In this document: piece after piece, positions 1 through 64,000 of the stretch
Position numbering within the stretch: position 1 is the stretch's first letter
Layout: every line of letters begins with the position of its first letter
Source of the DNA: an uncultured bacterium
GTDB taxonomy: Bacteria; Patescibacteriota; JABMPQ01; CAVVCK01
Direction: 5' to 3'
DNA length: 64,000 nucleotides
Assembly (NCBI GenBank): GCA_963746775.1
Contig: CAVVCK010000001.1
Location: 275,050-339,049 of the forward strand
Translations under genes and position numbers: made by a program
Notes under the pieces: generated by a model
The model's input: only the letters and a program-made list of their open reading frames with translations
The model's database searches: none
Told to the model about the DNA's origin: nothing

Positions 1-593
1 AGAGGAGGTTTTTTATTCTCCATAATCTTCACCTGCATATTAGAAGTATGCGCCCTCATTACTAATTTATTTTTCAGTTCTGGTTCTTTTTTATTTGAAG
101 GATCTTTGACATAAAAAGTATCATAACTATCCATAGCCGGATGATTTTCTGGAAAATTTAGAGACAAGAAATTGTAATGTAGATTAGTTAATTCATTTCC
201 TTCATGCACTTCAAAGCCCATTGATTTAAAAATATCTTCTACTTCCATTCTAATTTTGGTAATAGGATGTAAGTGTCCCTCTGGTGGCCTTATACCTGGT
301 ACAGTAACATCAAAAAACTCATTAGATTTAGTTTTTTCTTGAACAATCTCAACTTTCTTATTATTTAAAGCTTGAGTAACTTCTTGTTTAATTTTATTAG
401 CTAATTTCCCAATAATAGGTTTTTCTTCTTTGGGTAAACTACTCACACTTTTTACAATTTCATTAAGCTTGCCTTGTTTTCTACCTAAATATTTAATATC
501 GACTTTTTCCCAATCAGAAAAAGACTTTATGCCATTAATATCAGCTAAAGCATTATTTCTAATTTGTTCTAATTCTTCTTTTATATTTCCCAT
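1..593 (-). CDS. pheS: Phenylalanine--tRNA ligase alpha subunit, N-terminal part. The gene runs off the window start, so the 3' end is missing.
   Basis: Manual reverse translation from the ATG at 591-593 gives MGNIKEELEQIRNNALADINGIK...DVTVPGIRPPEGHLHPITKIRMEVEDIF. The GxxHP(I/V)T motif and overall layout are typical of PheS. No stop occurs before position 1. This ORF is absent from the supplied track because it is open-ended. Confidence 0.8.
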   Translation of the reverse strand, partial: MGNIKEELEQIRNNALADINGIKSFSDWEKVDIKYLGRKQGKLNEIVKSVSSLPKEEKPIIGKLANKIKQEVTQALNNKKVEIVQEKTKSNEFFDVTVPGIRPPEGHLHPITKIRMEVEDIFKSMGFEVHEGNELTNLHYNFLSLNFPENHPAMDSYDTFYVKDPSNKKEPELKNKLVMRAHTSNMQVKIMENKKPP

Positions 594-656
594 TTTTTAT
601 TCTCTTACAAGCCCGTAGGGCTACTAAATTCTACATTATAAATTATACATTCTATC

Positions 657-1025
657 CTACCGGCTCATAAAATAAAATTCAAGTAAAGTTACCGATCCAA
701 CCAATAATACTCCATCCCACCAGGTAAGTAGCCTAAATGATTGTAATATTAACGAAATAGTCAAAATTAATGATAATAAAATTGCTTGTCTAAAAGATGG
801 TACTACGTGTGCAAATAAAACTTCATTTCTAGTAAACCAAACTCTTAAATAAAATCCAGCAATAGTCAGTGTTCCAATAACAGCAAAAAATAAGCTAACA
901 TAAAAAGATAAAAAGCCAATAAAACCAGTTTGCTCCGGATCAATATAAACTAAAATTAAAATCCAAGAAGCCCAGCAGAACAAGGTTGAGATGAACATGC
1001 CTATTAAATACGAGCGCAAGGTCAT
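657..1025 (-). CDS. Small polytopic membrane protein of unknown function.
   Basis: 122 aa, about four hydrophobic helices, and plausible spacing to neighbours. Confidence 0.45.
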   Translation of the reverse strand: MTLRSYLIGMFISTLFCWASWILILVYIDPEQTGFIGFLSFYVSLFFAVIGTLTIAGFYLRVWFTRNEVLFAHVVPSFRQAILLSLILTISLILQSFRLLTWWDGVLLVGSVTLLEFYFMSR

Positions 1026-1147
1026 ATAAAGTTTTATTTTAAAGTAATTATTTGTAAATTTCTAATACCTAATATCCAATTCCTAATAAAATAGTAAATG
1101 TCCAATTTATAAATTAATTATTAGACATTTTATTGGAAATTAGAAAT

Positions 1148-1182
1148 TGTCGCCTCTAACAGCGACCTGCCGAAGAGGCATG
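1148..1182. repeat. Imperfect hairpin element gcctct-N-agaggc. It is related to the hairpin nested at 12405-12433.
   Basis: cgcctctaacagcgacctgccgaagaggc here versus gcctctgacggtaactcgccgttagaggc at 12405-12433. Confidence 0.4.
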
Positions 1183-1253
1183 GGTAATTAGAAATTTTTA
1201 CAGCTTTGTCTTTTCTAGATAATACCTAATTTTTATCTTTTCGTAAACAATAA

Positions 1254-3890
1254 TTAGCTAACCACTTCAAAATGACTCCCCTCCTCATCCTTCGTAACTT
1301 CTATCCTCGACTGAAACATATCTTTTAAGCTCTGAATATGCGTAATAATTAGAATCTTTTTAAAATCATCCTTAATAGAATTAATAGCATCTATGATATA
1401 CTCCTGACCAATACTATCCTGAGTACCAAAACCTTCGTCAATTACTAAAAGCTGCAATTTAGCTCCAGATCGTTTGGCTAAAAGTTTTGATAGAGCAATG
1501 CGAATAGCAAAATTAATACGAAAAGCTTCCCCGCCCGAAAACATTTCATAATCTCTATTGCCCTGTTCATCGATTATCTGTATGTCTAATGTTTCCTGCA
1601 AGGCTCCATCTGTTTTCTTTTCTCTCTGCGTTAAAAATTTAACCTCCATACAACCATCAGTCATTTTGGATAATAATTTATTAGCTTCTTCTTCTATTTC
1701 GGGAATAGCTGATTCAATAATCATCGCCTGAATACCGGTTTTGCTAAAAGCTTGAGCTAATTCATTATAAATTGAACTCTCTGTACTCGCTTTTTTTAAT
1801 TTTTTCTTTCTATCTTTTAATTCCGTCTCTTGCGATTTTAGTCTGTCTAATTTTTCTTTAACAGCTCCGTATTCTGATTGGATGCTGGATATTTGCATTC
1901 TTAATTCTTGTAATTCCTTGTTTTCTTCAATTAATTTAGACATTATAGAATCCAAGTTTTTAACTTCAATTATTAATTTTTCTCGCTTTGTCCTACTTTC
2001 TTCCAATAGCTTTTTCTTCTTTTCTCTGTCATTTTTATTTTTCTCTAAATATTCCTTATTACCTTTTTCTTGCTCGAGCGCCAAAGTTAAATCATTGTGT
2101 AACTTATCGTAAATCATTAATTTGTTAATCTGTACTTCTATATTTTTATGTTTATTTTCATTATAGATTAGTTTTTTCAACTCATTTTCAACTCTATCTA
2201 ATTCTTTGACACTTTCTAAATCAAAATTTCCTTTCTCCATTTCCTGCACTAAATTTTTATTTTTCTCTTTTAAATTTTTTAAATCTTTTTCTTTTATCAC
2301 TAACTCCTCTAAAGATTTTTCTAAATTATAGAACTTTCTTTCTTCCTCTTTCTGCTTAATAAGTTTCTGTTCTAATTCTTTTATTTCATTTTGTAATTCT
2401 AAAATTTTATTATCATAAATTTTTTCTTTTTCATCTAATTTTTTATACTCCTCTCTTCTATTACTTATTTCCTTATCTAAATCTAATAAAACTTTTTCTT
2501 TATGCTCATCACCTAATTTTTGATTGCAAGTAGGACAAGTGCCTTTTAGTTTTTTGATTGTTTCTATTTTTTGTCTTAGTTCTAAACCCAGAGCTTGAAT
2601 TTGTGATTTCTGTGTTCGAAGTTCTGTTTTCTTTTCACTGCCCGACTGCACTCTTTTAATATTTTCCTCTTTCTTTCCTTCTAATTTTTTAAATTCTGCT
2701 AATTTATTTTGAGATTCTTTTAATTCTTTTTTTGTTTTATTTTTATTTTTTACATCTTCCTCATATTCTTTTATTTTTTCTAAAATATTAGCCTGCTCTA
2801 TTTCAATTTTCTTTTTGCTATCAGAAATTTTATTGTTTAATTGATTTTTTTGCGATTCTAGAGAAAATTGCTTTATGCGTACTTTAGTTAAACGATCATT
2901 TTCTAATTTTAATTCTTGCAGTTCCCTATACCCTCTTTTAATTTCATTTCCCTTAGAAATTATTTCTTTTATTTTTTGAAATTTTTGTTCTTTCTCTTCA
3001 AATTCATTTTTTAAATTTTCAATTTCACTTTCTAATTCATCAATTCTAAAAGTTAAATCTTGAGTTTCTTTTTTCTTTATTTCTAAATTATTTCTTTTTG
3101 AAGTTAAATCTTCTACCTCTTTTTCTTTGGCTTCAATCTCCACTTGTGCCTTATCTAAAATTATTTTTATTTTCTTCTCCTCTTCTTCAAAATTCTCCTT
3201 TGAATCTAATTCTTCTGATAAACTCTCCAGTAACTGCTCTGAGCTTTCTTTCTCTATATCACGGCTGCGGCGTAATTCTTTGGCTCGCTCTTGCAATTGG
3301 TCGTAATACGATAGCCCCAAGATATCTGCCAAAATTGCTTTGCGCTCAATTGGTTTCTTAATAGTAAATTCATCAGCGTGACCTTGTCGCAGAAAAGCAG
3401 AATTTACAAAAGTATCATAATCCATACGTAAAATTTCAATGACCCTGTCTTGCGTCTCCGCTTTAGAATGTTCTGATACAGATCGCCAATTATCATTATC
3501 TATCTCTAACAACTGATTTTCTCCTGATCCCGTTCCTTCCGCCTCATCGGCGGACTTCGTCGCGATCATAAAATCAAAACTGCCTGAAGTAGCAAACCCA
3601 CCTTTCTTCTTTTTCTTCTTAATTCTTTTTCTAATCACTCTGTATCTCGAGCCTTCTAATTCAAATTCAAAATCAACCCACATCTCCTCGGTCCCTAATT
3701 TAATTAGATCATCGTCAGATTTAGCTCTGGATTTACCCCATAGTGCCCAAGTAACTGATTCCAGCAAAGTAGATTTACCTACTCCATTATTGCCACTAAG
3801 ACAAGCCAAATCTAACCCTCTAAAATCAAGAGGTTCTACTTGCTCACCATAAGACATGAAGTTGTGAAGTTGTAATTTGATTGGTAGCAT
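1254..3890 (-). CDS. sbcC: SbcC/Rad50-family DNA repair ATPase.
   Basis: N-terminal Walker A (GNNGVGKST), a very long coiled coil with a central CPTC zinc hook, and C-terminal signature/Walker B (LLVIDEGFGTQD). It is directly followed by sbcD. Confidence 0.85.
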   Translation of the reverse strand: MLPIKLQLHNFMSYGEQVEPLDFRGLDLACLSGNNGVGKSTLLESVTWALWGKSRAKSDDDLIKLGTEEMWVDFEFELEGSRYRVIRKRIKKKKKKGGFATSGSFDFMIATKSADEAEGTGSGENQLLEIDNDNWRSVSEHSKAETQDRVIEILRMDYDTFVNSAFLRQGHADEFTIKKPIERKAILADILGLSYYDQLQERAKELRRSRDIEKESSEQLLESLSEELDSKENFEEEEKKIKIILDKAQVEIEAKEKEVEDLTSKRNNLEIKKKETQDLTFRIDELESEIENLKNEFEEKEQKFQKIKEIISKGNEIKRGYRELQELKLENDRLTKVRIKQFSLESQKNQLNNKISDSKKKIEIEQANILEKIKEYEEDVKNKNKTKKELKESQNKLAEFKKLEGKKEENIKRVQSGSEKKTELRTQKSQIQALGLELRQKIETIKKLKGTCPTCNQKLGDEHKEKVLLDLDKEISNRREEYKKLDEKEKIYDNKILELQNEIKELEQKLIKQKEEERKFYNLEKSLEELVIKEKDLKNLKEKNKNLVQEMEKGNFDLESVKELDRVENELKKLIYNENKHKNIEVQINKLMIYDKLHNDLTLALEQEKGNKEYLEKNKNDREKKKKLLEESRTKREKLIIEVKNLDSIMSKLIEENKELQELRMQISSIQSEYGAVKEKLDRLKSQETELKDRKKKLKKASTESSIYNELAQAFSKTGIQAMIIESAIPEIEEEANKLLSKMTDGCMEVKFLTQREKKTDGALQETLDIQIIDEQGNRDYEMFSGGEAFRINFAIRIALSKLLAKRSGAKLQLLVIDEGFGTQDSIGQEYIIDAINSIKDDFKKILIITHIQSLKDMFQSRIEVTKDEEGSHFEVVS

Positions 3891-3999
3891 AACAAAATTT
3901 ATTACTAGCGTAATTAGAAAGAAATTGGTAATAGAAACTAGAAAATTGTAATTCTAATTTCCAATTTCAATTTTCCAAACAGCTATTTTCAATTACAAA

Positions 4000-5256
4000 T
4001 TATTCTTCTTCCATCATTTTTTCAACATATTTCTTCAAAAGCTCAACACGTTGTCCATCAATCCCCTTAGCCTTCCCATATTCTCCCAAAGCATCTTTGA
4101 CTGACATCCCTTCTACATTTTCCAATAAATTTTCTCTCTCAGTTTTTTCTGTATCTTTAATTATTCCTGCTATAAAATTAGCCTCACTTAAAACTTGCCT
4201 TATCTCTCCATCATGAATGTTAGTTATCATATTCTCGGGTAATTTAATTTTCACTTTTACTACTACATCTTTTAAATCATATTTTTTTATTGCCTCTATA
4301 ATTTTCTTATTAGGCTCTAGATCACTTTCTTTTATATCAACCTTTATAGTTAAAAATCTTCGAGAAGGAGTCTCAATAAATTTATAATCAGTCTTCTGTG
4401 TATCCTCATCTATATTTATCTCTACAAATCCTTTTTCTTCCTTTTCCTCTCCAAAATCAACTCGCTCAATACTGCCAGAATAAATCACTGGCGGATTCTC
4501 TGATAGAACTTGGTGCCTATGCAAATGTCCCAGCGCTACATAATTAAAAGGCTTAGCTCCTATGATATTTAGAGGAAGTAGAATATCTGTTCCTATATAT
4601 GTCTTTTGCTCTCCTCCGAAAGTAGCCCCAGCTACCGTGCCATGAGCAATTAAAACTGCCGGATTATCATTAGAAGTTTTCTCTTTCAAATTATCTATAA
4701 AAGCAATTGTCTCTCTGGACATCATTTCGTATGCCTCGGTAATAGTTTTACCTTTATATTTTTCACCTTGTAAAAATTCACTCTTAGGAATCCAAGGTAG
4801 AGTGGCTATTTGAAATTTCTTTTTATTGCTTTGATTATCATCATTAAATTCCCATTTATTATTTTCACTTTTAATAAAATTCAAAACTTCCGGCTGACGA
4901 GATACATAAACATTTTCTACTCCTAATGTTTTATAGATCTCTAACGTATCAGCTTTCTTGAAAGCATTAGGTAAATCATGATTACCAATTACTAAAATTG
5001 TATTAATACCACTTGAGGCTACTTTCTTAATTCTCTTAGCAAATTCTCTTTGATAGGTAGGAGATGGATCACGAGTCTTAAAAGCATCGCCGGCAAATAA
5101 AAAGAAATCAACTTTCTGCTCTAAGGCATAATCAACACAAAAATCCAAGCACTTCAAAAAATCAGTCAGCCTGGAATGAAGACCGGTTTTCTTATCTACT
5201 CGGCCGTAATTTTCCATGCCGAGATGGATATCGGCTATGTGGATTAATTTTATCAT
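4000..5256 (-). CDS. sbcD: SbcD/Mre11-family nuclease.
   Basis: Calcineurin-like phosphoesterase motifs (IHIADIHLG, GNHD, GHLH). It sits immediately upstream of sbcC on the same strand. Confidence 0.88.
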   Translation of the reverse strand: MIKLIHIADIHLGMENYGRVDKKTGLHSRLTDFLKCLDFCVDYALEQKVDFFLFAGDAFKTRDPSPTYQREFAKRIKKVASSGINTILVIGNHDLPNAFKKADTLEIYKTLGVENVYVSRQPEVLNFIKSENNKWEFNDDNQSNKKKFQIATLPWIPKSEFLQGEKYKGKTITEAYEMMSRETIAFIDNLKEKTSNDNPAVLIAHGTVAGATFGGEQKTYIGTDILLPLNIIGAKPFNYVALGHLHRHQVLSENPPVIYSGSIERVDFGEEKEEKGFVEINIDEDTQKTDYKFIETPSRRFLTIKVDIKESDLEPNKKIIEAIKKYDLKDVVVKVKIKLPENMITNIHDGEIRQVLSEANFIAGIIKDTEKTERENLLENVEGMSVKDALGEYGKAKGIDGQRVELLKKYVEKMMEEE

Positions 5257-5438
5257 AAAATATTAATACTTTTATGTTATTTCGTTATCTTGTTATTTTG
5301 TTATTTTGATTATAAATTCTATCAAAAAGATTATTATACTACAAGAAAGTTACAAAAACTATAATAAGTTTTTTTATAATACTTAAAGCTTGCCTAATTA
5401 AAAAAGTTAGTTATAATAAGTTACATACTTAATATTAA

Positions 5439-5510
5439 CGCGGGGTAGAGCAGTGGAAGCTCGTCAGGCTCATAACCTGAAGGTCGCCGGTTCGAATCCG
5501 GCCCCCGCAA
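5439..5510 (+). tRNA. Initiator tRNA-fMet (CAU).
   Basis: CGCGGGG...CUCAUAA...GGUUCGAAUCCGGCCCCCGCAA. It is nearly identical in architecture to the E. coli initiator tRNA, including the C1xA72 mismatch and three G-C pairs in the anticodon stem. No CCA is encoded. Confidence 0.85.
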
Positions 5511-5598
5511 TGGATAAAATTCCAAACTGCAAGCACCAAACTCCAATTAAATTACAAATATTTTGGAATTTGTAATTTGTTTTTTGGAATTTTTTTGA

Positions 5599-5672
5599 GC
5601 CAGGGTAGCTCAGTTGGTTAGAGCACGAGAATCATAAACTTGAGGTCGTGGGTTCGAATCCCACCCCTGGTA
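5599..5672 (+). tRNA. tRNA with CAU anticodon. This is elongator tRNA-Met or the lysidine-modified tRNA-Ile2.
   Basis: Cloverleaf GCCAGGG/CCCTGGT acceptor (G1:U72 wobble), D arm tagctcagttggttagagc, anticodon loop aUCAUAa, and T arm gtgggttcgaatcccac. Confidence 0.75.
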
Positions 5673-5702
5673 TAGAAGTTAAAATTAAAAACATTTTACA
5701 AT

Positions 5703-5766
5703 GGAGCCGTAGCTTAGCTGGTTTAAAGCGATCCGATGTTACATCGGATAGATCGTGAGTTCAATC
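5703..5766 (+). pseudogene. Degenerate tRNA-Asp-like copy 1. The 5' acceptor and D arm match tRNA-Asp, the anticodon arm is replaced by a perfect 8-bp hairpin, and the T arm is decayed.
   Basis: ggagccgtagcttagctggtttaaagcg is identical to the first 28 nt of the tRNA-Asp at 6102. It is followed by atccgatg-tta-catcggat and then agatcgtgagttcaatc, a decayed form of agatcgtgggttcgaatcc. Confidence 0.55.
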
Positions 5767-5769
5767 AAA

Positions 5770-6042
5770 ATGAAAATGAAAAATGGTTATGTTTATATTT
5801 TAAAACGCTCTAACGATACCTATTATATTGGCAGTACTAAAAATATTAAAGATAGAATAAATAGACACAAATCTGGTAGAGTTAAATCTACAAAAAATTT
5901 ATTACCTATAATACTAGTTTTTTATCAAGAGTTTGATACATTATTAAAAGCTAGAAGAATTGAATATAAATTAAAAAAATTAAAAAGTAGAAAAATTATA
6001 GAAAAAATTATTAAAGACAATATCATTACAATGGAGCCGTAG
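5770..6042 (+). CDS. Small stand-alone GIY-YIG nuclease-domain protein (UPF0213/YhbQ-like). The track starts it at GTG 5755; ATG 5770 is more likely.
   Basis: GYVYILKRSNDTYYIGSTKNIKDRINRHKSG...E matches the GIY-YIG core (GxYxYIL, YIGxT, R..xH, distal E). It is about 90 aa, as in YhbQ-type proteins. Confidence 0.75.
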   Translation: MKMKNGYVYILKRSNDTYYIGSTKNIKDRINRHKSGRVKSTKNLLPIILVFYQEFDTLLKARRIEYKLKKLKSRKIIEKIIKDNIITMEP

Positions 6043-6093
6043 TTTAATAGTTTAAAGCGGTCCGATGTCCATCGGACAGATTGTGAATTAAAT
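6033..6093 (+). pseudogene. Degenerate tRNA-Asp-like copy 2.
   Basis: ggagccgtag + tttaatagtttaaagcg + hairpin gtccgatg..catcggac + agattgtgaattaaat. Relative to copy 1 the hairpin carries compensatory a:t to g:c changes. Confidence 0.5.
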
Positions 6094-6101
6094 ATTATAG
6101 T

Positions 6102-6176
6102 GGAGCCGTAGCTTAGCTGGTTTAAAGCGCCTGCCTGTCACGCAGGAGATCGTGGGTTCGAATCCCATCGGTTCCG
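6102..6176 (+). tRNA. tRNA-Asp (GUC).
   Basis: Acceptor ggagccg/cggttcc, anticodon loop cuGUCac, T arm gtgggttcgaatcccat, and discriminator G. No CCA is encoded. Confidence 0.85.
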
Positions 6177-6188
6177 TATTTTTAGATT

Positions 6189-6211
6189 ACCCGTTAATAG
6201 CGGGTTTTTTG
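6189..6211 (+). terminator. Rho-independent terminator after the tRNA cluster.
   Basis: acccgttaatagcgggt hairpin followed by TTTTTT. Confidence 0.5.
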
Positions 6212-6353
6212 TTTATATTTTTTTATACTGATAATCTTTGCTATAATGAATTTATATAAAATAGATTACATGAAATCCCAAACTTCATTCCAAACAAGAA
6301 TGTTTATATAAATTACTAATCTCTATTATTATAATATAAAAATAAACAACATC

Positions 6354-9300
6354 ATGAAAAAATTTAACAAAATCAAATTAGGAATTATTTTTGGGATTTT
6401 TTTATTAGTTTGTTCGTTTGGTTATTCTGCTAATGCTATGACAGATGAAGAAAAACAAGAATTAATAGAAGAAATTGGAGCAAGGTGCGAACAAGAACTC
6501 CGCGATGGTTGTCAGAAAGTTCTTGAGGACTTGCATATAGAAATTGAAGGTCCTATAGACTTTGAAGACCCCTATATCAGACATCTATGTTTTAACGCCA
6601 TAGATTCACAGGCCTGCTTTGATAAATATTGGATACCAAAACAAACCCCGGAAGAAACTTCAGACGAATGTGGAAACAGTACATGTGACGAGGGAGAAAG
6701 TTGTTCCAGTTGTCTTTCTGATTGCCCCTGTAGTTCAGAAAAAGTATGTCAAACAAGTGATAGTAATGCGGATACCAATGGTTGTATTGTATCAGCAATG
6801 GATTTAACAGTTTCCACCGATAAAAAAACTTACTCTCCCAAAGAGACAGTGATTATCCAAGGTAGCATATCGGATACAGAAGGTGGATTAGATAGTGCTG
6901 TTGTAGCTCTGGAAATAAGCAGCGACATACCATATTCAGCCACCGCTTCAGCCACTGCCGACTCAGCTGGTAATTATCGCCTCGAATTCCCCATTCCCCC
7001 AGACATCACCCAGGCTATATTTACGGTTTCGGCAACAGCGTCTTATTCCGGCTATCCTGATATAAGCAAAAGTACCAACTTCACAGTGGGAGAAATTGGC
7101 CTACAGCTGGAAAAGAATGCCGTAACCGGAAAACCATTTATTGGCACTGCCGCAGATGGAACCAGCTCTCTTGGTATTTCTATTTCTCTGCCGGAGTGTA
7201 ACGAGGGGTGTAGTAATGTAAAAATGAGTCAACCGAATATTGGTAAACTTGAAGGAGATGCTCTAGATACCATAAGCAATGTTAAACTAGATTCTACTGG
7301 AACAGCAGAGATTACCTATTATCCGCCAGATTATCTTACAAAAGATCAACTTACCCAAAATTTAGATATTCATCAATCAGGTTCTAAAGCCTGGGCGACT
7401 CAAGTTCCCTTAATTTTAACTTACACAAATGCCAGTGGACAAGAAGAAAAGATAGAATCTGAAATTCTTGTCTACCGTCCCCCGGTAATGCTGGTACATG
7501 GTTTTCTCGGCGCTACAACTACCTGGAACAAGATGTCCACCTATTTAAGAGGGGAGAAATTCGATACCTACCTGGGTAATTATGGCACTACTAATCAGTC
7601 TATTGAAGGATTATCCTTAATTTTAAAACAAGACATACAAAAACAAAAAAATGATTATGCTAATGCTGATATCAAGCTGACAAAAGTAGATGTAGTCGGA
7701 CATAGCATGGGAGGTTTAATTGCCCGTTATTATTCTCATGGTCTAGCTAATTACGAAGGTGATGTAAAAAAAATAATAATGGTTGGAACACCAAATCATG
7801 GCATTTCTTGGACCAAGAAAATAACCGGCAGTATCGGTGCCAGCTGGTACCAGACACACCAACTTCCGGCCGAGCAACTTTATTCCAAAAGTTCATTTAT
7901 AAAAACACTTAACAGCGGTGAGAAAAATGGCACTCATCTCAATCCTGATATACAATATGGTAATATATATGGGTTTCCCGATGACTGGATAGTCAACTCA
8001 GCCTCAGCTTATCTAAACGGTGTGGCCAGTGTAACTGAGTCTGATGTAAAACACTCTCCTGATATACCTTATGTTCCAAATGTAGCCATTACCGAGTATT
8101 CAAATACATGGGAGCAAGCAAAAAGCTGGCTAACCAGTGATATTTGGCGACCACAATTAAAAGATTCCCATATAGAAGTCTATAAATACCAGGGAGATGT
8201 CTACTTAGACAATACTAAGTTAACATCTTCTCCTACAAAATTTGATTCCTGGCAGAGCTTGCGAACTGGCCCAAACTCAAAGGCGACTATCCATCTAACA
8301 ATAGATAATCTTCCTTGGGGAGTTATATTTTTAGATCCGAATAGTGAAATTTTTCTGGGTTACCTCTCTCCCCAACTGGTGGAAGTTCGTCTCTGGCAAG
8401 GAAACGCTACCTTCAGGAGCAAGCAGGACGGTCACTTCACCGTACCCGTAAATATTAAGAAGTCTGAAAATGGTGAATGGTGGAAGTACAGCCCCCAGGC
8501 CGTAGTCACCGGACGAAATACAGAATTTACTGTTACCGCCGGAGAAAATATAGCAGTTCATTCCCTGGAAGGCGAGCTTGTTGTGGATACTCCTAATGCT
8601 ACTAAAGAAGGAACCATCCTAGCCGCTAACAAATCTGTAGCCATTAATGGGGAAGAAGTAGTCGCCATCAACCCTGTCTCAAAAGACGATTTCTGGTGGT
8701 CAACTGAAAATGACGACTTTTTAAATTCTACATCAACGGACAGCTGGCTTGATGAATTAATAAATATTGGCCAAGGTATAAAAACCAACCTGACAGCATC
8801 CATTACTTTCATTATCGCTATTATTTCATTGCTATTCTTTACCTTCTTCGCTGTTCTCGAATTTGCCCGGAAAAAAATTGGGATAGGAATATTAATGCTT
8901 GCCTTAGGACTTATTTCATTTTGTATATTTGCTGGATTAACTTGGTTTTTCGCTTCAGCTGATGTTAGTCCAGAAGAAACAAATTCAAACCATGGTGAAA
9001 CAAATAATGAGGAGACGGCAATTAATGAAAATAATAATTTAAATACTGACTCAGCCTCAACTAATACCAACACATCAGCCAAAACAGATTCCAACCCTAC
9101 TGAATCTACCAACACTAATACGACAACCACTACAGATACCACTCCAGTTGAAAAATCATCAACCGTAACAGTAGCTGACTATGGCTTTACTTTGGAAGTT
9201 GGCGAAGATCATGCCGGCAAAATTAGGCCATTATCCATTAGTCCAGGTAGTTTTGCAGAAGCATCTTATATTTTTTGCTATGATACTAAAGAAGAAAATG

Positions 9301-9461
9301 AGGAGGTAATTTATTGTGATCCAGGCGAAGCTCCAGTTTTTTCTGTTGATATTATGACTCAAGCTCAATGGGAAGAAACAGCTAATAGCTCGTTCGGGAG
9401 AAGCGTATTTATCCATGGCGGAAAGAAATGGTTTGTATTATATATTTTCACATCCAAGTGA
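6354..9461 (+). CDS. Large secreted and membrane-anchored protein with an alpha/beta-hydrolase lipase-class domain.
   Basis: N-terminal signal peptide. VMLVHGFLGATTTW plus VDVVGHSMGGLIARYY resemble the oxyanion region and GHSMGG nucleophile elbow of Bacillus LipA-type lipases. Two TM helices lie near residue 820, followed by a T/N-rich low-complexity linker and a C-terminal domain. Confidence 0.7.
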   Translation: MKKFNKIKLGIIFGIFLLVCSFGYSANAMTDEEKQELIEEIGARCEQELRDGCQKVLEDLHIEIEGPIDFEDPYIRHLCFNAIDSQACFDKYWIPKQTPEETSDECGNSTCDEGESCSSCLSDCPCSSEKVCQTSDSNADTNGCIVSAMDLTVSTDKKTYSPKETVIIQGSISDTEGGLDSAVVALEISSDIPYSATASATADSAGNYRLEFPIPPDITQAIFTVSATASYSGYPDISKSTNFTVGEIGLQLEKNAVTGKPFIGTAADGTSSLGISISLPECNEGCSNVKMSQPNIGKLEGDALDTISNVKLDSTGTAEITYYPPDYLTKDQLTQNLDIHQSGSKAWATQVPLILTYTNASGQEEKIESEILVYRPPVMLVHGFLGATTTWNKMSTYLRGEKFDTYLGNYGTTNQSIEGLSLILKQDIQKQKNDYANADIKLTKVDVVGHSMGGLIARYYSHGLANYEGDVKKIIMVGTPNHGISWTKKITGSIGASWYQTHQLPAEQLYSKSSFIKTLNSGEKNGTHLNPDIQYGNIYGFPDDWIVNSASAYLNGVASVTESDVKHSPDIPYVPNVAITEYSNTWEQAKSWLTSDIWRPQLKDSHIEVYKYQGDVYLDNTKLTSSPTKFDSWQSLRTGPNSKATIHLTIDNLPWGVIFLDPNSEIFLGYLSPQLVEVRLWQGNATFRSKQDGHFTVPVNIKKSENGEWWKYSPQAVVTGRNTEFTVTAGENIAVHSLEGELVVDTPNATKEGTILAANKSVAINGEEVVAINPVSKDDFWWSTENDDFLNSTSTDSWLDELINIGQGIKTNLTASITFIIAIISLLFFTFFAVLEFARKKIGIGILMLALGLISFCIFAGLTWFFASADVSPEETNSNHGETNNEETAINENNNLNTDSASTNTNTSAKTDSNPTESTNTNTTTTTDTTPVEKSSTVTVADYGFTLEVGEDHAGKIRPLSISPGSFAEASYIFCYDTKEENEEVIYCDPGEAPVFSVDIMTQAQWEETANSSFGRSVFIHGGKKWFVLYIFTSK

Positions 9462-9629
9462 TATATTACCTAGTGATGTACCAGCCACTCAAGATTTTTA
9501 TGATCAGGTTATGGGTAGTATTAAATTTTCTGATTAAAATTTTCCGGGATTTAAATCACCATATATTCCCCCAATTAAAAGTTCTAAAATCATTGCATAG
9601 ACCTCGTAGATAAATAAATTATTTCAATA

Positions 9630-9655
9630 CAAAAAGACCTAAATAGGTCTTTTTG
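9630..9655. terminator. Bidirectional terminator hairpin.
   Basis: aaaaagacctaaataggtctttttg lies between convergent genes. Confidence 0.6.
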
Positions 9656-9683
9656 TTTACTAAAAATAGTTAAACCAACATTT

Positions 9684-10196
9684 TTAATCCTGTCTATTGC
9701 CAAAAGAAGGCATGTCTTTATTCATATCTTCAAATCGCTTTTTTTCATCATCAGTAACTTGCCCATCAGCACAAATATTATTAATTAAATCTTGCCTGGC
9801 TTGCATATTCTGCCTAAATTCATCTGAATTAAAATTACTGTTATTGCTATTATTTCCATTATCAGGCGTACCTTGTAATCCTTGCCTATTGCCAAACCTC
9901 GAAGGATCAAAATTGTTAGACCCACTATCCTGTCCTCCATCTTTATAATTTTTGCAAATATCTTCAATATTAAAATCACGTCCTGCCTGTCCCTTTAAGC
10001 CTTGCGTATTATTCTTTTTTATAAAAAGAAAATAGACAGCAATTGAAGCAATAATTATTAAAGCTGCTAAATTAATAATTATAATGGCTTTACTTATTTT
10101 TCTCTTACCCGCCGAAGCCTTAGCGGAGGTGGGTTTCCCCTTATTTTTACCTGTCTCTTCAACAACAGATTGATCATTGTTTTTTTCTTCGGACAT
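9684..10196 (-). CDS. Hypothetical membrane-anchored low-complexity protein.
   Basis: 170 aa with one TM helix and G/N/Q-rich tails. Confidence 0.45.
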   Translation of the reverse strand: MSEEKNNDQSVVEETGKNKGKPTSAKASAGKRKISKAIIIINLAALIIIASIAVYFLFIKKNNTQGLKGQAGRDFNIEDICKNYKDGGQDSGSNNFDPSRFGNRQGLQGTPDNGNNSNNSNFNSDEFRQNMQARQDLINNICADGQVTDDEKKRFEDMNKDMPSFGNRQD

Positions 10197-10256
10197 ATTT
10201 TTTTAAATTATTTTATTAATTCTTAGATCTTATACTTTATATCTAACATTGAATGT

Positions 10257-11471
10257 TTATTCATACCTTAGTGCATCTATCGGATTCAACTTTGCTGCTC
10301 TTCTGGCTGGATAATAACCAAAGATCACCCCGATAGCCACCGAAACACCAAAAGCCAACAAAACCGAGGAAGTAGTAATAGTGGTAGTGGTATTTAAAAA
10401 TGTTTTAACTAAATAAGAAGCCAAAAAACCCAAGGAAATTCCAATCACTCCACCCAAAAAAGTAAGCATAATAGATTCAGCTAAAAATTGTTTATTAATA
10501 TCACTACTCTTAGCACCAATAGCTTTCCTTAAACCAATTTCACGAGTGCGCTCTGTCACTGAGGTCAACATCATATTCATAATACCAATACCCCCAACCA
10601 ATAAAGATATGCCAGCAATTGCTCCCAGTAAAATTGTCAACGTACCAGTTACTGAAGAAGCCATGGATACTAGATCGGCCATATTACTTACATTAAAATC
10701 TGCTTCATCAGCATTGCTTATTTTATGAAGACTAAGTAAAAGCGAAGTAACATCTGTTTGAGCCTGATCCATTTTATCTTGGCTCGCTACTTTAACATTA
10801 ATACTGGATAAATATTTATCACCACTAAAATAGCGCTGCAACACATCAAGCGGTATAAAAACACTATCATCAGAACTATTAAAACCGCTACCCGTAGCCT
10901 CTATAACTCCTATCACTTTAAAGCTTAGGCCATTTACTTTAATAGCTTGACCAAGTGGATTTACTCCCTCTCCAAATAAATCGATTACTACATTCGCTCC
11001 TAAGACTGCTACTTTAGAAGAGCTTTTAATATTGCTTTGGGTTATAAAAATACCCCGGGAAAGCTTTATATTTCTCACTGTTTGATATTCTGGATAAACA
11101 CCATTAATAGAAGCATTGGTATTATTTTTTTTGGCAGTAATTTGTTCTCGGCTAGAAGCTTCAGGAGAGACTGCCTCTATACTAGTAATTTTTTTAATAG
11201 CTTCAGCATCATCTAAAGTTAAACTTTGAGCTGTTCCCTGACCAGACATCACCGGCCCAAAACTTCTCTGTCTACCAGAACTAATAGTCAATAAATTAGC
11301 TCCATTTGCTTCTATACTCTGCGTGATAGAAGTGCTGGTTCCCTGTCCAATTGAAACTAGGGCTATCACAGAAGCAATACCAATCACTATACCTAAAATA
11401 GTTAGGGCTGATCTAGCTCTATTGGAAACAATGGCTGAATACGTTTCTTTTATTAAATCTTTGTATAACAT
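10257..11471 (-). CDS. macB: ABC transporter permease, FtsX/MacB family.
   Basis: N-terminal TM helix, large periplasmic domain, and a C-terminal 3-TM FtsX-type bundle. It is the last gene of the adaptor-ATPase-permease operon. Confidence 0.8.
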   Translation of the reverse strand: MLYKDLIKETYSAIVSNRARSALTILGIVIGIASVIALVSIGQGTSTSITQSIEANGANLLTISSGRQRSFGPVMSGQGTAQSLTLDDAEAIKKITSIEAVSPEASSREQITAKKNNTNASINGVYPEYQTVRNIKLSRGIFITQSNIKSSSKVAVLGANVVIDLFGEGVNPLGQAIKVNGLSFKVIGVIEATGSGFNSSDDSVFIPLDVLQRYFSGDKYLSSINVKVASQDKMDQAQTDVTSLLLSLHKISNADEADFNVSNMADLVSMASSVTGTLTILLGAIAGISLLVGGIGIMNMMLTSVTERTREIGLRKAIGAKSSDINKQFLAESIMLTFLGGVIGISLGFLASYLVKTFLNTTTTITTSSVLLAFGVSVAIGVIFGYYPARRAAKLNPIDALRYE

Positions 11472-11559
11472 AATTATTGCGATACTAATATACTAATGCA
11501 TACGAATCATACGAATAAATTATTAGTATAATTAGTATCAATTCATATATTGACATCGA

Positions 11560-12285
11560 TTACAAATTCAATCCCTGCTTTGCCGTCCTTTTTTTGCTAT
11601 TTTTATAATCATTAATAATTTCTCCATCTTTAATATCTATTATCCGATCAGTAAATTCAGCTACCTCCTGTTCATGGGTTATTAAAACAATACTTTTTTT
11701 CTTCTCTCTATTTAATTTTTCAAAAGTAGCCATTACAATATCACCAGTTTTACTATCTAAATTACCAGTTGGCTCATCGGCTAATAATAAATCAGGATTA
11801 TTAACTAAAGCACGGGCAATTGCCACTCTTTGCATTTGTCCACCTGATAATTGATTAGATAAATGGTTCCAAATTTTTTCATCTTCTAAGCCAACATCTA
11901 TCAAGGCTTTCTTAGCCATTTCTTCCCTCTGGATTATATTCTTGGGTTCACCAGTATAAACAAAAGGAAGCATAACGTTCTTTAATACCGTAGCCCTTTT
12001 TAATAAATTAAAACTCTGAAAAACAAAACCAATACTTTTTAATCTTATATTTGCTAAATCATTATCGGTTAGTTTAGATACATCTTTATTTTTAAGAAAA
12101 TATTCTCCAGAAGTTGGTGTATCTAGCATACCAATAATATTCATAAGAGTAGATTTACCCGAACCAGACGGTCCCATAATAGCTACAAACTCACCTTCAT
12201 TGATTTTAATATTAATCCCTTTCAAAACCTTTGTTTCAATCTCTCCAATCTTATAATTTTTAATAATATCTTTTAATTCAATCAT
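11560..12285 (-). CDS. ABC transporter ATP-binding protein (MacB/LolD-type).
   Basis: Walker [10 protein letters not shown], signature [15 protein letters not shown], Walker B LLLADEPT, and H-loop. Confidence 0.9.
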
Positions 12286-12320
12286 TTTTTATCTATATTA
12301 GTGTAAATTACGAATTAAGT

Positions 12321-12470
12321 AATTATCCGCTATATCCACTATAATCCGCTTATCCGCAATACTACAAAAAGCAGATTTGGCAGATTTATGCAGTTGCCTC
12401 TGACGGTAACTCGCCGTTAGAGGCGAGATAAGCGGAAAAATATATAAAGAATTTCATAATTCGCATTATT
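12321..12470. repeat. Dispersed intergenic repeat, copy A. It has four phased ~9-bp atccgc units, then a conserved tail, with a nested gcctct...agaggc hairpin.
   Basis: Shares the atccgc/atccac/atccgc/atccgc phasing (9, 10, 8 bp) and the tail ...gcggattt...atgcag...ataagcgRaaaaaYatataa..atttYataattcgcatt with 27811-27930. Confidence 0.65.
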
Positions 12471-12472
12471 AA

Positions 12473-13975
12473 CTAATCTCTACCCCTTGCTCCTCCGCCC
12501 AATGGTATTAAAGACCCGCCGCCGCTGTTCGTACTAGTTGAAGAATTAGTAGCTTGACTGCTGCTAGTAGCATCAGTACTACTTAGAACTATCACATCTC
12601 CTTCTTGCAAACCGCTATTTATTTCAATATTCACATCATCAGTAAGTCCAATTTCTACTTTGACTAATTTAGTACTAGTATTATCCGAGAAAGCATTACG
12701 CATATCTACATTTTTATCCGTAACCAATTCTATATAACTACCGTCCATTTGTTCTTTAACAGCTGAGCTTGGAATTAATAGCACATTTTCTTTTTTATTA
12801 GTAATTATTTCCGCATTAACCGTCATACCATTTTTTATTCTTTCATCATAACCATCAAAATTAATAGTTACATTATTATAGACTACACCCTGGTCTTGTG
12901 TACCAATTAGATCTATTTTAGTAACTGTGCCAGTCATTTTTAAATCTTCCAGAGCATCAAAGGTCAAATTAGCCTTTTGATCTTTCTGAATATTCGGAAC
13001 ATCAACTTCATTAATAGCCACTACTGTATTTTTATTTTTAGAAGTCAAAATAGCCAAAGCACTAGAGCTAGCTGAAGAGCTGGAAGCACTACTGGAGCTG
13101 GTAGAAGAAGATCCTCCCCCGCCTGATATCTTTTCCCCTTCAGTTATATTCAAAGAAGCAATGATACCATCTTTGGGAGCAATAATGGTATAATCTTTTT
13201 TTTGTAAAATTAAATCATTTAATTTACTTTGTTTATCTTGAATTGAAATTTCTTGCAAATTAACTTCCGTTGCATCCGCTCCTTCTTTTGTTTTTTCTAA
13301 AGCTTTCTCCGCTTCATTTATCTTAGCTTCTGCTTCAGAAATTTTAAGAGGATGATTCAAATTATATTCTCCTATTTGACGATCTGCAGCTGATATTTGT
13401 GATTGATAAGAAGATTTTTTGCTTGCGTAATCCGGAGAATTTGTGTCAAGTTTATTTAAATTATCCTGAGCTATCGCTCTGTCTTCTTTAGCTGCTGCTA
13501 ACTGATTTTTTTGAGCTAATTCTAGTTCTGATAAATTATTTTTAGCTGTTTGCAAATCATTTTCTGATTTTTTAATATCATAATCACTAGGCTGCTCTTG
13601 CAATTTTTTTAAAGAAAGTTGAGCCGATTGTACAGCTAATTGCGCCTGATAAATTTGATTATCTAAATCAGAAGTATTAATTTGAGCAATTAAATCACCC
13701 GCTTTTACTTCTTGCCCTTCAGTTACTGCTACTTTAGTAACTTCTCCTGACACTTCAGCAGTAATATCACTCTGATCCGTATCTCCTACTTGACCAGTAG
13801 CTGAGACTACAGTTTCTATATTTCCTTTTGTTACTTTTCCTAGCTCATAACTTGTTCCAGTTGATTTCTTAGGTAATAATTCTTTATAAACAAAATAGCC
13901 GGCCAATACTGCCGCCACTAAAATCATAATTGTCGTTAGCTTGTGATTTTTCACAAATTCTCTTATTTTTTTCAT
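12473..13975 (-). CDS. macA: Periplasmic adaptor / membrane fusion protein (HlyD/MacA family) with Ser-rich linkers.
   Basis: N-terminal TM anchor, long coiled-coil hairpin region, and a beta-barrel C-terminus. It is the first gene of the operon with the ABC ATPase and permease. Confidence 0.75.
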   Translation of the reverse strand: MKKIREFVKNHKLTTIMILVAAVLAGYFVYKELLPKKSTGTSYELGKVTKGNIETVVSATGQVGDTDQSDITAEVSGEVTKVAVTEGQEVKAGDLIAQINTSDLDNQIYQAQLAVQSAQLSLKKLQEQPSDYDIKKSENDLQTAKNNLSELELAQKNQLAAAKEDRAIAQDNLNKLDTNSPDYASKKSSYQSQISAADRQIGEYNLNHPLKISEAEAKINEAEKALEKTKEGADATEVNLQEISIQDKQSKLNDLILQKKDYTIIAPKDGIIASLNITEGEKISGGGGSSSTSSSSASSSSASSSALAILTSKNKNTVVAINEVDVPNIQKDQKANLTFDALEDLKMTGTVTKIDLIGTQDQGVVYNNVTINFDGYDERIKNGMTVNAEIITNKKENVLLIPSSAVKEQMDGSYIELVTDKNVDMRNAFSDNTSTKLVKVEIGLTDDVNIEINSGLQEGDVIVLSSTDATSSSQATNSSTSTNSGGGSLIPLGGGARGRD

Positions 13976-14119
13976 TTTCTATAATTAAAATTTTTAAGAT
14001 ACCAAAAAATAAGGTTTCTTTTTATTTATATTTATTTATACGCTATTATCTTCTCTTTGTTTCAAAATATTTAAATTAATTAAAAAATACCTATTAAACA
14101 ATCTTGTTAATTATAAACT

Positions 14120-14395
14120 TTACTCAACCACCCTAATTGCCTTCCCCTCTATTATTGCTTCAGACATTTTTCTATAAGCAGAAGATAGGATTCTCTGAAA
14201 AGTACTCTGAGAAGTCTTCATCGCTTTCGCACATTCAATTTGATCCAAATTTTCTATATTTTTTAATCTTAGTGCTTCTACTTCTTCTCTAGTTAATTCA
14301 ACTATTTCCAAATGCCTAACAGGTATTCCTTGCGGTTTAAAATATTTTACTTTTGGATTAAATCTAATCCTTCGACAAAGTTTTGGTCTTACCAT
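14120..14395 (-). CDS. DUF134/UPF0251-family predicted DNA-binding protein.
   Basis: MVRPKLCRRIRFNPKVKYFKPQGIP...LTREEVEALRLKNIENLDQIECAKAMKTSQSTFQRIL carries the characteristic N-terminal RPxxCRR..F.P...YFKP motif and a sigma-70 region-4-like HTH. Confidence 0.7.
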   Translation of the reverse strand: MVRPKLCRRIRFNPKVKYFKPQGIPVRHLEIVELTREEVEALRLKNIENLDQIECAKAMKTSQSTFQRILSSAYRKMSEAIIEGKAIRVVE

Positions 14396-14459
14396 AATAT
14401 TAATAGTTTATATAAATACTAACCCGTAGAGACAATATACAAATTGCCTCCACAAATCA

Positions 14460-14699
14460 TTATTTCTCAAGGCTCTTTTTCTCCTCTTCTATTGCTTTCA
14501 ATTCTTCTCTCAACATTTTTTCCTGGTTATTTAACATTTTCATTTTATCTTCCTTGGAATCAAACTGCAAACCCATTCTCATCCCACGATTATAACATCT
14601 TCCTCCAAATCCTTTTTTCATTCCTTGACCGCAATTACCCATTCCTCTACCTGTTCCAGATCCTGCGCCTTGAGGACCTGTTCCGTCAAATTCTGGCAT
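14460..14699 (-). CDS. DUF5320-like small protein. The likely true start is the internal ATG at 14699; the track ORF extends to 14777.
   Basis: MPEFDGTGPQGAGSGTGRGMGNCGQG... followed by a C-terminal coiled coil. A strong GGAGGTGG site lies 5 nt upstream of the 14699 ATG. Confidence 0.55.
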   Translation of the reverse strand: MPEFDGTGPQGAGSGTGRGMGNCGQGMKKGFGGRCYNRGMRMGLQFDSKEDKMKMLNNQEKMLREELKAIEEEKKSLEK

Positions 14700-14898
14700 A
14701 TTTACCACCTCCCTTCCTCGCCCGCCGAAGCCTAAGCGAAAACGGGTCATTGCTCGTCTACGCTTTGGTATAGGCAAACTATTATTTTTCTTAATTCTAT
14801 TTTAAATATATACCCATAACTAATTTATGTCAAATATTTTTTTTGCTTTTTTTAAAAAACTGTTATAATGTTATTTCAATAAAAAATAATTAAAAATC

Positions 14899-15606
14899 AT
14901 GCCTGAAAAAAAATCAAATAGTTTCCTTTTCGGCCTAACGACCGGAGTAGCTATTGTTGCTCTCCTTGGCTTCCTCGCTACTACCATTGCTTCTTCACTG
15001 AAAATTGGAAAAAGTCAAGCCCAACCAGCTCAAGTAGCAGATACAAATAATAACAATGATTCCGTTCCAACTAATCCTACCCCAACTGCTAAAATTGATT
15101 TTGAAATAAAAGATACTGATCATATCCGAGGTAACAAAAATGCGCCTATTACTATCTTAGAGTATTCAGATTTTCAATGTCCTTACTGCGCCAGATTTCA
15201 TGAAACACTAACTCAAGTTATGAAAAATTACGATGGCAAAGTTAAATGGGTTTTTAGACAATTTCCTCTATCTGAACTTCATCCCTTTGCCGAAACTGCT
15301 GCCGAGGCTTCAGAATGTGCTAACGACCAAAATAAATTCTGGGAATATACTGATGAATTATATGCCAATCAATCATCCTTTAGTGCGGACTATTTCAAAA
15401 AAGCAGCCAAGAATATTGGACTTAATACCAGTAAATTTAATACTTGCCTAGATTCCGGAAAATATAAAGATAAAGTGGCCGCTGATTATGCTGAAGGCGA
15501 TGGCTACGGAGTATCGGGTACACCAGGCAGTTTCTTAAATGGAGAGGAATTAGGTGGTGCTGTGCCTTATGAAAGTTTAAAGGCTAAAATTGATAAGTTA
15601 TTATAA
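14899..15606 (+). CDS. DsbA/BdbD-like thiol:disulfide oxidoreductase, membrane anchored.
   Basis: N-terminal TM helix, thioredoxin fold with a CPYC active site (YSDFQCPYCARFH), and a cis-Pro region. Confidence 0.8.
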   Translation: MPEKKSNSFLFGLTTGVAIVALLGFLATTIASSLKIGKSQAQPAQVADTNNNNDSVPTNPTPTAKIDFEIKDTDHIRGNKNAPITILEYSDFQCPYCARFHETLTQVMKNYDGKVKWVFRQFPLSELHPFAETAAEASECANDQNKFWEYTDELYANQSSFSADYFKKAAKNIGLNTSKFNTCLDSGKYKDKVAADYAEGDGYGVSGTPGSFLNGEELGGAVPYESLKAKIDKLL

Positions 15607-15620
15607 ATTTTCAATTTTAG

Positions 15621-15688
15621 AAAAATTATTTACCTGGCTTTAGCCAGCTCTTATAACTCAAAGACCTCCTAATTTAGGAGGTCTTTTT
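15621..15688 (+). terminator. 31-bp repeat unit (copy 1) followed by a rho-independent terminator.
   Basis: aaaaattatttacctggctttagccagctct (identical copy at 16471-16501), then agacctcctaatttaggaggtct + TTTTT. Confidence 0.6.
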
Positions 15689-15728
15689 GGTTAAATAAAA
15701 TATGCTAAAATAGAATCTAAATAATAAA

Positions 15729-16238
15729 ATGAGAAGAGTATTAATTATTGGCTGCTGCGGATCCGGTAAATCAACATTTGCCAAAAAACTAAATAAAATA
15801 CTAAAACTAGAATTAATACATCTAGATAAATTATATTGGAAACCAGGCTGGCAGAGATCATCACAAGTAGAATGGACAAAAATTGTCCAAGAAATTATAG
15901 AAAAAGATAGTTGGATTATGGATGGAAATTATGACAGCACTCTTGATATGAGAATAGTAAAAGCTGATACTGTCGTCTTTTTTAATTTTCCTAGAATTAC
16001 TTGTCTATATAATACTTTCAAAAGAGCCTTGAGAGGAAAATTATTTAAAGTTGTCAGAAGCGATATTAAAGAAGGCTGTGGAGAAAAGCTAGATTGGACT
16101 TTTCTAAAATGGATCTGGAAATTTAATAAAGAAGTTCGCCTTAATTATTTAGAAAAATTATATAAATTAAAGAAAGAAAAGGAAATTATAATTTTACATA
16201 ATTACAAAGAGTCTGATGATTTTTTAGAAAAAAAGTAG
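15729..16238 (+). CDS. Topology-modulation-protein-like P-loop NTPase (adenylate-kinase-like fold).
   Basis: MRRVLIIGCCGSGKSTFAKKL...HLDKLYWKPGWQ matches the FlaR/topology modulation protein family N-terminus. Confidence 0.65.
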   Translation: MRRVLIIGCCGSGKSTFAKKLNKILKLELIHLDKLYWKPGWQRSSQVEWTKIVQEIIEKDSWIMDGNYDSTLDMRIVKADTVVFFNFPRITCLYNTFKRALRGKLFKVVRSDIKEGCGEKLDWTFLKWIWKFNKEVRLNYLEKLYKLKKEKEIIILHNYKESDDFLEKK

Positions 16239-16383
16239 GTTGGGTTGAGTACTCGAAACCCAACGATTAATGTAATTTATAATCACTCTAGATATTCATC
16301 CATAATAATTAAGAATACATTTATCTCTTCTTGTTTATTTTATCTAAAGGCACTTTAATCCTTTTTTTTATATTAAATTCGAT

Positions 16384-16466
16384 CGTTCCAGATATTTATC
16401 TGGAACGTAATAATTCAAGGATATATATCCTTGAAAACATTCCGTTGCGGATATATATCCGCAACG
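16384..16466. repeat. Array of three perfect palindromes with a shared gatatatatc core and covarying flanks, spaced about 30 bp apart.
   Basis: cgttccagatatttatctggaacg (16384-16407), tcaaggatatatatccttga (16415-16434), cgttgcggatatatatccgcaacg (16443-16466). A degenerate fourth lies at about 16562-16584 (gctccagataagtatctgtaac). Confidence 0.6.
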
Positions 16467-16470
16467 ATCA

Positions 16471-16543
16471 AAAAATTATTTACCTGGCTTTAGCCAGCTC
16501 TGTGTAAACACAAAAGAACTTCTAAATCTAGAAGTTCTTTTTT
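16471..16543 (+). terminator. 31-bp repeat unit (copy 2) followed by a second terminator hairpin.
   Basis: aaaaattatttacctggctttagccagctct, then agaacttctaaatctagaagttct + TTTTTT. Confidence 0.55.
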
Positions 16544-16625
16544 ATATAAAAATTTCAATCGCTCCAGATAAGTATCTGTAACAATTAAAATCTATTAAAA
16601 CATCCTCATTTATCCCCACCCCCAT

Positions 16626-16659
16626 TTGACAGCTCTATTTTATACCTATACCATAGGTA
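16626..16659 (+). promoter_or_regulatory. Putative csoR promoter (TTGACA -35) with an overlapping inverted-repeat operator candidate.
   Basis: Perfect ttgaca at 16626-16631. tacctat-acc-ataggta (16643-16659) overlaps the predicted -10 region, 30 bp upstream of the csoR start. Confidence 0.4.
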
Positions 16660-16688
16660 CAGGTTATAACTAATTTAAATTTAAAATA

Positions 16689-16961
16689 ATGACAAAATCC
16701 AAAGAAAAAACTCTTATCAATTTCAAAAAGGCAAAAAGCTCATTAGCAAAAATTGAAACAATGGTCAAAGAAGACAAATACTGCATCGATATTATGCAAC
16801 AAAACCTAGCTGTCATCGGTCTATTAAAATCCGCTCATCAAATGTTGATGGAAGGACACTTAAATTCCTGCTTCAAAAATGCTATGGCCGCCAAAAATGA
16901 AAAAAGAAAACAAGAAATGATTGATGAAATTTTAAGACTATCCAAAATAGCAAATAAATAA
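16689..16961 (+). CDS. csoR: CsoR/RcnR-family metal-sensing transcriptional repressor (probably copper-sensing).
   Basis: 90 aa helical protein with the family signature ...YCIDIMQQ...H(Q)...LMEGHLNSC (the Cys-His-Cys metal ligand triad positions are conserved). It sits upstream of copA. Confidence 0.75.
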   Translation: MTKSKEKTLINFKKAKSSLAKIETMVKEDKYCIDIMQQNLAVIGLLKSAHQMLMEGHLNSCFKNAMAAKNEKRKQEMIDEILRLSKIANK

Positions 16962-16965
16962 AATA

Positions 16966-17304
16966 ATGAAAAAATTATTTATAGCTATAATTAGTTTTAC
17001 TTCTATCACTCTAATTAGTTTTTCCATTTTTAGCTTTATCGCCCTAGGTCAAAATAATTTTGAAAAATTATCACCCCAAGAAATGTATGACCAAATAATT
17101 CAAGAAAGAAATTTGGCTATTGAAAAAGCAAAAGAACGCGGCGATTATAAATGCTGTATTTCTCCTCCCTGCACTATGTGTTATATGGAAGGCAACAAAT
17201 GGAACTACAACACTCCCGGTACCTGCGCTTGTGATGAATTTATCGCCCGCGGCGAAGATCCCTGCCCGCAATGCAAAAATAAAGCTTGTGAAGAAAACTC
17301 TTAA
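16966..17304 (+). CDS. Cys-rich membrane-anchored protein, putative metal binding.
   Basis: N-terminal TM helix and 10 Cys in the last 50 residues (CCISPPCTMCY, CACDEF, CPQCKNKAC). It lies inside the copper cluster. Confidence 0.45.
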   Translation: MKKLFIAIISFTSITLISFSIFSFIALGQNNFEKLSPQEMYDQIIQERNLAIEKAKERGDYKCCISPPCTMCYMEGNKWNYNTPGTCACDEFIARGEDPCPQCKNKACEENS

Positions 17305-17349
17305 TTAATTATCAATATCAAAAAATAAACGAAGAATTATTATAATTAA

Positions 17350-18846
17350 ATGCTCAAAAAAACAGAAATAAAAATCGAAGGCATGCACTGCCAAAGCTGC
17401 AAGACCTTGATTGAAACAGAAATAGATATCCTCGAAGGAGTTAAAGATATTAAAGTTGATTATGCTTCCGGCCAAGGATTTGTAGAATTTGATGACCAAA
17501 AAATATCTTTGGATAAAATCTATAACGCTATAGAAAAATTAAATTATAAAGTAGTTAAAAATACAGAGAAAGTTAAAAAAGATGTTAAAGAAAATAATTT
17601 ATATAAAAATATTGCTATCATTTCTGTTCTTATTCTCCTTTTTGTAGTTGGTTATTTCTTAATTAAATATTTAGGACTTCTGGAAATCCTCTCCCAATTA
17701 AACGAGAAGAAAGTAAGCTATTGGTTAATTTTTATTATAGGACTTCTAGCTAGTTTTCATTGTATTGGTATGTGCGGTGGCTTAGTTGTTACCTATACCG
17801 CCTCCAGCCAAAAAAAAGATAAGTGTAAGGACTGCCATAATAAATACACGCCTCATTGGCAGTACAATCTGGGAAGGCTTATATCATATACCACAATTGG
17901 AGCAATCTTAGGCGGTTTTGGATCATTTTTCGGTATTAATCCCCTTTTCACGGGTATTATAACTTTAGTAGCCGGAGTTTTTATGACCTTAATGGGATTA
18001 TCACTGCTTACTGATTTCAAATGGCTTAAAAAAGTAAAACTTAAAACACCACCCTTTATTGCTAAATTTCTATTTAGTCAAAAACACAGTCAAAAACCAA
18101 AAGGTCCCTTTATAATCGGCCTGCTTAATGGCTTTATGCCCTGCGGACCCCTGCAAGCTATGCAATTATACGCCCTAGCCTCAGGCAATATTGTAAGCGG
18201 AGCCTTATCTATGGGAATTTATGCCTTAGGAACCATACCTTTAATGTTTTTCTTTGGCAGTTTTATATCCTTTATCAGCCGGGAACGCATTAAACAAATA
18301 ATGAAAATATCCGGATTAATCGTAATAATATTAGGGGTTTTTATGTTTAATCGCGGACTTACTAATTTTGGACTAGGTTTTAGAGGCTTAGTTAGTAATG
18401 ATCAAACAAGCCAAACAGAATTTCAAGTCGCTGGCAATATTAATGAATATCAAGTTATAAACATGGATTTAACTTACCGAGGCTATGAACCTAATGTTCT
18501 TTATATTAAGAAAGGCATACCTGTTCGCTGGATAATAAATGTTAAACAAATGACCGGCTGTACTAATTCAATTATCTTACATGGGTATGATATAGAAAAG
18601 GATTTAAAAGAAGGAGAAAATATTATTGAATTTATACCAAAAGAAACAGGTGAAATAAAATTTTCCTGCTGGATGCAAATGGTCTGGGGTAAGTTTATTG
18701 TCACCGAGGGAGATGTAAATCCTAACCAGAGTCAAATAGAACTAGAATCTGAATCTCTGTCTGAAGGATCATGTGGCGGTGATGGATCTTGTGGAGGAAG
18801 CTGCGGGCAATCTTCTTGTGGATGTGGTACAATAAAAAGTAATTAA
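17350..18846 (+). CDS. HMA-domain protein fused to a polytopic Cys-motif membrane domain and a C-terminal cupredoxin-like domain.
   Basis: N-terminal heavy-metal-associated fold with GMHCQSC. The TM domain has HCIGMCGG and MPCGP motifs reminiscent of DsbD_2/CcdA-like metal transporters. The C-terminal beta domain is cupredoxin-like (GCTNSIILHGYD...FSCWMQM), followed by a Cys/Gly tail SCGGDGSCGGSCGQSSCGCG. Confidence 0.65.
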   Translation: MLKKTEIKIEGMHCQSCKTLIETEIDILEGVKDIKVDYASGQGFVEFDDQKISLDKIYNAIEKLNYKVVKNTEKVKKDVKENNLYKNIAIISVLILLFVVGYFLIKYLGLLEILSQLNEKKVSYWLIFIIGLLASFHCIGMCGGLVVTYTASSQKKDKCKDCHNKYTPHWQYNLGRLISYTTIGAILGGFGSFFGINPLFTGIITLVAGVFMTLMGLSLLTDFKWLKKVKLKTPPFIAKFLFSQKHSQKPKGPFIIGLLNGFMPCGPLQAMQLYALASGNIVSGALSMGIYALGTIPLMFFFGSFISFISRERIKQIMKISGLIVIILGVFMFNRGLTNFGLGFRGLVSNDQTSQTEFQVAGNINEYQVINMDLTYRGYEPNVLYIKKGIPVRWIINVKQMTGCTNSIILHGYDIEKDLKEGENIIEFIPKETGEIKFSCWMQMVWGKFIVTEGDVNPNQSQIELESESLSEGSCGGDGSCGGSCGQSSCGCGTIKSN

Positions 18847-18855
18847 CAATAAAAT

Positions 18856-19224
18856 ATGCAAATCATCGGAATCATTTTAATTATTATAGTAATAATATTG
18901 TACTTACTCTGGCTATGGTACACCAAAAATCAAACTGCCACTTCTGCCAAGCAAGAAGAAAATGTACAGGTATTTAATATTTTAGTTAAAGGTGTCTACT
19001 CGCCTAATGTTATTAAAGCTAAATTAGGCAAATTAATTAGAATAAATTTTACCAGAAAAGAATCAACTGATTGCTCTCGTTATGTAAACTTCCCGGATTT
19101 TAAAATCAGAAAAGAATTACCCGAGGGAAAAGAAACTTCCCTAGAAATTATGCCGGAAAAAACAGGCGCATTTCCATTTAATTGCGATATGAATATGTAT
19201 CAAGGAAAATTAATCGTAGAGTAG
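18856..19224 (+). CDS. Membrane-anchored cupredoxin-like domain protein.
   Basis: N-terminal TM helix. The beta-rich domain carries a Cys/Met/Met/Met cluster (FNCDMNMYQG) in the position of a Cu site. Confidence 0.5.
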   Translation: MQIIGIILIIIVIILYLLWLWYTKNQTATSAKQEENVQVFNILVKGVYSPNVIKAKLGKLIRINFTRKESTDCSRYVNFPDFKIRKELPEGKETSLEIMPEKTGAFPFNCDMNMYQGKLIVE

Positions 19225-19239
19225 CAAGTTTGTATTAAT

Positions 19240-19290
19240 ATATCCGCCCAATCCGCAACATCCGCCTATCTGCACAAAGTTATCTAAAAC
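19240..19290 (+). promoter_or_regulatory. Partial copy of the atccgc phased-repeat element, upstream of copA.
   Basis: atatccgcccaatccgcaacatccgcc shares atccgc units with 12321-12357 and 27819-27851. Confidence 0.4.
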
Positions 19291-19351
19291 AAGTGAACCC
19301 TAATTAATTTAATTCAAACTTTTAAATTATCTCTTAATGTAAATCAAACAC

Positions 19352-21559
19352 ATGAAAAAAGAATTTAATATAAAAATGATGCACTGCGCTTCTTGCGCTC
19401 TCAGCATCGAGAATAAACTTAACAAAACTCCAGGCGTAAAACACGCCAATGTTAATTTTGCTACGGAAAAAGCTTCTGTAGATTTTGAAGGAGATGACCA
19501 AAAAATAATCAAGGCTGTCAAAGATTTAGGTTATAAAGCGGAAACAATAGATGATGCCACCTCTGCTATGCCACAACACGACCACAATCATAACGAATCA
19601 CCTAGGAATAAAGAGGTAAAAAAAGAAAGAAATCTATTTATCCTAAGCCTGGTTTTATCTCTTCCTATTCTGGTACTTAGTATGATTCTAATGGATAAAT
19701 CTTTATTAAGTAGAATTATTCAGTTACTTCTAGCTTCTATCATACAATTCTATATTGGTTTCAGATTCTACAGAGGAACATATTATGCTCTCAAAAATAA
19801 AGCAGCTAATATGGATACCTTAGTAGCGCTTGGTACCTCGGCTGCTTATTTTTATAGTCTGGCTACTATCTTTTTTATAGCAGGAGATGTCTTTTTTGAA
19901 ACATCTGCTCTTCTTATCACTTTTATAATCTTAGGAAAATATTTGGAAGCAAGAGCCAAAGGCAAAACATCAGAAGCTATAGAAAAATTACTGGAACTAC
20001 AGGCAAAAAAAGCTAGGGTGGAAAGAAGTGGCCAGGAAATAGAAATACCCATAGAAGAATTAAAGATTGGGGATATTGTTATTGTTCGTCCTGGAGAAAA
20101 AGTACCCACCGACGGAATAATAATTGAAGGATATTCCAGTATCGATGAATCTATGATCACAGGCGAAAGTATTCCGGTTGAGAAAAAAGAGACTGATAAA
20201 GTCATCGGCGCAACCTTAAATAAAACCGGCAGCTTTAAATTCATAACAGAAAAAATTGGCAAAGATACTATGCTTTCTCAAATTGTAAAAATTGTCAACG
20301 AAGCGCAAAGCTCTAAAGCGCCAATTCAAAAATTCGCTGACATGGTATCAAGTTATTTTGTTCCTACCGTTATTGCTATTGCCCTAATAACTTTTATTAG
20401 TTGGTACTTTTTAGTAGGCTCCTTTTTTGTATCTTCTCTACTAGCCTTTACCGCTGTTTTGGTTATTGCCTGCCCCTGTGCTCTGGGTTTGGCTACACCA
20501 ACTGCTATTATGGTTGGCACGGGGATGGGTGCTGAGAAAGGAGTCTTAGTTAAAAGCGGTAAAGCCCTCGAGATTGCCAATAAAATTCAAGCAATAATAT
20601 TAGATAAAACCGGAACTATAACTAAAGGCAGACCAGAAGTTACGGACGTAATTCAAATTTCAAATAATAAAATCCAAATCACAAACAAATTACAGAATCC
20701 AAATTCTAAAAATAATATTTTGCAGATAACCGCTTCCCTTGAAAACAAATCTGAGCACCCCCTAGCCGAGGCGATTATTAAAAAAGCTAAATCAGAAAAT
20801 ATAGAATTCCTTAATGTACAGAACTTTGAAGCTATAGCCGGCCATGGAGTTCAGGGTACAATTTCTAATCAACAAATTTTAATTGGTACAGAAATGTTAA
20901 TGGATAAATTTAATATTAATATCAGCCAAGAGATTAAGGATAAAAAAATAAACTTAGAAAACGAGGGGAAAACAGTAATGATAATGACGCTAGATAATAA
21001 CATTGCCGGTTTAATCGCCGTAGCCGATACAATTAAAGAAACATCAAAAAAAGCAATCAGAATGCTTAAAGAGATGGGCCTAAGAACCATTATGATAACA
21101 GGTGATAATCAAAGAACAGCCCAGGCTGTAGCTAAACAAATTGGAATTGATGAAGTACTATCAGAGGTTCTACCAGAAGATAAAGCTAAAGAAATCAAAA
21201 AGCTTCAAGAAAATAATCAAAAAGTAGGAATGGTCGGAGATGGCATCAATGATGCTCCTGCCCTAGCTCAATCAGACCTAGGAATTGCCATGGGAGCAGG
21301 TACTGACATTGCTATTGAGACCGGTGATATAGTTTTGATCAAAAACAATTTACAAGATGTAGTGAGAGCTATCAAACTTAGCAAAGCTACTATGAACAAA
21401 ATAAAACAAAATATGTTCTGGGCACTGTTTTATAATAGTATTGGTATACCTATTGCCGCACTAGGATTATTACGCGCAGAATTTGCCGGTCTTGCTATGG
21501 CACTGAGCAGTGTATCAGTTGTTACTAATTCTTTATTGTTAAAAAGAAGGAAAATATAA
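19352..21559 (+). CDS. copA: Cu(I)-exporting P1B-type ATPase.
   Basis: N-terminal HMA domain with MHCASCA, TM CPC motif (ACPCALG), DKTGTIT phosphorylation site, [10 protein letters not shown] hinge, and an HP motif region. Confidence 0.9.
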
Positions 21560-21576
21560 AATTATTTTAAAAACAC

Positions 21577-21610
21577 AAAAAGACCTTTAAATTTTAAGGG
21601 GTCTTTTTTA
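21577..21610. terminator. Bidirectional terminator.
   Basis: aaaaagacctttaaattttaaggggtctttttt lies between convergent copA and the lipoprotein gene. Confidence 0.6.
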
Positions 21611-21645
21611 ATTATTTCCCAATTCATAATTCCCAACTCTACATA

Positions 21646-22383
21646 CTATTCTGTTACCATAAAAGAAACATAGGTTAATTCTTCAGCATCAATAGTACCG
21701 CTATCCGATCCATTTAATCTTACATCGTAACTACCAGGTTCACTTGGTGCTACTAAAGTTACTGTACCAGAAGCCTTACCACCTAAGTAAGCATAAGAAG
21801 TATCATTTTCATCATTAGTAATTTCACTGCCATGCTCAATCTCAGAAGGGATAACACCTACCCAAGCAGTGGAATCAAGTCCTTCCGCCCCAGAAAAGAT
21901 AACGGTAATAGTAGCTTGTGGAGTATATTCTAGCTTATCAAGTTCAATTAAAATACCATCAGTAGTAACCGTAAAAGACGCATAACCTAATTCTTCTGCT
22001 CCCGTTGAATCACTACTATAAATTCTTACATCATAATCTCCTTTTTTTGATGGTGCCGTTAAAGTTTTAGTGCCGACCTTAGACTCCTCTAAATATTCAT
22101 AGTCGGTATCTACTATATCCGCTTCTTCTTCAGAATTATGCACAGTATCAGATGGCACAATTCCTATCCAGGCATTTTCCCCCAAATCTTCTACAATATC
22201 ATAAGTAATTACTACATCTCCCCCTGCTTCATATGAGATTTTATCTGTTGTAACTTTAGTTTCTTTTTCCACTTCAGTAGTTGTTGTAGTTTCCTTTTCT
22301 TTAAAGAAATTGGTACAACCAGTAAGTAAGGCCGCACAAACTATAAAACTTAGCAGATAAAAGATTTTTGTTTTTCTCTTCAT
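21646..22383 (-). CDS. Lipoprotein with two internal repeat domains.
   Basis: Signal peptide plus lipobox LLTGC. Two ~100-aa repeats share ...WIGIVPSD..H.SE......D..Y.YL......GT.TL.APS..G.YDVR...SD. Confidence 0.55.
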   Translation of the reverse strand: MKRKTKIFYLLSFIVCAALLTGCTNFFKEKETTTTTEVEKETKVTTDKISYEAGGDVVITYDIVEDLGENAWIGIVPSDTVHNSEEEADIVDTDYEYLEESKVGTKTLTAPSKKGDYDVRIYSSDSTGAEELGYASFTVTTDGILIELDKLEYTPQATITVIFSGAEGLDSTAWVGVIPSEIEHGSEITNDENDTSYAYLGGKASGTVTLVAPSEPGSYDVRLNGSDSGTIDAEELTYVSFMVTE

Positions 22384-22485
22384 GTTTTTTTATATTTATT
22401 TATTAATAGCTAGGATTATTATACTATATTTTTATTTTTTAATAAATATCTAGTATAATGAATTATAGTAAATAAATTTAATAAT

Positions 22486-23097
22486 ATGTTTAAAGAATCA
22501 GCGGAACCCATAATGCCAGAAAATAGAAAAATCGAAGAACCAAAGTTAGACACTACAGAGGAAGAAGAACGAAACAATGATGAAACTTTTGAAAAAAGGT
22601 GTTTCTCTGAAAATATGCGGGATCGTCTTTTTTATTTTTTAGCTACAAAATTCAGTTCCCAGATAAATCAATATGACCTAGAAGAAATAATACAAGAGAC
22701 TTTATTAAAAGCTTACAGAGCTAGAAATAGGTATGATTCTGAAAGAGGTGAACTTAGCACTTGGCTATTCCATATTGCCAAAAACACTGCCCTAAATCAT
22801 TTAAAAAAAATATCCCGTCGATCTAAGGAATATCCGGAAGAAGAAATAGATAAGTTCCCCGAAGGAAGCAGCAGCGTAGAAAATAGATTGGGTGCAAAAG
22901 AAGAGGTTGCAGAATATTTAAAAAAATTATCTTATAGGCGTAAAACAATATTAGAACTCCACTTTATAGAAGGACTCACTTATGCTGAAATTGCTGAAAA
23001 AATTGGAGTAAAATATCAAACAATTGGTTCGACTATAACTAAAGCAAGAAAACAAATGAGAAGTGCTAGAAAAAAAAATATACAAGAAACAAATTAA
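22486..23097 (+). CDS. ECF-type sigma-70 family RNA polymerase sigma factor.
   Basis: Region 2 (LLKAYRARNRYDSERGELSTWLFHIAKNTALNHLKK) and region 4 HTH (LTYAEIAEKIGVKYQTIGSTITKARKQMR). Confidence 0.8.
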   Translation: MFKESAEPIMPENRKIEEPKLDTTEEEERNNDETFEKRCFSENMRDRLFYFLATKFSSQINQYDLEEIIQETLLKAYRARNRYDSERGELSTWLFHIAKNTALNHLKKISRRSKEYPEEEIDKFPEGSSSVENRLGAKEEVAEYLKKLSYRRKTILELHFIEGLTYAEIAEKIGVKYQTIGSTITKARKQMRSARKKNIQETN

Positions 23098-23111
23098 ACA
23101 ATTTAAAAAAT

Positions 23112-23366
23112 ATGGCCGAATCAATTACATTTTTTATCGCTGCAATCTTCAGTTCCTTTTTTATTTTATTCTTTTTAATTTGGTTTTTTGTTTTAGGAAT
23201 TATTTTACTAAGTCTGGTTTTTTGGATTTTGATGATTGTGGACCTGACCAAAAGAAAATTTGAAAAAGAAAATGATAAGGTTACTTGGCTTTTAATTGTA
23301 CTCTTAACAGGTGCAATTGGCGCTATTATTTATTATGTTGAGATTAAGAGAAAGGACCAGAAATAA
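23112..23366 (+). CDS. Small two-TM PLDc_N-type membrane protein (YxlE-like). It is a candidate partner or anti-sigma component for the upstream ECF sigma.
   Basis: FWILMIVDLTKRKF...WLLIVLLTGAIGAIIYYV matches the phospholipase-D N-terminal-like small membrane protein pattern. It begins 15 bp after the sigma gene. Confidence 0.5.
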   Translation: MAESITFFIAAIFSSFFILFFLIWFFVLGIILLSLVFWILMIVDLTKRKFEKENDKVTWLLIVLLTGAIGAIIYYVEIKRKDQK

Positions 23367-23376
23367 TTATACTTTC

Positions 23377-24060
23377 TTAATTTGGCTCTATTTCAAAAAT
23401 TAATTTCTTCTCACCCATATATAAAAATTCTAATTTTCCCACCTCTTTTTGCACTTCATAAATAACTTGACCATCTATCCATCCTTCACTGGGAATATTT
23501 TGCACTCCTTTTATTAGATTATACTCATCAGTATTTATTGTTTTCATATTATATTCTGTATAACGCGAATCACGTAAAATAAAATTAGTACTATAAAAAT
23601 ACGTTTCTTCCATTGTTTGATTCATAATATTCATTCTTAAAACTAAAAATTCATATCCTTCTCTGGGTTTTTCTTTCCCTATTTCTTCTCTATGTTCTAC
23701 AATACTCAAGGAAATAGAAACATTTCCATCTGAGAGGATGTCACCTTCTTTGCCATTTTCTTCTTCTAGCTGCTGATTTTCTGTGTTATCATTTTCTGTT
23801 CCCCTAGTAATTTTCTGCCATTCATTTTGCCAATCACTATTACTAATTGTACTTAATCTTTCTTCTGTACTATCTTCTACCTTATTAGCCAAATATTTAA
23901 TTAAAATATAGGAACCAACTCCTAGGGCAAACATTAAGAATAGAAATATAATCAAAATAGTATACCAAAATTTTTTTCTTTTTTTGCTATACTTATTTTG
24001 TTCTTGAATATTTTTCTCTTTAATTTTTCGGCTATCAAATCCTATATTATTTTTTGACAT
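23377..24060 (-). CDS. Membrane-anchored protein with a DUF4352-like beta-sandwich domain.
   Basis: N-terminal TM helix. The C-terminal region GYEFLVLRMNIMNQ...FILRDSRYTEY resembles the DUF4352 pattern. Confidence 0.4.
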   Translation of the reverse strand: MSKNNIGFDSRKIKEKNIQEQNKYSKKRKKFWYTILIIFLFLMFALGVGSYILIKYLANKVEDSTEERLSTISNSDWQNEWQKITRGTENDNTENQQLEEENGKEGDILSDGNVSISLSIVEHREEIGKEKPREGYEFLVLRMNIMNQTMEETYFYSTNFILRDSRYTEYNMKTINTDEYNLIKGVQNIPSEGWIDGQVIYEVQKEVGKLEFLYMGEKKLIFEIEPN

Positions 24061-24069
24061 ATAGATATT

Positions 24070-24759
24070 TTATTTTTTAGAATAAGTTATATTTGGTTTT
24101 TGTATATATAATGGTTTTATAATTTGACCTCTTTTGTTTTTTTTAAACTTTTCTAGAGATATATCAATCAATCTTGTAATTGAATCTTCACCATAAAAAC
24201 TAATATATTTTAAATTAATAAAATTATTACTAAACTTTTTTTCTAAAATATTTTTATTTACAACTTCTCTCAAAATATTACTATCCTCTACTATAAAAGA
24301 AGTAGGTTTTTTCATTAATTTTAAAAGTTCATTAACATTACCAGAAAAAAATCCACCACTTTGTTTTAATAAACCCTTTTTATAATCATATATACCTGCA
24401 AAAATATTATTGTGTACAGCCGACACAATACTACATATTTTTATATCTTTTTTATCATTGAAAATTCCAATATGAGCTAACCATTCTAATTTATTTACTC
24501 CAATAACTGGCAAATTTAGGGAGTAACTCAGAGCATTGGCTGTAGCAATCCCAACTCGCAAACCTGTATATGATCCTGGTCCAGAAATAACCGTTATACC
24601 TGCTAAATTGATTAATTTATTATTTATAATTTTAGATATTTCAGACAAAAGTTTCTCTGAATGATCAAAATTAGTTCCAAAAACTTTTTTTTGAAAATTA
24701 CTGTTAGAAACCTTTATAATTAAGCTTTTTTTTGAAGATGTATCAATTATTAAAAACAT
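24070..24759 (-). CDS. tsaB: tRNA threonylcarbamoyladenosine biosynthesis protein TsaB (YeaZ).
   Basis: ASKHA fold motifs IIDTS and GPGSYTGLRVGIATA. Confidence 0.8.
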   Translation of the reverse strand: MFLIIDTSSKKSLIIKVSNSNFQKKVFGTNFDHSEKLLSEISKIINNKLINLAGITVISGPGSYTGLRVGIATANALSYSLNLPVIGVNKLEWLAHIGIFNDKKDIKICSIVSAVHNNIFAGIYDYKKGLLKQSGGFFSGNVNELLKLMKKPTSFIVEDSNILREVVNKNILEKKFSNNFINLKYISFYGEDSITRLIDISLEKFKKNKRGQIIKPLYIQKPNITYSKK

Positions 24760-24879
24760 GTATTTAATTTATTCGCTGAAAATTCATTATAAACTAATCA
24801 TCAGTAATTAAAAATTATGAACATTGCTTTCCTCACAAATCCTGCTATAATATAATAACTAATTTTTTAATTATAACCT

Positions 24880-25326
24880 ATGTCTGATTCCCCAAAAGTA
24901 TTAATAATTTCCCTTACCGCTGGTATTGTAGCCCAGGGTATAAAGTTTATTTTAAAAATGATTAAAAATGGTAAGATTGACTGGAGTGATTGGGATGATT
25001 ATGGTGGTATGCCTTCCGCTCACACTGCTTTTGTTTCTTCGCTAACTACAGCCGTCGCTCTGCAAGATGGTATATTCTCTACTGTTTTTGCTATTACTTT
25101 TATTATTTCGTCTATATTAATCCGTGATGCCCTGGGTCTTCGAATGTATATTGAAAAGCATGGTAAATTAATTTCACAATTAATTAGTAAGCAGCCCGTG
25201 GAAGAAAAAGTTAAAAACTATGCTGAAAAATTAGGCGGTGAAAGAATAGGACACACCCCTATAGAAGTACTTGCCGGAGCATTTTTAGGTGTTTCTTGTG
25301 CTTTCCTACTTTTTTATTTCCTTTAA
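24880..25326 (+). CDS. Divergent PAP2 family (DUF212) membrane protein.
   Basis: GMPSAHTAFVSSLTTAVAL plus a conserved R/H region. Confidence 0.65.
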   Translation: MSDSPKVLIISLTAGIVAQGIKFILKMIKNGKIDWSDWDDYGGMPSAHTAFVSSLTTAVALQDGIFSTVFAITFIISSILIRDALGLRMYIEKHGKLISQLISKQPVEEKVKNYAEKLGGERIGHTPIEVLAGAFLGVSCAFLLFYFL

Positions 25327-26646
25327 AAGTTCACGTGCTGCTTGTCTATCATCCCAAGCAATACATTTACCATTTTTAATAGCCATTACTGGATCCGAGC
25401 CTTTGCCAGCTAGCAAAACCACATCGTTTGGTTTTGCCAGTAGCAAGGCTTTTTTTATTGCTTCTCTTCTGTCTATAATTTTAAAATAATCCAATCCTTC
25501 TATTTTATCTTTTTTTGCCAAACCTTTAATCATCTCATCAGCTATTTCATTTGGATTATCATCATAAGGATCATCAGTGGTAATTACGCTAAATTTACAA
25601 TATTTTGCAAGTATCTCCCCCATTACTGGTCTCCGCCAGCTATCTCTGCCTCCGCCAGTGGGACCTGAGACTGCTATAATATTATTTTTAAATTCTTCTT
25701 TTATAAATAAATTTTTAATATTTTTTAAAACCTCTTCTAAACATTTAGGTTCATAAGCATAATCTACAATTACCTTAAATTTTTGCCCCTCTTCAATTAA
25801 TTCCATCCTGCCTGGCATACCAGGAAAATTTGCCAAATACTGACTAATCTCTTTTAGAGATAAACCTAAATATTTACCCAAAGCTACAGCTGGCAGAGCA
25901 TTATATATATTAAAATCACCTATTTGTTTTAAACTAAAACTAATATCTTTTATTCTCCAAGAAATTCCCTCTTTCCCAGATTGCAAACTAGAAGCAATAA
26001 TATCTGCCCCAGTTTTTAAACCATAGGTAATTTTTTTATCTGCCGCGAACCCCAGAAAATAATCAGCATACTTATCATCTTTATTTGCAATAATAACTTT
26101 CTCATTATTTTGATTTCTAATTTTTATGTTTTTATGTTCTTGAGTTTTAATGTTCTCGTGCTTCAACGATTTAAACAATTCTGCTTTAGCTTTTTTGTAA
26201 TTTTCAAAACCTCCATGAGATTCAATATGCTCAGGAGTCAGATTTAAAAAAACAGCTATATCATAATTTATACCTGCATGCCTATATTGTTTTATACCTT
26301 CTGATGATGTTTCCACAATGGCATATTCACATCCCGCTAAATACATATCCTTAAGTAGTTTTTGCAATTTAAACCTGCCCAACATTGTCATTTTATATTT
26401 ATTGACCCATTCCTTCTGATGAATTCTAAAATTAGCCGTCGAGGTCATACCACATTTGTAACCCGCCTGCTCAATTAAATGCCATAATATATTACAGGTT
26501 GTAGACTTACCTTTGGTGCCTGTTACACCAATAACAATCATCTTCTCCGAGGGCTGACCATAATAAATAGCAGCTAGTATAGCTAAACTTTTATAATAAA
26601 AATTAAGCATTGATTTTGGAACAAATTTTCTAATTAAGCTTTTCAT
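25306..26646 (-). CDS. Mur ligase family protein (MurE/MurT-like).
   Basis: P-loop VIGVTGTKGKSTT, DIAVFLNLTPEHIESHGGFENYKKAK, and C-terminal LLAGKGSD...WDDRQAAREL. Confidence 0.65.
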   Translation of the reverse strand: MKSLIRKFVPKSMLNFYYKSLAILAAIYYGQPSEKMIVIGVTGTKGKSTTCNILWHLIEQAGYKCGMTSTANFRIHQKEWVNKYKMTMLGRFKLQKLLKDMYLAGCEYAIVETSSEGIKQYRHAGINYDIAVFLNLTPEHIESHGGFENYKKAKAELFKSLKHENIKTQEHKNIKIRNQNNEKVIIANKDDKYADYFLGFAADKKITYGLKTGADIIASSLQSGKEGISWRIKDISFSLKQIGDFNIYNALPAVALGKYLGLSLKEISQYLANFPGMPGRMELIEEGQKFKVIVDYAYEPKCLEEVLKNIKNLFIKEEFKNNIIAVSGPTGGGRDSWRRPVMGEILAKYCKFSVITTDDPYDDNPNEIADEMIKGLAKKDKIEGLDYFKIIDRREAIKKALLLAKPNDVVLLAGKGSDPVMAIKNGKCIAWDDRQAARELLKEIKK

Positions 26647-27782
26647 TTTAAAAATAAATAATAAGTTTCATACACTATCCCCACTCCATACATAGCACAC
26701 ATTAAATAAACAATTACCTTTGGTACTTTTATAGAAAATAACGGTTTGGTATTGCCTTGCTTCTTTGCTTTTAAATACATTATTAATATTAAAATTCCCT
26801 GCAATCCTCCGGTAATTGCTCCTACCATGCCAATTATTTTTATAAAATCAGCCAGACCAAATAGGAAAATAACAAATGGCACAAAACAAGCATAAACCCA
26901 AGATAAAACTTTACCAAATTTATAATCACACATAAATATTTCTCTCAAAACTAATCCAAGCGTTAGAAAAGAAGTAGTCATAGTTAATATACCCAAAATA
27001 GCTCCTATAACAAATATTTTATCACCCATTACATTATTCAAACCAATAATAGCCTCTGGTGAAGTATCTTTACCGGAAATTCCGCAGACTACAAAACTAA
27101 AGGATAAATAGATTACAAAAACTATAACATAAGCTATTAAAATACTCTTTTTTAATTTCTTCTCTTCACCTGATAAAATTTTCTTCATATCAGCTAAAAC
27201 TGTGGCACCAGTAAAAGCAAATAAAATAACTCCGTAAGGTAGAAATAAATTCATTCTATCAAAACCAATTAAATTTTCCATTTCTACGTAAGGTAGACCA
27301 AAAATAAATATCAAAACTGCTGCCAGTATTAACACTGCCACCATTATTTTTTCAATTTTTATAATAGTTTTCAAACCAAAGAAAACAGCAATGCTAGCTA
27401 ATATAAAAAATAAAGCTGTATATAAAAAAGGCGTTCCACCTAAAAAATCATAAAGCAGGGCATGTAAAAAATCTCCCACCCCAACCATATAGGCCAATAA
27501 CGCTCCATAAATTCCAAAAACTAGGGAAAATGAAATTATTCTTTCCCCCCATTTTCCTAAATATTTTCCTGCATAACCGGCCATTTGATGTTCTTCGCGA
27601 GTTCGCAAAATTACTTCGGCATAACAAAGAGTGGTGATAAATATAACAGCTCCTAAAACTAATAAATAAAAAAATCCTGTCATAAATCCAACCTGAGACA
27701 CTACATATGGTATACCAAAAATACCTGCACCAACCACTGTACCAATCAATAATGCAATTGCTCCAAATAATTTATTTTTCAT
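26643..27782 (-). CDS. Amino-acid permease-like transporter (HAAAP/Trp-Tyr permease-like).
   Basis: About 11 TM helices with an N-terminal GTVVGAGIFGIPYVV motif. Confidence 0.6.
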   Translation of the reverse strand: MKNKLFGAIALLIGTVVGAGIFGIPYVVSQVGFMTGFFYLLVLGAVIFITTLCYAEVILRTREEHQMAGYAGKYLGKWGERIISFSLVFGIYGALLAYMVGVGDFLHALLYDFLGGTPFLYTALFFILASIAVFFGLKTIIKIEKIMVAVLILAAVLIFIFGLPYVEMENLIGFDRMNLFLPYGVILFAFTGATVLADMKKILSGEEKKLKKSILIAYVIVFVIYLSFSFVVCGISGKDTSPEAIIGLNNVMGDKIFVIGAILGILTMTTSFLTLGLVLREIFMCDYKFGKVLSWVYACFVPFVIFLFGLADFIKIIGMVGAITGGLQGILILIMYLKAKKQGNTKPLFSIKVPKVIVYLMCAMYGVGIVYETYYLFLK

Positions 27783-27810
27783 TTTTTTATATTAATGTGA
27801 ATTGCCCAAA

Positions 27811-27930
27811 TAAACCCAATCCGCAATATCCGCTATAATCCGTTTATCCACAATATTACAATAAGCGGATTTAACAAATTGATGCAGATAAGCGAAAAAA
27901 CATATAAGAAATTTTATAATTCGCATTTCT
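27811..27930. repeat. Dispersed intergenic repeat, copy B. It has the same four phased atccgc units plus the conserved tail, without the nested hairpin.
   Basis: Unit starts at 27819, 27828, 27838 and 27846 (spacing 9, 10, 8), identical phasing to 12325, 12334, 12344 and 12352. The tail gatgcagataagcgaaaaaacatataagaaattttataattcgcatt matches copy A. Confidence 0.65.
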
Positions 27931-27931
27931 A

Positions 27932-28660
27932 TTAAAAATTATATTTCCTTATATCTGCCAAACCATTTCTAATCTCACAAATTATATCTTTCTTTTCAAT
28001 AACTATTTCCCATCCTTTTTCTTTAGCAATTTTAACTAAATTACCATTAGGATTAAAAGCAATCGGTCTCTCTACTTTATTTAGAAAGTCACTATCGTAT
28101 TCGGTATCACCTATACCTACCGAACCTTCCAAATCTATCTTATTTTCTTTTAAAAATTTAATAAATATTTTTTCTTTTTCTCGAGCTCCATTAAGTAATA
28201 TCTCGCCTGTATATCTGCCCTGATCATTAATTTCAAATATTGTTCCAATGATTTTATCAAATTTTAAATATTTGTTATATTCATCTACAACTTCAGTAGG
28301 AGAACCAGAAATAGATAATAAATAATGTGTTTCTCTTAATTCTTCTAATAAATTACGGGCATAAACATATCTTCGGTCTCGAAAATATTCTATCACTTTT
28401 TTACCTGAAGTTATCACATCTTTCTGCCTGCAACCTCTAATCATTTCTTTAAAGACATCCACTACCTTATCTATGTAAAGCTGATAAGAACATTTTCTAT
28501 TTACCCAGCCGTGATATTCTCTTTCTACCCTTTTTCCAGCCTCCTTGGGAAATATGCCGTTATAAACTAATTCTTTCATTAATTCAACCATTAAGCTGCG
28601 ACGAAATACTGTACCGTCGATATCAAAGATAGCTAATTTTTTTTTATTTAATTGATCCAT
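27932..28660 (-). CDS. HAD-superfamily hydrolase.
   Basis: Motif I LAIFDIDGTV and a downstream GDTEYD motif IV. Confidence 0.75.
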   Translation of the reverse strand: MDQLNKKKLAIFDIDGTVFRRSLMVELMKELVYNGIFPKEAGKRVEREYHGWVNRKCSYQLYIDKVVDVFKEMIRGCRQKDVITSGKKVIEYFRDRRYVYARNLLEELRETHYLLSISGSPTEVVDEYNKYLKFDKIIGTIFEINDQGRYTGEILLNGAREKEKIFIKFLKENKIDLEGSVGIGDTEYDSDFLNKVERPIAFNPNGNLVKIAKEKGWEIVIEKKDIICEIRNGLADIRKYNF

Positions 28661-28695
28661 AATAATTTATTCTCTTTGCTATCTTGTTATTTTAC

Positions 28696-29037
28696 TCAAA
28701 GTCTTATTTCTTCAAAACTAACTTTTTTGTTTTTAATTAATTTTCTTATCTTCTTCTGCTTAACAGACAACTGTGAATCTGCTGTTTTAAACTCTACTAA
28801 TACTATTTTTTCCTCATCAAACTGTACACCGTCAATAGGGCTGCCTAAAAATCTAAAATTTTGAGAATCATATGGGTATTCTTCCAAAAATGGTAAAAAT
28901 TGTTCAGTCATTTTACCATATTTAGAAGAAAGGCTCCTTTTTTGAAATTTTAAATCAGCTAATTTGCGGCGTGTACGAAAATACAACCAAGCAAACACCA
29001 GTACTAAAAATACTAAAATTAATATTATTTTCCACAT
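28696..29037 (-). CDS. Small membrane-anchored nuclease-like protein (Holliday-junction-resolvase-related endonuclease fold).
   Basis: N-terminal TM helix. FRFLGSPIDGVQFDEEKIVLVEFKTADSQL resembles the PD-(D/E)xK core (D...E.K) of archaeal Hjc-related bacterial proteins. Confidence 0.4.
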   Translation of the reverse strand: MWKIILILVFLVLVFAWLYFRTRRKLADLKFQKRSLSSKYGKMTEQFLPFLEEYPYDSQNFRFLGSPIDGVQFDEEKIVLVEFKTADSQLSVKQKKIRKLIKNKKVSFEEIRL

Positions 29038-29100
29038 TTATTTATTTTTATATTATATCATATTAGCCGCAGATCATAAAGACCTGTTATTTTTTATAAT

Positions 29101-29153
29101 ACATATATACGTACGTATATATGTGCGTATACTCTAACGTATATACGTTGATA
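29101..29153. promoter_or_regulatory. Cluster of perfect AT/CG palindromes in the promoter region of the 28696-29037 gene.
   Basis: acatatatacgtacgtatatatgt (24-bp perfect palindrome, 29101-29124) and aacgtatatacgtt (29140-29153). Confidence 0.45.
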
Positions 29154-29164
29154 TAATTTATGTT

Positions 29165-29596
29165 TTATTTTTTCAAAATTTCTAAAACATTTTTTAGAAT
29201 ATTATCCACATCAGCATAATACGATACTTCTATAGCTTGCTCTATATTTACCCATTGAACAGCCTGCACACCATCTTCTTGCTGCGGTACTATTTCAGCC
29301 TTCGGATTAATAAGCTTCATCAAATAAAAATGGACTATTTTATAAATCTCATTTCCTTCTTTATTTTTAAATTTATAATTAATATCTCCTAAATATTTTT
29401 TAATTCTCAGATCCTTAATTTTTAAACCAGTCTCTTCACTTACTTCCCTGGCAGCTGCTCCTATTTTAGTTTCTTTTTCGTCAATATGCCCTTTGGGAAA
29501 AGCCCACTGTCCATAAGAATCTTTAATAAACAAAATCATAATACCTTTATTAGTTTTTTTATAAACTATTCCTCCTGAACAATATTCTTCTTTCAT
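29165..29596 (-). CDS. NUDIX hydrolase.
   Basis: Nudix box GHIDEKETKIGAAAREVSEETGL. Confidence 0.85.
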   Translation of the reverse strand: MKEEYCSGGIVYKKTNKGIMILFIKDSYGQWAFPKGHIDEKETKIGAAAREVSEETGLKIKDLRIKKYLGDINYKFKNKEGNEIYKIVHFYLMKLINPKAEIVPQQEDGVQAVQWVNIEQAIEVSYYADVDNILKNVLEILKK

Positions 29597-29653
29597 TTTT
29601 TTATTTTAATAATTTAAAATTACACCTTTATATTACACGAAAAAATAAAAACA

Positions 29654-30826
29654 CTATACTACTATTTTCTCAATTCCCTCCACAGCCTCTTTTATTATTT
29701 TTTCAATGTCTAATTTCTCCTCCTCGCTTAAAACATCCTTTAATTTCGCTCTTGTCTCCGGATGTTTGGGCACAAAAAGAGAACAACAATCTTCATAGGG
29801 CGCACTGGATATTTCAAAAGTTCCTATTCTTCTAGCTTCATTAATAATATCTTCTTTATCCGTTCCGATTAAAGGCCGTAGGATAGGTAGCTCAGCCGCC
29901 TCATTAATAGCTTGAATATTTTCCAAGGTTTGTGAGGCAACCTGACCAAGGCTCTCTCCTGTTAATAGCGCTTTGGCATTTTCACGCTTAGCTATCAATT
30001 CTGCCATTTTAATCATTAATCTTCTATATAAAATTATTTTTAAAGTCGGATTGCACTTTAAATGAATTTCTTTTTGAATATTTAAGAATGGTATTAAATA
30101 TAGAGTCGACTTGAATTGATATTGATTGAGAATTTTAACAATTTTTTTAACATTATTTAATGACGCCTTGTTTGTCTGCGGATAGCTATGAAAATGTACA
30201 AATATAACTTTGGCTCCTCTTTTCATTATTTGATACGAAGCTATTGGAGAATCAAATCCAGATGATATTAAAGAAATAACTTTACCAGAAATTCCAGCAG
30301 GAAATCCGCCTGGTCCTTTTATTTTTTCAGAATAAATATAGGCTTTGTTTTTTTCTAAAATATCAATCTGCAAAGTATATTCTTGCTCTCTCATTTTAAC
30401 TTTTAAATCCGGAATATTATTAAGTATATATTCCCCTATCTGCCTATTTACTTGCTGTGAATCTAGGCTATAAGCTTTGTCAGATCTTCTAGTTTTGATT
30501 TTAAATGTTTTAAAAAAATTTTCTGCATGTTCTTTCTTAAAAATTCTTAAAGATTCTTCTTTCAAATTTTCCCATTCTGAATTTACTTCCAAAGCTTCAA
30601 AAAAATAAGCAATGCCAAATACCAGTAATAATTTAGATTTAATTTTTTCTATATCAGATTTATTATTTAATTTAATTAATATTCTACCCCACAGTCGCTC
30701 AATTTGATCATACTCTAAGTTTCTAATAGCCACCTTAATATTATCACAAAGTTTTTCTTCAAAATATCTTCTATTACCACCCTTTAGAGCTATTTCATGA
30801 TAGTGGATTATTATATAGTTATTCAC
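29654..30826 (-). CDS. thiI: tRNA 4-thiouridine synthase.
   Basis: THUMP-like N-terminus and PP-loop SGFDS (LISSGFDSPIASY). Confidence 0.85.
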   Translation of the reverse strand: MNNYIIIHYHEIALKGGNRRYFEEKLCDNIKVAIRNLEYDQIERLWGRILIKLNNKSDIEKIKSKLLLVFGIAYFFEALEVNSEWENLKEESLRIFKKEHAENFFKTFKIKTRRSDKAYSLDSQQVNRQIGEYILNNIPDLKVKMREQEYTLQIDILEKNKAYIYSEKIKGPGGFPAGISGKVISLISSGFDSPIASYQIMKRGAKVIFVHFHSYPQTNKASLNNVKKIVKILNQYQFKSTLYLIPFLNIQKEIHLKCNPTLKIILYRRLMIKMAELIAKRENAKALLTGESLGQVASQTLENIQAINEAAELPILRPLIGTDKEDIINEARRIGTFEISSAPYEDCCSLFVPKHPETRAKLKDVLSEEEKLDIEKIIKEAVEGIEKIVV

Positions 30827-30895
30827 AGCTTTTAGTTTTAAATTACTTTTAAATATAGTATAGTATACATAATAAAAAATAATAATCTACAAAAA

Positions 30896-31957
30896 ATGTC
30901 AAAAACAAAAATTTTTGGAGTTGTACTATTTTCTTTAGTTTTGCTGTTTACTTTCTCTTTAGCCCAAGCTGCAACCGATGCCGAAGAATTACAGCCAGCA
31001 GCACCTGGAGAGGCTACTAAAATTGGTGATTTAGGCCATTATTTTGATGAGTATTCCAGTTATTTACAATTAGATACGGCTCTTCATTCTAGTGAAACTA
31101 TGCATTTGCCTGACGTTCATATTGGCGGACAAGGAGTGGGTGGTGTTACCTTTTTTAATGGTACTATCGTTAATGAAACTACAGATCCAGAGACAGGAGC
31201 AGACCAACCGGTAACTTTTGGTGATAAGGTAAGAATTGATGACTACATTTACCGTAATGATCCTGGCGCAGTTGATAAAATGCCTGTTCTAATCGGCGAT
31301 GGTCTATCTCCTGCTCTAGACGCTGCTAATTCATTGGGTGAAGCAGAAAGAAGATGGCAATATTTATATGTCTCGGATAATATTTATGGGGATGATTTAA
31401 TAAATGAAAATAATTTATCGGTAACTAACGATCCTACTGCTAATTACGTATTATCTTATGCTGGAGATAACAGATTTACCTGGACATCCAATACCTTAAA
31501 TGCTTTATCTTGTTTTAATGGACAAATAGTAGTCTATGACTCAGCGACTACTTCATGGGTATGTTCTGACCTGGGCGATGCTATAAGTGATGCTATAGAT
31601 GGAGGCGACACTATTATTTCATCCAGTTCAACAACTATAGAAACACATCACCATGATGGAAGTTCATCTACTACAATTAATGCCCATGTAGTTGATGGTA
31701 CCACAACTTTAATCCCGGTCTGTAATACCGGCACATATGTGGCAGCTAACTCTATTACAATAAATTTAGAAAGCGGTGAGGCATTTTCTGATACAAATTA
31801 TACTGTTACCGCAACATACGAAACAGCAACAACACCAACAGCAGCTATGCAAAGTAGAAGTCCTATTATTGTAGATAAAATAAGTGGCAGCAGGTTCATA
31901 ATCTATACTTGCCTAGGAGATGCATCTTACGTGAATTGGCATGCCTTCGGTGATTAA
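30896..31957 (+). CDS. Secreted hypothetical protein.
   Basis: Signal peptide ...SLAQA. No recognisable motifs. Confidence 0.5.
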   Translation: MSKTKIFGVVLFSLVLLFTFSLAQAATDAEELQPAAPGEATKIGDLGHYFDEYSSYLQLDTALHSSETMHLPDVHIGGQGVGGVTFFNGTIVNETTDPETGADQPVTFGDKVRIDDYIYRNDPGAVDKMPVLIGDGLSPALDAANSLGEAERRWQYLYVSDNIYGDDLINENNLSVTNDPTANYVLSYAGDNRFTWTSNTLNALSCFNGQIVVYDSATTSWVCSDLGDAISDAIDGGDTIISSSSTTIETHHHDGSSSTTINAHVVDGTTTLIPVCNTGTYVAANSITINLESGEAFSDTNYTVTATYETATTPTAAMQSRSPIIVDKISGSRFIIYTCLGDASYVNWHAFGD

Positions 31958-31982
31958 TCTCTCAATTATCAATATAAGAAAT

Positions 31983-32008
31983 AGGGCTTCAACAAGCCCT
32001 GTTTTTTT
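31983..32008 (+). terminator. Rho-independent terminator.
   Basis: agggcttcaacaagccct + TTTTTTT. Confidence 0.6.
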
Positions 32009-32182
32009 ATTGTAAAATCTATTTATCCCCTCGCCTTTTTGCTAAAAATATGTTATAATTGCTATGGAAGTTAAATTGGTAATATTCTTACAATTTTTTT
32101 TTGAATAATTAGTGAAAATATTACAACTTGACAATTAACTAATTTGTGATATATTAAATTATAAATAAATAACTATAAAAAT

Positions 32183-33922
32183 ATGGCAACAGCAGAAAAT
32201 TTACCTGGACAAGATCCTAGAGAAAAAGCTGCTCAAGAATTCGCAAAACAACAAAAAAAACAAAGATCGGAACAAGAAGCTATGAGAGAAGCAGCTGATA
32301 AATCTGGCATAAAATACGAGGAGACAGAAGGTGGATATGCTGTATCAGGTGGTACAGCTAGAAAAGAAAAGCCTGCTTTAAAAGTAATAGAGGGGGGTAA
32401 AGAAGAAAAACCAACACTAATGATAAGTAGCGAAAAAGAAAGGCAAGAAATGTTTGATGAATTAACAAAATCTTTTTCAGAAGGAAAAATAGACCTTGAT
32501 CAGTTTACAGGAAAATATAATGATATATACCAAGCTGAAGTGGAAGAAACATTAGTAGAAGTAACACAAGTTACCCCCGATCAATATATAGATCTTCAAG
32601 ACACAATAAAAAAACAGTTTAAAGATCCTAAAGAACAAGCTGAAAAATTAGCTCTTTTAGATGAAACAACCGAACTTGTGGTAGATGAAAAGGCAGAAGA
32701 AGAAAAAAGAGAAGGCTACGATTTAAAAGACTTAGTCGAATTATCTGATCAAAAGAATAAACAAGAAGCTCAGGCTACTTCTGGTGCTTTAAAAAACGCA
32801 ACTGAACTTCTTGAGAGAGGTATCTTGTCTGCCGACGAAACAAGAGATATAGTCACCGATGCTTTTATATTAAAGGCAAGTAAAAATCTAAAAGAGGGAA
32901 AAATGGAATTATATGCAGCTATAGGACTTTCTAATATGATCGAAGGAGACACAGAAAAATTACAAAAAGCTGTCAATGCCAGAAAAGCTGAATTGACAAA
33001 ACAAGCTAGAGTAGAAATGGATAAAGGAATAGATGCAGCTTATGATAGAGGTGATTTATCATTTTCTAGCGAAGAATTCGAAGAAAGTCAAAGAGCTTAT
33101 AAAGATCAAGCCAGAAAAATTCAAGATGAACTTGGCATTAACATTAAAAATCCTAGCTTTTCTGACCGCTTTAAAATACAAGTTATGAAACTACAGCCTG
33201 CAAAACGAAAAGCTTATTTTGATCCATTAGAAAGCTTTCGTACTGAATATCAATCAAAAGTAAATCAAGTTACTGAAAAAGCACCCCAATCTTTATCAAG
33301 CAAACCCCTAGCAGAATTACAAAGAGCAGGAATGGTTTCTGCTGCTAAAATACCAGAAAAAACCTTATCACCTGAAGAAAAATTAGAAAGAGACTTAGAG
33401 TCAGGAGAAATTTCTCTAAACGAATATCTTAAAATTACTAATGCAGCAGATAAGGTAAGAGAGGGGTTAGAAGAAAAACACAGAAAAAACTTAGCAGACA
33501 TAGAAATACTTAAGAATACTCCTTTGATAATGAAAAGTATTGATGAAATGAAAAAAGAAGGAATAATAGACGTATCTAGTACTGACTACCAAAAAGCTGT
33601 TCATGATCTTTATACTAGTAAGCAATGGCTAGAAACAAATGCCAATTATGATCCTAATAAAGGGTTCTTTGCCAATTGGGCCAGAGCCAGAGAAGCTCAA
33701 ATCGACATGAGTCAGTATAAAAAATATCGCAAACAATACCTAGAAGCTGAAAAAAGATTCCACGAATTGAATTCAATTTTAGAAAAAGCCAATTTCTGGG
33801 GTGAGGCAGAAATAATCGAAGCTATTGCGCCAGCAGCAACAGAACCGCAAGGTCAAGAAGCTCCTACTCCATTTACAACTAACAAATCTGCGCCTGATAC
33901 AACAAAAAGAACTAATGCGTAA
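32183..33922 (+). CDS. Highly charged (E/K-rich) coiled-coil hypothetical protein.
   Basis: 579 aa with no TM helix and no recognisable enzymatic motifs. Confidence 0.5.
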   Translation: MATAENLPGQDPREKAAQEFAKQQKKQRSEQEAMREAADKSGIKYEETEGGYAVSGGTARKEKPALKVIEGGKEEKPTLMISSEKERQEMFDELTKSFSEGKIDLDQFTGKYNDIYQAEVEETLVEVTQVTPDQYIDLQDTIKKQFKDPKEQAEKLALLDETTELVVDEKAEEEKREGYDLKDLVELSDQKNKQEAQATSGALKNATELLERGILSADETRDIVTDAFILKASKNLKEGKMELYAAIGLSNMIEGDTEKLQKAVNARKAELTKQARVEMDKGIDAAYDRGDLSFSSEEFEESQRAYKDQARKIQDELGINIKNPSFSDRFKIQVMKLQPAKRKAYFDPLESFRTEYQSKVNQVTEKAPQSLSSKPLAELQRAGMVSAAKIPEKTLSPEEKLERDLESGEISLNEYLKITNAADKVREGLEEKHRKNLADIEILKNTPLIMKSIDEMKKEGIIDVSSTDYQKAVHDLYTSKQWLETNANYDPNKGFFANWARAREAQIDMSQYKKYRKQYLEAEKRFHELNSILEKANFWGEAEIIEAIAPAATEPQGQEAPTPFTTNKSAPDTTKRTNA

Positions 33923-33955
33923 AATATAATACTTATTTAAGTAAAATATAAAAAA

Positions 33956-33985
33956 ACAAGCCTTTAAAACTATGGCTTGTTTTTT
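33956..33985. terminator. Bidirectional terminator between convergent genes.
   Basis: aaaaaacaagcctttaaaactatggcttgttttttaa. Confidence 0.55.
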
Positions 33986-34006
33986 AATGCGAGATACTTA
34001 ATATTC

Positions 34007-34324
34007 TTACTTCTCTTTAGATTTTTCAGAAGGAGGAGTTAATTCCTCTCCTTGCGGAGAAGGAACTCCAAGCTCCTCTGGTGTCGTGCCTTCCCCCCTT
34101 TTTTTAGATCCAGTAAGACTCCTACCAGTTCTAGCTTCTTCTTCTACAATTGAGCTTTCTGTATCTGCTATCGCCTTACATATAGTACAATCTCTATAAA
34201 ATCTACCATGCGGACATTTTTTCATAACCTCTCTAGGTGTCTTTGGCTTGTTGCAAACAGGACACGAACCTCTTTCATTGCCATGATCGCACATATCAAT
34301 ATCAGTACTTAATTCCTCTCTCAT
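34007..34324 (-). CDS. Small Cys4+ zinc-ribbon protein.
   Basis: CDHGNERGSCPVCNK ... CPHGRFYRDCTICK. Confidence 0.5.
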   Translation of the reverse strand: MREELSTDIDMCDHGNERGSCPVCNKPKTPREVMKKCPHGRFYRDCTICKAIADTESSIVEEEARTGRSLTGSKKRGEGTTPEELGVPSPQGEELTPPSEKSKEK

Positions 34325-34358
34325 TTTTTTATTAGTTAATTAATAAATAAATTTATAT

Positions 34359-36176
34359 TTATGCCGCTCTATCTAGATCTAGCCCTTTATCTTTTGGTAA
34401 TTCTTTCAATTGAGCTCTTAATCTTGATATTTTTGATACTAAATCAGATTTTTCTGCTTGATCCTCGGAAGCCTCATGTTGTAATCTTAAATAATGTATA
34501 GTCTCCTCGGTTAACAGATTATAGCGTTGAATATATCTTGGGTCGGGATTTTCTTCTAAATTTTTTCTTGCCTTACTAACATAATCAAGTCTTTCTGGTA
34601 CTAAACCAAGAGATACTATTTCATTTCTATTGGCAATTTTGCTTACCAGCTGTGTTCTCTTTTCTTTAGAAAGAGAATCGACAATTTTTCTAGCCCTTTC
34701 TCTAAGCTTAATACTTTCGGCTGAATCTTGATTCTTCGATATTGCTAAATAAATTTGTGTCAACCTTTCTTCTTCCAATCCTAAACCTATTATTTCTTCA
34801 TCAGACATACTATCTACTATATTCTTTCTTTCCTTTAATAGAGAATTTAACACTATTTCTCTATTTTTTGCTGACAATTTTTTAGCCTCTTCTATTTTTC
34901 CTGCAAGTTCTTTATAGTTTTTTATTAATGGACTCTTTTCTACAACTTCTATCAACTCGTCAGTATCTAACTCTTCTGGAGCTTCTACCTCACTTAAATC
35001 AATATCAATTGGTGTATCTTCTTCTTTGGCTAATTTTCCCAACTCTGCTAAAGCGTTATCAGCCTCATCTCCTACTCTTGCTGTGGTAATTGTAATATCA
35101 TCATCATGCGCACCTTCTTCCTTAACCCTTCTTTTTATTTCATCCACTACATCCTTAACACCACCCTTAGAATATAAATCTACCAGCTCTTCCTCCGTCA
35201 AAACATCTATTCCATCCGAAGCTAACATATAAACATCACCGGGTTTTGTCTCTATGTGACCAGCTTTGGCCATAAATTTTCCCTCTTGCACAGGATTTCC
35301 CAAAGCTTGCGTCATAAGTGCTCCTAATTTTTCTAATTTTTGTTTGTTTAGATCAAAATTTTTTGCTTCTTCTCCACTTAAACCCTGAGATTTTATTAAA
35401 CTTCCCTTCAAATGCTCAATAGCTGCAGGTTGTCTTTTAAAGAATTCTTGCAACCCCCCGCATTCACCAATAGTCTTATCAAGAATTCTACCTTTAGCAT
35501 CATAAACATCCTTCCTTTTTATCCATTTCAAATTAGCCATTTCATACAATAAATTATCCTCATCCAAAAGTTTTTCTAATTTTCCATCTCTAATTAAATA
35601 AACATGGCTATCGCCAATACCGGCAAAAGCAAAGTGTTTTTCATCTTCTGTGAAAGTACCAACTACAGCTGTAGATTTCATTTTTCCCCTTTCGGTATTT
35701 CTTCCAGCATCACTCAATATTGCTTTGTTTGCTTGACCTAGAGCTGCAACCAATTCATTTTTTAAATTATCCGGGTCTTTAAAATCTCCTTTTTCTAATT
35801 TTAAAAAATGCATAGCTACTGTATCTGCTGCCAAGCTGCTAGCTACATCACCACCTGCATCAGAGCCAACACCATCAAAAGCACCTATCAATCCAATATT
35901 CTCTATATTCAAAGCTTTGTCTTGATTAGGATGTCTTTCTGAAGAAGTGCTAATTTGCTCTGTGCTAACCTCCCTGTGAAGATATTCTGCCGCCCTGATT
36001 CTATCATCTTTTTCACGAACAACGCCTTCTTTTCTCCTGACACCAGTATCTTCTTTATCAGTATAGGGAGGATATTCTTCTCCCTCTACTTCAATAATTT
36101 CTTCAACTTGGTCAGTTAAATCTTCTATCTCTTCTTTGGCAGCTTTTTCTCCAGCTGCAAAATTTCTTTCCCCCAT
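34359..36176 (-). CDS. PP2C/PPM-family Ser/Thr phosphatase domain protein with a long C-terminal coiled coil.
   Basis: PPM motifs FDGVGSDAGGDVASSLAADTV, FAFAGIGDSHVYLIRDGKL, MLASDGIDV, and GAHDDDITITTARV. Confidence 0.65.
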   Translation of the reverse strand: MGERNFAAGEKAAKEEIEDLTDQVEEIIEVEGEEYPPYTDKEDTGVRRKEGVVREKDDRIRAAEYLHREVSTEQISTSSERHPNQDKALNIENIGLIGAFDGVGSDAGGDVASSLAADTVAMHFLKLEKGDFKDPDNLKNELVAALGQANKAILSDAGRNTERGKMKSTAVVGTFTEDEKHFAFAGIGDSHVYLIRDGKLEKLLDEDNLLYEMANLKWIKRKDVYDAKGRILDKTIGECGGLQEFFKRQPAAIEHLKGSLIKSQGLSGEEAKNFDLNKQKLEKLGALMTQALGNPVQEGKFMAKAGHIETKPGDVYMLASDGIDVLTEEELVDLYSKGGVKDVVDEIKRRVKEEGAHDDDITITTARVGDEADNALAELGKLAKEEDTPIDIDLSEVEAPEELDTDELIEVVEKSPLIKNYKELAGKIEEAKKLSAKNREIVLNSLLKERKNIVDSMSDEEIIGLGLEEERLTQIYLAISKNQDSAESIKLRERARKIVDSLSKEKRTQLVSKIANRNEIVSLGLVPERLDYVSKARKNLEENPDPRYIQRYNLLTEETIHYLRLQHEASEDQAEKSDLVSKISRLRAQLKELPKDKGLDLDRAA

Positions 36177-36212
36177 ATTTTTTTATTATTTATTATAAAA
36201 TTAAATTATAAA

Positions 36213-36620
36213 TTAAGCTGCCTCCCTATAATCTTCTCTACCAATAATTTCTTCCCTTCTTTTTAATAATTCATTTCTTTTATTTCTAAAAGCATTAAAT
36301 TTTTCCTGATATTCTTCTTTAGTCATTCTTCCTGGACCAGATAGACCCTGCTCTTCTCTTATAGATCTTATACTAACATCATCTTCAAATTCCAGTCTTG
36401 CTTTTTCTAGTTTTTTAATTTCATCGTCAACAAGGGCTAGAGCTGCTTCTTTCTCCATATTTTCTAATTGCTTATCACTCATAGGATCCTCTCCTTCAAC
36501 TTCCTTAATTTCAGGAACTACCATATCAAACCTAGTAGCATCATCCTGAACTTCTTTGGGTCCTTCTATTTTATCGCTTTTAAATCCATATTGTTTAGAA
36601 ATTCCTCCTCCATCTCTCAT
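36213..36620 (-). CDS. Acidic hypothetical protein.
   Basis: 135 aa, E/D-rich, no recognisable motifs. Confidence 0.4.
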   Translation of the reverse strand: MRDGGGISKQYGFKSDKIEGPKEVQDDATRFDMVVPEIKEVEGEDPMSDKQLENMEKEAALALVDDEIKKLEKARLEFEDDVSIRSIREEQGLSGPGRMTKEEYQEKFNAFRNKRNELLKRREEIIGREDYREAA

Positions 36621-36681
36621 ACGTTTTTTTATTATATCATTTATGTATTACACTATATCATATTTATGACATATTGTCAAC

Positions 36682-37257
36682 CTATTTTTCCCTTATTTTA
36701 AGGTCATAGGACACCTCTTCAATCTTTCTCAAATTCCTCTTAGCCTGATCATATTTCCCTCTATGTTTACCCAACAAATCAAATTTAACCAATTCTCCTA
36801 CAACGCTTTGTACCGCTTCCTGATATTCTCCAATTTTGTTATTATCACCCTTTGTTACTGCTTGAACTGCTTTTCTAACAATTTCTCCAGTAAAATCACA
36901 TATACCCCCTATTAGGTCATTAAAATCAGCAGTAACACTTGATTTAAAATCAACTTGACCAGTTTTTAGAAATTCATAAAACATAGAAGCCTCGATAAAC
37001 TCTTCTAAACCTTCTTTATATGAACCTTCATTTTTTAATCTTTTTTCTTTCTCAAATAATTTTTCTAAATTTATAATTTTATTTTCCGTATCTTTTAATA
37101 TTTTCTCTGCTTCCTTTAGTTCGTCTCTATGCAATGCAAAAATAGCCTGTTTGGAATTTCTTAAAATATCACGCGAGTCAACAATGATTTGGTCACGAAA
37201 TTTAGTGTAATTTCTATAGGAAGTAAGTAGCTCGTTAAACAAAACTTTATTCAACAT
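36682..37257 (-). CDS. Translin-family-like helical protein (tentative).
   Basis: Residues (a) ...VDSRDILRNSKQAIFALHRD...AEKIL, (b) EGLEEFIEASMFYEFLKTGQ, (c) DLIGGICDFTGEIVRKAVQAVTKGD and (d) C-terminal NLRKIEEVSYDLKIREK echo Translin motifs, including the DLTGEL-type segment and the C-terminal K(V/I)EEVVYDL. Confidence 0.4.
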   Translation of the reverse strand: MLNKVLFNELLTSYRNYTKFRDQIIVDSRDILRNSKQAIFALHRDELKEAEKILKDTENKIINLEKLFEKEKRLKNEGSYKEGLEEFIEASMFYEFLKTGQVDFKSSVTADFNDLIGGICDFTGEIVRKAVQAVTKGDNNKIGEYQEAVQSVVGELVKFDLLGKHRGKYDQAKRNLRKIEEVSYDLKIREK

Positions 37258-37280
37258 TTTATTTTATATTATAAATTATA

Positions 37281-38009
37281 TTATTCGAAATTAAAACTAT
37301 CAATCATACTATCAAAATCCCCTTTATACTTATTATAATCAGCTTCAGCTCCAGAATAAGAAATAGTATAAACATCGTCTCCTTGAAAAAAATAAACTCG
37401 TATAGACATACCTTCTTCTTCAAAATTAGTTTCTTCTTTTATAGCCTTAAGCCCAGCTACAGCTATTTGATTAGAACTCTTTGGCTCCCCTGAAAATAGA
37501 TGTCCCTCTCTGGCCCAATCTTCCAAAGATAAATTCCTAGGATTACCTTGCACTAATATTTCTACTTTTATCCCCTCCACTAAATCAATATCACTTATTT
37601 TATCAACTTTATTATTTAGGAAATAGACTATCCAGCTATCTTCCCTATTTTCCGGACCCTCAAACCAGCTCTGTGGGTATTTTATATTATAATTATAGAA
37701 AGTATTTTTATAAATTTGCCAATCTTTTGTTTTTTCATCTACGTTTCCAACCTTATCTGAACTAACATTTTCTTTACTGTCCTCTCTTGATGGTTCATTA
37801 TTTTTATCTTCTGTCTTTTTTTCTTCTACTTGTTCTTTGCCTGCCTGGGTAATTTCACCTTGTGCTCCCTGTTCTTTTTCTAATTTTATTTCTTCCCTAT
37901 GGTACCAATAACTATAGGCAAAAATAGCTATTATGATTAAAGCTCCTAAAATAGATGTTAAAATTATTATTAAATTTTTATTATTTTTTATAAACATGGT
38001 TATTTCCAA
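37281..38009 (-). CDS. Membrane-anchored hypothetical protein with an extracytoplasmic domain.
   Basis: N-terminal TM helix, charged linker, and a beta-rich C-terminal domain. Confidence 0.45.
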   Translation of the reverse strand: MEITMFIKNNKNLIIILTSILGALIIIAIFAYSYWYHREEIKLEKEQGAQGEITQAGKEQVEEKKTEDKNNEPSREDSKENVSSDKVGNVDEKTKDWQIYKNTFYNYNIKYPQSWFEGPENREDSWIVYFLNNKVDKISDIDLVEGIKVEILVQGNPRNLSLEDWAREGHLFSGEPKSSNQIAVAGLKAIKEETNFEEEGMSIRVYFFQGDDVYTISYSGAEADYNKYKGDFDSMIDSFNFE

Positions 38010-38035
38010 TTAAAATTTTTTGTGTGAAAGAAATT

Positions 38036-38100
38036 TCTGCCATGGGCGGGAAATTCTTCTACGTTCCCCATGGGAACGGTCCCTGCTGCCCATGGCAGCA
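38036..38100. repeat. REP-like GC-rich palindromes with a CCATGGG core (left flank of the transposase remnant).
   Basis: tctgccatgggcgggaa, gttccccatgggaac, and tgctgcccatggcagca. Local GC is far above the window average. Confidence 0.6.
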
Positions 38101-38106
38101 ATTTTT

Positions 38107-38683
38107 TTAATTTATAGAATTTACTCTAATACCCTCTAATGCCTTCATATCTACTACACCTTCATTGTTTTCTTCCACACTAATCACACTACGCACTATT
38201 TCTTGAACTTGTTTTTCACCAAACTTCTTGACCGTATAATAATAACTAGAAAAAGAATTTTCTTTTAATTCTGCAAAGGATTGCCAATAACATAGCCAGT
38301 TACCTTCCAAGATACTTCTTCGTTTTTAATATAAAAAACTTTAGTGCTTTGCCAAAATGTTTCATAAGGAACTTGGTAAAGTTTTCTGTATTCTCGTGAA
38401 GTTCCACTGTGAAGTATATTTTTCAATTGAGTCATCTTTCTGCCATCATCTAAATGAAATTTTAATGAAAATGGTTTAAATTAATGCTAAAAGCTAAAAT
38501 AGGAACTTTTAAAACTTGTTTTACTTGTTTAATTTTATTTAAAATAATCTGTTTTTGGGGTATTTCTTTGAAATAAGGATAGTGAGTAAAAGTAGAAGTG
38601 GTCAGAAAATAATAGGTATTATCTGGCCAGCGAATTTTATGCCGTTTAGGGAGAGGTTGTTTCATTTTTTTATCTTCAATCAA
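38107..38683 (-). pseudogene. IS200/IS605-family HuH tyrosine transposase (RAYT-like), disrupted by at least two frameshifts.
   Basis: Three frames together read MKQPLPKRHKIRWPDNTYYFLTTSTF...ILAFSINLNHFH / LKFHLDDGRKMTQLKNILHSGTSREYRKLYQVPYETFWQSTKVFYIKNEEVSWKVTGYVIGNPLQN / ...FAELKENSFSSYYY. This matches RAYT/TnpA motifs (NHxH HuH, WQ, YI..NP, WSSY). Confidence 0.65.
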
Positions 38684-39264
38684 TAATTTCTGCCATGGGC
38701 AGAAGAAACTCCCGCCATGGGCGGGATAGAAGAAATATTCATACTAAATTCACACCCGCAATAATGCTGTCTGTATAAATTATATTTTTTACTTAACTCT
38801 ACTGATTTTCTAAAACCATCTTTCTTTTTAAAATCTATATCTAAAAATTTTATTTTAAACTCATTACCTAATTTATCCCCTATCTTTTTAATTTTTGCAA
38901 AATTTTTATAAGGTGAAATAGTCAAAGTTGTTGTAAAATAATCAAAACCTTCTCTGCTTGTTTCCTTAGCAACTTCCCTCAATCTTATCTCATAACATCT
39001 TAAACATCTCCTACCACCCTCTAGTTCTTTTTCCAAACCTCTCACCTGCTCTAACCAATTTTGATGATTATAATTTGCTTCAATTAACTTAATATTTATT
39101 TCTTTACAATATTTTTTTGTCTCTTCTAGTCTCTTTAAATATTCTTTTTCAGGATAAATATTGGAGTTACAAAACATACCAGTCACTTCATATTCTTCAC
39201 TTAATCTTTCAATAGAAGCAGTGGAACAAGGAGCGCAGCAGATATGGAGTAGAACTTTTTTCAT
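38680..39264 (-). CDS. queH: Epoxyqueuosine reductase QueH (DUF208), with a C-terminal extension encoded by the REP palindromes.
   Basis: LLHICCAPCS N-terminal motif and C-terminal YRQHYCGCEFS. The last ~20 codons (MNISSIPPMAGVSSAHGRNY) are read through the GC-rich palindromes. Confidence 0.8.
   Translation of the reverse strand: MKKVLLHICCAPCSTASIERLSEEYEVTGMFCNSNIYPEKEYLKRLEETKKYCKEINIKLIEANYNHQNWLEQVRGLEKELEGGRRCLRCYEIRLREVAKETSREGFDYFTTTLTISPYKNFAKIKKIGDKLGNEFKIKFLDIDFKKKDGFRKSVELSKKYNLYRQHYCGCEFSMNISSIPPMAGVSSAHGRNY
38688..38726. repeat. REP-like CCATGGG palindromes (right flank). They are embedded in the 3' end of the queH ORF.
   Basis: ttctgccatgggcagaa and tcccgccatgggcggga. Confidence 0.6.
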
Positions 39265-39464
39265 AGTCTATTGTTTTTTCAAATTTTACAATTAGCTTGC
39301 TATCTTAAAAGAAATTCATAGAAATACATGGAAATTAAGAAATTTATTGTGGCTCCTCACATACGTGGTTAACCACAATTAATTTCTATGAATTTCGGCC
39401 AAAGGCCATGTTTTTATTAGTTTCAACTTTTTAAAAACACTCAAGATACTAATAACACCATAAC

Positions 39465-41831
39465 TTACTTTTCTAGCACTTCTCTTAATACCTCATTCAT
39501 ATTTTCCACAAAAACAAACTTTATATCTCTCTGCACTTCTTTGGGTATATCAACTAAATCTTTTTTATTACTGGCCGGTATGATAACTTTTTTCATTCCA
39601 GCTCGATGGGCTGCCAAAACTTTTTCTTTCAATCCACCTATCTCCATGGCCTTACCGCGCAGAGTTACCTCTCCTGTCATAGCAATTTGTCTATTTATTT
39701 TCCTATTGGTTAGCAGTGATACTAAAACACTAGCAATAGCTAATCCAGCTGAGGGTCCATCTTTGGGAATAGCCCCAGATGGTACGTGAATATGCACATC
39801 ACTATTTTTATAAAATTCATCCTTAATACCTTCCTTGGCCGCCCTATTCTTGGCATAGGAAAAAGCTGCCTGGGCTGATTCTTTCATCACTTTGCCCAAA
39901 TGCCCAGTCAAAATTAATTGGCCCTTACCTGGCATTTTAATAGCTTCAATTGGTAATATCTCTCCTCCAGCCTGTGTCCAGGCCAATCCCATAACTACTC
40001 CTACTTCATTTTTCTTTTCTTTGGATGTTGCCTGATATTTTATGGGGCCTAAATAATCAGATAAATTATTACTAACCTTAAATTCTTTTCCCTCATTGCC
40101 TGATATTTTTTTAGCTACCTTGCGACAAATCGCAGCAATTTCTCTTTCTAAATTTCTCACTCCAGCCTCACGCGTATATTCCTCAATAATCTTATACATA
40201 GCAGATTTATTAATGTCTAGTTGTTTTTTATCTAGCCCATGTTCTTTCAATTGTTTAGAAAATAAATATTTCTTAGCAATTTGATATTTTTCATCATAGG
40301 TATAGCCAGAAAATTCAATAATTTCCATACGATCTCTTAGAGCTGGAGGTATGGTGTCCAGCATATTAGCAGTAGTTATAAACATAACATCAGACAAATC
40401 AAAAGGTGACTCTAAATAATGATCAGAAAATTCACTGTTTTGTTCTGGATCTAGCGCTTCTAATAAAGCTGAGGAAGGATCACCCCTAAAATCTGCCCCT
40501 ACTTTATCTATTTCATCTAACATAAATACTGGATTATGAGTACCAGCATTGTTAATACCTTGAATTATTCTGCCTGGCATAGCCCCAACATAAGTTCTCC
40601 GATGCCCTCTTATTTCCGCTTCATCACGAATACCCCCTAGACTCATCCTAATAAATTTACGTCCCAAGGCATGAGCTATAGATTTTCCAATAGAAGTTTT
40701 ACCAGTACCCGGAGGTCCGACAAAACATAAAATGGGTCCTCTTATTTTACCTACCATTTTCTGTACAGCTAAATACTCTAGTATTCTTTCTTTAACTTTT
40801 TTTAAGCCATAGTGATCTTTATCTAAAATTTTCTCAGCACTTCTAATATCTATTTTACTTTTTGATTTTCTACTCCAAGGTAAATCTACCAACCAGTTGA
40901 GATAGGTTCGAATATATGATATTTCAGGACTAAAAGAAGGCATAGCCACCATTCTTTTTAACTCTTTCAATGCCTTTTTTTCAGTCTCAGTAGGCATTCC
41001 CGCTTTTTTAATTTTCTTTTCCAGTTCATCATTCTCTGATTCTCCTCCTACTACCCCTAATTCTTTTTCAATTGATTTCATTTGTTCACGCAAAAACATT
41101 TCTTTTTGCATTTTACCCAATTCTTCTCCTGTATTTGATTCTATTTTCTTAGCTATTTTCAATATTTTTATTTGCCGTGATAATGATTCACTTACTTTCT
41201 GTAATTTATCTTGAATATCCATAGCTTCTAGAATCGCCTGCTTCTCCTGTAATTTAAAATTAACATGCAAGGCAATTAGATCAGTCAAGCGCCAAGGATT
41301 TTTAATATTAACGATTAAGAGTAAAACATCCAGGGGAACAGTAACACCTAAATTTACACATTCTTTAAATAAATTTATTACCGAATACATTAGAGCTTCA
41401 ATTTTTTCTGTTTTTTTATTATTTATTTCTGACTGTAGTTCATACTTAACTTTAAAAAAAGGGGTTTCTTGAATATATTCTCTAATTTTCATTTTAGAAA
41501 CACCTTCAATAAGTATTCTAATGGTATCATCGGGTTGTTTTACTATTTCGCGTATTTTAGCAACTACGCCGAATCTATATAAATCTTTTTCTTTAGGATT
41601 ATCTTTTTCTGGATCCATTTGAGTTACAAAACAAGCCATCCTGCCGTGTTGCATAGCAAAATCAATAGCCTTAATAGATCCTTCACGCTGAACTGCTACT
41701 GGTATCGCTATATGCGGGAAAATAACCATATCTCTAATAGGAACTAAGGGCATTTCTTGTAAATTTCTTGGTCTATGGCCTTTACTAAAGAATCCTTGTT
41801 CTTGGCTTTTATCTGTTTGTTTTTTATCCAT
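39465..41831 (-). CDS. lon: ATP-dependent Lon protease.
   Basis: LON N-domain, AAA+ GPPGTGKTS, and protease domain PKDGPSAG with catalytic Ser/Lys. Confidence 0.9.
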   Translation of the reverse strand: MDKKQTDKSQEQGFFSKGHRPRNLQEMPLVPIRDMVIFPHIAIPVAVQREGSIKAIDFAMQHGRMACFVTQMDPEKDNPKEKDLYRFGVVAKIREIVKQPDDTIRILIEGVSKMKIREYIQETPFFKVKYELQSEINNKKTEKIEALMYSVINLFKECVNLGVTVPLDVLLLIVNIKNPWRLTDLIALHVNFKLQEKQAILEAMDIQDKLQKVSESLSRQIKILKIAKKIESNTGEELGKMQKEMFLREQMKSIEKELGVVGGESENDELEKKIKKAGMPTETEKKALKELKRMVAMPSFSPEISYIRTYLNWLVDLPWSRKSKSKIDIRSAEKILDKDHYGLKKVKERILEYLAVQKMVGKIRGPILCFVGPPGTGKTSIGKSIAHALGRKFIRMSLGGIRDEAEIRGHRRTYVGAMPGRIIQGINNAGTHNPVFMLDEIDKVGADFRGDPSSALLEALDPEQNSEFSDHYLESPFDLSDVMFITTANMLDTIPPALRDRMEIIEFSGYTYDEKYQIAKKYLFSKQLKEHGLDKKQLDINKSAMYKIIEEYTREAGVRNLEREIAAICRKVAKKISGNEGKEFKVSNNLSDYLGPIKYQATSKEKKNEVGVVMGLAWTQAGGEILPIEAIKMPGKGQLILTGHLGKVMKESAQAAFSYAKNRAAKEGIKDEFYKNSDVHIHVPSGAIPKDGPSAGLAIASVLVSLLTNRKINRQIAMTGEVTLRGKAMEIGGLKEKVLAAHRAGMKKVIIPASNKKDLVDIPKEVQRDIKFVFVENMNEVLREVLEK

Positions 41832-41952
41832 TTTTAGATAATAATTTTAAATAATAAAAAATAATAACATGTATTATACTTATATTATAGCATATTTTAG
41901 GCTAATTTTCGAGATATTTCTAGCAATTTTATAAACACCCTGTAAAATTATC

Positions 41953-42264
41953 TTATAAAGGCATTTCCATCTCTACCCACCTTTCATCTTTCCAAACATA
42001 TGCTTTTACAAATTTTACCATTTCTGTCTCAGAAGTTACTTGCTCAATTTTTGAGGCAGTTACTCCCTTTCTTCTGCTATAATTAGTTTTTACATTTAAA
42101 ACTTTTGGTTTTACTGTCCGCTCAATTTTCATAAAGCCCAATGGCCCTTCGAATTCTATTGTCTCTGCTATGCCTCCTTCTTCTAATTCTTCCTCATATT
42201 CATCTTTTATTCCAAATTTTTCTTTGACCATATTTTTTACTTCAGTCCATTTTTCATTGGTCAT
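41953..42264 (-). CDS. Hypothetical protein.
   Basis: 103 aa. It lies downstream of, and in the same orientation as, the transglutaminase-like gene. Confidence 0.4.
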   Translation of the reverse strand: MTNEKWTEVKNMVKEKFGIKDEYEEELEEGGIAETIEFEGPLGFMKIERTVKPKVLNVKTNYSRRKGVTASKIEQVTSETEMVKFVKAYVWKDERWVEMEMPL

Positions 42265-42275
42265 AATTTTATATG

Positions 42276-43841
42276 TTATTTAGAATCGCGTAATTTTTTA
42301 TAAAATTCATTATATTTAAAAATGATATCTTTATTGGACACCCCTCTGTACATTTTTTCATATAGTTCTGGGTTAATTAATCTTAGATTCTCGCGAGCGA
42401 ATTCTATAATATCAGAAACATCCTCTTGATTCACCATTTTATTTAACGAAGAACCTCTACCATTTTTTGTTCTGTTGCGTAACCATCTCATAAGAGGTTT
42501 TTTCAAGAAAATTGCTTTGCCCAACATATATATAAATTCATTAAAATCTCCTTTATCCTTCTTTGGATTAAATCTAGGTAAAAATTCAGGATTATGTTCT
42601 CTTACTATCTTGCGCAACCTCATATTCTCATCCAATAATTTTATAAAATTATCTTTTTTTGATATTTCCTCTAAAATAATTCCTACAAATCTTTTATCTT
42701 TACTAGCAATAGTTTCCCATGGTTTCCTCAATCCGCCTTTTAGATTACATGTTCTCAAAAAATATTTTATATTAGTCTGATTATTTCTTATAATATCCTG
42801 TATTTTATCTAGGATAGAAGCTGGAAGCTCATCTATACCTATATCTTTATTCCCACTCAAAATATTACAAATATTCCAAAAATAATAAAATCTCTCATCT
42901 TCGTCTTCAACAGCTTCCATCTTATTTTTATAATAGTCTATCAATGTTGTTAATATCTCTTTATGCTCTTTTCTTTCAAATCCATGAGTAAAATTATAAT
43001 GAAATCCTCTTATAAACTCATCCATTCTTAGACCGGTATAATCATCATTATGTGGCTTTCCGGTCTCAAAATCATATTTAGCCCAAGTAGCATCTAAATC
43101 CATTACATCTAATTCTGAATTTTCATCAACATAAATAAAAGTATTCCAAGCATGCGTGTCATCACCAAATATTTTACCTTCGTTGGTAGGTTTGTGTTTT
43201 CTTGCACGAAAATCACCTATTTTATACAAACAATATAAATTTTGCGTTTTATACTTGCTTTTTTGATTTACCTTCAATGATTCAAATATGCCTTTTACTA
43301 CACAAGCATAATTTCTACATATACCATTACCTTTCCATTCTTTATTGTTAATATTTTTTCTTCCCTCTTCGAGAATTTCTAAAATTGTAGATCTATCAGC
43401 TTTTTCTCCATACGGCTTACCATCCTTATAAGAATAACGCATTAAACTCATGGCTATTTCTATAGATAGACCAACTAATTGTCTAGCCGATAAATCATTT
43501 ATATCATTTATCCCTAATCTTCTTCTAATTGCTTCCCCCTCATATGCAAGATAATTTTCTAAAAATTTATAGGTTTTTTCTTTCCAATTAGGATCTTCTG
43601 TTGTGTTTACATAAGTATTTTTATAATTAATATCACTCTCTGTGTTATCAATAATTTTTTTTAAGCTGCTGTTTAGCTCTACCTTATTATCATTGGGTTT
43701 TGGTTCTGGATTAAAATCATCAAAACTAATAAAGTTTAATTTAAAGCTTGGAAATTCTAAAGATTCGATAACTTTTTTAACCTCACTCTCTCCAAATTCA
43801 TCTAAATTTTCTCTATTTATTGGCAAACCTTCTGCTCTCAT
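42276..43841 (-). CDS. Transglutaminase-like cysteine protease superfamily protein.
   Basis: Cys motif GNGICRNYACVVKGIF, His motif HAWNTFIYVD, and a downstream Asp (DLDATW) in the expected order. Confidence 0.5.
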   Translation of the reverse strand: MRAEGLPINRENLDEFGESEVKKVIESLEFPSFKLNFISFDDFNPEPKPNDNKVELNSSLKKIIDNTESDINYKNTYVNTTEDPNWKEKTYKFLENYLAYEGEAIRRRLGINDINDLSARQLVGLSIEIAMSLMRYSYKDGKPYGEKADRSTILEILEEGRKNINNKEWKGNGICRNYACVVKGIFESLKVNQKSKYKTQNLYCLYKIGDFRARKHKPTNEGKIFGDDTHAWNTFIYVDENSELDVMDLDATWAKYDFETGKPHNDDYTGLRMDEFIRGFHYNFTHGFERKEHKEILTTLIDYYKNKMEAVEDEDERFYYFWNICNILSGNKDIGIDELPASILDKIQDIIRNNQTNIKYFLRTCNLKGGLRKPWETIASKDKRFVGIILEEISKKDNFIKLLDENMRLRKIVREHNPEFLPRFNPKKDKGDFNEFIYMLGKAIFLKKPLMRWLRNRTKNGRGSSLNKMVNQEDVSDIIEFARENLRLINPELYEKMYRGVSNKDIIFKYNEFYKKLRDSK

Positions 43842-43894
43842 TGTCTTGTTTATTTCTTAATATTATTACATTCTTATATATACCTACTCATGTA

Positions 43895-44917
43895 TTATTT
43901 TCTCACCAAATTATATATCTTATACCACAAACTCTGCAAAGGCTGATCCCAAGCTCCAATATAATTTTTTTCTATTCCAAATTCACGAGCAAAACCTTCT
44001 TTAAAACGTGTTATTCCTCCCCAATCTTGATTTTTATTTTTTGCTTCTTGATTTTTTCCCTTGACTCCCCAAAAATCATAATAATTACACCCCTGTCTTT
44101 TCGCTTCCTTTATAGCTTCCCACTGAATCAAATGAGGTGCCATATATTTTCTATCTTCATAGCTTGAAGCACCATGTAAATAAATAGCATTTTGATTATA
44201 AAAAGAAACTATAATGACTGAAATTATTTTACCTTCCAATTCTGCTACAAATAATTTTATTAAATCTAATTTACCAAAATATTCTAACTGCTTTTTATAA
44301 TACTCTTTAGGATGAGAACTAAATCCATCTCTTTCGGTCGTTTCTTCCATTAATTTCCAAAATGCCTCAAAATCTTTTTCACTACCACCAGATATTCTAA
44401 TTCTAACTCCTTTGCGCTCAGATAATCTAATATTATATCTAGCCTTGGAATGCATCTGAGCTAATATTTCCTCTTCTGACTGAGATATATCTAATATTAA
44501 AGTATTACCCGGATTTACTTCTTTTTTAGATTTTATAAATCCTAAATCAGCTAACAATTTTTTATTTTTATCATTGTAATTCCACTCTGGGTCTATACGG
44601 AAAAATACACAATTTTCTGATTTAGCTATTTCTTTTATTTTTTTTATAAATAATTTTAAAACATCTTTACTTATATTTGATAGCACTGGTCCTCGATTAC
44701 AATATAAATAGCCCTTCCCTAGTGGTAAATCATATTTTGTAATTAAGGCTGAAGCAATAATTTTATTTTCACTTAACACTGCTAACTGCCAAGTCTTTCT
44801 TCTTAATTCTTCTTGAAATTTCCCCCAATTAAAAGATTGGAATAAAGATGCTTTATTAATTTGCCAGAATTCTTCTGTTTGTTGTTTAATTTCTTGATTT
44901 ATTTCAATTATTTTCAA
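43895..44917 (-). CDS. FemAB-family aminoacyl-tRNA-dependent peptidyltransferase (peptidoglycan interpeptide bridge).
   Basis: GNAT-like duplicated fold. ...WGKFQEE...CNRGPV..., the coiled-coil insert, and ...GIEKNYIGAWD are typical FemX/FemAB features. Confidence 0.65.
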   Translation of the reverse strand: MKIIEINQEIKQQTEEFWQINKASLFQSFNWGKFQEELRRKTWQLAVLSENKIIASALITKYDLPLGKGYLYCNRGPVLSNISKDVLKLFIKKIKEIAKSENCVFFRIDPEWNYNDKNKKLLADLGFIKSKKEVNPGNTLILDISQSEEEILAQMHSKARYNIRLSERKGVRIRISGGSEKDFEAFWKLMEETTERDGFSSHPKEYYKKQLEYFGKLDLIKLFVAELEGKIISVIIVSFYNQNAIYLHGASSYEDRKYMAPHLIQWEAIKEAKRQGCNYYDFWGVKGKNQEAKNKNQDWGGITRFKEGFAREFGIEKNYIGAWDQPLQSLWYKIYNLVRK

Positions 44918-45507
44918 CAGTTTTTATTAATTATATTGCTACCCATATTCTTTAGCGCCCAAGTAATTTTATCCTCAGCCCGTTTTAAATTATCTGGAGT
45001 CTGCCTTACTATTTCTATAGCTTCTTTATTTGAATACCCTAGTTGTTTTAGAGCCTCAATTACCTCTTCACTATCTTTAATATTAGCACTTTCTTTTTCT
45101 GGTAATAATACTTCAATTTTATCTTTTATTTCCATTATAAATCTTTCCGCTTTCTTCCGACCTATACCAGAGACAGCATTGAAAAATAAAATATCTTTGG
45201 AAGCAACAGCTTTTTTTATTTCAGAAACTGATCCTTGCGCTAAAATAGCTAAGCCAACTTTTGGTCCAATGCCGCTCACAGATAAAATAGCTTCAAAAAA
45301 ATTCATTTCATCTAAAGTCTCGAAACCATAAAGAGCCAAAATATCTTCTCGAACATGAGTGTGTATAAAAAGTTCTGTTTCTTCTTTATCTTTTAATTTA
45401 AAATAGGTTTTTTCTGAAATAAAAACTTTATAGCCGACATTGCCGGAATTTATGATGATAAATTTATCATTTTTGTGAATAATATTACCTTTTATCCAGG
45501 AAATCAT
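44914..45507 (-). CDS. ruvA: Holliday junction branch migration complex subunit RuvA.
   Basis: OB-fold N-terminus, HhH motifs (VSGIGPKVGLAIL), and a C-terminal RuvB-interaction domain. Confidence 0.85.
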   Translation of the reverse strand: MISWIKGNIIHKNDKFIIINSGNVGYKVFISEKTYFKLKDKEETELFIHTHVREDILALYGFETLDEMNFFEAILSVSGIGPKVGLAILAQGSVSEIKKAVASKDILFFNAVSGIGRKKAERFIMEIKDKIEVLLPEKESANIKDSEEVIEALKQLGYSNKEAIEIVRQTPDNLKRAEDKITWALKNMGSNIINKNC

Positions 45508-45510
45508 ATA

Positions 45511-45563
45511 TTTAGAATTATGAATTTAGAATTTAGAATTTAGAATTTAGAATTTAGAATTTA
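45511..45563. repeat. 7-bp tandem repeat (gaattta) x ~6, immediately upstream of the ruvA start.
   Basis: tgaatttagaatttagaatttagaatttagaatttagaattat. Confidence 0.7.
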
Positions 45564-45638
45564 GAATTATTTTTGTCATAATTCATAATTCATTCCCCTT
45601 AATTCTATTTTACACGACTATTATAAAAATACAAAAAA

Positions 45639-45664
45639 ACGCGTGATTCTTATCACGCGTTTTT
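45639..45664. terminator. Terminator hairpin.
   Basis: aaaaaaacgcgtgattcttatcacgcgttttt. Confidence 0.6.
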
Positions 45665-45683
45665 AAATTAATTTTGTCCTCTA

Positions 45684-46307
45684 TTATTTCTTGTCCTTAT
45701 TGGCTTTATAATCAGCAATAGCTTTAACAACTTTTCCGTCATCTTTTAATTGTTCAACAAATAAAATTTGATCTTTATTTAGAATCATAGAATCTTCTGG
45801 ACCGTGTAATTCTTCACCTAATTTAATGAGGGTTAGACCTTGGCTATCTGTAGTTTGTCCTGGTTGTTCTAACACTTGTCCTTCTGTATTAGTATCTGTG
45901 GCTGTTCCTTGATCATCAGTAGCTTGTTGGCCGTCAGTAGCTGCTTGTGGAGATTGAGCTAATTGCAAATAGTAGATATCACTTAGAGAAGGATTAGTAG
46001 TATTATAACCTGCTATTTTACCGAAATAAACTTGCCCATTGCTTAAAAATACTGCATAATATTTACTGCTATCTAAATTTACCATATTAGCATTTTTCAC
46101 TTTTTCGCTATAAATAGCTCCAAAAAGAATAGAAGCACCTAATACTAAAACTGCTAAAACTAGAAAAATCAATGTTAACAATACAGACTTAGACATATTT
46201 GGGCTTTTTTTTGGTACAAAGCTAGATTCTGTTCTTGTTCTTGAACTTGGACCTGAACTTGACGATGCTCTTGATTTTGATCCTGAGCGAAGATTTATTT
46301 CGCGCAT
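45684..46307 (-). CDS. Membrane-anchored hypothetical protein.
   Basis: Ser/Arg-rich N-terminus, one TM helix, and an extracytoplasmic domain with a T/Q/D-rich linker. Confidence 0.45.
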   Translation of the reverse strand: MREINLRSGSKSRASSSSGPSSRTRTESSFVPKKSPNMSKSVLLTLIFLVLAVLVLGASILFGAIYSEKVKNANMVNLDSSKYYAVFLSNGQVYFGKIAGYNTTNPSLSDIYYLQLAQSPQAATDGQQATDDQGTATDTNTEGQVLEQPGQTTDSQGLTLIKLGEELHGPEDSMILNKDQILFVEQLKDDGKVVKAIADYKANKDKK

Positions 46308-46420
46308 AATTTTTATTGGTTAATTATTATACAAAATAACTATACATGGATATAGTTTTATATACAATTTATTGCTATGGTGATATTATCACATAAATAC
46401 CTTATAATAAAGTAAAGGCT

Positions 46421-48418
46421 GTGGATAAATTCAAATTACAAACAAATTTTAAATCAACCGGCGATCAACCTCAAGCTATTGAGGCTATTTGTAATAATTT
46501 AAAAAATAACGTTAAAAATCAAACATTGCTTGGAGTAACCGGCTCTGGCAAAACTTTTACAATGGCGGAAGTAATTGAGAAATATCAAAAACCAACTTTA
46601 GTTATTTCCCATAATAAAACTCTAGCTGCCCAACTAGCAAGCGAATTTCAATCTTTTTTCCCTAAAAATGCTGTCCATTATTTTGTCTCCTACTATGATT
46701 ATTATCAACCAGAAGCTTATATTTTAAAATCTGATACCTATATAGCCAAAGACGCCCAAGTAAATGAAGAGATAGATAGGCTTAGACACGCGGCCACTTC
46801 TTCGCTATTAATGAGATCAGATGTTATAGTTTGCGCTTCTGTTTCCTGTATCTATGGACTTGGCTCACCTTCCGATTATGAGAGTGTTAAAATATCACTA
46901 AAATTAGGTGAAGTAAGAATTATAGATTCAATTTTATCTCAATTGGCAGAAATAAATTATACTCGTAATAATATTGATTTGAGACGAGGCAATTTTAAAA
47001 TCAAGGGAGATATTTTAGAAATATTTCCTATTTATGAAAAAGAAAATGTTATTAGAATCGAGTTTTTTGGCAATGAAATAGAAAAAATAAAACAAGTGAA
47101 TTTCTTAACTGGGAAAGTAAATAAAGAATTAGAAAGAATAGATATTTATCCTGCTTCTCATTATGCTGTGCCTTTTGATAAGATGAAATTTGCTCTAAAT
47201 CAAATCAAAGAAGATTTAGGAATTAGACTTAGTGAATTAGAAAGAAAAAATAAATTAGTAGAAGCGCAGAGATTGGAACAAAGGACTAAATTTGATTTGG
47301 AAATGATTAAGGAAACTGGCTTTTGCAGCGGCATAGAAAATTATTCTCGATATTTTGACGGCCGGTCTCCCGGTGATGCACCTTATACCTTATTAGATTT
47401 TTTTCCAAAAGATTTTTTAATTATGATAGATGAATCGCATATGACTATCCCCCAAATTAATGGCATGTATTGGGGTGATCGTGCTCGCAAAGATTCTCTG
47501 GTTGAATATGGATTCAGATTGCCCTCCGCCTATGATAATAGACCACTTAAATTTAGTGAATTTGAAAAGAAAATAAATAAAGTCGTTTATGTTTCAGCTA
47601 CACCAAGTCCATATGAAAAAGAAAAATCCGGTAATAAAATAATTGAACAACTTGTCAGACCCACCGGCCTACTTGACCCAACTATAGAAATACAGCCAAC
47701 TAAAAACCAAATTGATAATTTATTGGAAGAAATTCAAATGCGAATTAAGAAGAAAGAAAGAATTCTAGTAACAACTTTAACTAAGAAACTAGCGGAAAAT
47801 TTATCAGAATATTTATCTGACATAGGCATTAAAGTACAATATTTGCATTCAGAAATAGATACCCTTGATCGTTTAGAAATAATTAAAAAATTAAGATCAG
47901 GCGTATTTGATGTTTTAGTAGGCATAAATCTACTACGCGAAGGATTAGATTTGCCTGAAGTATCTCTAATAGCTATTCTAGATGCTGATAAAGAAGGCTT
48001 CTTGCGATCTGAAACTGCCCTAGTTCAGACTATGGGACGAGCCGCCCGGCATATTAACGGCCACATTATCATGTACGCTGATAAGATAACTGGTTCTATG
48101 AGAAGGGCTATCAATGAAACTAAAAGAAGGAGAAAAATACAGGAAGAATATAATATAAAACATCATATTACCCCGCAGTCTATTAAGAAAAAAATAGATA
48201 ACTTTGATTTTATTGAAAAAAGATATAAAAAGCCTCAAAAAGAATCTATTTTACCTAAAAATATAAAAGATATAATTATGCGAGCCGATGAAAAAGGAAT
48301 TAAAAGATTAATTAGAGATTTAAATAATCAAATGGACTTGGCCGCTAAAAGCCTAGAATTTGAGAAAGCCGTAGTTTTAAGAGATGAAATTGAGAAAATA
48401 GAGAAAATTGTAAAATAA
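46421..48418 (+). CDS. uvrB: Excinuclease ABC subunit B.
   Basis: Helicase motifs (GVTGSGKTFT, DESH), beta-hairpin region, and C-terminal UVR domain (EFEKAVVLRDEIEKIE). Confidence 0.9.
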   Translation: MDKFKLQTNFKSTGDQPQAIEAICNNLKNNVKNQTLLGVTGSGKTFTMAEVIEKYQKPTLVISHNKTLAAQLASEFQSFFPKNAVHYFVSYYDYYQPEAYILKSDTYIAKDAQVNEEIDRLRHAATSSLLMRSDVIVCASVSCIYGLGSPSDYESVKISLKLGEVRIIDSILSQLAEINYTRNNIDLRRGNFKIKGDILEIFPIYEKENVIRIEFFGNEIEKIKQVNFLTGKVNKELERIDIYPASHYAVPFDKMKFALNQIKEDLGIRLSELERKNKLVEAQRLEQRTKFDLEMIKETGFCSGIENYSRYFDGRSPGDAPYTLLDFFPKDFLIMIDESHMTIPQINGMYWGDRARKDSLVEYGFRLPSAYDNRPLKFSEFEKKINKVVYVSATPSPYEKEKSGNKIIEQLVRPTGLLDPTIEIQPTKNQIDNLLEEIQMRIKKKERILVTTLTKKLAENLSEYLSDIGIKVQYLHSEIDTLDRLEIIKKLRSGVFDVLVGINLLREGLDLPEVSLIAILDADKEGFLRSETALVQTMGRAARHINGHIIMYADKITGSMRRAINETKRRRKIQEEYNIKHHITPQSIKKKIDNFDFIEKRYKKPQKESILPKNIKDIIMRADEKGIKRLIRDLNNQMDLAAKSLEFEKAVVLRDEIEKIEKIVK

Positions 48419-48448
48419 AAACTAGTGTGAGATATTCGAAATCCCTTC

Positions 48449-48487
48449 AGACATCCAATGTCTCTAAAGACATTGGATGTCTTTTTT
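48449..48487 (+). terminator. Rho-independent terminator.
   Basis: agacatccaatgtctctaaagacattggatgtct + TTTTTT. Confidence 0.6.
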
Positions 48488-48559
48488 GTTTTACTCTTGC
48501 CAATTTCAAGCATTAATGTTACCTTTTTAGTGCTCTAGAAAAGCAGAAAGGAGAAAATC

Positions 48560-49063
48560 ATGCTTTCTAGGCTGATCTTTTTGGTTGTTTCTTTCACTTT
48601 ACTAGCTGCTATTTGCCCCCAGCACCAGTATATTACATCGAACCACAACAACAATCCCAGCTCCAGCCGCTACCTCAAACGCAATCTCCTGTTTATCAGG
48701 AGAACTACCCAACGAGATACTATCAAACCTACCGACAACCATACACCTACCAACCAACATACTACCACAACTACAACAGACATTATTCAACACCACCTCA
48801 ACGCCACTACTATAGACCTGCACCTCGATACTACCACAGACCGACTACACCACCAGTTCAACACCACTATTCAAGTCCACCTCGTAGAAGTTACAGACCA
48901 CCACCCCAGCGCTATAGACCAACCCCAAGACCTCGATTTCGCCCTCCTCCTCAGTACCGCCGCCACCGAGGCCATCATGACCACGACAGAGGTGGTGGTG
49001 GACATCACCGCCGTCATTAGCTCCTTCCCCCAAAGACCCACCTCGCGGTCTTTTTTCATTTAA
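48560..49063 (+). CDS. Putative secreted low-complexity protein. The frame is uncertain because an overlapping P/Y/Q/R-rich frame at 48613-49020 is equally open.
   Basis: A strong SD (aggagaaaatcATG) and a signal-peptide-like N-terminus are followed by T/H/D-rich low complexity. The local DNA is C/A-rich, about 50% GC, unlike the rest of the window. Confidence 0.3.
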   Translation: MLSRLIFLVVSFTLLAAICPQHQYITSNHNNNPSSSRYLKRNLLFIRRTTQRDTIKPTDNHTPTNQHTTTTTTDIIQHHLNATTIDLHLDTTTDRLHHQFNTTIQVHLVEVTDHHPSAIDQPQDLDFALLLSTAATEAIMTTTEVVVDITAVISSFPQRPTSRSFFI

Positions 49064-49130
49064 TAATAATCTTGTCTTTTTTTAACTTTATGCTAAACTA
49101 AATTCAATTAAAAACTATTTATTTTAAATT

Positions 49131-49418
49131 ATGCCCATAAAAGAAGCTGGTAAAAAAGCCTTAAGACAATCTAGGAAAAGAAATAAAATCAATACTGCAG
49201 CCAGAAGAAAACTGCACGAAACTATTAAAAAACTTGATGTTTTAATCAAAGGAAATAAAGCCGAAGAAGCCAAAAAATTACTTCAAACTTGCTATACGCT
49301 ACTCGATAAAGCTGCTAAGAATAATATTATTAAGAAAAATACGGCTTCTAGGAAGAAATCAAGATTAACTAAAGCCTTAAATAAAGCTGGAACTAAAAAA
49401 GAAGAAAAGAAAAAATAA
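49131..49418 (+). CDS. rpsT: 30S ribosomal protein S20.
   Basis: MPIKEAGKKALRQSRKRNKINTAARRKL... is a typical bS20 N-terminus, with basic helical composition. Confidence 0.85.
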   Translation: MPIKEAGKKALRQSRKRNKINTAARRKLHETIKKLDVLIKGNKAEEAKKLLQTCYTLLDKAAKNNIIKKNTASRKKSRLTKALNKAGTKKEEKKK

Positions 49419-49444
49419 ATTAATTATAATTTTAAAGTTTAAAA

Positions 49445-49472
49445 AGACCTTATTTAAAAGGTCTTTTTTTTA
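49445..49472 (+). terminator. Terminator.
   Basis: aaaaagaccttatttaaaaggtcttttttt. Confidence 0.6.
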
Positions 49473-49523
49473 ATTAAATAATATTAAATTTTAAAAATAA
49501 TATATCACTGTGTAAACTTTTAT

Positions 49524-50480
49524 TTAATTTCCACAAAACTTCATCACTAACATATCTAAAAGCAATTTTTTATTAAAAGCCCCACCAGTTTTAAAAGATA
49601 TATCAGCTTCAAGTAAATCATGGTACATTATTTTTAATTTCTCTAAATTAAAACTATTAATTTGAGATATGGTTTTCTTTACTACATAAGGATGAAGCTT
49701 AGCCTGACTAGCTATTCCCTGCTGATCAATGCCTTGCTCACTCAAACTTTTTATAATTATCAAATTTCTTAATTGATACGAAATCATAGTTAACAGATAT
49801 ATTTCATTTTGCCCCTGCTCTATCTGTTCATGTAATAATTTCAAAGCTGCACTTTTATCCCTACGACCCAGAGCATCTACAAAATTAAAAATATTATCAT
49901 CTAGCTTTGCCTTAACTTGCGAATCAACATCTTTTTCTACAATTTCTTCTCCTAATCTATAAGCAATTAATTTGTCTATTTCGCAATTCATTTGACTTAA
50001 ATTATTACCAACAAAAGCACCAAGTTTTGATACTGCTCCCCTGCTTATTTTTCCTCCTCTGATCTTTACTTCATTATCAATCCACTGATTTAATTGATAA
50101 CCATAAAAAGGATTAAATTCTTCCACTCTACCAACTTTATTTAACAATTTATAAAGTCGGGTATTTTTTTTAACTTTATTACTTTCAAATAAGATAACAT
50201 TATTACTCTCAGGTATTTCTTTATTAGCAATCAAATCATAGAATTTTTCCTGGATACTTTTATAACCCTTAGATATTAAATTATTAATTATAATTAATCT
50301 TGATTTAGCTAAAAATGGCTGAGCTTGGATGGCTTCTTTTATGCTTTTATATTCTACATCTTCAATATCAAAAGTAGCTAAATTTATTTTAGATGGATCT
50401 TGTTTAATAAAATTTGCTTTAATTTTATTTAACCTTTGGCGAGATTGATATTTGTCTTCGCCGTATATTAAGTAGATCAT
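49524..50480 (-). CDS. holA: DNA polymerase III delta subunit.
   Basis: MIYLIYGEDKY... N-terminus and AAA+-like clamp-loader delta architecture, about 320 aa. Confidence 0.75.
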   Translation of the reverse strand: MIYLIYGEDKYQSRQRLNKIKANFIKQDPSKINLATFDIEDVEYKSIKEAIQAQPFLAKSRLIIINNLISKGYKSIQEKFYDLIANKEIPESNNVILFESNKVKKNTRLYKLLNKVGRVEEFNPFYGYQLNQWIDNEVKIRGGKISRGAVSKLGAFVGNNLSQMNCEIDKLIAYRLGEEIVEKDVDSQVKAKLDDNIFNFVDALGRRDKSAALKLLHEQIEQGQNEIYLLTMISYQLRNLIIIKSLSEQGIDQQGIASQAKLHPYVVKKTISQINSFNLEKLKIMYHDLLEADISFKTGGAFNKKLLLDMLVMKFCGN

Positions 50481-50492
50481 GTTTTTTTCTTT

Positions 50493-50513
50493 CCCCTCCT
50501 TACCAAGGAGGGG
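50493..50513. repeat. GC-rich hairpin cccctcctt-acc-aaggagggg (left flank of the DUF559 remnant). It overlaps the holA ribosome-binding site.
   Basis: Perfect 9-bp stem. It is related to the element at 50914-50943. Confidence 0.5.
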
Positions 50514-50537
50514 TAGGGGTGGTTTACAAATGTGATT

Positions 50538-50883
50538 TCAAATACCTTTTAGTACTCTTTCTAAATCATAATATATTTCTAGATTGGTAAAGCGTAAAAT
50601 ATTAAATCCTATAGATTTTATATATTCTTCTCTTTTATTATCATATTCTCGAGCGTAATTATCAATAAAATGAGAATCACCATCTAGTTCTATAATAAGT
50701 TTTTCTCTAGGACAACAAAAGTCTGTTATATATTTACCAATACTATACTGTCTTCTGAATTTATAACCTAGTATCTTTTTTTCCTTTCAATTCATACCAT
50801 GACAATATTTCAGCTGGAGGCATATTACTTATTAATCCTTGTCTTTTCTTTTTTATTTCATTCTTATTGAATATTTTGGTCAT
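50538..50883 (-). pseudogene. DUF559 / Vsr-like PD-(D/E)xK endonuclease domain gene with a single frameshift in an A7 homopolymer.
   Basis: Frame 1 gives MTKIFNKNEIKKKRQGLISNMPPAEILSWYELKGKKDTRL*. The shifted frame gives GYKFRRQYSIGKYITDFCCPREKLIIELDGDSHFIDNYAREYDNKREEYIKSIGFNILRFTNLEIYYDLERVLKGI*. Together they match the DUF559 consensus (LR..MT.aE..LW, kFRRQ.piG.Y.vDF.c, ElDG..H, vlRf.N.ev). Confidence 0.7.
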
Positions 50884-50913
50884 CTATCTTAAATCGCAAG
50901 AACATTGTGAAAA

Positions 50914-50943
50914 CCCCTCCTACCTCCCCTTGGTAAGAGGAGG
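50914..50943. repeat. GC-rich imperfect hairpin cccctcctacc...ggtaagaggagg (right flank), just after the polA stop.
   Basis: Shares cccctcct(t)acc and aggagg arms with 50493-50513. Confidence 0.5.
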
Positions 50944-50945
50944 AA

Positions 50946-53705
50946 TTAAATTTTCAAATCCTCCATACTTCCCCAACTATCCCCCACCTCCATATCAATC
51001 TTCAAAGGTATATCTAACTTATAAATATTTTCCATTATATTTTTAATTTTTTCAGCATATTTTTCTAACTTATCCTCTTTTATTTCAAAAATCAATTCAT
51101 CATGTACTTGTAAAATCATTTTTAAATCACTATTATTCTTATCTAAATTAAATTCTTCAAAAATTTTAATCATAGCTAACTTTATAATATCAGCCGCTGT
51201 CCCTTGTAAGGGCATGTTAACAGCCATACGTTCCGCTGCTGCTCGAAGCATTGGTTGTTTAGCTGTAATTTCAGGTAAATATCTTCTTCTACCTAATTGT
51301 GTTTCTACATACCCCTTTTTATTAGCAAATTCCAAAGTCTCTTCTGTATATTTTTTTATACTCGGAAAAGTTTTAAAATATTTATCAATAAAATCTTTTG
51401 CTTCATCTCGACTTATCTCTAAATTTCTTGAAAGCGCACCCGAACCCATACCATAAATTACTCCAAAATTAATAGTCTTAGCAAATCTTCTTTCATCATA
51501 ATCTATATCGCCTATATCCTTGCCAAAAACTAGGGAAGCAGTTCTTTTGTGAATATCTTCATCATTTTTAAAAGCTTCCATTAAATTTTCATCTTTAGAC
51601 ATTTGCGCTACTAATCGAAGTTCGATTTGGGAATAATCGGCTGATAACAATTTACAACCAGATTCTGCCACAAAAGCTTTTCTAATTTCTCTGCCTATTT
51701 CCGTTCGAATAGGAATATTTTGAATATTAGGATCAGAAGATGACAGCCTGCCGGTAGAGGTTATAGTTTGGTTAAAAGAAGTGTGAATCCGTCCTGTTTT
51801 AGAATTAATTAATTTAGGTAAAGCATCGATATAGGTATTTTTCAATTTATTATGCTCCCGATATTCTTCAATTAGAGGAATAATAGGATGAGCACCATGT
51901 AATTTTAAAAGTTCCGGAGCTGCCGTCGAATAACCTAGGGTTGTTTTCTTGATCCCTTTGGTGGGAATTTTTAATTTTTCAAATAAAATTACCGATAACT
52001 GCTGGGTAGAATTAATATTAAAATCTGAGGTCCTCGCTTGCTCATAAATTTTCTTTTCTAAGCTCGCTAGTTTATTAGCAAAGCTATCAGAAAGTTTTTC
52101 TAAAAATTTACTGTCTACTTTTATCCCATCCATTTCCATATAGGCCAAGACATTCAGTAAAGGCATTTCAATATCCTGAAATACTTTTTGCAACTTTTTT
52201 TCTTTGATTAATTTTTTAAAAAATATTTCCTTGAGTCGGTAAGTATAATCAGCATCTTCACAAGAGTAATAAGCCAATTTCTCTAAATCAACTTCTCCTA
52301 TTTTAATTTTACTCTTTCCTTTGCCAACCAATTCATCATAGCTCATCATTTGATGGCCTAATTCCTGAAAAGCTAAATTATCTAAAGAATTTCCTCTGGA
52401 ATTAGATGACAAAATATAGGAAGCAATCATGGTATCAAAATCTATATTAGATAATTCTAAGCCATAATTTTTTAAAACTATTAAATCATATTTACCATTT
52501 TGGGCAATCTTTTTTATATCTTTATTTTCTAAAATTATTTCTAGCTTATTTTTCAGATCTTCAAATTTATCAATAACATTTCTCGGCAAATACCAGGAGT
52601 TATTCTCTACCGAAAACGATATGCCAACTAATTCAGCTTCAACTGGTTTTACACTGGTCGTCTCGGTATCTATAGCAAATTCTTCAACTTTTTCTAAAAT
52701 ATTTATTAAATTTTTAAATTTTTCCTTACTATCAACTAATTCATAATTGAATTTTCTCAAATCTATTTTTTCTTTTGCATCTTTACTTTCTCCCATTAAG
52801 AGACTTTGCTGTTTTCCATCTGATTTACTTTCTGGCAACCTGGAAAGTAAACTTCTAAATTCTAATTCTCTTAAAAGTTCAATCACCTTATCTTTGTCAT
52901 AATCCTTAACTTCACACTCTTTTAAATCTATTTTTAAGTCCATATCAATTATAATCGTTGCTAATTCCTTGCTCATTCTGGCCTGCTTTTCTTGCTCTAG
53001 TAAAATTTTTCTAATTCGATCTGATACCCCTTCAATTTTTTCTGACTTTTTTAATTCTTTATATAAATTTTCAATAGTACTAAATCTTTGCAATAAAATA
53101 GAGGCAGTCTTCTCGCCTATTCCTTTTACTCCGGGAATATTATCAGAAGGATCGCCTCGAAGGCCTTTGTAATCAATTAACTGCTCTGGTGTAATACCAA
53201 ATCTCTCTATTACCTTTTTTTCATCGTAAAATACTGTGTCCTGCATACCACGACGCATAGTATAAACCTTGGTATTATTATCCACTAATTGTAATTCGTC
53301 CAAATCACCGGTAACAATAATATTATTTATTTTTATTTTCTTAGATAAAGTTCCAATTATATCATCAGCTTCATACCCTTGTTTCTCATAAATGGGAATA
53401 TTAAAAGCTTCAACTATTTGTTTAATTCTCGTAATTTGATCATATAATTCCTGGGGAGCTTTTACTCTGGTTGCCTTATATTCTTTGTACATTTTATGTC
53501 TAAAAGTAGGCCCCTTCATATCAAAAGCAACCGCAATATGAGTCGGCTTTATATCTTCTATAGCTTTAAGTAAAATAGAGGTAAAACCAAAAACAGAATT
53601 AACTAATTCACCGGATTTCGTAGTTAAAGGAGGAATGGCGTGATAGGCCCGATGAATTAAGGCATTGCCGTCTATGAGAACAAATTTAGATTTATTTTTT
53701 GTCAT
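50946..53705 (-). CDS. polA: DNA polymerase I.
   Basis: 5'-3' exonuclease N-terminus (LIDGNALIHRAYHA), 3'-5' exo-like middle, and polymerase motifs A (DYSQIELR), B (RRxAKxxNFGxxYG) and C (QVHDE). Confidence 0.9.
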   Translation of the reverse strand: MTKNKSKFVLIDGNALIHRAYHAIPPLTTKSGELVNSVFGFTSILLKAIEDIKPTHIAVAFDMKGPTFRHKMYKEYKATRVKAPQELYDQITRIKQIVEAFNIPIYEKQGYEADDIIGTLSKKIKINNIIVTGDLDELQLVDNNTKVYTMRRGMQDTVFYDEKKVIERFGITPEQLIDYKGLRGDPSDNIPGVKGIGEKTASILLQRFSTIENLYKELKKSEKIEGVSDRIRKILLEQEKQARMSKELATIIIDMDLKIDLKECEVKDYDKDKVIELLRELEFRSLLSRLPESKSDGKQQSLLMGESKDAKEKIDLRKFNYELVDSKEKFKNLINILEKVEEFAIDTETTSVKPVEAELVGISFSVENNSWYLPRNVIDKFEDLKNKLEIILENKDIKKIAQNGKYDLIVLKNYGLELSNIDFDTMIASYILSSNSRGNSLDNLAFQELGHQMMSYDELVGKGKSKIKIGEVDLEKLAYYSCEDADYTYRLKEIFFKKLIKEKKLQKVFQDIEMPLLNVLAYMEMDGIKVDSKFLEKLSDSFANKLASLEKKIYEQARTSDFNINSTQQLSVILFEKLKIPTKGIKKTTLGYSTAAPELLKLHGAHPIIPLIEEYREHNKLKNTYIDALPKLINSKTGRIHTSFNQTITSTGRLSSSDPNIQNIPIRTEIGREIRKAFVAESGCKLLSADYSQIELRLVAQMSKDENLMEAFKNDEDIHKRTASLVFGKDIGDIDYDERRFAKTINFGVIYGMGSGALSRNLEISRDEAKDFIDKYFKTFPSIKKYTEETLEFANKKGYVETQLGRRRYLPEITAKQPMLRAAAERMAVNMPLQGTAADIIKLAMIKIFEEFNLDKNNSDLKMILQVHDELIFEIKEDKLEKYAEKIKNIMENIYKLDIPLKIDMEVGDSWGSMEDLKI

Positions 53706-53809
53706 ATATTTTATTTTATCTTATTAAAAAGGTTAAAACAAGTTTAAAAAAGACCTATTTTATATAATAGATCCTTTATAATTTGGTATTTGAATTTTGA
53801 AATTTTAAT

Positions 53810-56800
53810 CTATTCCTCCACCTCCACCTTCGTCCCCACCCCAACTATATAGAAGCCTTCATTAAGTAATTCGGAATCCTTAGAATAAAATCTGGCATGA
53901 GTAGGCCCTTGAATAGGAGTAATTATCATATCCTTTTCTTTTGAACCTCCTTGTAATTCGTCATTATGAAAATTAAATGCCTGCACTTTAGTCTTGCCAT
54001 CTGTATGCTCTGGATAGGCCATGAAGCCGGCAGTAATAGGTTGGCCCTCTTTATTAAATATCCTCACATGAGCAGAATACATTTGAGCTACTGTTATAAT
54101 TTCAGCCGGACCCGAAGTACTATCTAGGTCGGTGGCTTCTAAATCTATACCACCATGATAGGTTGGATCATAAGCGTAAAAATCAGGTCTTAATTTCTTA
54201 CCATTTTTATTAAATATTCTAACTACGCTGGATCCTTTCTTAGAACCTACAACTATTTCTTTCTCTCCACCTGTACCATCCAAATCAGCTACCGATAAAA
54301 CTATGCCTTGATTGTAATCAGTACTGTTTTTGTCAAAAGGAATAATGTCAGGAATAATTTGTTTTAGTTTTTTGGTCTCAGGGTCTTTACCATAAATCAT
54401 AATAGTATTATGGTCAGAGACTAATACTTCCTTAGCCCCATTATTATTTTCTAGATCTACTACATCCAAATCGAAAAGTATATCCTTAACTGATTGATAA
54501 TTCTGTAGATAAGGTAAAAAGGCAGTGATTGGAGACATGATTTCCTTACCGTCTCTATTAAAGACTTTGAGAATACCATCGGAAAAAAGAATAATAATCT
54601 CTAAATCACCACTGTCTTGATCTGGTCCTTCCAGATTAGCTATTTTAACTATACTGTTACCTCGGAAGGAGTCTTCTCGGGCGAAGAAGGAATTTAATAC
54701 CTTCCCGTCCTTATTGAAGATACGAATGTGGGCTGCTCCATCCATAGGAGAAGTTACTATTTCTTGTTCTCCTCCTGTTCCCTGAAGGTCACCCACAGCA
54801 ATGTTTACTCCATTGGTGTAGGATTTGTCATAAGCTAAAAAAGGAGGGGTTAAGATAAAGCCTTCTTTAGAATAGATTCTAACGTAGGGAGCACCACTTC
54901 GGGGAGCGGTGACTATTTCTTTAGTACCGTCGTAAGTTAAATCAGCTACTTCAATATTGGCTCCGTCATCTATTATGCCTTGTTCTTCTTCTAACCTAAT
55001 GTCTTCTTCTGTTTTGGTTGTTTGGGCACGCCAGATTTCAGTTACACCCTCTTCGGTTAAACTATCTACGGTAGGTTCTTCGGCTGGAGTAATTAAGAAG
55101 ATATAATCGGAAAGAATAGTTTGATTTTGAGCATAGTCGCGGATGCGGATTTCGAGAGTAACTTGTTCGTTTACTTCAAAGTCTCTTTCAGGAATAAGGG
55201 TTACTTTAAAATCAGAAGCCGACCCATCAAAGGCTTTGGTAATATTTTTATGTATTCCTGAACTTGAACCAGTAACAGTTGTACGCAAAGTTCCAATATC
55301 TACTCCGCTCTCGCTATCTTTGGCATGAAATGAAATAGTAGTATTAGGTGATATCTTTATAGCTCCCTTTTCCGGTGAAAGATCGGTAATAGTGGGCGGT
55401 GTAATATCACCGATTGCTCCACCTTCTTTAGTAGTGAAAGACCAGGCCGAAGTAGCAGAATTAGTTCCGTCAGACGCCAGAATAAAAACATTTACTTCTT
55501 GTAAATAATCAAAATCATTATCAGGATTAAGAGTTACATTATAACCTCCTGTACCATCAGAAGTAATGGTACAAGAATAATTACTCTCGCAAGAACCATT
55601 ATTTATAGCCGGACTGCCTTCAATTAAAACATTTAAAGTACTTATATTTATACCAGTATAAATATCATCTAATTCAAAATAAATATTGGTATCTATACCC
55701 ACATTAGTAGCTCCATCAGCCGGTGACTGATGAGAAATAGTAGGAGTTGTAACATCGGGATCAGCATCTGTCGTTCCAGAGTCCGTACCATCAAAAGCTG
55801 TCTCAATACCATCTTCATTGCGAGCCTTAGCGCGAGCAGTATAAGATGTTTCGGCACTAAGCCCAGTCACTGTGGTCGTCCCCCAGGCTGCTTTTGTCTG
55901 CCAAACCTCGCTGGCACCCAAAAATCCATCAGCTTGCACATAATAATCATTAGTACCATCAGATATTCGGATAGCATAAGTAGTATAAGCAGGATTACTA
56001 TCACTACCTAAGGTAACATCGAGAGAATTATTAGTAACATTACTAATGTTAGGTTGTCCGGGAACTTCTGCTAGAGTATAAAGACTATCCGTTCCGCCAA
56101 AAGCTGTTTCTACATCATCACCATTACGAGCTTTGGTCTGGAAATCATAGGAAGTATTAAGGCTAAGACCAGTTACAGTGACTGTACTCCAAGTAGCATT
56201 ATCTTGCCAGATAGCAGTAGCGCCTAGGGATCCATCAGCTTGTACGTAATTACCAGATCCAGTTTCTTGAATAGCAAATTCAGTATTACTAGGATTAGAA
56301 TTAACATCAAAAGCAACATCTAAAGTAGAGGTTGTAGGATTACTCACTACTAAAGCGCCAGGGGTATTAGCCGCAGTGTAGGTAACTATCTCCGTAGCGT
56401 TAGCTTTATTTCCATAACTATCATACGTCCAAATATTAGCTACATACTGGGTATTAACATTAAGAGGATTAGTCGTTGTGGTACCACCAGGAGTATATGC
56501 TCCAGTTGCAATAGTAGTATGCAGAGTATCCGTCTCAGTTACACCAGATGCTCCTTGTTTATAATAAATAGAATAATGATCTAGATTAGTATCACTGCCG
56601 GCTGCACCCAAGGTATAAATAATTGAGTTAGCAGTAATAGAATCAATCATTAAATTACCAGAGGTCGTGGGATCTACATTGTCAAGAGTCAAGGTTGTAT
56701 CAGCCGAAACAGAAGGAGTTAAACCGTTATGAGCAGTAGTCCTAACACAATAAGTACCGTCAGCTGCTGGCTCATCCGTAGCCGACAACCAATCAAAATC

Positions 56801-59800
56801 TACAGTGTTGGTACCCACATCAACCACCGAGACACTGCCTACTTGATATTCATTACTATTGTTAATAGTAGGGGTACCACTATCTGCGCTATATGTTCCC
56901 ACGGTAGTATCTATAGTGGGATCAGATGTTCCTGCTGAACAATCAGCACCTGCTTTGTATTCTAGTTTAGCAGATAAAATACCCGAAGTATTTAGATCAT
57001 CTAGTTCTAAACTTATATCAACTGCTCCAGTACCATCAGTTTTCTCTGCCACTGAATTGATAGCATTATACGAAGTAGCTATAATAAATGACATATTAGA
57101 TAAAATGGCAGTTTCTCCTTCATCAGCATGTAAATAAGCCCTAACGTTAAAATCACCTCCCAAAGATAAATTTGCTAAACAAGTATTCGTAATACCAATA
57201 GCTGTATTAGTCTGAGCATAGTCATCAGCGGCTGAGGTTAGAGTATCCCCTACACAATAATTCCATGTAGTACCACCATCATCTGATATTTGATATCTTA
57301 CTTCGCCAGTTCCAGAAGAAGTAGCATTAAAATTATAAACCGAGTAAAAAGAATGAGAAGCATCAAATACTATTTTCTGATCAATTGAAGAAGGAATATT
57401 TGTCTCGTCATCTAAAGTATAAAAAGTACTAGGATCCGATTGATTGGAATAAGCGGCTTTAATCCAGTTAGCATCTCTATTAGTACTAGAAACCCTTAAC
57501 TCGTCTATACTGCCATCAAAATATCTATTTGGTATATCATAATTATGGTTATAATAAGCGCCGCCTATTTTACCTATATTGTGCCAGGTATTAGAATCAT
57601 AAATAATAGTTCCGCTTGATCCTAGGCTTATAGTTTGTAATAAGCTGCCATTACGATAAAAATAGCCATTGTTTCCATCTTTAACTACAGACAATAATTG
57701 CCATTCGCCAGTAGTATAAGCTCCAGGACTCGTTTCTGTTGTATCATCATCATTGTCACCGTTTATATCAAAAACAATAGTTCGATTATTAGTATCACCC
57801 GAAAGACCAAACATCCAGCCAGAATCTGTGCCAGGTATATCATACCTATTATCAAATATCACACCGGCATCATCAGAATCAGAATAAATCCAAGCTGATA
57901 TACTAAAAGATTCGGTAGTAAAATCAGTATTAGCACCAGAAGTTACACTATAAAAAGAACTAGAACCATTAAAAGTATCAGCTCCATCAAGCCAAGTTGG
58001 ACCACTAACATCCTGGGTAACACTAGTAGGAGTTGCGGTATTAGAATTAGCGGAATCATCTATATTTCCTGAAGTCTCATTCATATGCCAAACAGTTTCA
58101 AAATTACCATCCCCACTCCAAGTACCACTCACATTTTCCTGACTGCCAATAGTATTATTACCATAATACATATATATTTCAGTACCTAAGGCTAAAGAAG
58201 GAATGTTAACCCAAGCAACTAGCTCACCAGTTGCTCCATCAAAATATTCTATCTCATGATCTAATTTTACATCTGCCATAGAAGCAAATAATATATCCTC
58301 ACCATTACTCTGAGCATCCGCTGCTAGATCTGAATCAGAAGATAAGGAAATCAGTACAGGAAAATTAGTCTGAGTTGCCGGCAGTAAAGAACTGTTGTTA
58401 GTAAAAGTAATCTTTTTACGCGAAGCCCAATCAATATCGTACCAATCACTAGAATATGAAAACTGAGCATCTCCTGCTGAATAAGTAATGTCATCATCAA
58501 CAGTATATAAATCATCACTATAAAAATTTCTACTTATAGGTAAATATCCCGGATCGGTTTGAATAGTAAAATTATTTTCACTAGTATAGCAAGTATTGCT
58601 GCCATCATTATTACTACAAACTCTTAATTTAACAGTTGTACTGGATATATTAGGAATTGTCCAAACATAAGATTTTATTTCTGTGGGCGCACTAGTCGAG
58701 ATAACCGAAGAAGTTACTTCTGTTGAAGATCCAAAGTCATCTGTTGAATAATATATGTTTACCGTCTCATTACTCTCCCCACCAGATGAACCCCATAAAA
58801 TAGGTACTTGCTGTCCCTGCCCCACTGTTCCTCCTTGATCAAAGTTATATAATTCTATTGCCCTAGGTGCATAAAAGGTAGATTCCGTTGATGACCAAAT
58901 CCCAGCCCCATAAGCATTGCTAAATCTTATGCGCCAATAATAGGTTGTATTATATGATAATTGAGATCCATCATAAGTTATATTACCGCTCCTAACTCCA
59001 TCAGCTATATCGACAATATCAACATTACTTGACCACAAGGTAGAAGAAAAATCAGAGTTATCATCCACTTCTATATCTGCTGTAATACAATTACCAGACG
59101 GTGTATTACAGATAGCAGAAAAAACTGGAGTTAAATCTGTTATATTGGTAGGATTAATATCACCAGTTGAAGCATCAGTGCTATGCGAATACAAAATATC
59201 AGGAGCCGAAGGAGATAGTTGTGATGAGGAAAATAAACCATCGCTGCCATTTACTCCACCACCAGAAGTAGTACCGCCAGTTCGAGTAACATTTCCTGAA
59301 TTAATACTATTTGAGATAATATACTCTAATAAGACACATCCCCCTCCCCCTCCCCCTCCACCATTCGAAGTATTTCCACCAGTTACCGTAAAACTAGCAG
59401 GTGTGCCAGCTATAGTATCAGCACTAATTTTTACACCACCACCTGCTCCACCCCCAGAATAGCCACTAGCAGCAGCGTTACTGCCATCAGCCGTAATAGT
59501 ACCATCAATAGTTGCAGTTCCGCTAACATCAAAAATAATTAGACCACCACCATTACCAGTATTATAGTTACTGCCTGCATAAGTTGTTCTCCCACCACCA
59601 GAACCCATAGTATCAGGATCAGTAATATCACAATAAGCTGTACCACCAGCATCTCCTTCATCATCATTTCCTCCATTTCCACCATGCGCTCCTCCACTAC
59701 CACTATTTCCGGAACCAAGTATTCCTGGTCCTAATCCATAACCATCTCTATGACTAGTCGTACCACCATCATACCCTACTCCATCAACACTAGCTGAGGC

Positions 59801-62489
59801 AGAAATACCAATATTTAAACTTGAGGCTACAATATTCAAAATATGAGTTTGGGAATCAAAATTATCTCCATGAGTTAGAATCCCTCCTGTCATTACTAAA
59901 TCATCAATTGATAAAGCAGTTGCAGTAGTATAGCTATTTAAAGTTGTAGTACCTCCTGTTATGGTAAGATCAGTAAGGGAAAATGTAGCCCCGCTATCTA
60001 ATCCTAGACTGCCAGCTGTAGTAATGGTGGTTATAGGCGTGTTAGCAGTAGCTCCACTCCCCAATATCAAACCGCCATCATTAGTAATATTAATAGTGGA
60101 CGTATTATTAATTTGTCCACCAGAAACTATAGATACATCAAGATTATCATAACTATTGCCTGTATTATAAGTAAATGTACCCGCAACCTCTAACGTACCT
60201 GTCTCATCTCCCCCAAAAGGACTGGCATCACTGACTGTTAAAGATTTCCCATTAGACACAACATAATTTGCTTCACTACTTAGCGCTATAAAATCAACAG
60301 TTAAAGAACTTATTGCTTGGGTAGAATCTGCCCCTTTTGTACCATTATTTTCTACAAATAAATCTCCATTGGTTCCGTCTTGTTTAATTAGAACTTGCCC
60401 ACCACCACCGTATTGGCCACTTGCCGAAGCAGTTCCACCATAAGTAGCAATAGAAGCAACATCAAGAATACTAGAAGAAGTGGTATATTCTAACAACATG
60501 CAACCTCCGCCTCCGCCTCCGCCTCCATTAGTAAACACTGCTGCCTGTGGCTGTAACACTAGTTGGCGTACCGGCAATAATATCAGCTGATATCTTGATA
60601 CTACCGCCTGCACCGCCGCCAGCATAATTAGAATCATGTGTTACTGCATCGGCTGTAACAGTACCATCAATAGTAACTGTACCGGAAGCATCGAGAATAA
60701 TTAAACCGCCACCGTCACCGCCGCCGTATGATCCATTATAACCTACGGCACCACCCGAACCTATAGTGGCTGGATTAGATATATCACAATAGGCTGTGCC
60801 GCCTCCTTCACCAGCAGAATCATCTCCTCCATCACCACCATGACCCGCACCACCACCAAAGCTATTAGCAATACCATATATCCCAGCACCAGGTCCATAA
60901 CCATTCGTATGACTAACAACCTTACCACCATCATAACCCTTGCCATCAGCGTTGATAGAAGCAGCAGCTCCAATGTTAGCACTAGAAGCAGAAATATTAA
61001 TTACGTTAGTCTGAGCACTAGAGTTATCACTATGAGTTAGAACCCCTCCAGTCATTACCAAATCACCTAAAGATAGAGCATCAACAGCGGAATAATTGTA
61101 TAGAGTAACAGTACCACTACTTATATTTAAATCAGCCATAACAAAAGTAGCACCTTGATCTAAGCCTAAAGTGCCGGCAGTATTAACTGTATTCATTATT
61201 GTATCAACCGTAGCTCCATCACCAAGTATTAATCCACCATCATTAGTAATATTAATAGTAGTTGTATTACTCAAAATTCCACCAGATAGAACTGAAACAG
61301 TTAAATTATCATAATTACTACCTACTGTATAATCAAAACTTCCAGAAACTTTTAATAGTCCAGTTCCATCTCCCTCAAAAGGACTAGCCTTAGTAACTGC
61401 AAAAGATTCCCCGTTGGGAACTAAATAGTTAGCCTCATTACTAACAGTAATAGAATCAACTGTTAGCGAATTAGCCACCGTATCTTGACTAGAATCTGCC
61501 CCTTCCGTACCGTTATTTTCTATAAATAAATCTCCATTAGTTCCGTCTTGTTTAATTAGAACTTGCCCACCGCCACCATATTGGCCACTGCCAGTACTAC
61601 CACCATACATATCGATAGCAGAAACATCGAAAACAGGAGTAGATGTGTATTCTAATAGTACACAACCTCCGCCTCCGCCACCTGGAGTAAAAGACGTATT
61701 ACTACCAATCGCGGTAAAACTGGAAGGAGTACCAGCAATGACATCAGCACTAATCTTAATCCCACCACCAGACCCGCCACCGGCATATTGACTACTATGC
61801 GCTACTGCATCGGCTGTAATAGTACCATCAATAGTTACAGTTCCTTCAGCATGGAGAATAATTAGACCACCACCGTCACCGCCGTCGTATGATCCATTAT
61901 AACCTACGGCACCACCCGAACCTATAGTGGCTGGATTAGATATATCACAATAGGCTGTGCCGCCTCCTTCACCAGCAGAAACATTTCCCCCGTCACCGCC
62001 GTGTCCGGCACCACCACCAGCATTACTAGCAGTATATATCCCCGCTCCTGGACCATAACCATTCGTATGACTAAAAACTGTACCTCCATCATAACCCTTG
62101 CCATCAGCGTTGATAGAAGCACCAGAATAAACTGTAATGTCGGTATGAGATGTTATGTCTATAGAATAAATTTGGGTAGTAGAATTATCTTGATGAGTAA
62201 GTACCGTTGTATCACCACCTACACTACCTACAACCAAAGAATTTACCGTAGCTGAATTAGTAAGAGTACAGGTACCATTGCCATAAAGAGTCAAATCATC
62301 ACCACTATTAAAGTCAACACCTTGGGCAATACTAGGATTAGTAGAACAATCAATCGAAGCTGGAGCAGCAGTAGTGGACTTTAATTCATAGGTTCTTAAT
62401 ATTAAAAAAGCAATAAGAAAAAATACGGAAATAAAAAATCCCGCTTTTAAAAATTTTAATAATATTCTTTTTGTATTTTTATTTTTCAT
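53810..62489 (-). CDS. Giant secreted/surface protein gene, about 2890 codons if read across the internal frameshift near 60528-60545. The track splits it into 60528-62489 and 53810-60637.
   Basis: N-terminal signal/TM (MKNKNTKRILLKFLKAGFFISVFFLIAF). Three ~385-aa Gly-rich beta-helix-like tandem repeats (GYDGG..., GGGTAYCDI, GGGGGGC.LLEY, QVLIKQDGTNGDLF). Further along are FN3-like beta domains, a LamG/concanavalin-like segment (ELRVSSTNRDANWIKAAY) and C-terminal FG-GAP-like propeller repeats (IVTAPRSGAPYVRIY, AAHIRIFNKDGK...). The first ~40 codons of the 53810-60637 track ORF (MILIM...) are the out-of-frame reading of the repeat, not a real start. Confidence 0.65.
60530..62300. repeat. Near-identical tandem repeat of about 1.16 kb within the giant gene. 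There are about 1.5 high-identity copies plus a more diverged third copy near 59300-60500.
   Basis: Identical stretches occur at an offset of about 1161 bp, e.g. cggcaccacccgaacctatagtggctggattagatatatcacaataggctgtgccgcctccttcaccagcagaa at about 60739 and again at about 61900. Paired spurious track ORFs sit at 60761/61922 and 60840/62001. Confidence 0.75.
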
Positions 62490-62569
62490 TTAAATATAAA
62501 AAACATTATATACATTATATTATAACATTTTTAAAGATTTTTCTCAATGATAATAAATGTGGATATCTG

Positions 62570-64000
62570 CTATCTTCCCAAAAACCCTATAGCTACATCA
62601 ACACCACCCCGAAAATTTTCATCATAAGCAAAAAAATTAGTCTCTCGAATCGCTAGCCCTTCTGCTTTAAAGGCTCTAACTTGCGGACCTCCAGCATTCC
62701 CTGCTCCCACTATAATTTCGGCCTGACCATCATCATCTATATGGCCCATATCAATCAATCCCCCCACAGGAAAATCGGCAAATGCTTTCCACTCTCCAAT
62801 TATAGTTTGTCCACTATTATATCGGTAAACTTTACACCAAGACTGTTCTTTCATTTGGCATACTCCTATTTCATCCTTGCCATCACCATCGATATCACCT
62901 GCGGCTACATCAATACCTCCCCGATAATCAGGGTGAAAAGCAAAAAATTGAATTGGTTTTAGAGTGCCGTCAGCCTCAAATACACGAATTTGAGGTCCTC
63001 CACCTTCTCCTGCTCCTACTATCACTTCAGCCCGGCCATCGGCATCTATATCACCCATGGCAATTGATCCTCCTCCTTCAAAATCACCAAAAGCATTCCA
63101 TTCACCTACTATTTCCCTGGCCACATTATATCTATAAACTTTAACTAAAGCCTGACCTTGTGAGGCTTGAATTACGGCTATTTCATCTTTGCCATCACCA
63201 TCGATATCACCTGCGGCTACATCAATCCCTCCACGAAAATCTAAATCAAAAGGCCAAAGGTCAATTCCCCGAGGAGTACCATCTTTTTCAAATATTCTCA
63301 CCTGCGGTCCACCGCCTGCCCTTGGTGCTGTTATAATTTCATCTTCACCATCTGCATCTACATCACCTAAAGCTACCCTTACTCCCCCCTTAAAATCTTC
63401 CCCGTAAGCAAAAAGTTTATCAGGATCAGATTCTGCTTCACCTCCTGTAGTAAAAGCTCGGATATGAGGACCGCCACCTACACCCGCTCCTGTTACAATA
63501 GAATTATATTCAGATAGTTCCGTAGAAACTTGCCCCACTTCACCAAAATATTCATCTATTTTATTCCACATATCCGATCTTGTACCGTCATAACCTAGAG
63601 CCCAAATACCAATTCCCCCCAAATCCTTCGTATTTACTAAATTATATTTATAAGAAATACTGGTTGGATCTTCATACCAAACTTGATGATATTTTCCATA
63701 TTTATAATACGGAGTCAGAGAATCTTCATCCCAAATGCGGGTGAAAGTATCCCGCTCAGACATAATTTCTGCATAAGTTTTAGCTTCTGCCGTATCAAGC
63801 GTACTAGCTGGAACACTATTACTATCAACTTCCCAATCATAACCATAATAAGGTACACCTAAAAATATTTTTGATTTATTATAATTAGTTTCTGCTAAAT
63901 AAGTATTAATAGAATTAGTTACATTATAATTACCCCAGGTACTGCTATTAGAAAATGGTGAAACAGGACCTGCTTGCGGTGCAGTCGACCAATGATAATC
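62570..64000 (-). CDS. GH18-like glycoside hydrolase domain fused to FG-GAP/integrin-alpha-type propeller repeats. It is 5' partial and continues past the window end.
   Basis: The reading frame stays open from 63763 to 64000 (…KIFLGVPYYGYDWEV…). The N-terminal region KDLGGIGIWALGYDG resembles the GH18 C-terminal motif. Repeats GDIDGDGKDEI / GGPQVRIF occur four or more times. Confidence 0.65.
   Translation of the reverse strand, partial: DYHWSTAPQAGPVSPFSNSSTWGNYNVTNSINTYLAETNYNKSKIFLGVPYYGYDWEVDSNSVPASTLDTAEAKTYAEIMSERDTFTRIWDEDSLTPYYKYGKYHQVWYEDPTSISYKYNLVNTKDLGGIGIWALGYDGTRSDMWNKIDEYFGEVGQVSTELSEYNSIVTGAGVGGGPHIRAFTTGGEAESDPDKLFAYGEDFKGGVRVALGDVDADGEDEIITAPRAGGGPQVRIFEKDGTPRGIDLWPFDLDFRGGIDVAAGDIDGDGKDEIAVIQASQGQALVKVYRYNVAREIVGEWNAFGDFEGGGSIAMGDIDADGRAEVIVGAGEGGGPQIRVFEADGTLKPIQFFAFHPDYRGGIDVAAGDIDGDGKDEIGVCQMKEQSWCKVYRYNSGQTIIGEWKAFADFPVGGLIDMGHIDDDGQAEIIVGAGNAGGPQVRAFKAEGLAIRETNFFAYDENFRGGVDVAIGFLGR

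Follow-up and report, generated by a model that had tools for sequence, protein, structure and literature searches.

We describe a kind of insertion that accompanies a wide range of tRNA genes in uncultured bacteria; no earlier description of it was found in the literature searched. The element has two parts, a gene for a ~90-aa GIY-YIG nuclease of the Slx1/UPF0213 type and a partial tRNA copy that bears a palindrome (H). It is probably, though by no means securely, a homing-like selfish element, in which the partial tRNA copy would act as a portable homology arm disabled by the palindrome.

An insertion in a tRNA operon

The window, by which we mean the whole 64-kb stretch of DNA analyzed, contains three tRNAs according to ARAGORN (Met, Met, and Asp(GTC)), and the insertion separates the second tRNA-Met from tRNA-Asp. 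The locus comprises the following features.

5390..5417, forward strand: promoter-like site of the tRNA operon, TTGCCT-16-TATAAT (consensus scan, 10/12 matches)
5439-5510: first tRNA-Met (ARAGORN)
5599..5672, forward strand: second tRNA-Met, left neighbor of the insertion (ARAGORN; Rfam 65.5 bits)
5673..6100, forward strand: 428-nt stretch from tRNA-Met to the intact tRNA-Asp (comparison with relatives L117 and L118)
5702..5730, forward strand: 5' part of pseudo-copy 1, with the base before the tRNA start, the 5' acceptor strand and the D arm (tRNA positions 1-26)
5731..5749, forward strand: palindrome H1 (atccgatg tta catcggat), in place of the anticodon arm (sequence; DNA fold; family-motif match)
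5750..5766, forward strand: tRNA-Asp remnant with the variable loop, 5' T stem and part of the T loop
5770..6042, forward strand: GIY-YIG nuclease ORF, 90 aa, Slx1/UPF0213 type (PF01541; invariant residues; AlphaFold2)
6032..6059, forward strand: 5' part of pseudo-copy 2, intact until the ORF stop codon and decayed beyond (alignment)
6060..6077, forward strand: palindrome H2 (gtccgatg tc catcggac) (sequence; DNA fold)
6078..6100, forward strand: decayed variable-loop and T-arm remnant (agattgtgaattaaat), then a 7-nt spacer (attatag)
6101..6177, forward strand: intact tRNA-Asp(GTC) (ARAGORN; Rfam 70.7 bits, full model)
6189..6215, forward strand: intrinsic terminator of the operon (terminator scan)

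Two relatives (L117 and L118) carry the same operon with the same synteny and terminator (the hairpin 3' of tRNA-Asp was also found in L118), and their SbcD is 85-86% identical. The promoter-like sequence is likewise present 5' of tRNA-Met in both and in two further relatives (L120 and L121). The gap from tRNA-Met to tRNA-Asp measures 10 nt in L117 and L118 vs. 428 nt in the window (~418 nt extra), and in these two relatives it contains neither an ORF nor H. Because the relatives have an empty site, positions 5673-6100 are an insertion into the tRNA-Met / tRNA-Met / tRNA-Asp operon, with the polarity of gain and loss based on two empty relatives. An earlier note on this DNA, made from the sequence alone, had proposed a small element tied to a duplicated 5' part of a tRNA gene, which is supported. 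It had also named an uninterrupted single tRNA-Asp in related genomes as evidence against that proposal; such a gene is indeed seen, but it represents the empty site and not a refutation. The presence/absence pattern of a homing gene is found here, with the ORF outside any intron or intein and the locus empty in both relatives, whose tRNA-Asp anticodon arm is the same as that of the intact gene in the window. Intron families gave no match in positions 5300-6400 at E<=10, and tRNA-Asp is continuous over model positions 1-71. Similarly, Rfam at permissive thresholds returned only the three tRNAs in this interval and no family for the partial copies or H. The only ORF of at least 40 aa within the 428-nt stretch is the GIY-YIG gene.

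Partial tRNA copies and their palindromes

Sequence and alignment bear out the earlier observation that the 5' part of tRNA-Asp is present three times. Copy 1 (5702-5730) is identical to the intact gene (6101-6129) at 29/29 positions, and copy 2, one base shorter, shares 88% identity with copy 1 in a 43-nt alignment that takes in 6 nt on the 5' side of the tRNA start. The remnant that follows H1 (5750..5766) reads agatcgtgagttcaatc, vs. agatcgtgggttcgaatc in the intact gene, and is separated by 3 nt from the ATG of the ORF. H1 and H2 each occupy the place of the exact 17-nt anticodon arm, between '..aaagcg' and 'agat..', and were previously described as perfect 8-bp hairpins; both are perfect palindromes (18-19 nt), but the single-strand fold of H2 allows 7 pairs with a 4-nt loop. 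As single-stranded DNA, H1 folds at -6.5 kcal/mol (z -4.05) and H2 at -5.5 kcal/mol, with the real anticodon arm at -3.1 kcal/mol. The motif CCGAYG-N1-5-CRTCGG occurs in the 64 kb at the H1 and H2 sites only, with 0 expected from shuffles, and the H2 18-mer is identical in two unrelated loci (L078 and L085).

Neither upstream copy can be a functional tRNA, with the 3' acceptor strand absent and the anticodon loop replaced, and neither gave an Rfam tRNA match even at E<=10 or an ARAGORN call. The idea that they are tRNA-derived structured RNAs finds no support, since a cloverleaf is out of reach for copies without one acceptor strand. Copy 2 retains tggagccgtag, beyond which its D arm carries four substitutions and one deletion, all G/C to A/T, and its T-arm remnant shows five G/C to A/T changes within 16 nt relative to the intact gene. 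The flanks of H2 have lost 9/16 G/C sites, and H2 itself is intact. This preservation within decayed flanks, together with covariation across the family (below), indicates that the hairpin is actively maintained, as the earlier proposal of selection on the stem implied, but the 'structural' character of that selection could equally reflect a palindrome at the DNA level. The a:t to g:c difference between H1 and H2 does not by itself establish a compensatory change, because the two need not descend from one another; the family-wide covariation carries this argument instead.

We infer that copy 1, H1, and the ORF constitute the live element in the window, with copy 2 and H2 most likely left over from a second unit whose ORF was lost, or a tandem junction. 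Recombination by cutting and ligation at the center of H was rejected as the origin of this layout, as it would give hybrid H1 and H2 with mismatched outer pairs (a:t and g:c), and the same objection applies to half-palindromes acting as terminal inverted repeats.

The GIY-YIG nuclease

The ORF between copies 1 and 2 is a GIY-YIG gene, as first noted, with a PF01541 match of 56.1 bits (cut-off 22.6; E 4.8e-15). Its stop codon TAG (6040-6042) falls at tRNA positions 8-10 of copy 2, so the reported overlap of its 3' end with that copy holds. The GTG start at 5755, which would overlap the T-arm remnant of copy 1, does not: an identical database protein has 90 aa and homologues start 1-6 residues ahead of the conserved GYVYIL, which argues that the start is almost certainly ATG 5770 and that the remnant (5750-5766) would be clear of the gene. 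Among 32 homologues, Y9, Y19, and E65 never vary, R29 and H33 show at least 90% conservation, and G21 is invariant or nearly so; all of these residues are present in the window ORF, and judging from the sequence the nuclease is likely active.

The AlphaFold2 model (pLDDT 89.6) is a single domain of three strands and three helices. Foldseek ranked 1ZG2 first, then Slx1 (7CQ3, 6SEH, and 4XLG), then 1YWL, with I-TevI at E=1.5, and a sequence search gave E 1.9e-7 for 1ZG2 and 6.2e-5 for 1YWL. The closest solved structures are therefore UPF0213 and Slx1, not I-TevI or UvrC, in agreement with the original YhbQ/UPF0213-type assignment. Eukaryotic Slx1 is a structure-specific nuclease that acts on branched DNA. 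The protein is a minimal domain: at 90 aa, it has only a short basic helix after E65, without a conserved Asn there, and no further Pfam domain, such as a separate DNA-binding module, was found in the ORF. NCBIfam, PADLOC, and PHROGs yielded weak generic GIY-YIG matches only, with no defense system or named family. The G+C content of the ORF is 21%, vs. 33% for the window.

Layouts and distribution of the family

At E<=1e-10, the family comprises 2,879 cluster representatives, the majority of them from Patescibacteria and Bacteroidota. Among 117 loci, the ORF abuts an intact tRNA on its upstream side in 61 (Form 1) and on its downstream side in 29 (Form 2), and the neighboring tRNAs include Ala, Val, Asp, Pro, Gly, Ile, Arg, Thr, Phe, Cys, Trp, Asn, Leu, and Ser. 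On the side of the ORF that faces away from the intact tRNA is a partial tRNA copy carrying the palindrome, so that Form 1 reads [positions 1-26, H, positions 44 to ~60] ORF [intact tRNA] and Form 2 reads [intact tRNA] ORF [positions ~17-26, H, positions 44-76]; the ORF is always between one tRNA 3' part and one tRNA 5' part. Of the 22 distinct Form 1 loci in which the 5' copy is well defined, 19 have a perfect CCG hairpin, at least 6 bp long, directly after position 26. In roughly a third of loci, the intact tRNA is flanked on either side by H-bearing copies.

ORF clades follow tRNA type, with occasional switches. Truncated ORFs occur at L041 and L042, tandem ORFs at L024 and L052, and H units without an ORF at L007, L013, and L022, in addition to copy 2 of the window. 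The truncated, tandem, and ORF-less units, the way in which ORF clades follow tRNA type with occasional switches, and the low G+C of the ORF all hint at a selfish life cycle. A search of IMG/VR viral contigs returned no relatives, and phage and plasmid records yielded only distant yazA-type genes (33-37% identity).

The partial copy can be of a foreign tRNA type, and hence travels with the ORF. At L109, it matches the tRNA-Ile of L104 at 31/31 positions and its own neighboring tRNA at 15/31, and the L109 ORF is closest to that of L075, whose tRNA is of the L104 type. The partial copy of L072 behaves in the same way relative to L092 and L086, and at four Form 1 loci (L094, L080, L103, and L067) it is likewise foreign, matching the tRNA of the ORF's nearest relatives. 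While donor-type copies thus move with the ORF, the adjacent intact tRNA is self-consistent, and conversion tracts into the target were not seen. These foreign-type copies rule against a 60-nt staggered cut with target-site duplication as a general mechanism. A double-strand break within the anticodon arm followed by simple two-arm repair cannot yield L109 or L094, where the adjacent tRNA is entirely of one type and the partial copy entirely of another.

Conservation and symmetry of the palindrome

The consensus of H, nYCCGAYG-N2-3-CRTCGGRn, is a perfect palindrome of 18-19 nt that takes the place of the anticodon arm, with the exchange made precisely at the stem base. In a set of 51 distinct hairpins, pairing holds for 97.8% of cells, with covariation at pairs 1, 2, and 7. 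The sequence of H, and not pairing alone, is kept from Patescibacteria to Bacteroidota and with ORFs down to ~40% identity. G-U pairs are almost absent, and the symmetry often continues through the 'loop'. The subtype of H tracks the ORF clade, and of the 128 occurrences of H in the 389 kb that the loci span, 118 are no more than 400 nt away from an ORF. Among 140 distinct tRNAs, only tRNA-Ile(UAU) has an anticodon stem equal to the core CCGAY/RTCGG, a likeness that could be mimicry rather than descent.

Proposed mechanism and alternatives

A homing-like element would spread as a free-standing homing-endonuclease gene whose product breaks or nicks an unoccupied tRNA gene. The cut would probably be structure-directed and not read from a long sequence, given the Slx1-like fold, the lack of a DNA-binding domain, and insertions exactly at tRNA gene boundaries. 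The break would be repaired by host recombination from the occupied copy. Since genomes show no conservation in the DNA beyond a tRNA gene, a second homology arm would have to come from the element itself, namely the partial tRNA copy at its far end. Without one acceptor strand and the anticodon arm, this copy would give no tRNA product and presumably no nuclease substrate, and as the repeats that it has in common with the intact gene are all short and split, it may slow deletion of the ORF. Forms 1 and 2 would result from one crossover on either side of H in a circular or tandem intermediate. A scan for promoters gave no convincing candidate that would serve the ORF alone; its expression would come from the tRNA operon transcript.

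Several considerations weigh against homing. The anticodon arm of the adjacent intact tRNA is unchanged, so that a nuclease reading the tRNA gene would not obviously spare an occupied locus, and a passive disabling patch does not explain why the sequence of H is conserved. Canonical members of the nuclease family adjoin or are fused to tRNA-modifying enzymes, which makes an RNA substrate possible. Nor does the model account for H flanks that match the new tRNA type, and in its simple form it needs two events for H copies on both sides of an intact tRNA.

It is doubtful, though conceivable, that the element embodies a new targeting principle, in which a bare Slx1-like nuclease recognizes DNA structure and, with a portable hairpin-bearing homology arm, a ~400 bp unit colonizes almost any tRNA gene. 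The recognized structure could be the base of a folded tRNA-gene strand or a four-way junction, which could form when the H-bearing copy pairs with the tRNA gene and H and the anticodon arm extrude as hairpins. In a sharper variant, H would imitate the tRNA-Ile(UAU) anticodon stem-loop without being cleavable and would serve the element as its immunity or regulatory site.

Such mimicry also underlies an alternative that we consider unlikely, an addiction-type selfish module acting on RNA, in which the GIY-YIG protein would cut tRNA (e.g., in the anticodon loop), the transcribed H fragment would be an uncleavable mimic serving as decoy, antitoxin, or autoregulatory site, and the module would reach tRNA genes by ordinary recombination. 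The match of the H core to the tRNA-Ile(UAU) anticodon stem, which extends to the U-G pair of imperfect H, speaks for such a module, as do the transition intermediates (T-G vs. C-A, 11 to 3 on the sense strand), the loops (GA vs. its complement TC, 8 to 1), and the location of H, always on the transcribed strand of the operon and close to the ORF. Relatives of the yazA type adjoin the gene for the tRNA1(Val) m6A37 methyltransferase, and a fusion to TrmH has been reported (PMC1564403). However, the pairing is nearly all Watson-Crick (G-U in ~2% of cells), many loops are 2 nt or T-N-A and continue the palindrome, unlike functional RNA hairpins, and the central base of the T-N-A loop is strand-symmetric (TTA 9 vs. 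TAA 8, TCA 6 vs. TGA 6). Moreover, the same H beside very different tRNAs excludes mimicry of the local tRNA, the fragments are unable to fold as tRNA, and an RNA target leaves the exact tRNA-boundary insertions with partial duplications unexplained.

Alternatively, the palindrome could be the mobile unit, a GC-rich hairpin mini-element that invades hairpin positions of tRNA-gene copies, with the nuclease mobilizing it in trans or a mere neighbor. H or related CCGAC hairpins do replace T arms or sit in D loops of the partial copies at seven loci (L005, L006, L014, L058, L065, L072, and L091), several hairpins share one copy at L038, L065, and L116, and at L007 a 13-nt sequence shared exactly with a nearby terminator hairpin stands in for the T arm. 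Against these cases, H is not dispersed (two copies in the 64-kb window, both at the ORF), its clustering within 400 nt of ORFs and its subtypes tie it to the nuclease, and it never disrupts an intact tRNA, all of which makes this explanation quite improbable.

Ordinary decay of a tandem tRNA-Asp duplicate beside an unrelated small gene would fit the AT-biased decay in copy 2 and both T-arm remnants, but it is very improbable and is refuted by the same architecture beside more than 12 tRNA types. A conserved palindrome that replaces the anticodon arm exactly, the survival of H2 amid decayed flanks, and the empty sites in relatives also speak against it. Although tRNA genes are classic integration sites at which partial tRNA duplicates are left behind, there is next to no chance that the copies are attachment sites that an island or prophage of the integrase type once used at tRNA-Asp. 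This is refuted by what was inserted, as the ~418 nt of extra DNA codes for the 90-aa nuclease only and no integrase; moreover, the window duplicates the tRNA 5' part and not the 3' end, the palindrome stays unexplained, and IMG/VR holds no relatives. A hairpin-dependent transposon of the IS200/IS605 type was rejected, as there is no HUH (TnpA) ORF and the GIY-YIG protein is the sole product.

Comparison with known systems

The nearest parallel to a homing-like element is T4 segB, a free-standing GIY-YIG homing endonuclease gene in a phage tRNA gene cluster (PMC2330249), with which it shares a small GIY-YIG ORF that lies outside any intron and among tRNA genes, presence/absence polymorphism, and presumed spread by break repair. 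Seg proteins and I-TevI, however, belong to the HEase/UvrC lineage and carry DNA-binding modules, whereas the window ORF is a bare Slx1-like domain. Furthermore, Seg genes have no partial tRNA copy or palindrome and are phage-borne, while the family described here has both, lies on bacterial chromosomes, and gave no match in viral contigs.

The ORF is matched best, by sequence as well as by structure, by Slx1/UPF0213 (YhbQ, YazA; PDB 1ZG2, 1YWL). We know of no report of mobile behavior, tRNA-gene adjacency, or an associated palindrome for this group. Its minimal domain of ~90-100 aa has no auxiliary domain and no C-terminal Asn, and prokaryotic members have been seen as vertically inherited repair proteins (PMC1564403). 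Like them, the window ORF lacks the C-terminal Asn of the UvrC lineage, but canonical yazA adjoins a tRNA methyltransferase gene and not, as here, a tRNA gene.

Integrase-borne islands and prophages also target tRNA genes and restore an intact tRNA via a carried partial copy. They use tyrosine or serine recombinases and duplicate the tRNA 3' end as attachment site, whereas the element has no recombinase, duplicates either tRNA end, and has the anticodon arm swapped out of the copy. Yeast mitochondrial GC clusters and Volvox palindromic repeats are GC-rich palindromic mini-elements of organelles (PMC2670323) which, like H, are short and lie in or beside structured RNA genes of AT-rich genomes; they are dispersed in many copies without a tie to a single ORF, while H occurs only within the nuclease unit. 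Group I introns are selfish insertions at tRNA genes of the same phylum, including tRNA-Asp of Patescibacteria (PMC13011429, a tRNA-intron paper that never mentions GIY-YIG), but they lie inside the anticodon loop and are spliced from RNA, whereas the element leaves the tRNA uninterrupted and matches no intron model.

Significance

For genome annotation, H-bearing copies may be called as suppressor tRNAs, and ORF calls extend into the pseudo-tRNA, the stop codon often coming from tRNA positions 8-10. The predicted structure-directed nuclease of 90 aa and its defined 18-nt partner palindrome are easily tested and might serve as a tool. Homing by way of a disabled target copy as homology arm would allow entry into a short conserved gene without conserved flanks. 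If the proposed explanation is correct, bacterial genomes would be seen to hold a further class of selfish elements, widespread, very small, and with thousands of protein clusters. It would also provide the first biological context for the bacterial Slx1/UPF0213 nucleases, the function of which has been open for two decades.

A Nuclease Gene Within a tRNA Operon

The tRNA-Asp locus of the window comprises the following parts, in which copy 1 and copy 2 are partial tRNA-Asp copies upstream of the intact gene and H1 and H2 are the palindromes that they carry.

Features of the tRNA-Asp locus (window coordinates)
5390-5417, promoter-like site TTGCCT-16-TATAAT (consensus scan; kept in four relatives)
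5439-5510, forward strand, tRNA-Met (ARAGORN; Rfam)
5599-5672, forward strand, tRNA-Met (ARAGORN; Rfam)
5702-5730, forward strand, copy 1, 5' part of tRNA-Asp (29/29 match with the intact gene's start)
5731-5749, forward strand, H1, atccgatg-tta-catcggat (sequence)
5750-5766, forward strand, remnant of variable loop and 5' T arm (sequence)
5770-6042, forward strand, GIY-YIG ORF, ATG 5770 to TAG 6040-6042 (sequence)
6032-6059, forward strand, copy 2 (sequence)
6060-6077, forward strand, H2, gtccgatg-tc-catcggac (sequence)
6078-6100, forward strand, decayed remnant and 7-nt spacer (sequence)
6101-6177, forward strand, intact tRNA-Asp(GTC) (ARAGORN; Rfam)
6189-6205, terminator of the tRNA operon, 3' of tRNA-Asp (terminator scan)

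ARAGORN and Rfam recognize three tRNA genes here (65-71 bits in Rfam), and neither upstream copy has an Rfam tRNA match even at E<=10. An earlier note on this DNA had described three occurrences of the tRNA-Asp 5' part, hairpins in place of the anticodon arm, and a GIY-YIG ORF between the copies with its 3' end overlapping copy 2. All of this holds: H1 and H2 each replace exactly the 17-nt anticodon arm, and the ORF's stop codon falls within copy 2. The GTG 5755 start given there is not borne out; the ORF almost certainly starts at ATG 5770, because an identical database protein is 90 aa long and homologues start shortly upstream of GYVYIL. The computed stability of H1 and H2 as DNA hairpins is about double that of the real anticodon arm, and the pattern CCGAYG-N1-5-CRTCGG is absent elsewhere in the 64-kb window (0 expected from shuffles). 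The nuclease gene lies within a tRNA operon: a single promoter-like site and a single terminator bracket both tRNA-Met genes, the inserted DNA and tRNA-Asp.

Relatives were found through close homologues of the neighboring sbcD gene. Two of them (L117 and L118; SbcD 85-86% identical) have the same tRNA-Met, tRNA-Met, tRNA-Asp order and share the promoter-like sequence with the window, and L118 has the same terminator. The gap between tRNA-Met and intact tRNA-Asp is 10 nt in these relatives vs. 428 nt in the window, and at this locus they contain no ORF, partial copies or palindrome. On this sequence comparison, the 428-nt stretch holds an insertion for which L117 and L118 show the empty site. 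The earlier note had counted an uninterrupted single tRNA-Asp in related genomes against its suggestion of a small inserted element; such genes were found, yet they represent the empty site, and the suggestion is upheld. The G+C content of the ORF is 21%, against 33% for the window. Copy 1-H1-ORF is probably the live unit, and copy 2-H2, kept only as far as the ORF's stop codon, is best read as a second unit minus its ORF or as a tandem junction.

The surroundings differ as well. Since the window lacks the extra tRNA genes (His; Trp, Tyr, Thr; others) and the GC-rich conserved segment of ~130 nt that lie between sbcD and the first tRNA-Met in L117, L118, L120 and L121, the locus has undergone rearrangement. 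Between the window's tRNA-Met genes lies a long imperfect hairpin (~85 nt; 5511-5600; RNA MFE -20.8 kcal/mol, z -3.0), and L118 and L120 have a similar sequence at this position. The tRNA cluster of L120 also contains a normal-looking tRNA with anticodon UCA (632-708; SeC by ARAGORN), a possible sign that UGA is reassigned or suppressed in this lineage.

Recurrence Beside Other tRNA Genes

A profile search of 1.84 billion cluster representatives returned 2,879 relatives at E<=1e-10. Record titles are mostly Patescibacteria but also Bacteroidota, Ignavibacteria and some MAGs labelled Gammaproteobacteria. ORF homologues were fetched with their flanks, giving 117 loci (36 from genomes, 80 from metagenomes, and the window), all of which were analyzed with tblastn and ARAGORN. 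In 61/117 loci (Form 1) an intact same-strand tRNA starts -40 to +25 nt from the ORF stop, most often at -10, an offset at which U8-A9-G10 of the tRNA itself supplies the stop codon; in 29/117 (Form 2) an intact tRNA ends -15 to +30 nt from the start codon. Distant homologues or contig ends make up most of the other 27. The adjoining tRNA varies by locus (Ala, Val, Asp, Pro, Gly, Ile, Arg, Thr, Phe, Cys, Trp, Asn, Leu, Ser), and a partial copy of it is found on the ORF's far side.

The Form 1 partial copy consists of positions 1-26, a palindrome (hereafter H) and positions 44 to ~60. The Form 2 ORF ends in D-loop-like '..GTTGGTTAG', then 'AGC(A/G)', with the palindrome 4 nt past the stop, after which the variable loop, T arm and 3' acceptor strand are all copied in full. 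Both forms share one invariant order, tRNA 3' part, ORF, tRNA 5' part; they are circular permutations of each other around H and occur together inside single ORF clades. Among the 128 H-type palindromes in 389 kb of fetched DNA, 79 lie <=60 nt from an ORF boundary and only 10 lie >400 nt away. An H-bearing copy is also present on the other side of the intact tRNA in about one third of loci, and H units without an ORF, which window copy 2 resembles, adjoin intact tRNAs in L007, L013 and L022. Degenerate and tandem ORF copies occur in L041, L042, L024 and L052. Many database ORF calls of the family are 20-60 aa longer at the N terminus, and one comprises two domains in 214 aa; the probable cause is read-through of the pseudo-tRNA/palindrome region or fusion of tandem copies.

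The Conserved Palindrome

Fifty-one distinct versions of H align as nYCCGAYG, a 2-3 nt center, and CRTCGGRn. Pairing is kept in 97.8% of cells, and pairs 1, 2 and 7 covary, with all four Watson-Crick types at pair 1 and a covariation score reached by 0/500 shuffles. These versions were gathered by a pattern requiring pairing; as an unbiased control, among 22 distinct Form 1 loci whose 5' copy is well defined, 19 have a perfect CCG-containing hairpin of >=6 bp directly after position 26. G-U pairs are rare, the center is mostly TA, GA or T-N-A with the symmetry often continuing through the 'loop', and the middle base of T-N-A has no strand preference, so that H resembles a DNA palindrome more than it does a functional RNA hairpin. 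The structural selection on the stem proposed earlier stands as maintained pairing, which may equally be that of a palindrome in DNA. Transition intermediates favor T-G over C-A (11 to 3), and the GA center outnumbers TC (8 to 1), biases which hint at some sense-strand effect.

The H core is kept across phyla while ORF identity drops to ~40%. Among 140 distinct tRNAs in the loci, the anticodon stem CCGAU/GUCGG, which equals the H core, is found only in tRNA-Ile(UAU) (8/10 versions), the target of one whole Form 2 clade, and for these reasons H is probably derived from, or a mimic of, this stem. The conserved sequence and the stem identity call for a specific reader, which could be the nuclease, acting on DNA or RNA. 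In the window, the flanks of H2 have 9/16 G/C sites now A/T and one deletion, while H2 itself is still perfectly palindromic and has the same sequence as the palindromes of L078 and L085; since it is intact amid decayed flanks, something maintains it. Candidates are selection and template-switch correction of quasi-palindromes, a known mutational process.

Other hairpins were also observed. In L007, 13 nt (cccgcaatgcggg; 3595-3607) stand in place of the inner T arm of the partial tRNA-Pro and match exactly the core of a terminator hairpin ~40 nt downstream (~3640-3655), which suggests hairpin-for-hairpin swapping as a separate process. One ORF clade (L006, L011, L014, L058/L059, L084, L115) uses another class of hairpin, AGCCGAC-N6-7-GTCGGCT, commonly together with a CCCCGACG... 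hairpin; both lie within the partial copy's D loop, and neither replaces the anticodon arm. A complete H-bearing tRNA-like copy in L013 (449-524) is called 'tRNA-Stop(tta)' by ARAGORN. Palindrome centers TTA, TCA, TAA and TGA can be mistaken for suppressor anticodons, and false suppressor-tRNA calls are possible in these phyla.

Movement of the Partial Copy With the ORF

Most partial copies match the adjoining tRNA fully (26/26 in many loci), but some do not. The partial copy of L109 matches tRNA-Ile of L104 at 31/31 positions and L075 at 29/31, vs. 15/31 for its own neighbor, and its ORF is nearest to that of L075. In L072 the copy belongs to the L013/L086/L092 type, and the L072 ORF shares 81-82% identity with the ORFs of those loci. 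Form 1 loci L094, L080, L103 and L067 likewise have foreign-type copies, that of L094 with the D arm and variable loop of L012-type tRNA-Pro. By these sequence matches, the partial copy moves together with the ORF. The adjoining intact tRNA of foreign-copy loci is internally consistent, which indicates that the element is added at the gene boundary without rewriting the gene. The nearest non-identical ORF neighbor has the same amino-acid tRNA type in 55/90 cases, and clades follow tRNA type.

The Encoded Protein

The GIY and YIG tyrosines, Arg, His, the catalytic Glu and a basic C-terminal helix are conserved in 32 homologues. The AlphaFold2 model of the window ORF (pLDDT 89.6) is a bare single domain that Foldseek groups with UPF0213 proteins (1ZG2, 1YWL) and the Slx1 nuclease domain, with I-TevI distant (E=1.5). 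Slx1 is a structure-specific nuclease for branched DNA. In a 2006 superfamily survey, prokaryotic Slx1-like proteins formed a vertically inherited, repair-type lineage, with fusions to TrmH-like methyltransferase and to COG4123, and all known selfish GIY-YIG enzymes were traced to the other (UvrC) lineage (PMC1564403). In the wider family, yazA abuts or overlaps trmNF (tRNA1(Val) adenine-37 N6-methyltransferase) in Bacillus, Radiobacillus and Listeria (plasmid-collection records NZ_AP028965.1, NZ_CP088021.1, NZ_LR134402.1), an adjacency that links this family to the tRNA anticodon loop.

A Proposed Homing-Type Element and Its Alternatives

The element most likely resembles a free-standing homing-endonuclease gene, as suggested by its presence/absence polymorphism, by the degenerate and tandem copies, by horizontal transfer among orthologous tRNA genes and by conservation of the active site. 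A structure-directed cut or nick is favored because a 90-aa Slx1-like domain hardly reads a long sequence and insertions abut precisely one end, 5' or 3', of many kinds of tRNA gene. The nuclease would cut or nick tRNA genes by structure, and host recombination would then copy the element from an occupied locus, with the partial tRNA copy serving as a second homology arm, which non-conserved flanking DNA cannot supply. With one acceptor strand absent and H in the anticodon arm's place, this copy cannot become a tRNA and is probably uncuttable, and loss of the ORF should be slowed since the copy shares only 26-nt and ~15-nt repeats with the intact gene. A single crossover of a circular or tandem intermediate on one or the other side of H would yield Form 1 or Form 2. 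Expression of the ORF would depend on the tRNA operon's precursor transcript, tRNA processing leaving a leaderless message in Form 2 and one without a stop codon in the -10 class of Form 1.

The homing proposal leaves immunity unexplained, because the intact tRNA at an occupied locus is unchanged, and neither the adaptation of H flanks to a new tRNA type nor the frequent H-bearing copies on both sides of a tRNA fits it. The conserved sequence of H, its match to the tRNA-Ile(UAU) stem and the hairpin exchange in L007 also sit outside this proposal. An RNA-level module, with H as decoy or antitoxin for a tRNA-cutting nuclease, might accommodate the sense-strand biases of H, yet sits poorly with its DNA-like symmetry, and we regard it as unlikely. 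That H is a hairpin mini-element is more doubtful still, given its clustering at ORF boundaries.

The arrangement was not described in the full-text literature searched, a reach that leaves out most subscription journals, and a survey from 2026 on selfish insertions in Patescibacteria tRNA genes is confined to group I introns and never names GIY-YIG (PMC13011429). Taken as homing-type, the element belongs to an already-known kind, the selfish nuclease gene; what is new is its Slx1-like nuclease, its portable, disabled tRNA homology arm and its conserved palindrome.

Follow-up and report, generated by a model that had tools for sequence, protein, structure and literature searches.

The stretch of DNA that we analyzed (the window; 64 kb, 33% GC) contains two copies of a non-coding element, A and B, each lying wholly between annotated genes. 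The proteins that best match those of the window bear the names Patescibacteria or Parcubacteria group. Copy A (172 nt) lies between the stop of a HlyD/MacA-like gene (12473-13975, minus strand) and the start of an ABC ATPase gene (11560-12285, minus strand), which is followed by a MacB-type permease gene. Copy B (138 nt) lies between the stop of a HAD hydrolase gene (27932-28660, minus strand) and the start of a Trp/Tyr-type permease gene (26643-27782, minus strand). At both sites the minus strand of the element is the sense strand of the flanking genes. The original prediction, made from the letters of the window, had described a shared element of about 100 bp. The element is indeed shared, but its size was underestimated: the similarity spans the whole spacer in both places.

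We found that each copy carries an array of four hexamer units of the ATCCGC type with a spacing of 9-10-8, as the original prediction had stated for both intergenic regions. The corresponding pattern, ATCCRCNNNNATCCG, occurred twice in the 64-kb window; the number expected from shuffled sequences was 0.02. A profile HMM built from A and B was run over the same 64 kb (nhmmer). It recovered A (E=1e-57) and B (E=1e-38) as the only full copies, and it gave a weak partial match at 19240-19274. The window thus has two full copies, at unrelated junctions 15 kb from each other, and one solo arm, which we call C. The coordinates of the copies and their parts are collected in Table 1.

Table 1. Positions of the element copies, of their parts and of related features (window coordinates, except for the last line)
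Feature	Position	Strand	Details and evidence
Element copy A, 172 nt	12298-12469	- (best-folding strand; sense of flanking genes)	Alignment with B, nhmmer, short spacers of relatives, Pfam of neighbours
Element copy B, 138 nt	27792-27929	-	nhmmer E=1e-38; short spacer in L180-L184; gap-free alignment with A minus its hairpin
Array of A	12325-12357	+	ATCCGC, ATCCAC, ATCCGC, ATCCGC, then CAAT; unit starts 12325, 12334, 12344, 12352
Array of B	27819-27851	+	ATCCGC, ATCCGC, ATCCGT, ATCCAC, then CAAT; unit starts 27819, 27828, 27838, 27846
Inverted partner arm of A	12371-12437	+	GCAGAT 12371, GCAGAT 12380, GCAG/AT (split by hairpin), GCGGAA 12432; sequence and folds
Inverted partner arm of B	27865-27897	+	GCGGAT 27865, ACAAAT 27874, GCAGAT 27884, GCGAAA 27892; sequence and folds
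Nested GC-rich hairpin in A, 34 nt, putative second small palindromic repeat	12394-12427	+	Sole gap between A and B; pattern expected 0.02 times
Second copy of the 34-nt hairpin	1149-1181	-	Alone in the spacer between 657-1025 and an SbcC-like gene (1254-3890)
Solo array C	19242-19273	+	Three ATCCGC units, then ATCTGC (19268), spacing 9-9-8; 79-110 nt upstream of copA; without partner arm
TA flank of A, low side; putative target-site duplication	12296-12297	.	Sequence; 13-nt restored spacer as in L179 and L175
TA flank of A, high side; putative	12470-12471	.	Sequence; restored spacer
TA flank of B, low side; putative	27790-27791	.	Restored spacer TATAAAAAA compared with TATAAATTA in L183 and L184
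TA flank of B, high side; putative	27930-27931	.	Immediately follows the HAD gene's TAA stop, sense orientation
In-frame palindromic elements with GCGGAT arrays	1807-1897, 2253-2298, 4045-4120, 6850-6940		In three GT4 genes of L145, a contig of an uncultured CPR bacterium

Copies A and B differ in length by a single insertion. Removing the nested 34-nt hairpin from A leaves 138 nt that align with B from end to end (106/138 identical, 77%), and the hairpin is the only gap between the two. The whole 138-nt element is one long imperfect hairpin, with ATCCRC units in one arm and GCRGAT units in the other. Read along the plus strand, it runs from a terminal unit of the GTGAAT/ACGAAT type through four ATCCRC units and CAAT to a loop of ~10 nt, and then through three or four inverted units (GCGGAT, GCAGAT, ACAAAT, GCGAAA) to a terminal ATTCGC. 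A tail common to A and B had been described as a further shared motif. The tail is real, but it is not a separate motif: its units (GCAGAT, GCGGAT, GCGAAA and the ATTCGC at the terminus) make up the inverted second arm of the palindrome.

The hairpin within copy A had also been noticed, at 29 bp. It is an insertion, as proposed, but its true size is 34 nt, and it splits a GCAG/AT unit of the second arm. Copy A was thus hit later by a second repeat. The relative of this hairpin that had been reported near 1148-1182 is present as well, matching the reverse complement of the insert in A at 26 of 32 positions. Judging by these two sequences, the 34-nt hairpins would form a second, REP-sized repeat family.

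Array C lies between a cupredoxin gene and copA, within the plus-strand csoR-copA copper cluster, and represents a single arm of an element of the A/B kind. The shorter set of units foreseen 65-110 bp upstream of copA is present, with its four units 79-110 nt upstream of that gene. The array is missing upstream of copA in three relatives (L185, L186 and L187), whose copA upstream spacers are unrelated in sequence. The copper-resistance cluster (16689-21559) comprises a CsoR-type repressor, a DsbD-HMA-cupredoxin fusion, a cupredoxin and CopA; it occupies the same place in L185 and is missing from L180. A palindrome just upstream of csoR, tatacctataccataggtacaggttata, may be the csoR operator.

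We found that both junctions are empty in related genomes. Between HlyD and the ATPase, the window has a spacer of 187 nt, against 13, 16 and 13 nt in L175, L177 and L179 (ATPase identity 73-81%). Between HAD and the permease it has 149 nt, against 9, 13, 13, 9 and 9 nt in L180-L184 (permease identity 82-87%). Both the gene order and the ends of the flanking proteins are preserved in the relatives. In about 120 kb of DNA from the relatives we found neither the element nor any cluster of at least two units. Because the orthologous junctions measure only 9-16 nt in all eight related loci, A and B are shown, at the level of sequence comparison, to be insertions specific to the lineage of the window, made into tight operon-type junctions. 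The empty junctions support the original suggestion of a MITE-like mobile repeat. They are not what would be seen if ordinary promoter sequence were conserved among related genomes.

The edges of the element point to insertion at TA. In the sense direction, the filled site of A reads TAG-T-TA-element-TA-TAGATAAAAA-ATG and that of B reads TAA-TA-element-TA-TAAAAAA-ATG. When the element and one TA were deleted in silico, the spacers became 13 nt (A) and 9 nt (B), the lengths found in the nearest relatives, and the restored B spacer matched that of L183 and L184 at 7 of 9 positions (TATAAAAAA and TATAAATTA, respectively). Insertion at TA with duplication of the TA is likely from these alignments. 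We put it no higher because TA is common (it is frequent in 33% GC DNA, and the search for it partly guided our choice of element boundaries), the inverted repeats at the ends are weak and the outermost bases differ. The terminal repeats are short and agree at ~9 of 13 positions (TTARTGYRAATT). A motif for them that allowed one mismatch was not enriched in the window (9 matches, 10.9 expected). The outermost two bases are not the same at the two ends, nor in the two copies, a variability that is unusual at transposon tips. A 12-mer near copy C that resembles the terminal repeat (19334-19345) was not above chance and was set aside.

Taken together, these findings make it probable that A and B are copies of a MITE-like palindromic mobile element, non-coding and non-autonomous, of the Correia/RUP/ERIC/RPE class. 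The 138-nt element would have moved into two very short, AT-rich spacers, unrelated to each other and each between genes of the same direction, inserting at TA and duplicating it, by analogy with MITEs that are mobilized by IS630/Tc1-mariner enzymes. The mobilizing enzyme would act in trans and may be encoded elsewhere or have been lost. Our leading guess is a TA-duplicating DDE enzyme, with a single-strand hairpin mechanism as the main alternative. The hexamer arrays would be the constrained part of the element, most simply as repeated recognition sites for the mobilizing protein; we infer the constraint from the same spacing at the ends of elements in other CPR lineages (below). Since the element lies inside operons in the sense orientation, it is presumably co-transcribed and would form a long stem in the mRNA. 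Such a stem may change how the mRNA is processed or how strongly the flanking genes are expressed relative to each other, as a side effect and not as the reason for its presence.

Several observations count against the MITE-like reading: the terminal repeats are weak, the tips are variable, there is no transposase gene in the window and only two full copies are found there. We detected no transposase domain in the sizeable open reading frames of the window, and no Y1 or RAYT gene among them either. Likewise, an autonomous relative or parent insertion sequence with matching ends was found neither among the open reading frames of the window nor in viral contigs. A phage origin was considered separately and rejected, as two scans of viral contigs gave chance matches inside coding sequence only.

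Related arrays occur in other members of the CPR. We scanned genome contigs and metagenome contigs with the four-unit pattern. The genome contigs yielded mostly simple tandem repeats in GC-rich genomes, and the metagenome scan found no further copy of the A/B type of element, though it did find related CPR families. One array family was present in low-GC CPR contigs (Falkowbacteria SI037S2_bin7 and samples Ga0233431, Ga0233437 and Ga0209249), with the consensus aATCCGCAtAATCCGCAAAtaATCCGCAtATCCGCAAT and a spacing of 9-11-8. An array in a Saccharibacteria contig had a spacing of 9-10-8. The low-GC CPR arrays lie between genes, in either orientation with respect to them, and their CAAT end abuts the gene boundary. 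Where they are paired, the 9-11-8 arrays ending in CAAT form the inverted ends of elements of 174-190 bp (L112, L113 and L095). The direction of the arrays differs between the two groups: inward in A and B of the window, with CAAT toward the loop, and outward in the Falkowbacteria-type elements. A simple reading of the arrays as transposase-binding ends therefore does not cover both.

Some related elements lie within genes. The elements of contig L145 end in ATAATGCGGAT...ATTCGCATTAT, and their terminal 11-mer is identical to that of copy A. They are in-frame within three GT4 glycosyltransferase genes, in an inter-domain linker or loop as judged by the Pfam domain limits, and their arrays are translated into peptides such as ...NADLRIKCESADCGYKENQQSASSAYHSH... 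and ...MRMMRIAD.... Solo arms are also found in this contig. A PDDEXK_3 nuclease gene adjoins one solo array there.

We found that the two strands of the element do not fold equally well. The A/B consensus fold of the minus strand, on which the units read GCGGAT, had an energy of -29.9 kcal/mol and 34 pairs. Both copies keep every one of these pairs; there were seven one-sided changes and a single compensatory one, and 13 cells were G-U. For the plus strand the fold reached -9.65 kcal/mol and 18 pairs. Folded singly, the GCGGAT strand reached -38.7 vs -28.8 kcal/mol for its complement in A and -30.4 vs -22.9 kcal/mol in B, and the fold of the sense strand of A had a z-score of -4.4. The GCGGAT strand folded better in 12 of the 15 elements tested (A and B included), whichever strand was the sense strand of the neighbours. 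The advantage could reflect a single-strand DNA or RNA stage, or it could be a mere effect of the strand being rich in G and U. Because it is seen in both gene orientations, selection at the RNA level is not separable from composition.

This asymmetry is not predicted by a model in which double-stranded DNA is cut and pasted, and it suits another kind of element. A strand-specific single-strand hairpin of the REP/REPIN or IS200/IS605-like type, handled by an enzyme for single-stranded DNA, of the Y1 (RAYT-type) or another kind, and flanked by TA only by coincidence, would explain why all wobble positions favour one strand, why the changes between A and B keep pairing on the GCGGAT strand only, and why the terminal inverted repeats are weak. 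All three arrays of the window also have GCGGAT on the G-rich minus strand (negative GC skew throughout), which is presumed to be the leading strand, although three cases prove nothing. We nevertheless consider such an element unlikely. A G-rich strand outfolds its complement by composition alone, the window has neither of the expected genes, and REPs are much shorter and less AT-rich than the element, which has no GTAG-type head. The TA model, moreover, restores the spacer lengths of the relatives at both sites.

An effect on RNA is a second way to account for the fold. The element might be a structured cis-acting RNA, such as an attenuator or a hairpin for processing or stability, that is retained because of what it does to the macAB-like and permease operons, with its spread secondary. 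In this favour, both copies are in the sense orientation within operons, the sense strand folds far better than its complement, no pair is broken between A and B, and MITEs such as Correia and ERIC affect mRNA (PMC2229807). We give this reading only a small chance. The same operons have very short junctions in the relatives, the two host operons are functionally unrelated, and the related CPR elements occur in both orientations and inside coding sequence. The fold itself comes from two sequences, and the program that chose it is also the one that scores it. A search against Rfam found only tRNAs in the window at the gathering score and no family that matches the element; with E values up to 5 there was a single chance-level match (RT-4, 18 bits against a threshold of 73.5 bits). 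A known RNA family was rejected accordingly.

The consensus scans also gave nothing credible by way of promoter or terminator, and both were dropped as candidates. In copy A they predicted no sigma-70-type promoter and no intrinsic terminator. In copy B there was one weak promoter-like match, which overlaps the start codon, with fewer matches than in shuffled sequence and no terminator-like site. The proposal that promoters for the transporter genes reside in the element thus found no backing. The flanking genes are operonic in the relatives, and a promoter of their own would be unnecessary.

It is very improbable that the arrays are sites of a multimeric regulator (a response regulator, or an MraZ-like or DnaA-like protein) that controls the transporter genes found downstream of all three of them. 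The arrangement is suggestive, with four hexamer direct repeats whose spacing is conserved between A and B and similar in other CPR lineages, and one unit of B with its flanks (27843-27851) is a perfect match to TTATCCACA, which we take to be the DnaA box consensus. That box, however, is found in one of eight units; the other seven have G at position 7 or differing flanks. The near-10-bp helical phasing of the original prediction was not borne out either: the spacing averages 9 bp, not 10.5, so the units do not lie on one helical face. There is no promoter nearby, and A/B and C are not oriented alike with respect to the gene that follows them. Arrays of the same kind are translated in-frame inside the L145 genes. 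None of the relatives has such an array at the orthologous position, upstream of copA included, which makes a regulator site hard to maintain. DnaA-box and MraZ-type repeat arrays, for which we took the consensus from general knowledge, were rejected for the same reason: the arrays are insertions that the relatives lack.

The MITE-like reading leaves room for a broader possibility. The same array and spacing are kept across divergent CPR while the rest of the element changes, which points to a conserved protein partner. The GCGGAT/ATCCGC arrays (9-10/11-8) could conceivably be the recognition module of an undescribed, strand-specific mobilization system found throughout the Patescibacteria, an idea that we regard as doubtful. 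If true, such a system would act on hairpins of single-stranded DNA or RNA, with elements at gene junctions and in-frame in genes. It might even extend to other phyla. Because our scans selected for the ATCCGC hexamer and included no control hexamer, that extension is only a lead. A GC-rich Sumerlaeia MAG (15dZY3.bin.32) has a four-unit ATCCGC family of its own, dispersed in more than 12 copies (contigs L012, L039, L042, L045, L046, L051, L055, L059, L065 and L072), and inverted (GCGGATT)n...(AATCCGC)n arrays occur in the GC-rich metagenome contigs L096, L121, L143 and L163.

The window contains other small repeats. A 50-nt direct repeat (15602-15651 and 16452-16501, 82% identical) contains the hairpin CCTGGCTTTAGCCAG, and each repeat is followed by a terminator-like hairpin. 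The two repeats bracket a small AAA_18-type gene (15729-16238) and look like the ends of an inserted segment. Three consecutive perfect palindromes, cgttccagatatttatctggaacg, ttcaaggatatatatccttgaa and cgttgcggatatatatccgcaacg, with the core GATATATATC/AGATATTTATCT, lie at 16380-16470, upstream of the csoR-like gene. The hairpin GTTGGGTTGAGTACTCGAAACCCAAC (16239-16264) is identical in a relative (L185, 7899-7957; L186, 6049-6107), where it lies upstream of copA together with a second hairpin, GTTGGGTT...AACCCAAC; this looks like a third small palindromic family of the lineage. Hairpins built on CCATGGGC/GCCCATGG (38013-38122 and 38682-38734) flank the spacer upstream of queH, and their inverted arms of 53 nt are 72% complementary. 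A heptamer, ATTTAGA, is repeated in tandem ~8 times at 45510-45565, directly upstream of ruvA (44914-45507, minus strand).

Two further regions are repetitive on a different scale. The start of the tRNA-Asp gene (6101-6177) is found three times (5693-5730, 6023-6060 and 6092-6129). The two truncated copies bracket a small open reading frame (5755-6042), and neither ARAGORN nor Rfam calls them tRNA; they may be remnants of integration at the tRNA gene. At 53810-62489, a giant open reading frame of 2275 aa and the following one of 653 aa contain repeats of ~1160 nt with 71-92% identity, which are probably repeated surface-protein domains. The next open reading frame has FG-GAP repeats.

The tiny genomes of Patescibacteria are commonly portrayed as containing little mobile DNA. 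Operon junctions split by a palindromic element, whose relatives are tolerated in-frame in enzymes, would speak for ongoing activity of small elements in this phylum, and the element could serve as a marker for the history of strains and lineages. There is also a lesson for annotation, in that phased repeats of this kind should not be taken as operators or promoters. As a class the element is ordinary; what is unusual is that its arms consist of phased hexamers and that the array is conserved across CPR lineages. A literature search found no published description of palindromic or MITE-like elements in CPR/Patescibacteria.

Among the known systems that we compared, TIGR arrays (TIGR-Tas), which are known in Patescibacteria, consist of ~36-nt tandem units with box C/D motifs and adjoin a tas (Nop-domain) gene (10.64898/2026.09.09.750476). 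We rejected a TIGR array here: the period is 8-10 nt with four units, the box C/D motifs do not match, and no Nop/Tas gene is found among the open reading frames of the window. REP/REPIN sequences (RAYT) are closer, being short extragenic palindromes at gene ends with strand-specific hairpins and lineage persistence. REPs, however, are 20-40 nt long and GC-rich, with a conserved tetranucleotide head and hundreds of copies, whereas the element is 138 nt long and AT-rich, in a window without a RAYT gene. The nested 34-nt hairpin and its second copy are nearer to REPs than the 138-nt element is.

The properties listed for bacterial MITEs include their size, TA ends, long stem-loops and intragenic insertions, and Correia, RUP and ERIC insert at TA with duplication (PMC2229807). 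The RPE of Rickettsia are, like our element, palindromic, 105-146 bp long and found in a reduced genome (PMC2229807). They sit between genes and in-frame in conserved protein genes (PMC2229807), as do the L145 elements in the three GT4 genes, and this RPE-like behaviour is hard to reconcile with an operator or promoter. A and B themselves are intergenic and have no sequence similarity to RPE; the comparison is one of behaviour only. RUP of Streptococcus pneumoniae, which is mobilized by IS630-Spn1, is small (~107 bp) and non-coding like the element; it has short terminal inverted repeats, which are weak in A and B, inserts at TA, as is likely for A and B, and has stops in all frames (PMC2229807). 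RUP differs in having a known parent insertion sequence with matching ends and in lacking hexamer arrays; no parent was found for the element described here.

Correia/NEMIS elements of Neisseria differ from the element in several respects. They have clear terminal inverted repeats of 24-26 bp with one GTGGAT per end, in contrast to weak ends of ~13 bp and arms of four phased hexamers; neither an IHF site nor an outward promoter was found in A or B, and the host phylum is another. The Correia end TATAGTGGATTAA (PMC5039591) has the 10-mer TATAGTGGAT in common with the sense strand of copy A, which we treat as a resemblance only. The likeness in organization goes further. As with the element in this window, for which insertion at TA is likely and co-transcription presumed, Correia/NEMIS elements are non-coding and 100-155 bp long, insert at TA and have TA at both ends, lie mostly in intergenic positions next to genes with which they are co-transcribed, form one long stem-loop, and have length variants that arise through an internal block (PMC2229807).

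Follow-up and report, generated by a model that had tools for sequence, protein, structure and literature searches.

The three consecutive palindromes located upstream of a copper cluster in the 64-kb stretch of DNA analysed here (the window, with coordinates given on its + strand) are, with a probability that we place at about 0.8, a transposase-less cluster of REP-type hairpins. They belong to a family cognate to a single clade of REP-associated tyrosine transposases (RAYTs) and would represent either a RAYT-less remnant of a REPtron or a REPIN/BIME-like form. They are assigned to the REP type because homologous palindromes flank a RAYT gene in related bacteria. Indeed, at four independent loci (L185, L117, L186 and L189), palindromes homologous to those of the window and sharing the core ACGGATnnnTATCCGT directly flank a gene coding for a Y1/HUH transposase.

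The proteins encoded at L185, L117 and L186 score 103-112 bits with the NCBIfam model NF047646, 'REP-associated tyrosine transposase' (cut-off 80), as against 22-27 bits with the IS200 model NF033573 (cut-off 55), and an IS200/IS605 element was rejected on these scores; the L189 protein gives a weak match to Pfam Y1_Tnp. Further, alignment of the L185 protein with E. coli TnpA_REP (PDB 4ER8) brings the HUH motifs and the catalytic tyrosines of the two into register, and members of the cluster bear the JGI name 'REP element-mobilizing transposase RayT'. In L117, the stop codon of a gene for a Y1_Tnp protein of 177 aa is directly followed by the units U2b and U3. The closest homologue of this protein (82% identity) is that of L185, whose gene shares a chromosomal contig with DUF3160 and MurB genes. 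The L185 element reads GATCG-U1-AAATAAT-U2, 19 nt, the RAYT gene, and then U2b-TAATATTT-U3-CAATCG. The left unit of the window, U1, is homologous to the U1 upstream of the RAYT gene in L185, as well as to the U1 of L136, L020 and L017, while its right unit, U3, has as its homologue the CGTTACGGATnnATATCCGTAAC unit that directly follows the RAYT genes in L117, L185 and L186. The homologues at L186 and L189 are more distant (62-65% identity, host G+C 41-52%), and their genes too are flanked by palindromes with the same core; L186 additionally contains dispersed units near the RAYT gene, with at least six units within 1.6 kb. In L117, an IS630-family (DDE_3) transposase gene (510-1590) has been inserted into the U2 of the REPtron left end; what is left of this end is the right half of U2 plus the leader of the RAYT gene. 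In Pseudomonas, REP units are known as IS targets. In the 64-kb window itself, a tblastn search with RAYT recovered no homologue, a result that counts against the REP reading.

The host of the window is a member of the Patescibacteria (CPR) with a tiny genome and a G+C content of about 32-33%, which would be an unusual setting for selfish DNA of the REP type, and homologues of its DsbA carry Parcubacteria or Patescibacteria labels. The locus comprises, all on the + strand, a gene for this DsbA-like thioredoxin (14899-15606), a gene for a small AAA_18/AAA_33-like P-loop NTPase of 169 aa (15729-16238) with a hairpin directly 3' of it (16239-16264), and the gene for a CsoR-family repressor (16689-16961), which is the first of the copper cluster and is followed by genes for DsbD/HMA/cupredoxin, cupredoxin and CopA. 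The first-pass annotation had placed the array upstream of the copper cluster in a gene-free gap of 450 bp, and both statements hold: the array lies 5' of the CsoR-led operon, and between the P-loop stop (16238) and the CsoR start (16689) there are 450 bp in which the sole ORF is a mechanical one of 58 aa with a TTG start. A search of genome contigs with the P-loop protein found no syntenic locus and only distant homologues from unrelated phyla, the best matches (31-48% identical) coming from Halanaerobiales, Acidobacteriota, Chloroflexota, Bacillota and archaea. Since the homologues are this distant (at most 48%) and scattered over phyla, and no locus is syntenic, the evidence suggests that the gene is horizontally acquired cargo. 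On the other side of dsbA, and divergent from it, is a minus-strand DUF5320 + DUF134 gene pair (14120-14777), which adjoins DsbA in L016 and L018 too; DUF134, being a predicted DNA-binding protein, could be a local regulator of dsbA.

The outer left unit, U1 (16384-16407, + strand), has the sequence CGTTCCAGATA-TT-TATCTGGAACG and is preceded by the 5' foot tag CGAT (16380-16383, + strand, within CGATCG), with the same foot being seen in relatives. The linker TAATAA(T) (16408-16413, + strand), likewise conserved in relatives, connects it to the inner unit U2 (16414-16435, no strand assigned), a perfect palindrome of 22 nt, TTCAAGGATATATATCCTTGAA. The outer right unit, U3 (16443-16466, - strand), is a perfect 24-nt palindrome, CGTTGCGGATATATATCCGCAACG, and adjoins the foot tag GAT (16467-16469, - strand; ATC on the + strand), the mirror of the U1 tag. 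With a covariance model of the unit, the three score 31.7, 30.8 and 35.5 bits, respectively. The earlier description of three perfect palindromes was thus right as to their existence and positions, including the perfect 24-mer at U3, but the 11-bp arms of U1 surround a non-complementary TT, so that its centre is not strictly perfect, and U2, although perfect, is slightly longer than had been claimed. The spacing of about 30 bp was accurately described, with centres 29 and 30 bp apart and gaps of 6-8 nt between the units, as was the common core within differing arms, all three units sharing GATATWTATC. Additional exact copies of this core were sought throughout the 64 kb, and apart from the three units there is a lone match at 47141. 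U3 is an inverted copy of U1, with 79% complementarity across 34 nt; the tags of the two point outward, and the outer feet of the array read CGATCG and CGATC.

A degenerate fourth unit had also been proposed and is indeed found as the solo unit U4 (16560-16583, + strand), in which 8 of 11 pairs form and which scores 24.3 bits. Its left arm is U1-like and its right arm resembles that of the U3 of L017; its left flank is 80% identical to the left flank of U1, and both U1 and U4 are preceded by a T-run and ATATAAAAATTTC(A/G)ATCG. Upstream of the array, local alignment points to a probable decayed copy of U1-linker-U2 at about 16281-16330 (+ strand), where 2 of 500 shuffles attained the alignment score against the intact array and 5 of 500 attained that against the L017 array. 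Taken together, the region looks like a small BIME-like tandem cluster of one decayed, one intact and one collapsed copy (U4). The unit covariance model matches in the window only the four units (16384-16583), plus a weak hit of 10.8 bits at the decayed copy, and in 578 kb of other loci only family loci, together with a single locus picked for its core pattern. For palindromes whose arms span at least 11 and whose loop is at most 2, the count in the window is six, as compared with a mean of 0.17 and a maximum of 2 in 60 dinucleotide-preserving shuffles of it; three of the six fall within 83 bp, and at least two of the other three are terminator-like.

Other symmetric sequences occur elsewhere in the window. 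A perfect 24-nt palindrome, ACATATATACGTACGTATATATGT (29101-29124), lies between the minus-strand genes at 28696-29037 and 29165-29596 and has no sequence relationship with the REP family, the unit model giving it 11 bits. Between genes ending at 48418 and starting at 48560 sits a hairpin of 34 nt whose arms measure 15 bp, AGACATCCAATGTCT-CTAA-AGACATTGGATGTCT (48449-48482); it is devoid of the T-run that the other terminators typically have. The cumulative GC skew is free of any inflection, and a replication origin was set aside on this ground.

The proposal that each unit keeps its own pairing is borne out by compensatory changes both between units and between species. In an ungapped alignment of 20 units from seven loci with an 11-pair stem, 87.7% of the cells are paired, a figure inflated by the choice of some units for being palindromic, with degenerate units at homologous positions included. 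Changes on both sides are seen in 8 of the 11 stem pairs, and the doubly changed cells number 31, as compared with 8.9 +/- 2.3 in column shuffles, none of 500 of which reaches the observed count; sliding the partner by 1-3 columns abolishes the signal. For example, the U2 arms are CAAGG/CCTTG in the window and CAGGG/CCCTG in L017 and L185. The innermost stem positions (G8 A9 T10 / A15 T16 C17) are invariant or nearly so across the 20 units, and this invariant GAT/ATC core points to sequence-specific recognition on top of pairing. Mismatched cells comprise 7 G-T and 12 A-C with no strand bias, and since G-T is not in excess over A-C, they give no pointer to an RNA on one strand. As single-stranded DNA, the array folds into three hairpins (-29.4 kcal/mol, z = -9.3). 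Folding of the transcripts of both strands, recommended in the first-pass annotation, likewise gives structures far more stable than those of shuffled sequences (z = -11.1 and -8.5).

Comparison of the DsbA-CsoR spacer across relatives, several of which have the two genes linked with variable intervening DNA, provides gene-less counterparts. The same array, CGATCG-U1-TAATAAT-U2-U3-CGATCG, with the same polarity and linkers and again RAYT-less, is present in the spacer of two other Patescibacteria contigs, L020 and L017 (the latter identical to L156 and L177). In L020 (JGI), DsbA is followed by a terminator, the array and the CsoR promoter, with no gene in the spacer, whereas in L017 the array comes right after the DsbA stop and is succeeded by a methyltransferase island and then by CsoR. 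Where present, the array is about 70% conserved, the DsbA proteins being only 71-73% identical; the linker is TAATAAT in the window, L017 and L020, and AAATAAT in L185. The U1 of L020 (1746-1789) keeps its basal stem and carries in its core a G+C-rich insertion of 29 nt, ACCCTATGGGCGACCACCCGTTAGGGTGG, which itself folds as a hairpin and extends the U1 stem. Among the DsbA or DsbA-CsoR loci of relatives inspected, the array is absent from L016, L021 and L022-L025.

The spacer as such (window 15607-16688, L017 959-5749, L020 1653-1976, L021 3023-5621, L022 6706-7264) is a variable hot spot. Its cargo is the P-loop NTPase in the window, a methyltransferase or restriction-modification-like island in L017, a short-chain dehydrogenase with three small genes in L021 and an 81-aa gene in L022; there is none in L020.

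Outside the window, at least three distinct gene neighbourhoods harbour the family. A loose pattern, GGATAWWTATCC-N(8-20)-CGTTNCNGAT, matched at least 120 metagenomic loci, nearly all of them by chance inside genes; the only true arrays among the matches listed were L117, L136, L156 and L177, with L020 not being recovered. Of these, L136 lies in an unrelated context, flanked by PsbP-like and translin-family genes and with copper genes absent from its vicinity, and has four hairpins (U1, U2a, U2b and U3) with CGATCG feet. Judged from sequence, L136 is the L185 element minus its gene with both inner hairpins retained, and U1-U2-U3 of the window is the gene-less form of an L185-type REPtron. Across the window, L017, L020, L136, L117 and L185, GAT is found in 11 of 12 outer feet and CGAT in 8 of 12; the distant relatives L186 and L189 have other feet. 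A viral scan yielded no match to the U2-U3 pattern, 39 chance matches to the linker-plus-core pattern, none with the array architecture, and a single match to the exact U3-type pattern, which lies in apparent coding sequence of a 4-kb contig and is taken for chance.

When set beside the known REP, BIME and REPIN sequences and their RAYTs ('REPtrons') of E. coli, Pseudomonas and Stenotrophomonas (PMC3333891, PMC3479197, PMC3116915, PMC3733652), the family shares with them short extragenic hairpin palindromes, here units of 22-24 nt with arms of 11-12 bp. It likewise shares their clustering in inverted orientation (seen as the U1/U3 doublet in the window, in L136 and around the RAYT gene in L185), the flanking by homologous units of a single RAYT gene, the product of which scores above the RAYT cut-off and can be aligned with TnpA_REP, and the persistence of RAYT-less clusters at fixed loci. 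REPs have been reported downstream of ORFs and between co-directional genes (PMC3733652), and the location of the window array fits this behaviour. There are also differences, several of which count against a REP identity. Classical REPs bear a GTAG tag at the hairpin foot, where the window has CGAT (PMC3479197); neither GTAG nor CGTC is present at the feet here, the outer units instead carrying 5'-(C)GAT (CGATCG). The units are unusually perfect or nearly so around an A+T core (GGATATATATCC), whereas classical REP stems are imperfect and G+C-rich. In addition, the arrays of the family consist of three or four hairpins with untagged inner palindromes, in a Patescibacteria (CPR) host of about 32% G+C. 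As to the high copy number and genome-wide dispersal that mark REPs, the 64 kb covered contain one cluster (the four units and the decayed copy).

Lack of a GTAG or CGTC tag and the occurrence of one cluster in the 64 kb covered are features in which the window family resembles the low-abundance 'TIRtron' variants (TIRYT; Di Nocera et al. 2013, PMC3733652). These too consist of a RAYT-like gene flanked by inverted, partly self-complementary repeats without GTAG, and form repeat families of moderate or low abundance occurring as dimers or clusters (PMC3733652). However, as far as the repeats compared are concerned, published TIRs share GGGGWSAS or are mutually unrelated, and none has been reported with the present core. 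With IS200/IS605 elements and their miniature derivatives (PATEs), the family has in common a Y1/HUH transposase, subterminal hairpins, single-stranded DNA recognition and gene-less forms that keep both ends. It differs from them in that its proteins fall below the IS200 cut-off and above the RAYT cut-off, in having two hairpins at each element end, and in that the outer hairpin on its left is an inverted copy of that on its right, where IS608 has distinct LE and RE.

These features can be combined into a tentative mechanism. The complete element in relatives is a REPtron of the form CGATCG-U1-linker-U2-(RAYT gene)-U2b-linker-U3-CGATCG, and each of its units would fold into a hairpin when the DNA becomes single-stranded. 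E. coli TnpA_REP and the IS200/IS605 transposases bind the foot of a single-stranded DNA hairpin together with a 5' tetranucleotide, cleave and rejoin (PMC3479197, PMC3333891); by analogy with TnpA_REP, the RAYT of the present family may bind the hairpin foot and the adjacent 5' tag, which would be (C)GAT in place of GTAG, and may cleave and rejoin the strand such that units spread or are rearranged. The flanks would covary because the units must fold as hairpins, and selection for the fold, or hairpin-templated repair, could keep the pairing perfect while the arms differ; the core would remain constant because it is needed for recognition. As there is no RAYT gene in the window, its cluster is presumably either inert or dependent on a RAYT that is encoded at another site of the genome and acts in trans.

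The main rival readings treat the palindromes as sites or transcripts of the host. The first-pass annotation had offered repeated sites for a dimeric regulator, which can be framed as double-stranded DNA operators at which a transcription factor reads the GATATATATC core, binding cooperatively at sites some 30 bp (roughly three helical turns) apart and controlling DsbA and/or the copper cluster. The near-invariance of the inner core positions in the 20 units, the regular 29-30 bp spacing and the retention of the array between DsbA and CsoR in three genomes that have diverged would all fit such operators. Nevertheless, a dimeric regulator of the copper cluster is unlikely, and to operators in general we accord very little probability: the same palindromes flank RAYT genes at four unrelated loci and also sit between unrelated genes, as in L136, where copper genes are lacking. 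In the window, a terminator (terminator 2, see below) separates the array from the cop promoter. The relatives with the same DsbA-CsoR order that lack the array retain a different conserved site, the palindrome TACCTATACCATAGGTA. In the window, this site (16643-16659) overlaps the -10 of a TTGACA-17-TACCAT promoter and is likely the CsoR operator. It is conserved in L017, L020, L021 and L022, as is the C-rich box TTATCCCCACCCC just upstream of the -35 (region 16607-16659), and the three-palindrome array was rejected as the CsoR operator, being absent from L021 and L022 although TACCTATACCATAGGTA is present there. Further, the U1 core of L020 is interrupted by a 29-nt hairpin with the basal stem kept, and compensatory changes in the outer arms would not be expected if half-sites were recognized independently. 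Among look-alikes, NrdR boxes, parS and dif/Xer sites were set aside; none of them is known to have a consensus or a gene neighbourhood matching those seen here.

The alternative suggestion of RNA hairpins would make the array a non-coding RNA with a defined structure, or part of a 3' UTR, selected as RNA; its three hairpins would form a cloverleaf closed by GAUCG/CGAUC and act as an mRNA stabiliser, RNase target or sRNA. We regard this as very improbable, notwithstanding the very stable fold on both strands, the covariation of the stem pairs, the location of the array downstream of an ORF and upstream of a terminator in the window and L017, and the published view that many REPs undergo transcription and function at the level of RNA (PMC3733652). 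A dedicated RNA function is not supported by the Rfam searches: Rfam 15 at gathering thresholds finds only three tRNAs in the window, and a permissive scan of 15550-16720 gave only sub-threshold chance matches. The perfect two-fold symmetry, combined with the absence of G-U enrichment among mismatches, provides no strand signal. The position of the array relative to terminators is not conserved (after one in L020, before one in the window), no promoter in front of it on either strand is consistent between the window, L017 and L020, and the physical association with RAYT accounts for the family without any RNA function. On the REP reading, the array, if transcribed, would yield three stable RNA hairpins in a 3' UTR with a possible side effect such as protection of the mRNA 3' end, and this would be a by-product rather than the reason why the array exists. 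A reading of the units as core sites of a tyrosine, Xer-like or integron-like site-specific recombinase at a cargo-capturing hot spot is extremely improbable. The geometry of 9-bp arms around a 6-bp TATATA overlap would suit it, as would the hybrid look of U4, whose left arm is that of U1 and whose right arm is of the U3 type, and the differing cargo of the spacer in relatives. However, no integrase or Xer gene is found beside any array, the gene consistently attached being a Y1/HUH transposase, an enzyme acting on single-stranded hairpins. Moreover, the cargo is upstream of the array in the window and downstream of it in L017, and varies in array-less relatives too. Finally, a CRISPR array, for which a check had been advised, is excluded: the three or four units differ in their arms and the 'spacers' are of 6-8 nt.

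The array was further said to lie between two repeat-plus-terminator modules, and these are present as described. An exact 31-bp repeat, AAAAATTATTTACCTGGCTTTAGCCAGCTCT, which holds a small CTGGC/GCCAG hairpin, occurs on the + strand after the DsbA stop (15621-15651) and directly after U3 (16471-16501), each copy being followed by a terminator hairpin: terminator 1 (15660-15690, + strand), conserved also in L018, and terminator 2 (16512-16546, + strand), which has an A-run and a T-run on either side and is possibly bidirectional. The terminator stems have diverged (76% identity) yet still pair. In L016 (6776-6799), 22 of 24 nt of the repeat recur after DsbA and before a terminator, and because they are kept while DsbA is only 71% identical, the repeat is under constraint and separate from the palindrome family; a 3'-UTR-derived sRNA and a protein site are both candidate identities for it. 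The viral scan gave no match to it. Logan contigs (k=31) end exactly at both copies, and short-read assemblies break at this locus because of the REP-type repeats and the neighbouring exact 31-bp repeat.

A conserved cis-element of the host would likewise be expected at one and the same spacer in diverged genomes, as the array is in three. Because the array is kept in the DsbA-CsoR spacer of at least three genomes with DsbA proteins about 71-73% identical, it is conceivable, although we consider it unlikely, that the RAYT-less array has been co-opted by the host, either as an insulator or 3'-end protector between dsbA and cop or as a recombination-prone platform for gene capture. Ultra-small genomes are expected to purge selfish repeats, and such co-option, if true, would make this a domesticated REP cluster in an ultra-small genome.

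Under the preferred reading as a REP-type cluster, it would be wrong to annotate the palindromes as a copper-responsive operator, an sRNA or a CRISPR-like array. To our knowledge, REP/RAYT systems have been characterised almost entirely in Proteobacteria, and their origin, mobility and persistence are still debated; no report of such systems in Patescibacteria or CPR was found in the searchable literature. A REPtron family in Patescibacteria would hence extend the host range of REP/RAYT. The family would be set apart by its (C)GAT foot tag, its perfect A+T-cored hairpins and the retention of RAYT-less arrays at one locus across species, and its units would offer simple substrates for testing how RAYTs choose their hairpins.

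Follow-up and report, generated by a model that had tools for sequence, protein, structure and literature searches.

The question raised by this locus is whether five co-directional genes of an uncultured Patescibacterium, lying next to the remnant of a RAYT, make up a single undescribed accessory system, as had been proposed in a sequence-only reading of the window (the whole analysed stretch of DNA, 64,000 nucleotides). The cluster is probably better described as two adjoining units that behave differently in evolution. The first is a membrane anchor and a TRAX-like translin, a conserved pair in the backbone of this family-level Patescibacteria clade. The second is made up of an acidic 135-aa protein, a 605-aa PP2C phosphatase and a 105-aa Zn protein; these share a hypervariable slot, located between translin and ThiI, with the converging genes at 30896-33922. 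The features discussed below are as follows.

38034-38726, minus strand: degraded RAYT with flanking REP-like palindromes (fragments 38462-38683, 38265-38435 and 38107-38310)
37281-38009, minus strand: 242-aa ORF, membrane-anchored protein
36682-37257, minus strand: 191-aa ORF, TRAX-like translin-family protein, candidate C3PO-type nuclease
36652-36680, minus strand: promoter-like site TTGACA-17-TATAGT with TG (consensus match 11/12), inside the 61-nt spacer between the translin and acidic genes
36213-36620, minus strand: 135-aa ORF, acidic orphan protein
34359-36176, minus strand: 605-aa ORF, PPM/PP2C phosphatase
36021-36152, minus strand: N-terminal acidic motif of the 605-aa protein (N-motif; residues 9-52)
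35067-35975, minus strand: PP2C domain of the 605-aa protein with a long flap insert (residues ~68-370)
34362-34979, minus strand: helical tail of the 605-aa protein with two 'LGL' repeats (residues ~400-605)
34007-34324, minus strand: 105-aa ORF, Zn-ribbon-like protein (Zn105)
33951-33985 (approximate), both strands: bidirectional intrinsic-terminator-like hairpin between the converging gene sets (AAAAAACAAGCC, 11-nt loop, GGCTTGTTTTTT)
30896-33922, plus strand: converging ORF pair encoding a secreted 353-aa and a charged 579-aa protein, in the same hypervariable slot

The five minus-strand ORFs at 34007-38009 are co-directional and lie exactly at these coordinates, with spacers of 23, 61, 36 and 34 nt (in the order 242-aa, 191-aa, 135-aa, 605-aa, 105-aa), in agreement with the short spacing originally reported. 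At 0.31-0.35, the cluster lies within the GC range of the window. The four downstream proteins (191, 135, 605 and 105 aa) are called genes in the public annotation, and their exact sequences are on record, among ~15 billion proteins, as singletons at 90% identity. The TTG-start form of the 242-aa protein is absent from the same record, and its true start is probably the ATG at 37997 because the alignment of orthologues points there. The bidirectional terminator claimed for the end of the cluster was recovered by reading the sequence; the automatic scan, with a loop limit of 8, missed this hairpin because its loop is 11 nt long. That scan yielded no terminator-like site on the minus strand inside the cluster, including the interval between the translin and acidic genes. 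The number of promoter-like sites in the region is not above chance (27 observed vs a shuffled expectation of 22.3) and the one in the 61-nt spacer is not conserved, the corresponding spacer in the relative locus L092 being 20 nt; it is a possible lead to an internal start of a second transcription unit. All five genes may also be transcribed together.

The translin and PP2C assignments both hold up under profile methods, with scores above the Pfam cut-offs. The 191-aa protein belongs to the Pfam family Translin (PF01997, E 2.2e-24, 87 bits vs a cut-off of 25.9), and its best solved relatives are human TRAX, fly TRAX and N. equitans C3PO. Residues K36, E86, E89, D121, E125 and R128, with the catalytic E-E-D-E set among them, are invariant in 18 Patescibacteria homologues and correspond to K34, E82, E85, D117, E121 and R124 of NeC3PO (PMC5100593). 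Because every metal-coordinating (two ions) and substrate-binding residue of archaeal C3PO is kept, the protein most likely acts as a homo-oligomeric, metal-dependent endonuclease; judging by homology, from which both the oligomeric state and the nuclease activity are deduced, it would employ Mg2+ or Mn2+ and attack single-stranded RNA or DNA inside a closed shell. Its role is likely to be housekeeping RNA (possibly tRNA) processing or turnover, rather than defence. Relatives of this translin are encoded in at least 231 Patescibacteria species genomes, and the neighbours in 80 species-level translin loci are clade-specific housekeeping genes (PilB-like ATPase, YceG, MurD-like ligase, FtsH, phosphoesterase). 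Among these loci, a PP2C neighbour is confined to the closest clade, namely L001 and L005 (L002 and L005 being one contig), and occurs in 0 of the ~75 more distant loci.

The 242-aa protein does have the membrane anchor attributed to it, namely, an N-terminal transmembrane helix (residues ~13-36; hydrophobicity over 19 residues peaks in the stretch beginning at residue 13, with a Kyte-Doolittle value of 3.03), followed by an acidic linker and a conserved C-terminal domain of ~150 aa. This domain carries a PsbP-like signal, with matches to PsbP_2 and PsbP in 6/9 and 5/9 of the anchor orthologues, respectively, all under the Pfam cut-offs. Anchor orthologues (28-61% identity) are located directly upstream of translin in all eight relative loci, where translin itself is 87% (L088), 84% (L085), 82% (L001), 80% (L092), 61% (L096), 53% (L098), 52% (L005) and 49% (L006) identical to that of the window.

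The two units part ways when these loci are compared. The shared backbone runs FemAB, 103 aa, Lon, QueH, anchor, translin, slot, ThiI, NUDIX, Holliday-junction-endonuclease-like; the order Lon/QueH/anchor/translin/ThiI is kept in all eight, and the anchor and translin occupy the same position within it in every relative examined. Thus, two of the five genes (anchor and translin) behave as conserved core genes in the same synteny but the other three do not: gene order is conserved for anchor-translin, whereas the PP2C, acidic and Zn genes are fused, split, on the opposite strand or absent. In L001, the Zn motif (one copy, N-terminal), the N-motif, the PP2C domain and the tail are fused in one protein; L092 has three genes (PP2C, N-motif with tail, Zn); L085 has an orthologue of the N-motif and tail without the phosphatase domain; L005 has the PP2C on the opposite strand; the slot of L098 is empty, and in both L098 and L006, anchor and translin are present without any PP2C, acidic or Zn gene. 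Divergence is similarly uneven. Between the window and L001, the flanking housekeeping genes are 67-82% identical (translin 82%, Lon 81%, QueH 74%, ThiI 68%; the anchor is at 59%) vs 45% for the secreted 353-aa protein, 29% for the PP2C and 23% for the 579-aa protein; long charged proteins related to the converging pair occur also in L085 and L092. The fast divergence of charged helical proteins might partly reflect low constraint, not functional diversification. The phosphatase/helical-tail/Zn-ribbon set is fast-evolving, reshuffled and limited to a very narrow group of Patescibacteria. In 4/5 of the closest-clade lineages (window, L001, L085 and L092), a PP2C or N-motif protein follows translin, and a clade-specific functional link between PP2C and translin is possible.

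The 605-aa protein belongs to this variable set. Its PPM/PP2C identity is secured by Pfam (PP2C_2, 40.4 bits vs 24; SpoIIE, 29.1 vs 25; PP2C, 20.9 vs 20.3) and by the AF2 model (core pLDDT 80-94), for which Foldseek retrieves tPphA (E 1e-14, TM 0.87). D86, D101-G102, G188-D189-S190, D321-G322 and D359 are invariant in the PP2C alignment, and all metal-binding Asp residues are present, so that the core is predicted, from sequence and model, to be a catalytically competent Ser/Thr phosphatase. The coiled coil of ~230 residues that had been proposed to follow the PP2C domain was not recovered; ~12 short helices are predicted in the tail instead (pLDDT 70-88). Among 1.84 billion representatives, only one other protein matches beyond the core, and two proteins match at E<=1e-30; the profile of the N-motif (..[LI][IV]EV[ED]G.E[YH]P...K[ED].[TS]GVR[RK]) matches only the four orthologues (E 1e-21 to 1e-26). 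There is no kinase, substrate or FHA partner among the larger ORFs scanned in the 64-kb window.

In the 105-aa protein, the double Zn motif noted from the sequence consists of two C-x-H-G-x5-C-x2-C copies (residues 12-24, nt 34253-34291, and residues 37-49, nt 34178-34216) followed by a charged tail, with no Pfam family above threshold. Across the ORFs of the window and of every fetched locus, this motif is restricted to Zn105, a 129-aa protein of L092 and the N-terminus of the L001 PP2C. The L092 protein is an orthologue in the same position, 67% identical to Zn105 with all eight Cys/His positions kept, whereas the PP2Cs of the two loci are 24% identical. The acidic 135-aa protein (pI 4.8, 45% charged residues) has no family match in Pfam, NCBIfam, PADLOC or PHROGs and no homologue in any fetched locus; comparing profiles gave no significant similarity to the N-motif/tail family. 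Like the 605-aa protein, it ends in Ala-Ala, a C-terminus shared by 5 non-redundant module proteins vs 6 among the other ~1,130 ORFs; that it is a proteolytic tag is speculation. Downstream of the Ala-Ala stops, the two spacers are AT-rich and resemble each other weakly (73% over 45 nt). We infer that the phosphatase physically associates with the Zn-ribbon protein and the N-motif/tail scaffold, and that these two would direct it to a phosphoprotein substrate.

It is unlikely that the slot, with its acidic protein, PP2C, Zn ribbon and two converging proteins (579 aa, and 353 aa, secreted), serves an episymbiotic Patescibacterium in host interaction or as a surface/effector locus, diversifying under selection and using the N-motif and C-terminal Ala-Ala as shared targeting signals. 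The divergence of the slot is indeed extreme relative to its flanks, modules are swapped between close relatives, the slot includes a secreted protein, module proteins are rich in C-terminal Ala-Ala, and the break immediately behind translin in four independent assemblies is compatible with strain-level heterogeneity. Nevertheless, among the slot proteins, only the 353-aa one has a signal peptide or transmembrane segment, no secretion-system genes are adjacent to the slot, there is no statistical support for the N-motif reappearing in the acidic protein or where the tail begins, and charged helical proteins diverge quickly without positive selection too.

Similarly doubtful, and somewhat more so, is the original proposal that all five genes are one operon for a new accessory system responding to stress or phage, with the translin nuclease under the control of a PP2C switch. 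The shared strand, the short spacers, the single terminator with none found inside the cluster, and the PP2C or scaffold protein after translin in four lineages all fit, and the part of the proposal that stands is that three genes are lineage-restricted and variable. However, no protein matches any PADLOC model, so the defence function was not borne out, and the single module dissolves: anchor and translin persist alone in L098 and L006, the L085 scaffold lacks the phosphatase, the L005 PP2C is on the other strand, the distant translin loci have no PP2C neighbour, and translin is conserved like the housekeeping genes, unlike the PP2C.

There is very little to recommend the view of the three variable genes as lineage-specific ORFs that are decaying or under weak constraint, lack a coherent function and arose by duplication and rearrangement in a recombination-prone spot. 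The lack of homologues of the acidic protein, slot contents that differ in each relative down to emptiness in L098, and the weakly similar post-Ala-Ala spacers are in its favour but the PP2C retains all metal ligands and folds confidently, Zn105 keeps its Cys/His positions, the N-motif is retained with E values of 1e-21 or better, and the long ORFs stay open in spite of an AT-rich genome, in which stop codons readily appear.

The RAYT/REP remnant beside the cluster is real: NCBIfam REP_Tyr_transpos matches it at 6.2e-05 (22.9 bits, under the cut-off of 80), the HUH and Y-x-x-N-P motifs are visible in different frames, and five REP-like GCCCATGGC palindromes (0.36 expected) all fall within 38034-38100 and 38688-38726. 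In relatives, which carry the cluster without a RAYT, its position is taken by a 172-181-aa acidic gene or nothing; the scar is an insertion specific to this genome that replaced this gene and, therefore, is no island boundary. A mobile element tied to the remnant immediately upstream is scarcely credible as the carrier of the cluster, given that RAYTs are domesticated single-copy transposases not known to carry cargo, relatives without RAYT have the same gene order, the palindromes surround the remnant but not the cluster, and the cluster is not distinct in GC content.

Compared with known RAYT/REP elements, the remnant has kept an N-terminal fragment of HUH type between palindromic REP-like repeats but is broken into at least three frames, matches the family profile below its cut-off, and is a scar adjoining the cluster. 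The two-unit reading can likewise be set against described systems. The 605-aa protein shares the fold (TM 0.80-0.87) and the metal-binding Asp set of the bacterial PPM/PP2C phosphatases tPphA, PstP, Stp1 and PppA, although it scores 85.5 vs a cut-off of 230 bits for the NCBIfam Stp1/IreP equivalog. It differs from them in a flap insert of ~90 residues, the acidic N-terminal motif and a helical tail of ~200 residues, which have no relatives outside two protein clusters, and the scanned neighbours include no Hanks kinase, FHA, STAS or anti-sigma partner. The 191-aa translin is in the same Pfam family as the archaeal single-subunit C3PO/TRAX (N. equitans NEQ131, A. fulgidus AfTRAX) and eukaryotic TRAX. 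It is close to the archaeal proteins in length (199-219 aa), has in common with them the four acidic residues that bind metal and the Lys/Arg that bind substrate (PMC5100593), and, as in archaea, is the single translin-superfamily gene of its locus. It is, however, bacterial, whereas prokaryotic members are reported in the literature searched from archaea and Chloroflexi only, and that search found no paper linking translin with Patescibacteria or CPR. Unlike archaeal and eukaryotic TRAX, the translin of this clade is paired with a membrane-anchored PsbP-like protein.

All five minus-strand open reading frames (ORFs) that the sequence-only reading had joined into one candidate accessory system (for example, for stress or phage response) beside a RAYT/REP remnant are present, at exactly the coordinates it had claimed, and are separated by spacers of 23, 61, 36 and 34 nt:

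37281-38009, minus strand, anchor gene, 242 aa as listed
36682-37257, minus strand, translin gene, 191 aa
36213-36620, minus strand, acidic gene, 135 aa
34359-36176, minus strand, PP2C gene, 605 aa
34007-34324, minus strand, Zn gene, 105 aa

In the form proposed, this five-gene 'system' is not a real unit. The anchor and translin genes occur in all eight related lineages, the anchor gene always directly upstream of the translin gene on the same strand, and the acidic, PP2C and Zn genes vary independently; island behavior, that is, loss of all five genes together with retention of the flanks, was not seen, these three being the only genes that vary. The conserved pair belongs to a housekeeping backbone, FemAB - 103-aa gene - Lon - QueH - anchor - translin - [slot] - ThiI, which continues past ThiI with NUDIX, a Holliday-junction-endonuclease-like gene, HAD and a permease, and which is present in the translin loci L001, L085/86, L088-91, L092-95, L096, L098, L005 and L006 of related genomes, with translin identity from 87% down to 49%. 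Evolutionary rates across the block are strongly heterogeneous: between the window and L001, the housekeeping proteins are 81% (Lon), 82% (translin), 74% (QueH) and 68% (ThiI) identical, the anchor proteins 59%, and the proteins encoded in the slot 45% (secreted 353-aa protein), 29% (PP2C) and 23% (579-aa protein). Gene order in the relatives is kept for the anchor and translin genes and not for the slot (the stretch between translin and ThiI, including two converging plus-strand genes at 30896-33922), the content of which is different in every lineage.

Content of the slot by lineage, with translin identity in brackets
Window: acidic 135 aa, PP2C 605 aa, Zn 105 aa; converging 579-aa and 353-aa genes
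L001 (82%): single 625-aa protein; converging 453-, 710- and 388-aa genes
L085 (84%): 301-aa protein; converging 495- and 535-aa genes
L092 (80%): PP2C 442 aa, 293 aa, Zn 129 aa; converging 595-aa gene
L096 (61%): two unrelated charged proteins, 347 and 215 aa
L005 (52%): TM protein and PP2C, opposite strand
L006 (49%): only membrane proteins
L098 (53%): empty, NUDIX directly after translin

In the closest relative (L088-L091, 87% translin identity), four independent assemblies stop ~30-160 nt past the translin stop codon, which suggests strain-level heterogeneity or repeats in the slot. Elsewhere in the window, a 521-aa ORF (42276-43841) without a Pfam match at E<=1e-5 separates FemAB from the 103-aa gene; as relatives show nothing of comparable size at the corresponding position of their syntenic loci, this ORF may be another lineage-specific insertion. 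A giant surface-protein locus, of a type characteristic of episymbiotic Patescibacteria, lies at 53810-60637 and 60528-63763 and encodes a 2,275-aa protein (Laminin_G_3, DUF2341, fn3 and Big_5 domains) and, after it, a 653-aa protein that belongs to no Pfam family and an FG-GAP protein of 397 aa.

There is no evidence for a new defense or accessory system. The five cluster proteins and the two converging proteins have no match in PADLOC-DB v2 at E<=0.1, so that none of the seven corresponds to a model of a known anti-phage system, and in PHROGs they have only weak matches or matches of unknown function. The sole defense-type domain near those closest-clade loci that carried Pfam annotations is that of an AbiEii toxin-domain gene in L098 (702-1445), ~6 kb upstream of translin and outside the conserved block. 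The candidate 'new defense system' is accordingly struck off, and the case illustrates that genes lined up neatly on one strand can still be a mosaic, here of a conserved pair next to a variable slot.

The RAYT/REP remnant itself is recognizable by its motifs and palindromes. Three short, mutually out-of-frame ORFs lie between QueH and the 242-aa gene and carry RAYT motifs (HUH-like 'HFH' and 'Y..NP'), and five REP-like GCCCATGGC palindromes flank the remnant and occur nowhere else in the 64-kb window (0.36 expected); the match of the first fragment to the REP-associated tyrosine transposase model is sub-threshold (22.9 bits, cut-off 80), and the remaining fragments do not match this model. 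The scar is an insertion peculiar to the window genome, and the cluster was rejected as RAYT cargo: in relatives, the same downstream genes follow an acidic gene of 172-181 aa, or nothing, at this place. This acidic protein, of no known family, lies between QueH and the anchor in L001 (6770-7315), L085 (7702-8223) and L092 (505-1023), with 29-40% mutual identity; in the window (38010-38680), the gene is missing and the RAYT remnant is in its place. Two of the palindromes (38688-38726) fall inside the last codons of the QueH ORF (38680-39264). The C-terminus of QueH (...SSIPPMAGVSSAHGRNY) is thus REP-encoded, and its ORF exceeds those of relatives by 9-17 aa; the REP/RAYT insertion seems to have remodeled the end of QueH.

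The translin, acidic, PP2C and Zn proteins are on record in their exact sequences as called genes of one 547-kb contig; clustering of ~15 billion proteins at 90% identity leaves all four as singletons. The TTG-start 242-aa version of the anchor has no exact record in this set; since, in addition, the orthologues align from an internal methionine, translation probably begins at the ATG at 37997 (238 aa), four residues inside the TTG ORF. The cluster does end at a terminator, as had been claimed: direct reading reveals a terminator-like hairpin at ~33951-33985 (AAAAAACAAGCC, an 11-nt loop, GGCTTGTTTTTT) with A-/T-runs on both sides, which the automatic scan missed because its loop limit was 8 nt. 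The spacer between the translin and acidic genes contains a strong promoter-like site, TTGACA-17-TATAGT with TG, a consensus match only that is not kept in relatives; it fits a division into two transcription units. The GC content of the cluster is unremarkable relative to the window, and the direct repeats within it are AT-rich, low-identity matches only, so there is no sign of recent duplication or of a template/variable repeat pair of the DGR type. The AT-rich spacers after the Ala-Ala stops of the PP2C and acidic genes (34323-34367 and 36177-36221) are 73% identical over 45 nt, which may be chance or the trace of a partial tandem duplication.

The call of the 191-aa protein as translin-like can be sharpened. 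It matches Pfam PF01997 well above the cut-off (E 2.2e-24, 87 bits, cut-off 25.9), with residues 21-189 covering profile positions 3-204 of 205, that is, the whole domain. The nearest solved structures are human and Drosophila TRAX and the single-subunit C3PO of Nanoarchaeum equitans, NeC3PO (E 6e-10 to 2e-8), and all of the 18 Patescibacteria homologues that were aligned keep K36, E85, E86, E89, D121, G124, E125 and R128. By spacing and alignment, E86, E89, D121 and E125 correspond to the metal-coordinating E82, E85, D117 and E121 of NeC3PO, and K36 and R128 to its substrate-binding K34 and R124 (PMC5100593). Because the nearest structures are TRAX and C3PO and the catalytic residues are invariant, the protein is classified, by its sequence, as TRAX-like with a complete catalytic signature; it would form a C3PO-like assembly and cleave single-stranded RNA or DNA by a two-metal-ion mechanism. 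There are hints of a tRNA connection: QueH and ThiI, on either side of translin in the clade of the window genome, are tRNA-modification genes; in archaea, TRAX and SepRS belong to one operon (PMC5424206); and eukaryotic C3PO is mentioned as implicated in tRNA processing (PMC5085120).

Translin relatives are widespread in the phylum. A word-indexed search yielded 128 translin clusters, nearly all with Patescibacteria-type names, and a pattern scan found relatives in at least 231 species-representative Patescibacteria genomes. For 80 of the 231 loci, ORFs were called and searched by iterated profiles seeded from each window protein. Among these, a PP2C near translin is found only in L001 and L005 (L002 being the contig of L005) and the C-terminal domain of the anchor only in L001, L005 and L006, and the acidic and Zn proteins have no match in any of the 80. 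Elsewhere, translin resides in clade-specific housekeeping blocks, with no universal partner and no PP2C:

Unknown 328 aa - PilB-like T2SSE ATPase - translin - ... - YfcE-like phosphoesterase: ~20 loci
DUF212 - YceG - translin - 398-aa gene on the opposite strand - methyltransferase: ~15 loci
Translin - MurD-like ligase: 11 loci

In ~20 species-level genomes (L027, L043, L044, L048, L053 and 15 more), translin directly follows the PilB-like T2SSE ATPase gene as its co-directional neighbor, at a distance of -29 to 290 nt, with a YfcE-like Metallophos_2 phosphoesterase 1-3 genes downstream of translin in 14 of the 20; this context may hint at a function in handling nucleic acids that are taken up or recycled, or may be the synteny of one clade. 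Many loci with a Patescibacteria-type protein and context (L008, L010, L013 and others) bear the record title 'uncultured Gammaproteobacteria bacterium', and L050 and L058 are titled Lysobacteraceae and Elusimicrobia, respectively, despite a Patescibacteria-type translin; such records look like mislabeled or mis-binned metagenome-assembled genomes. PMC5100593, with reference to Gupta et al. 2012, describes prokaryotic single-gene translin/TRAX proteins from archaea and Chloroflexi, and our search found no paper tying translin to Patescibacteria or CPR; the JGI automatic annotation already labels such proteins 'predicted translin family RNA/ssDNA-binding protein'. TRAX-like translins that are catalytically complete, as judged from their residues, are carried by at least 231 species-level Patescibacteria genomes. 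Where the toolkit for RNA metabolism is very reduced, a C3PO-type nuclease may serve in the turnover of RNA or nucleotides.

The 605-aa protein combines a PP2C fold with what is, by alignment and model, a complete catalytic signature, in agreement with the original PP2C call. It scores above the Pfam cut-offs for PP2C_2 (40.4 bits, cut-off 24) and SpoIIE (29.1, cut-off 25), and none of the metal-binding aspartates of motifs I, II, VIII and XI (D86, D101-G102, D189, D321 and D359) varies when the protein is aligned with 14 other PP2Cs. The AlphaFold model has a confident core (pLDDT 80-94), which Foldseek superimposes on tPphA, PstP, Stp1 and PppA with target TM-scores of 0.80-0.87 (tPphA, E 1e-14, TM 0.87). 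The C-terminal 200 residues, described previously as about 230 residues of coiled coil, are modeled as roughly a dozen short helices, with no single long coiled coil, and contain two '..[IV].LGL..ERL' repeats. An identity as the Stp1/IreP equivalog was rejected, the match to NF033484 reaching 85.5 bits over residues 80-237 only, with 230 needed. A SpoIIE/RsbU-type partner-switching phosphatase was also rejected, as the flanking genes encode no STAS anti-anti-sigma or anti-sigma kinase domains; no Hanks kinase or FHA protein, as in Stp/PstP-type kinase-phosphatase pairs, and no STAS or anti-sigma domain was found in a scan that covered the cluster neighbors and the larger window ORFs (all but ~15 of those with at least 100 aa).

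An acidic N-terminal motif, ..EE.E.L.D...[LI][IV]EV[ED]G.E[YH]P.[YF]...K[ED].[TS]GVR[RK], and the LGL-repeat helical tail are common to the window 605-aa, L001 625-aa, L085 301-aa and L092 293-aa proteins, which are the only matches to the motif profile among 1,431 ORFs (E 1e-21 to 1e-26). In the 301- and 293-aa proteins, the motif runs straight into the tail, so the phosphatase domain is absent; L092 has a separate 442-aa PP2C gene immediately upstream of the 293-aa gene, 36% identical to the PP2C region of L001. Colinearity of the 605-aa protein with these two genes, which supposes a second, degenerate N-terminal motif after the PP2C domain, was not supported, the profile matches lying where colinearity would put them and not being significant (iE 5.6 and 26). 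Word-indexed searches with the full protein or the catalytic domain returned low-complexity words or generic PP2Cs and missed the true orthologues, for the recovery of which an exhaustive HMMER search was needed; of the 1.84 billion representatives covered, a single further one (625 aa, L001 type) has similarity that extends past the generic PP2C core, so this architecture is confined to a very narrow clade. Peptide patterns chosen automatically retrieved no family members from metagenomes, and a degenerate DNA pattern for the N-terminal motif gave two chance matches, one on a high-GC contig; metagenomes therefore contributed no further members.

The Zn protein does contain the double cysteine motifs assigned to it, in the form of two C-x-H-G-x5-C-x2-C copies, but none of the named Zn-ribbon or zinc-finger Pfam families matches above cut-off (best PHF5, 16.3 bits, cut-off 26.7; zf-RING_2, 13.4, cut-off 27.3); there is no NCBIfam match, and its alignment profile has no meaningful match in PDB. 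The L092 ortholog, in the same terminal position, is 67% identical in the alignment (BLASTP E 3e-41), compared with 24% for the PP2C of the same pair, so the Zn protein is much better conserved. Among all ORFs of the window and the fetched loci, CxHGx5CxxC occurs in three proteins only: the window and L092 Zn proteins (two copies each) and the L001 PP2C protein (one copy, at the very N-terminus). Modular fusion, fission and loss thus link the PP2C, the motif/tail and the Zn ribbon, and the L001 fusion, together with the fused, split and absent states of the PP2C, is Rosetta-stone-type evidence suggesting that ribbon, scaffold and phosphatase act together. The PP2C module would be a separately evolving regulatory phosphatase on which the scaffold and the Zn partner would confer targeting.

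The other two proteins are less readily placed. In the anchor, a single strong TM helix at the N-terminus is followed by an acidic linker and a conserved C-terminal domain, with sub-threshold similarity to the PsbP-like families PF18933 and PF01789 (18.6 and 18.4 bits, cut-offs 27 and 23.5) that recurs at E<0.01 in 6/9 and 5/9 orthologues, respectively, never above the Pfam cut-off; a PDB profile search with the anchor alignment gave only a non-significant PsbP match (E 0.45), and the single-sequence AF2 model is unusable (mean pLDDT 49). The 135-aa acidic protein (pI 4.8, 45% charged residues) has no detectable relative in Pfam, NCBIfam, PADLOC, PHROGs, the fetched loci or profile comparison; neither a truncated motif/tail paralogue (hhalign E 0.11) nor an orthologue of the L096 215-aa protein (BLASTP E 0.11) is supported.

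The only two window proteins with an Ala-Ala C-terminus are the products of the adjacent PP2C and acidic genes (34359-34364 and 36213-36218). The L001 625-aa (8618-10495), L085 301-aa (9641-10546) and L092 442-aa (2353-3681) proteins end likewise, so that 5 non-redundant proteins of the variable module have this ending versus 6 among the other ~1,130 complete ORFs of at least 80 aa in the fetched loci. As ssrA tags end in Ala-Ala, this ending might, speculatively and by analogy, be a degron. As a long shot, the slot might encode a small polymorphic family, found in just one clade of Patescibacteria, with the N-terminal motif, CxHGx5CxxC, Ala-Ala and exchangeable payloads (PP2C, helical-repeat tail), in which the motif and Ala-Ala would be targeting or degradation signals, for example, for Lon three genes upstream; the phosphatase module so formed would be gated by proteolysis and would tune either host interaction or the adjacent TRAX nuclease.

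Overall, two modest leads emerge, a predicted phylum-wide bacterial C3PO-like nuclease and a shuffling phosphatase module; the set of PP2C, N-terminal motif, tail and Zn ribbon is a clean natural case of domain fusion, fission and loss over a short evolutionary distance. The translin is a bacterial member of a known family, with a C3PO-like nuclease activity predicted from its catalytic residues. The 605-aa protein shares the fold and the metal-binding aspartates with the bacterial PP2Cs tPphA, PstP, Stp1 and PppA but differs from them in its private N-terminal motif, flap insert, helical tail and Zn partner, and with these features it is a previously undescribed variation on PP2C phosphatases.
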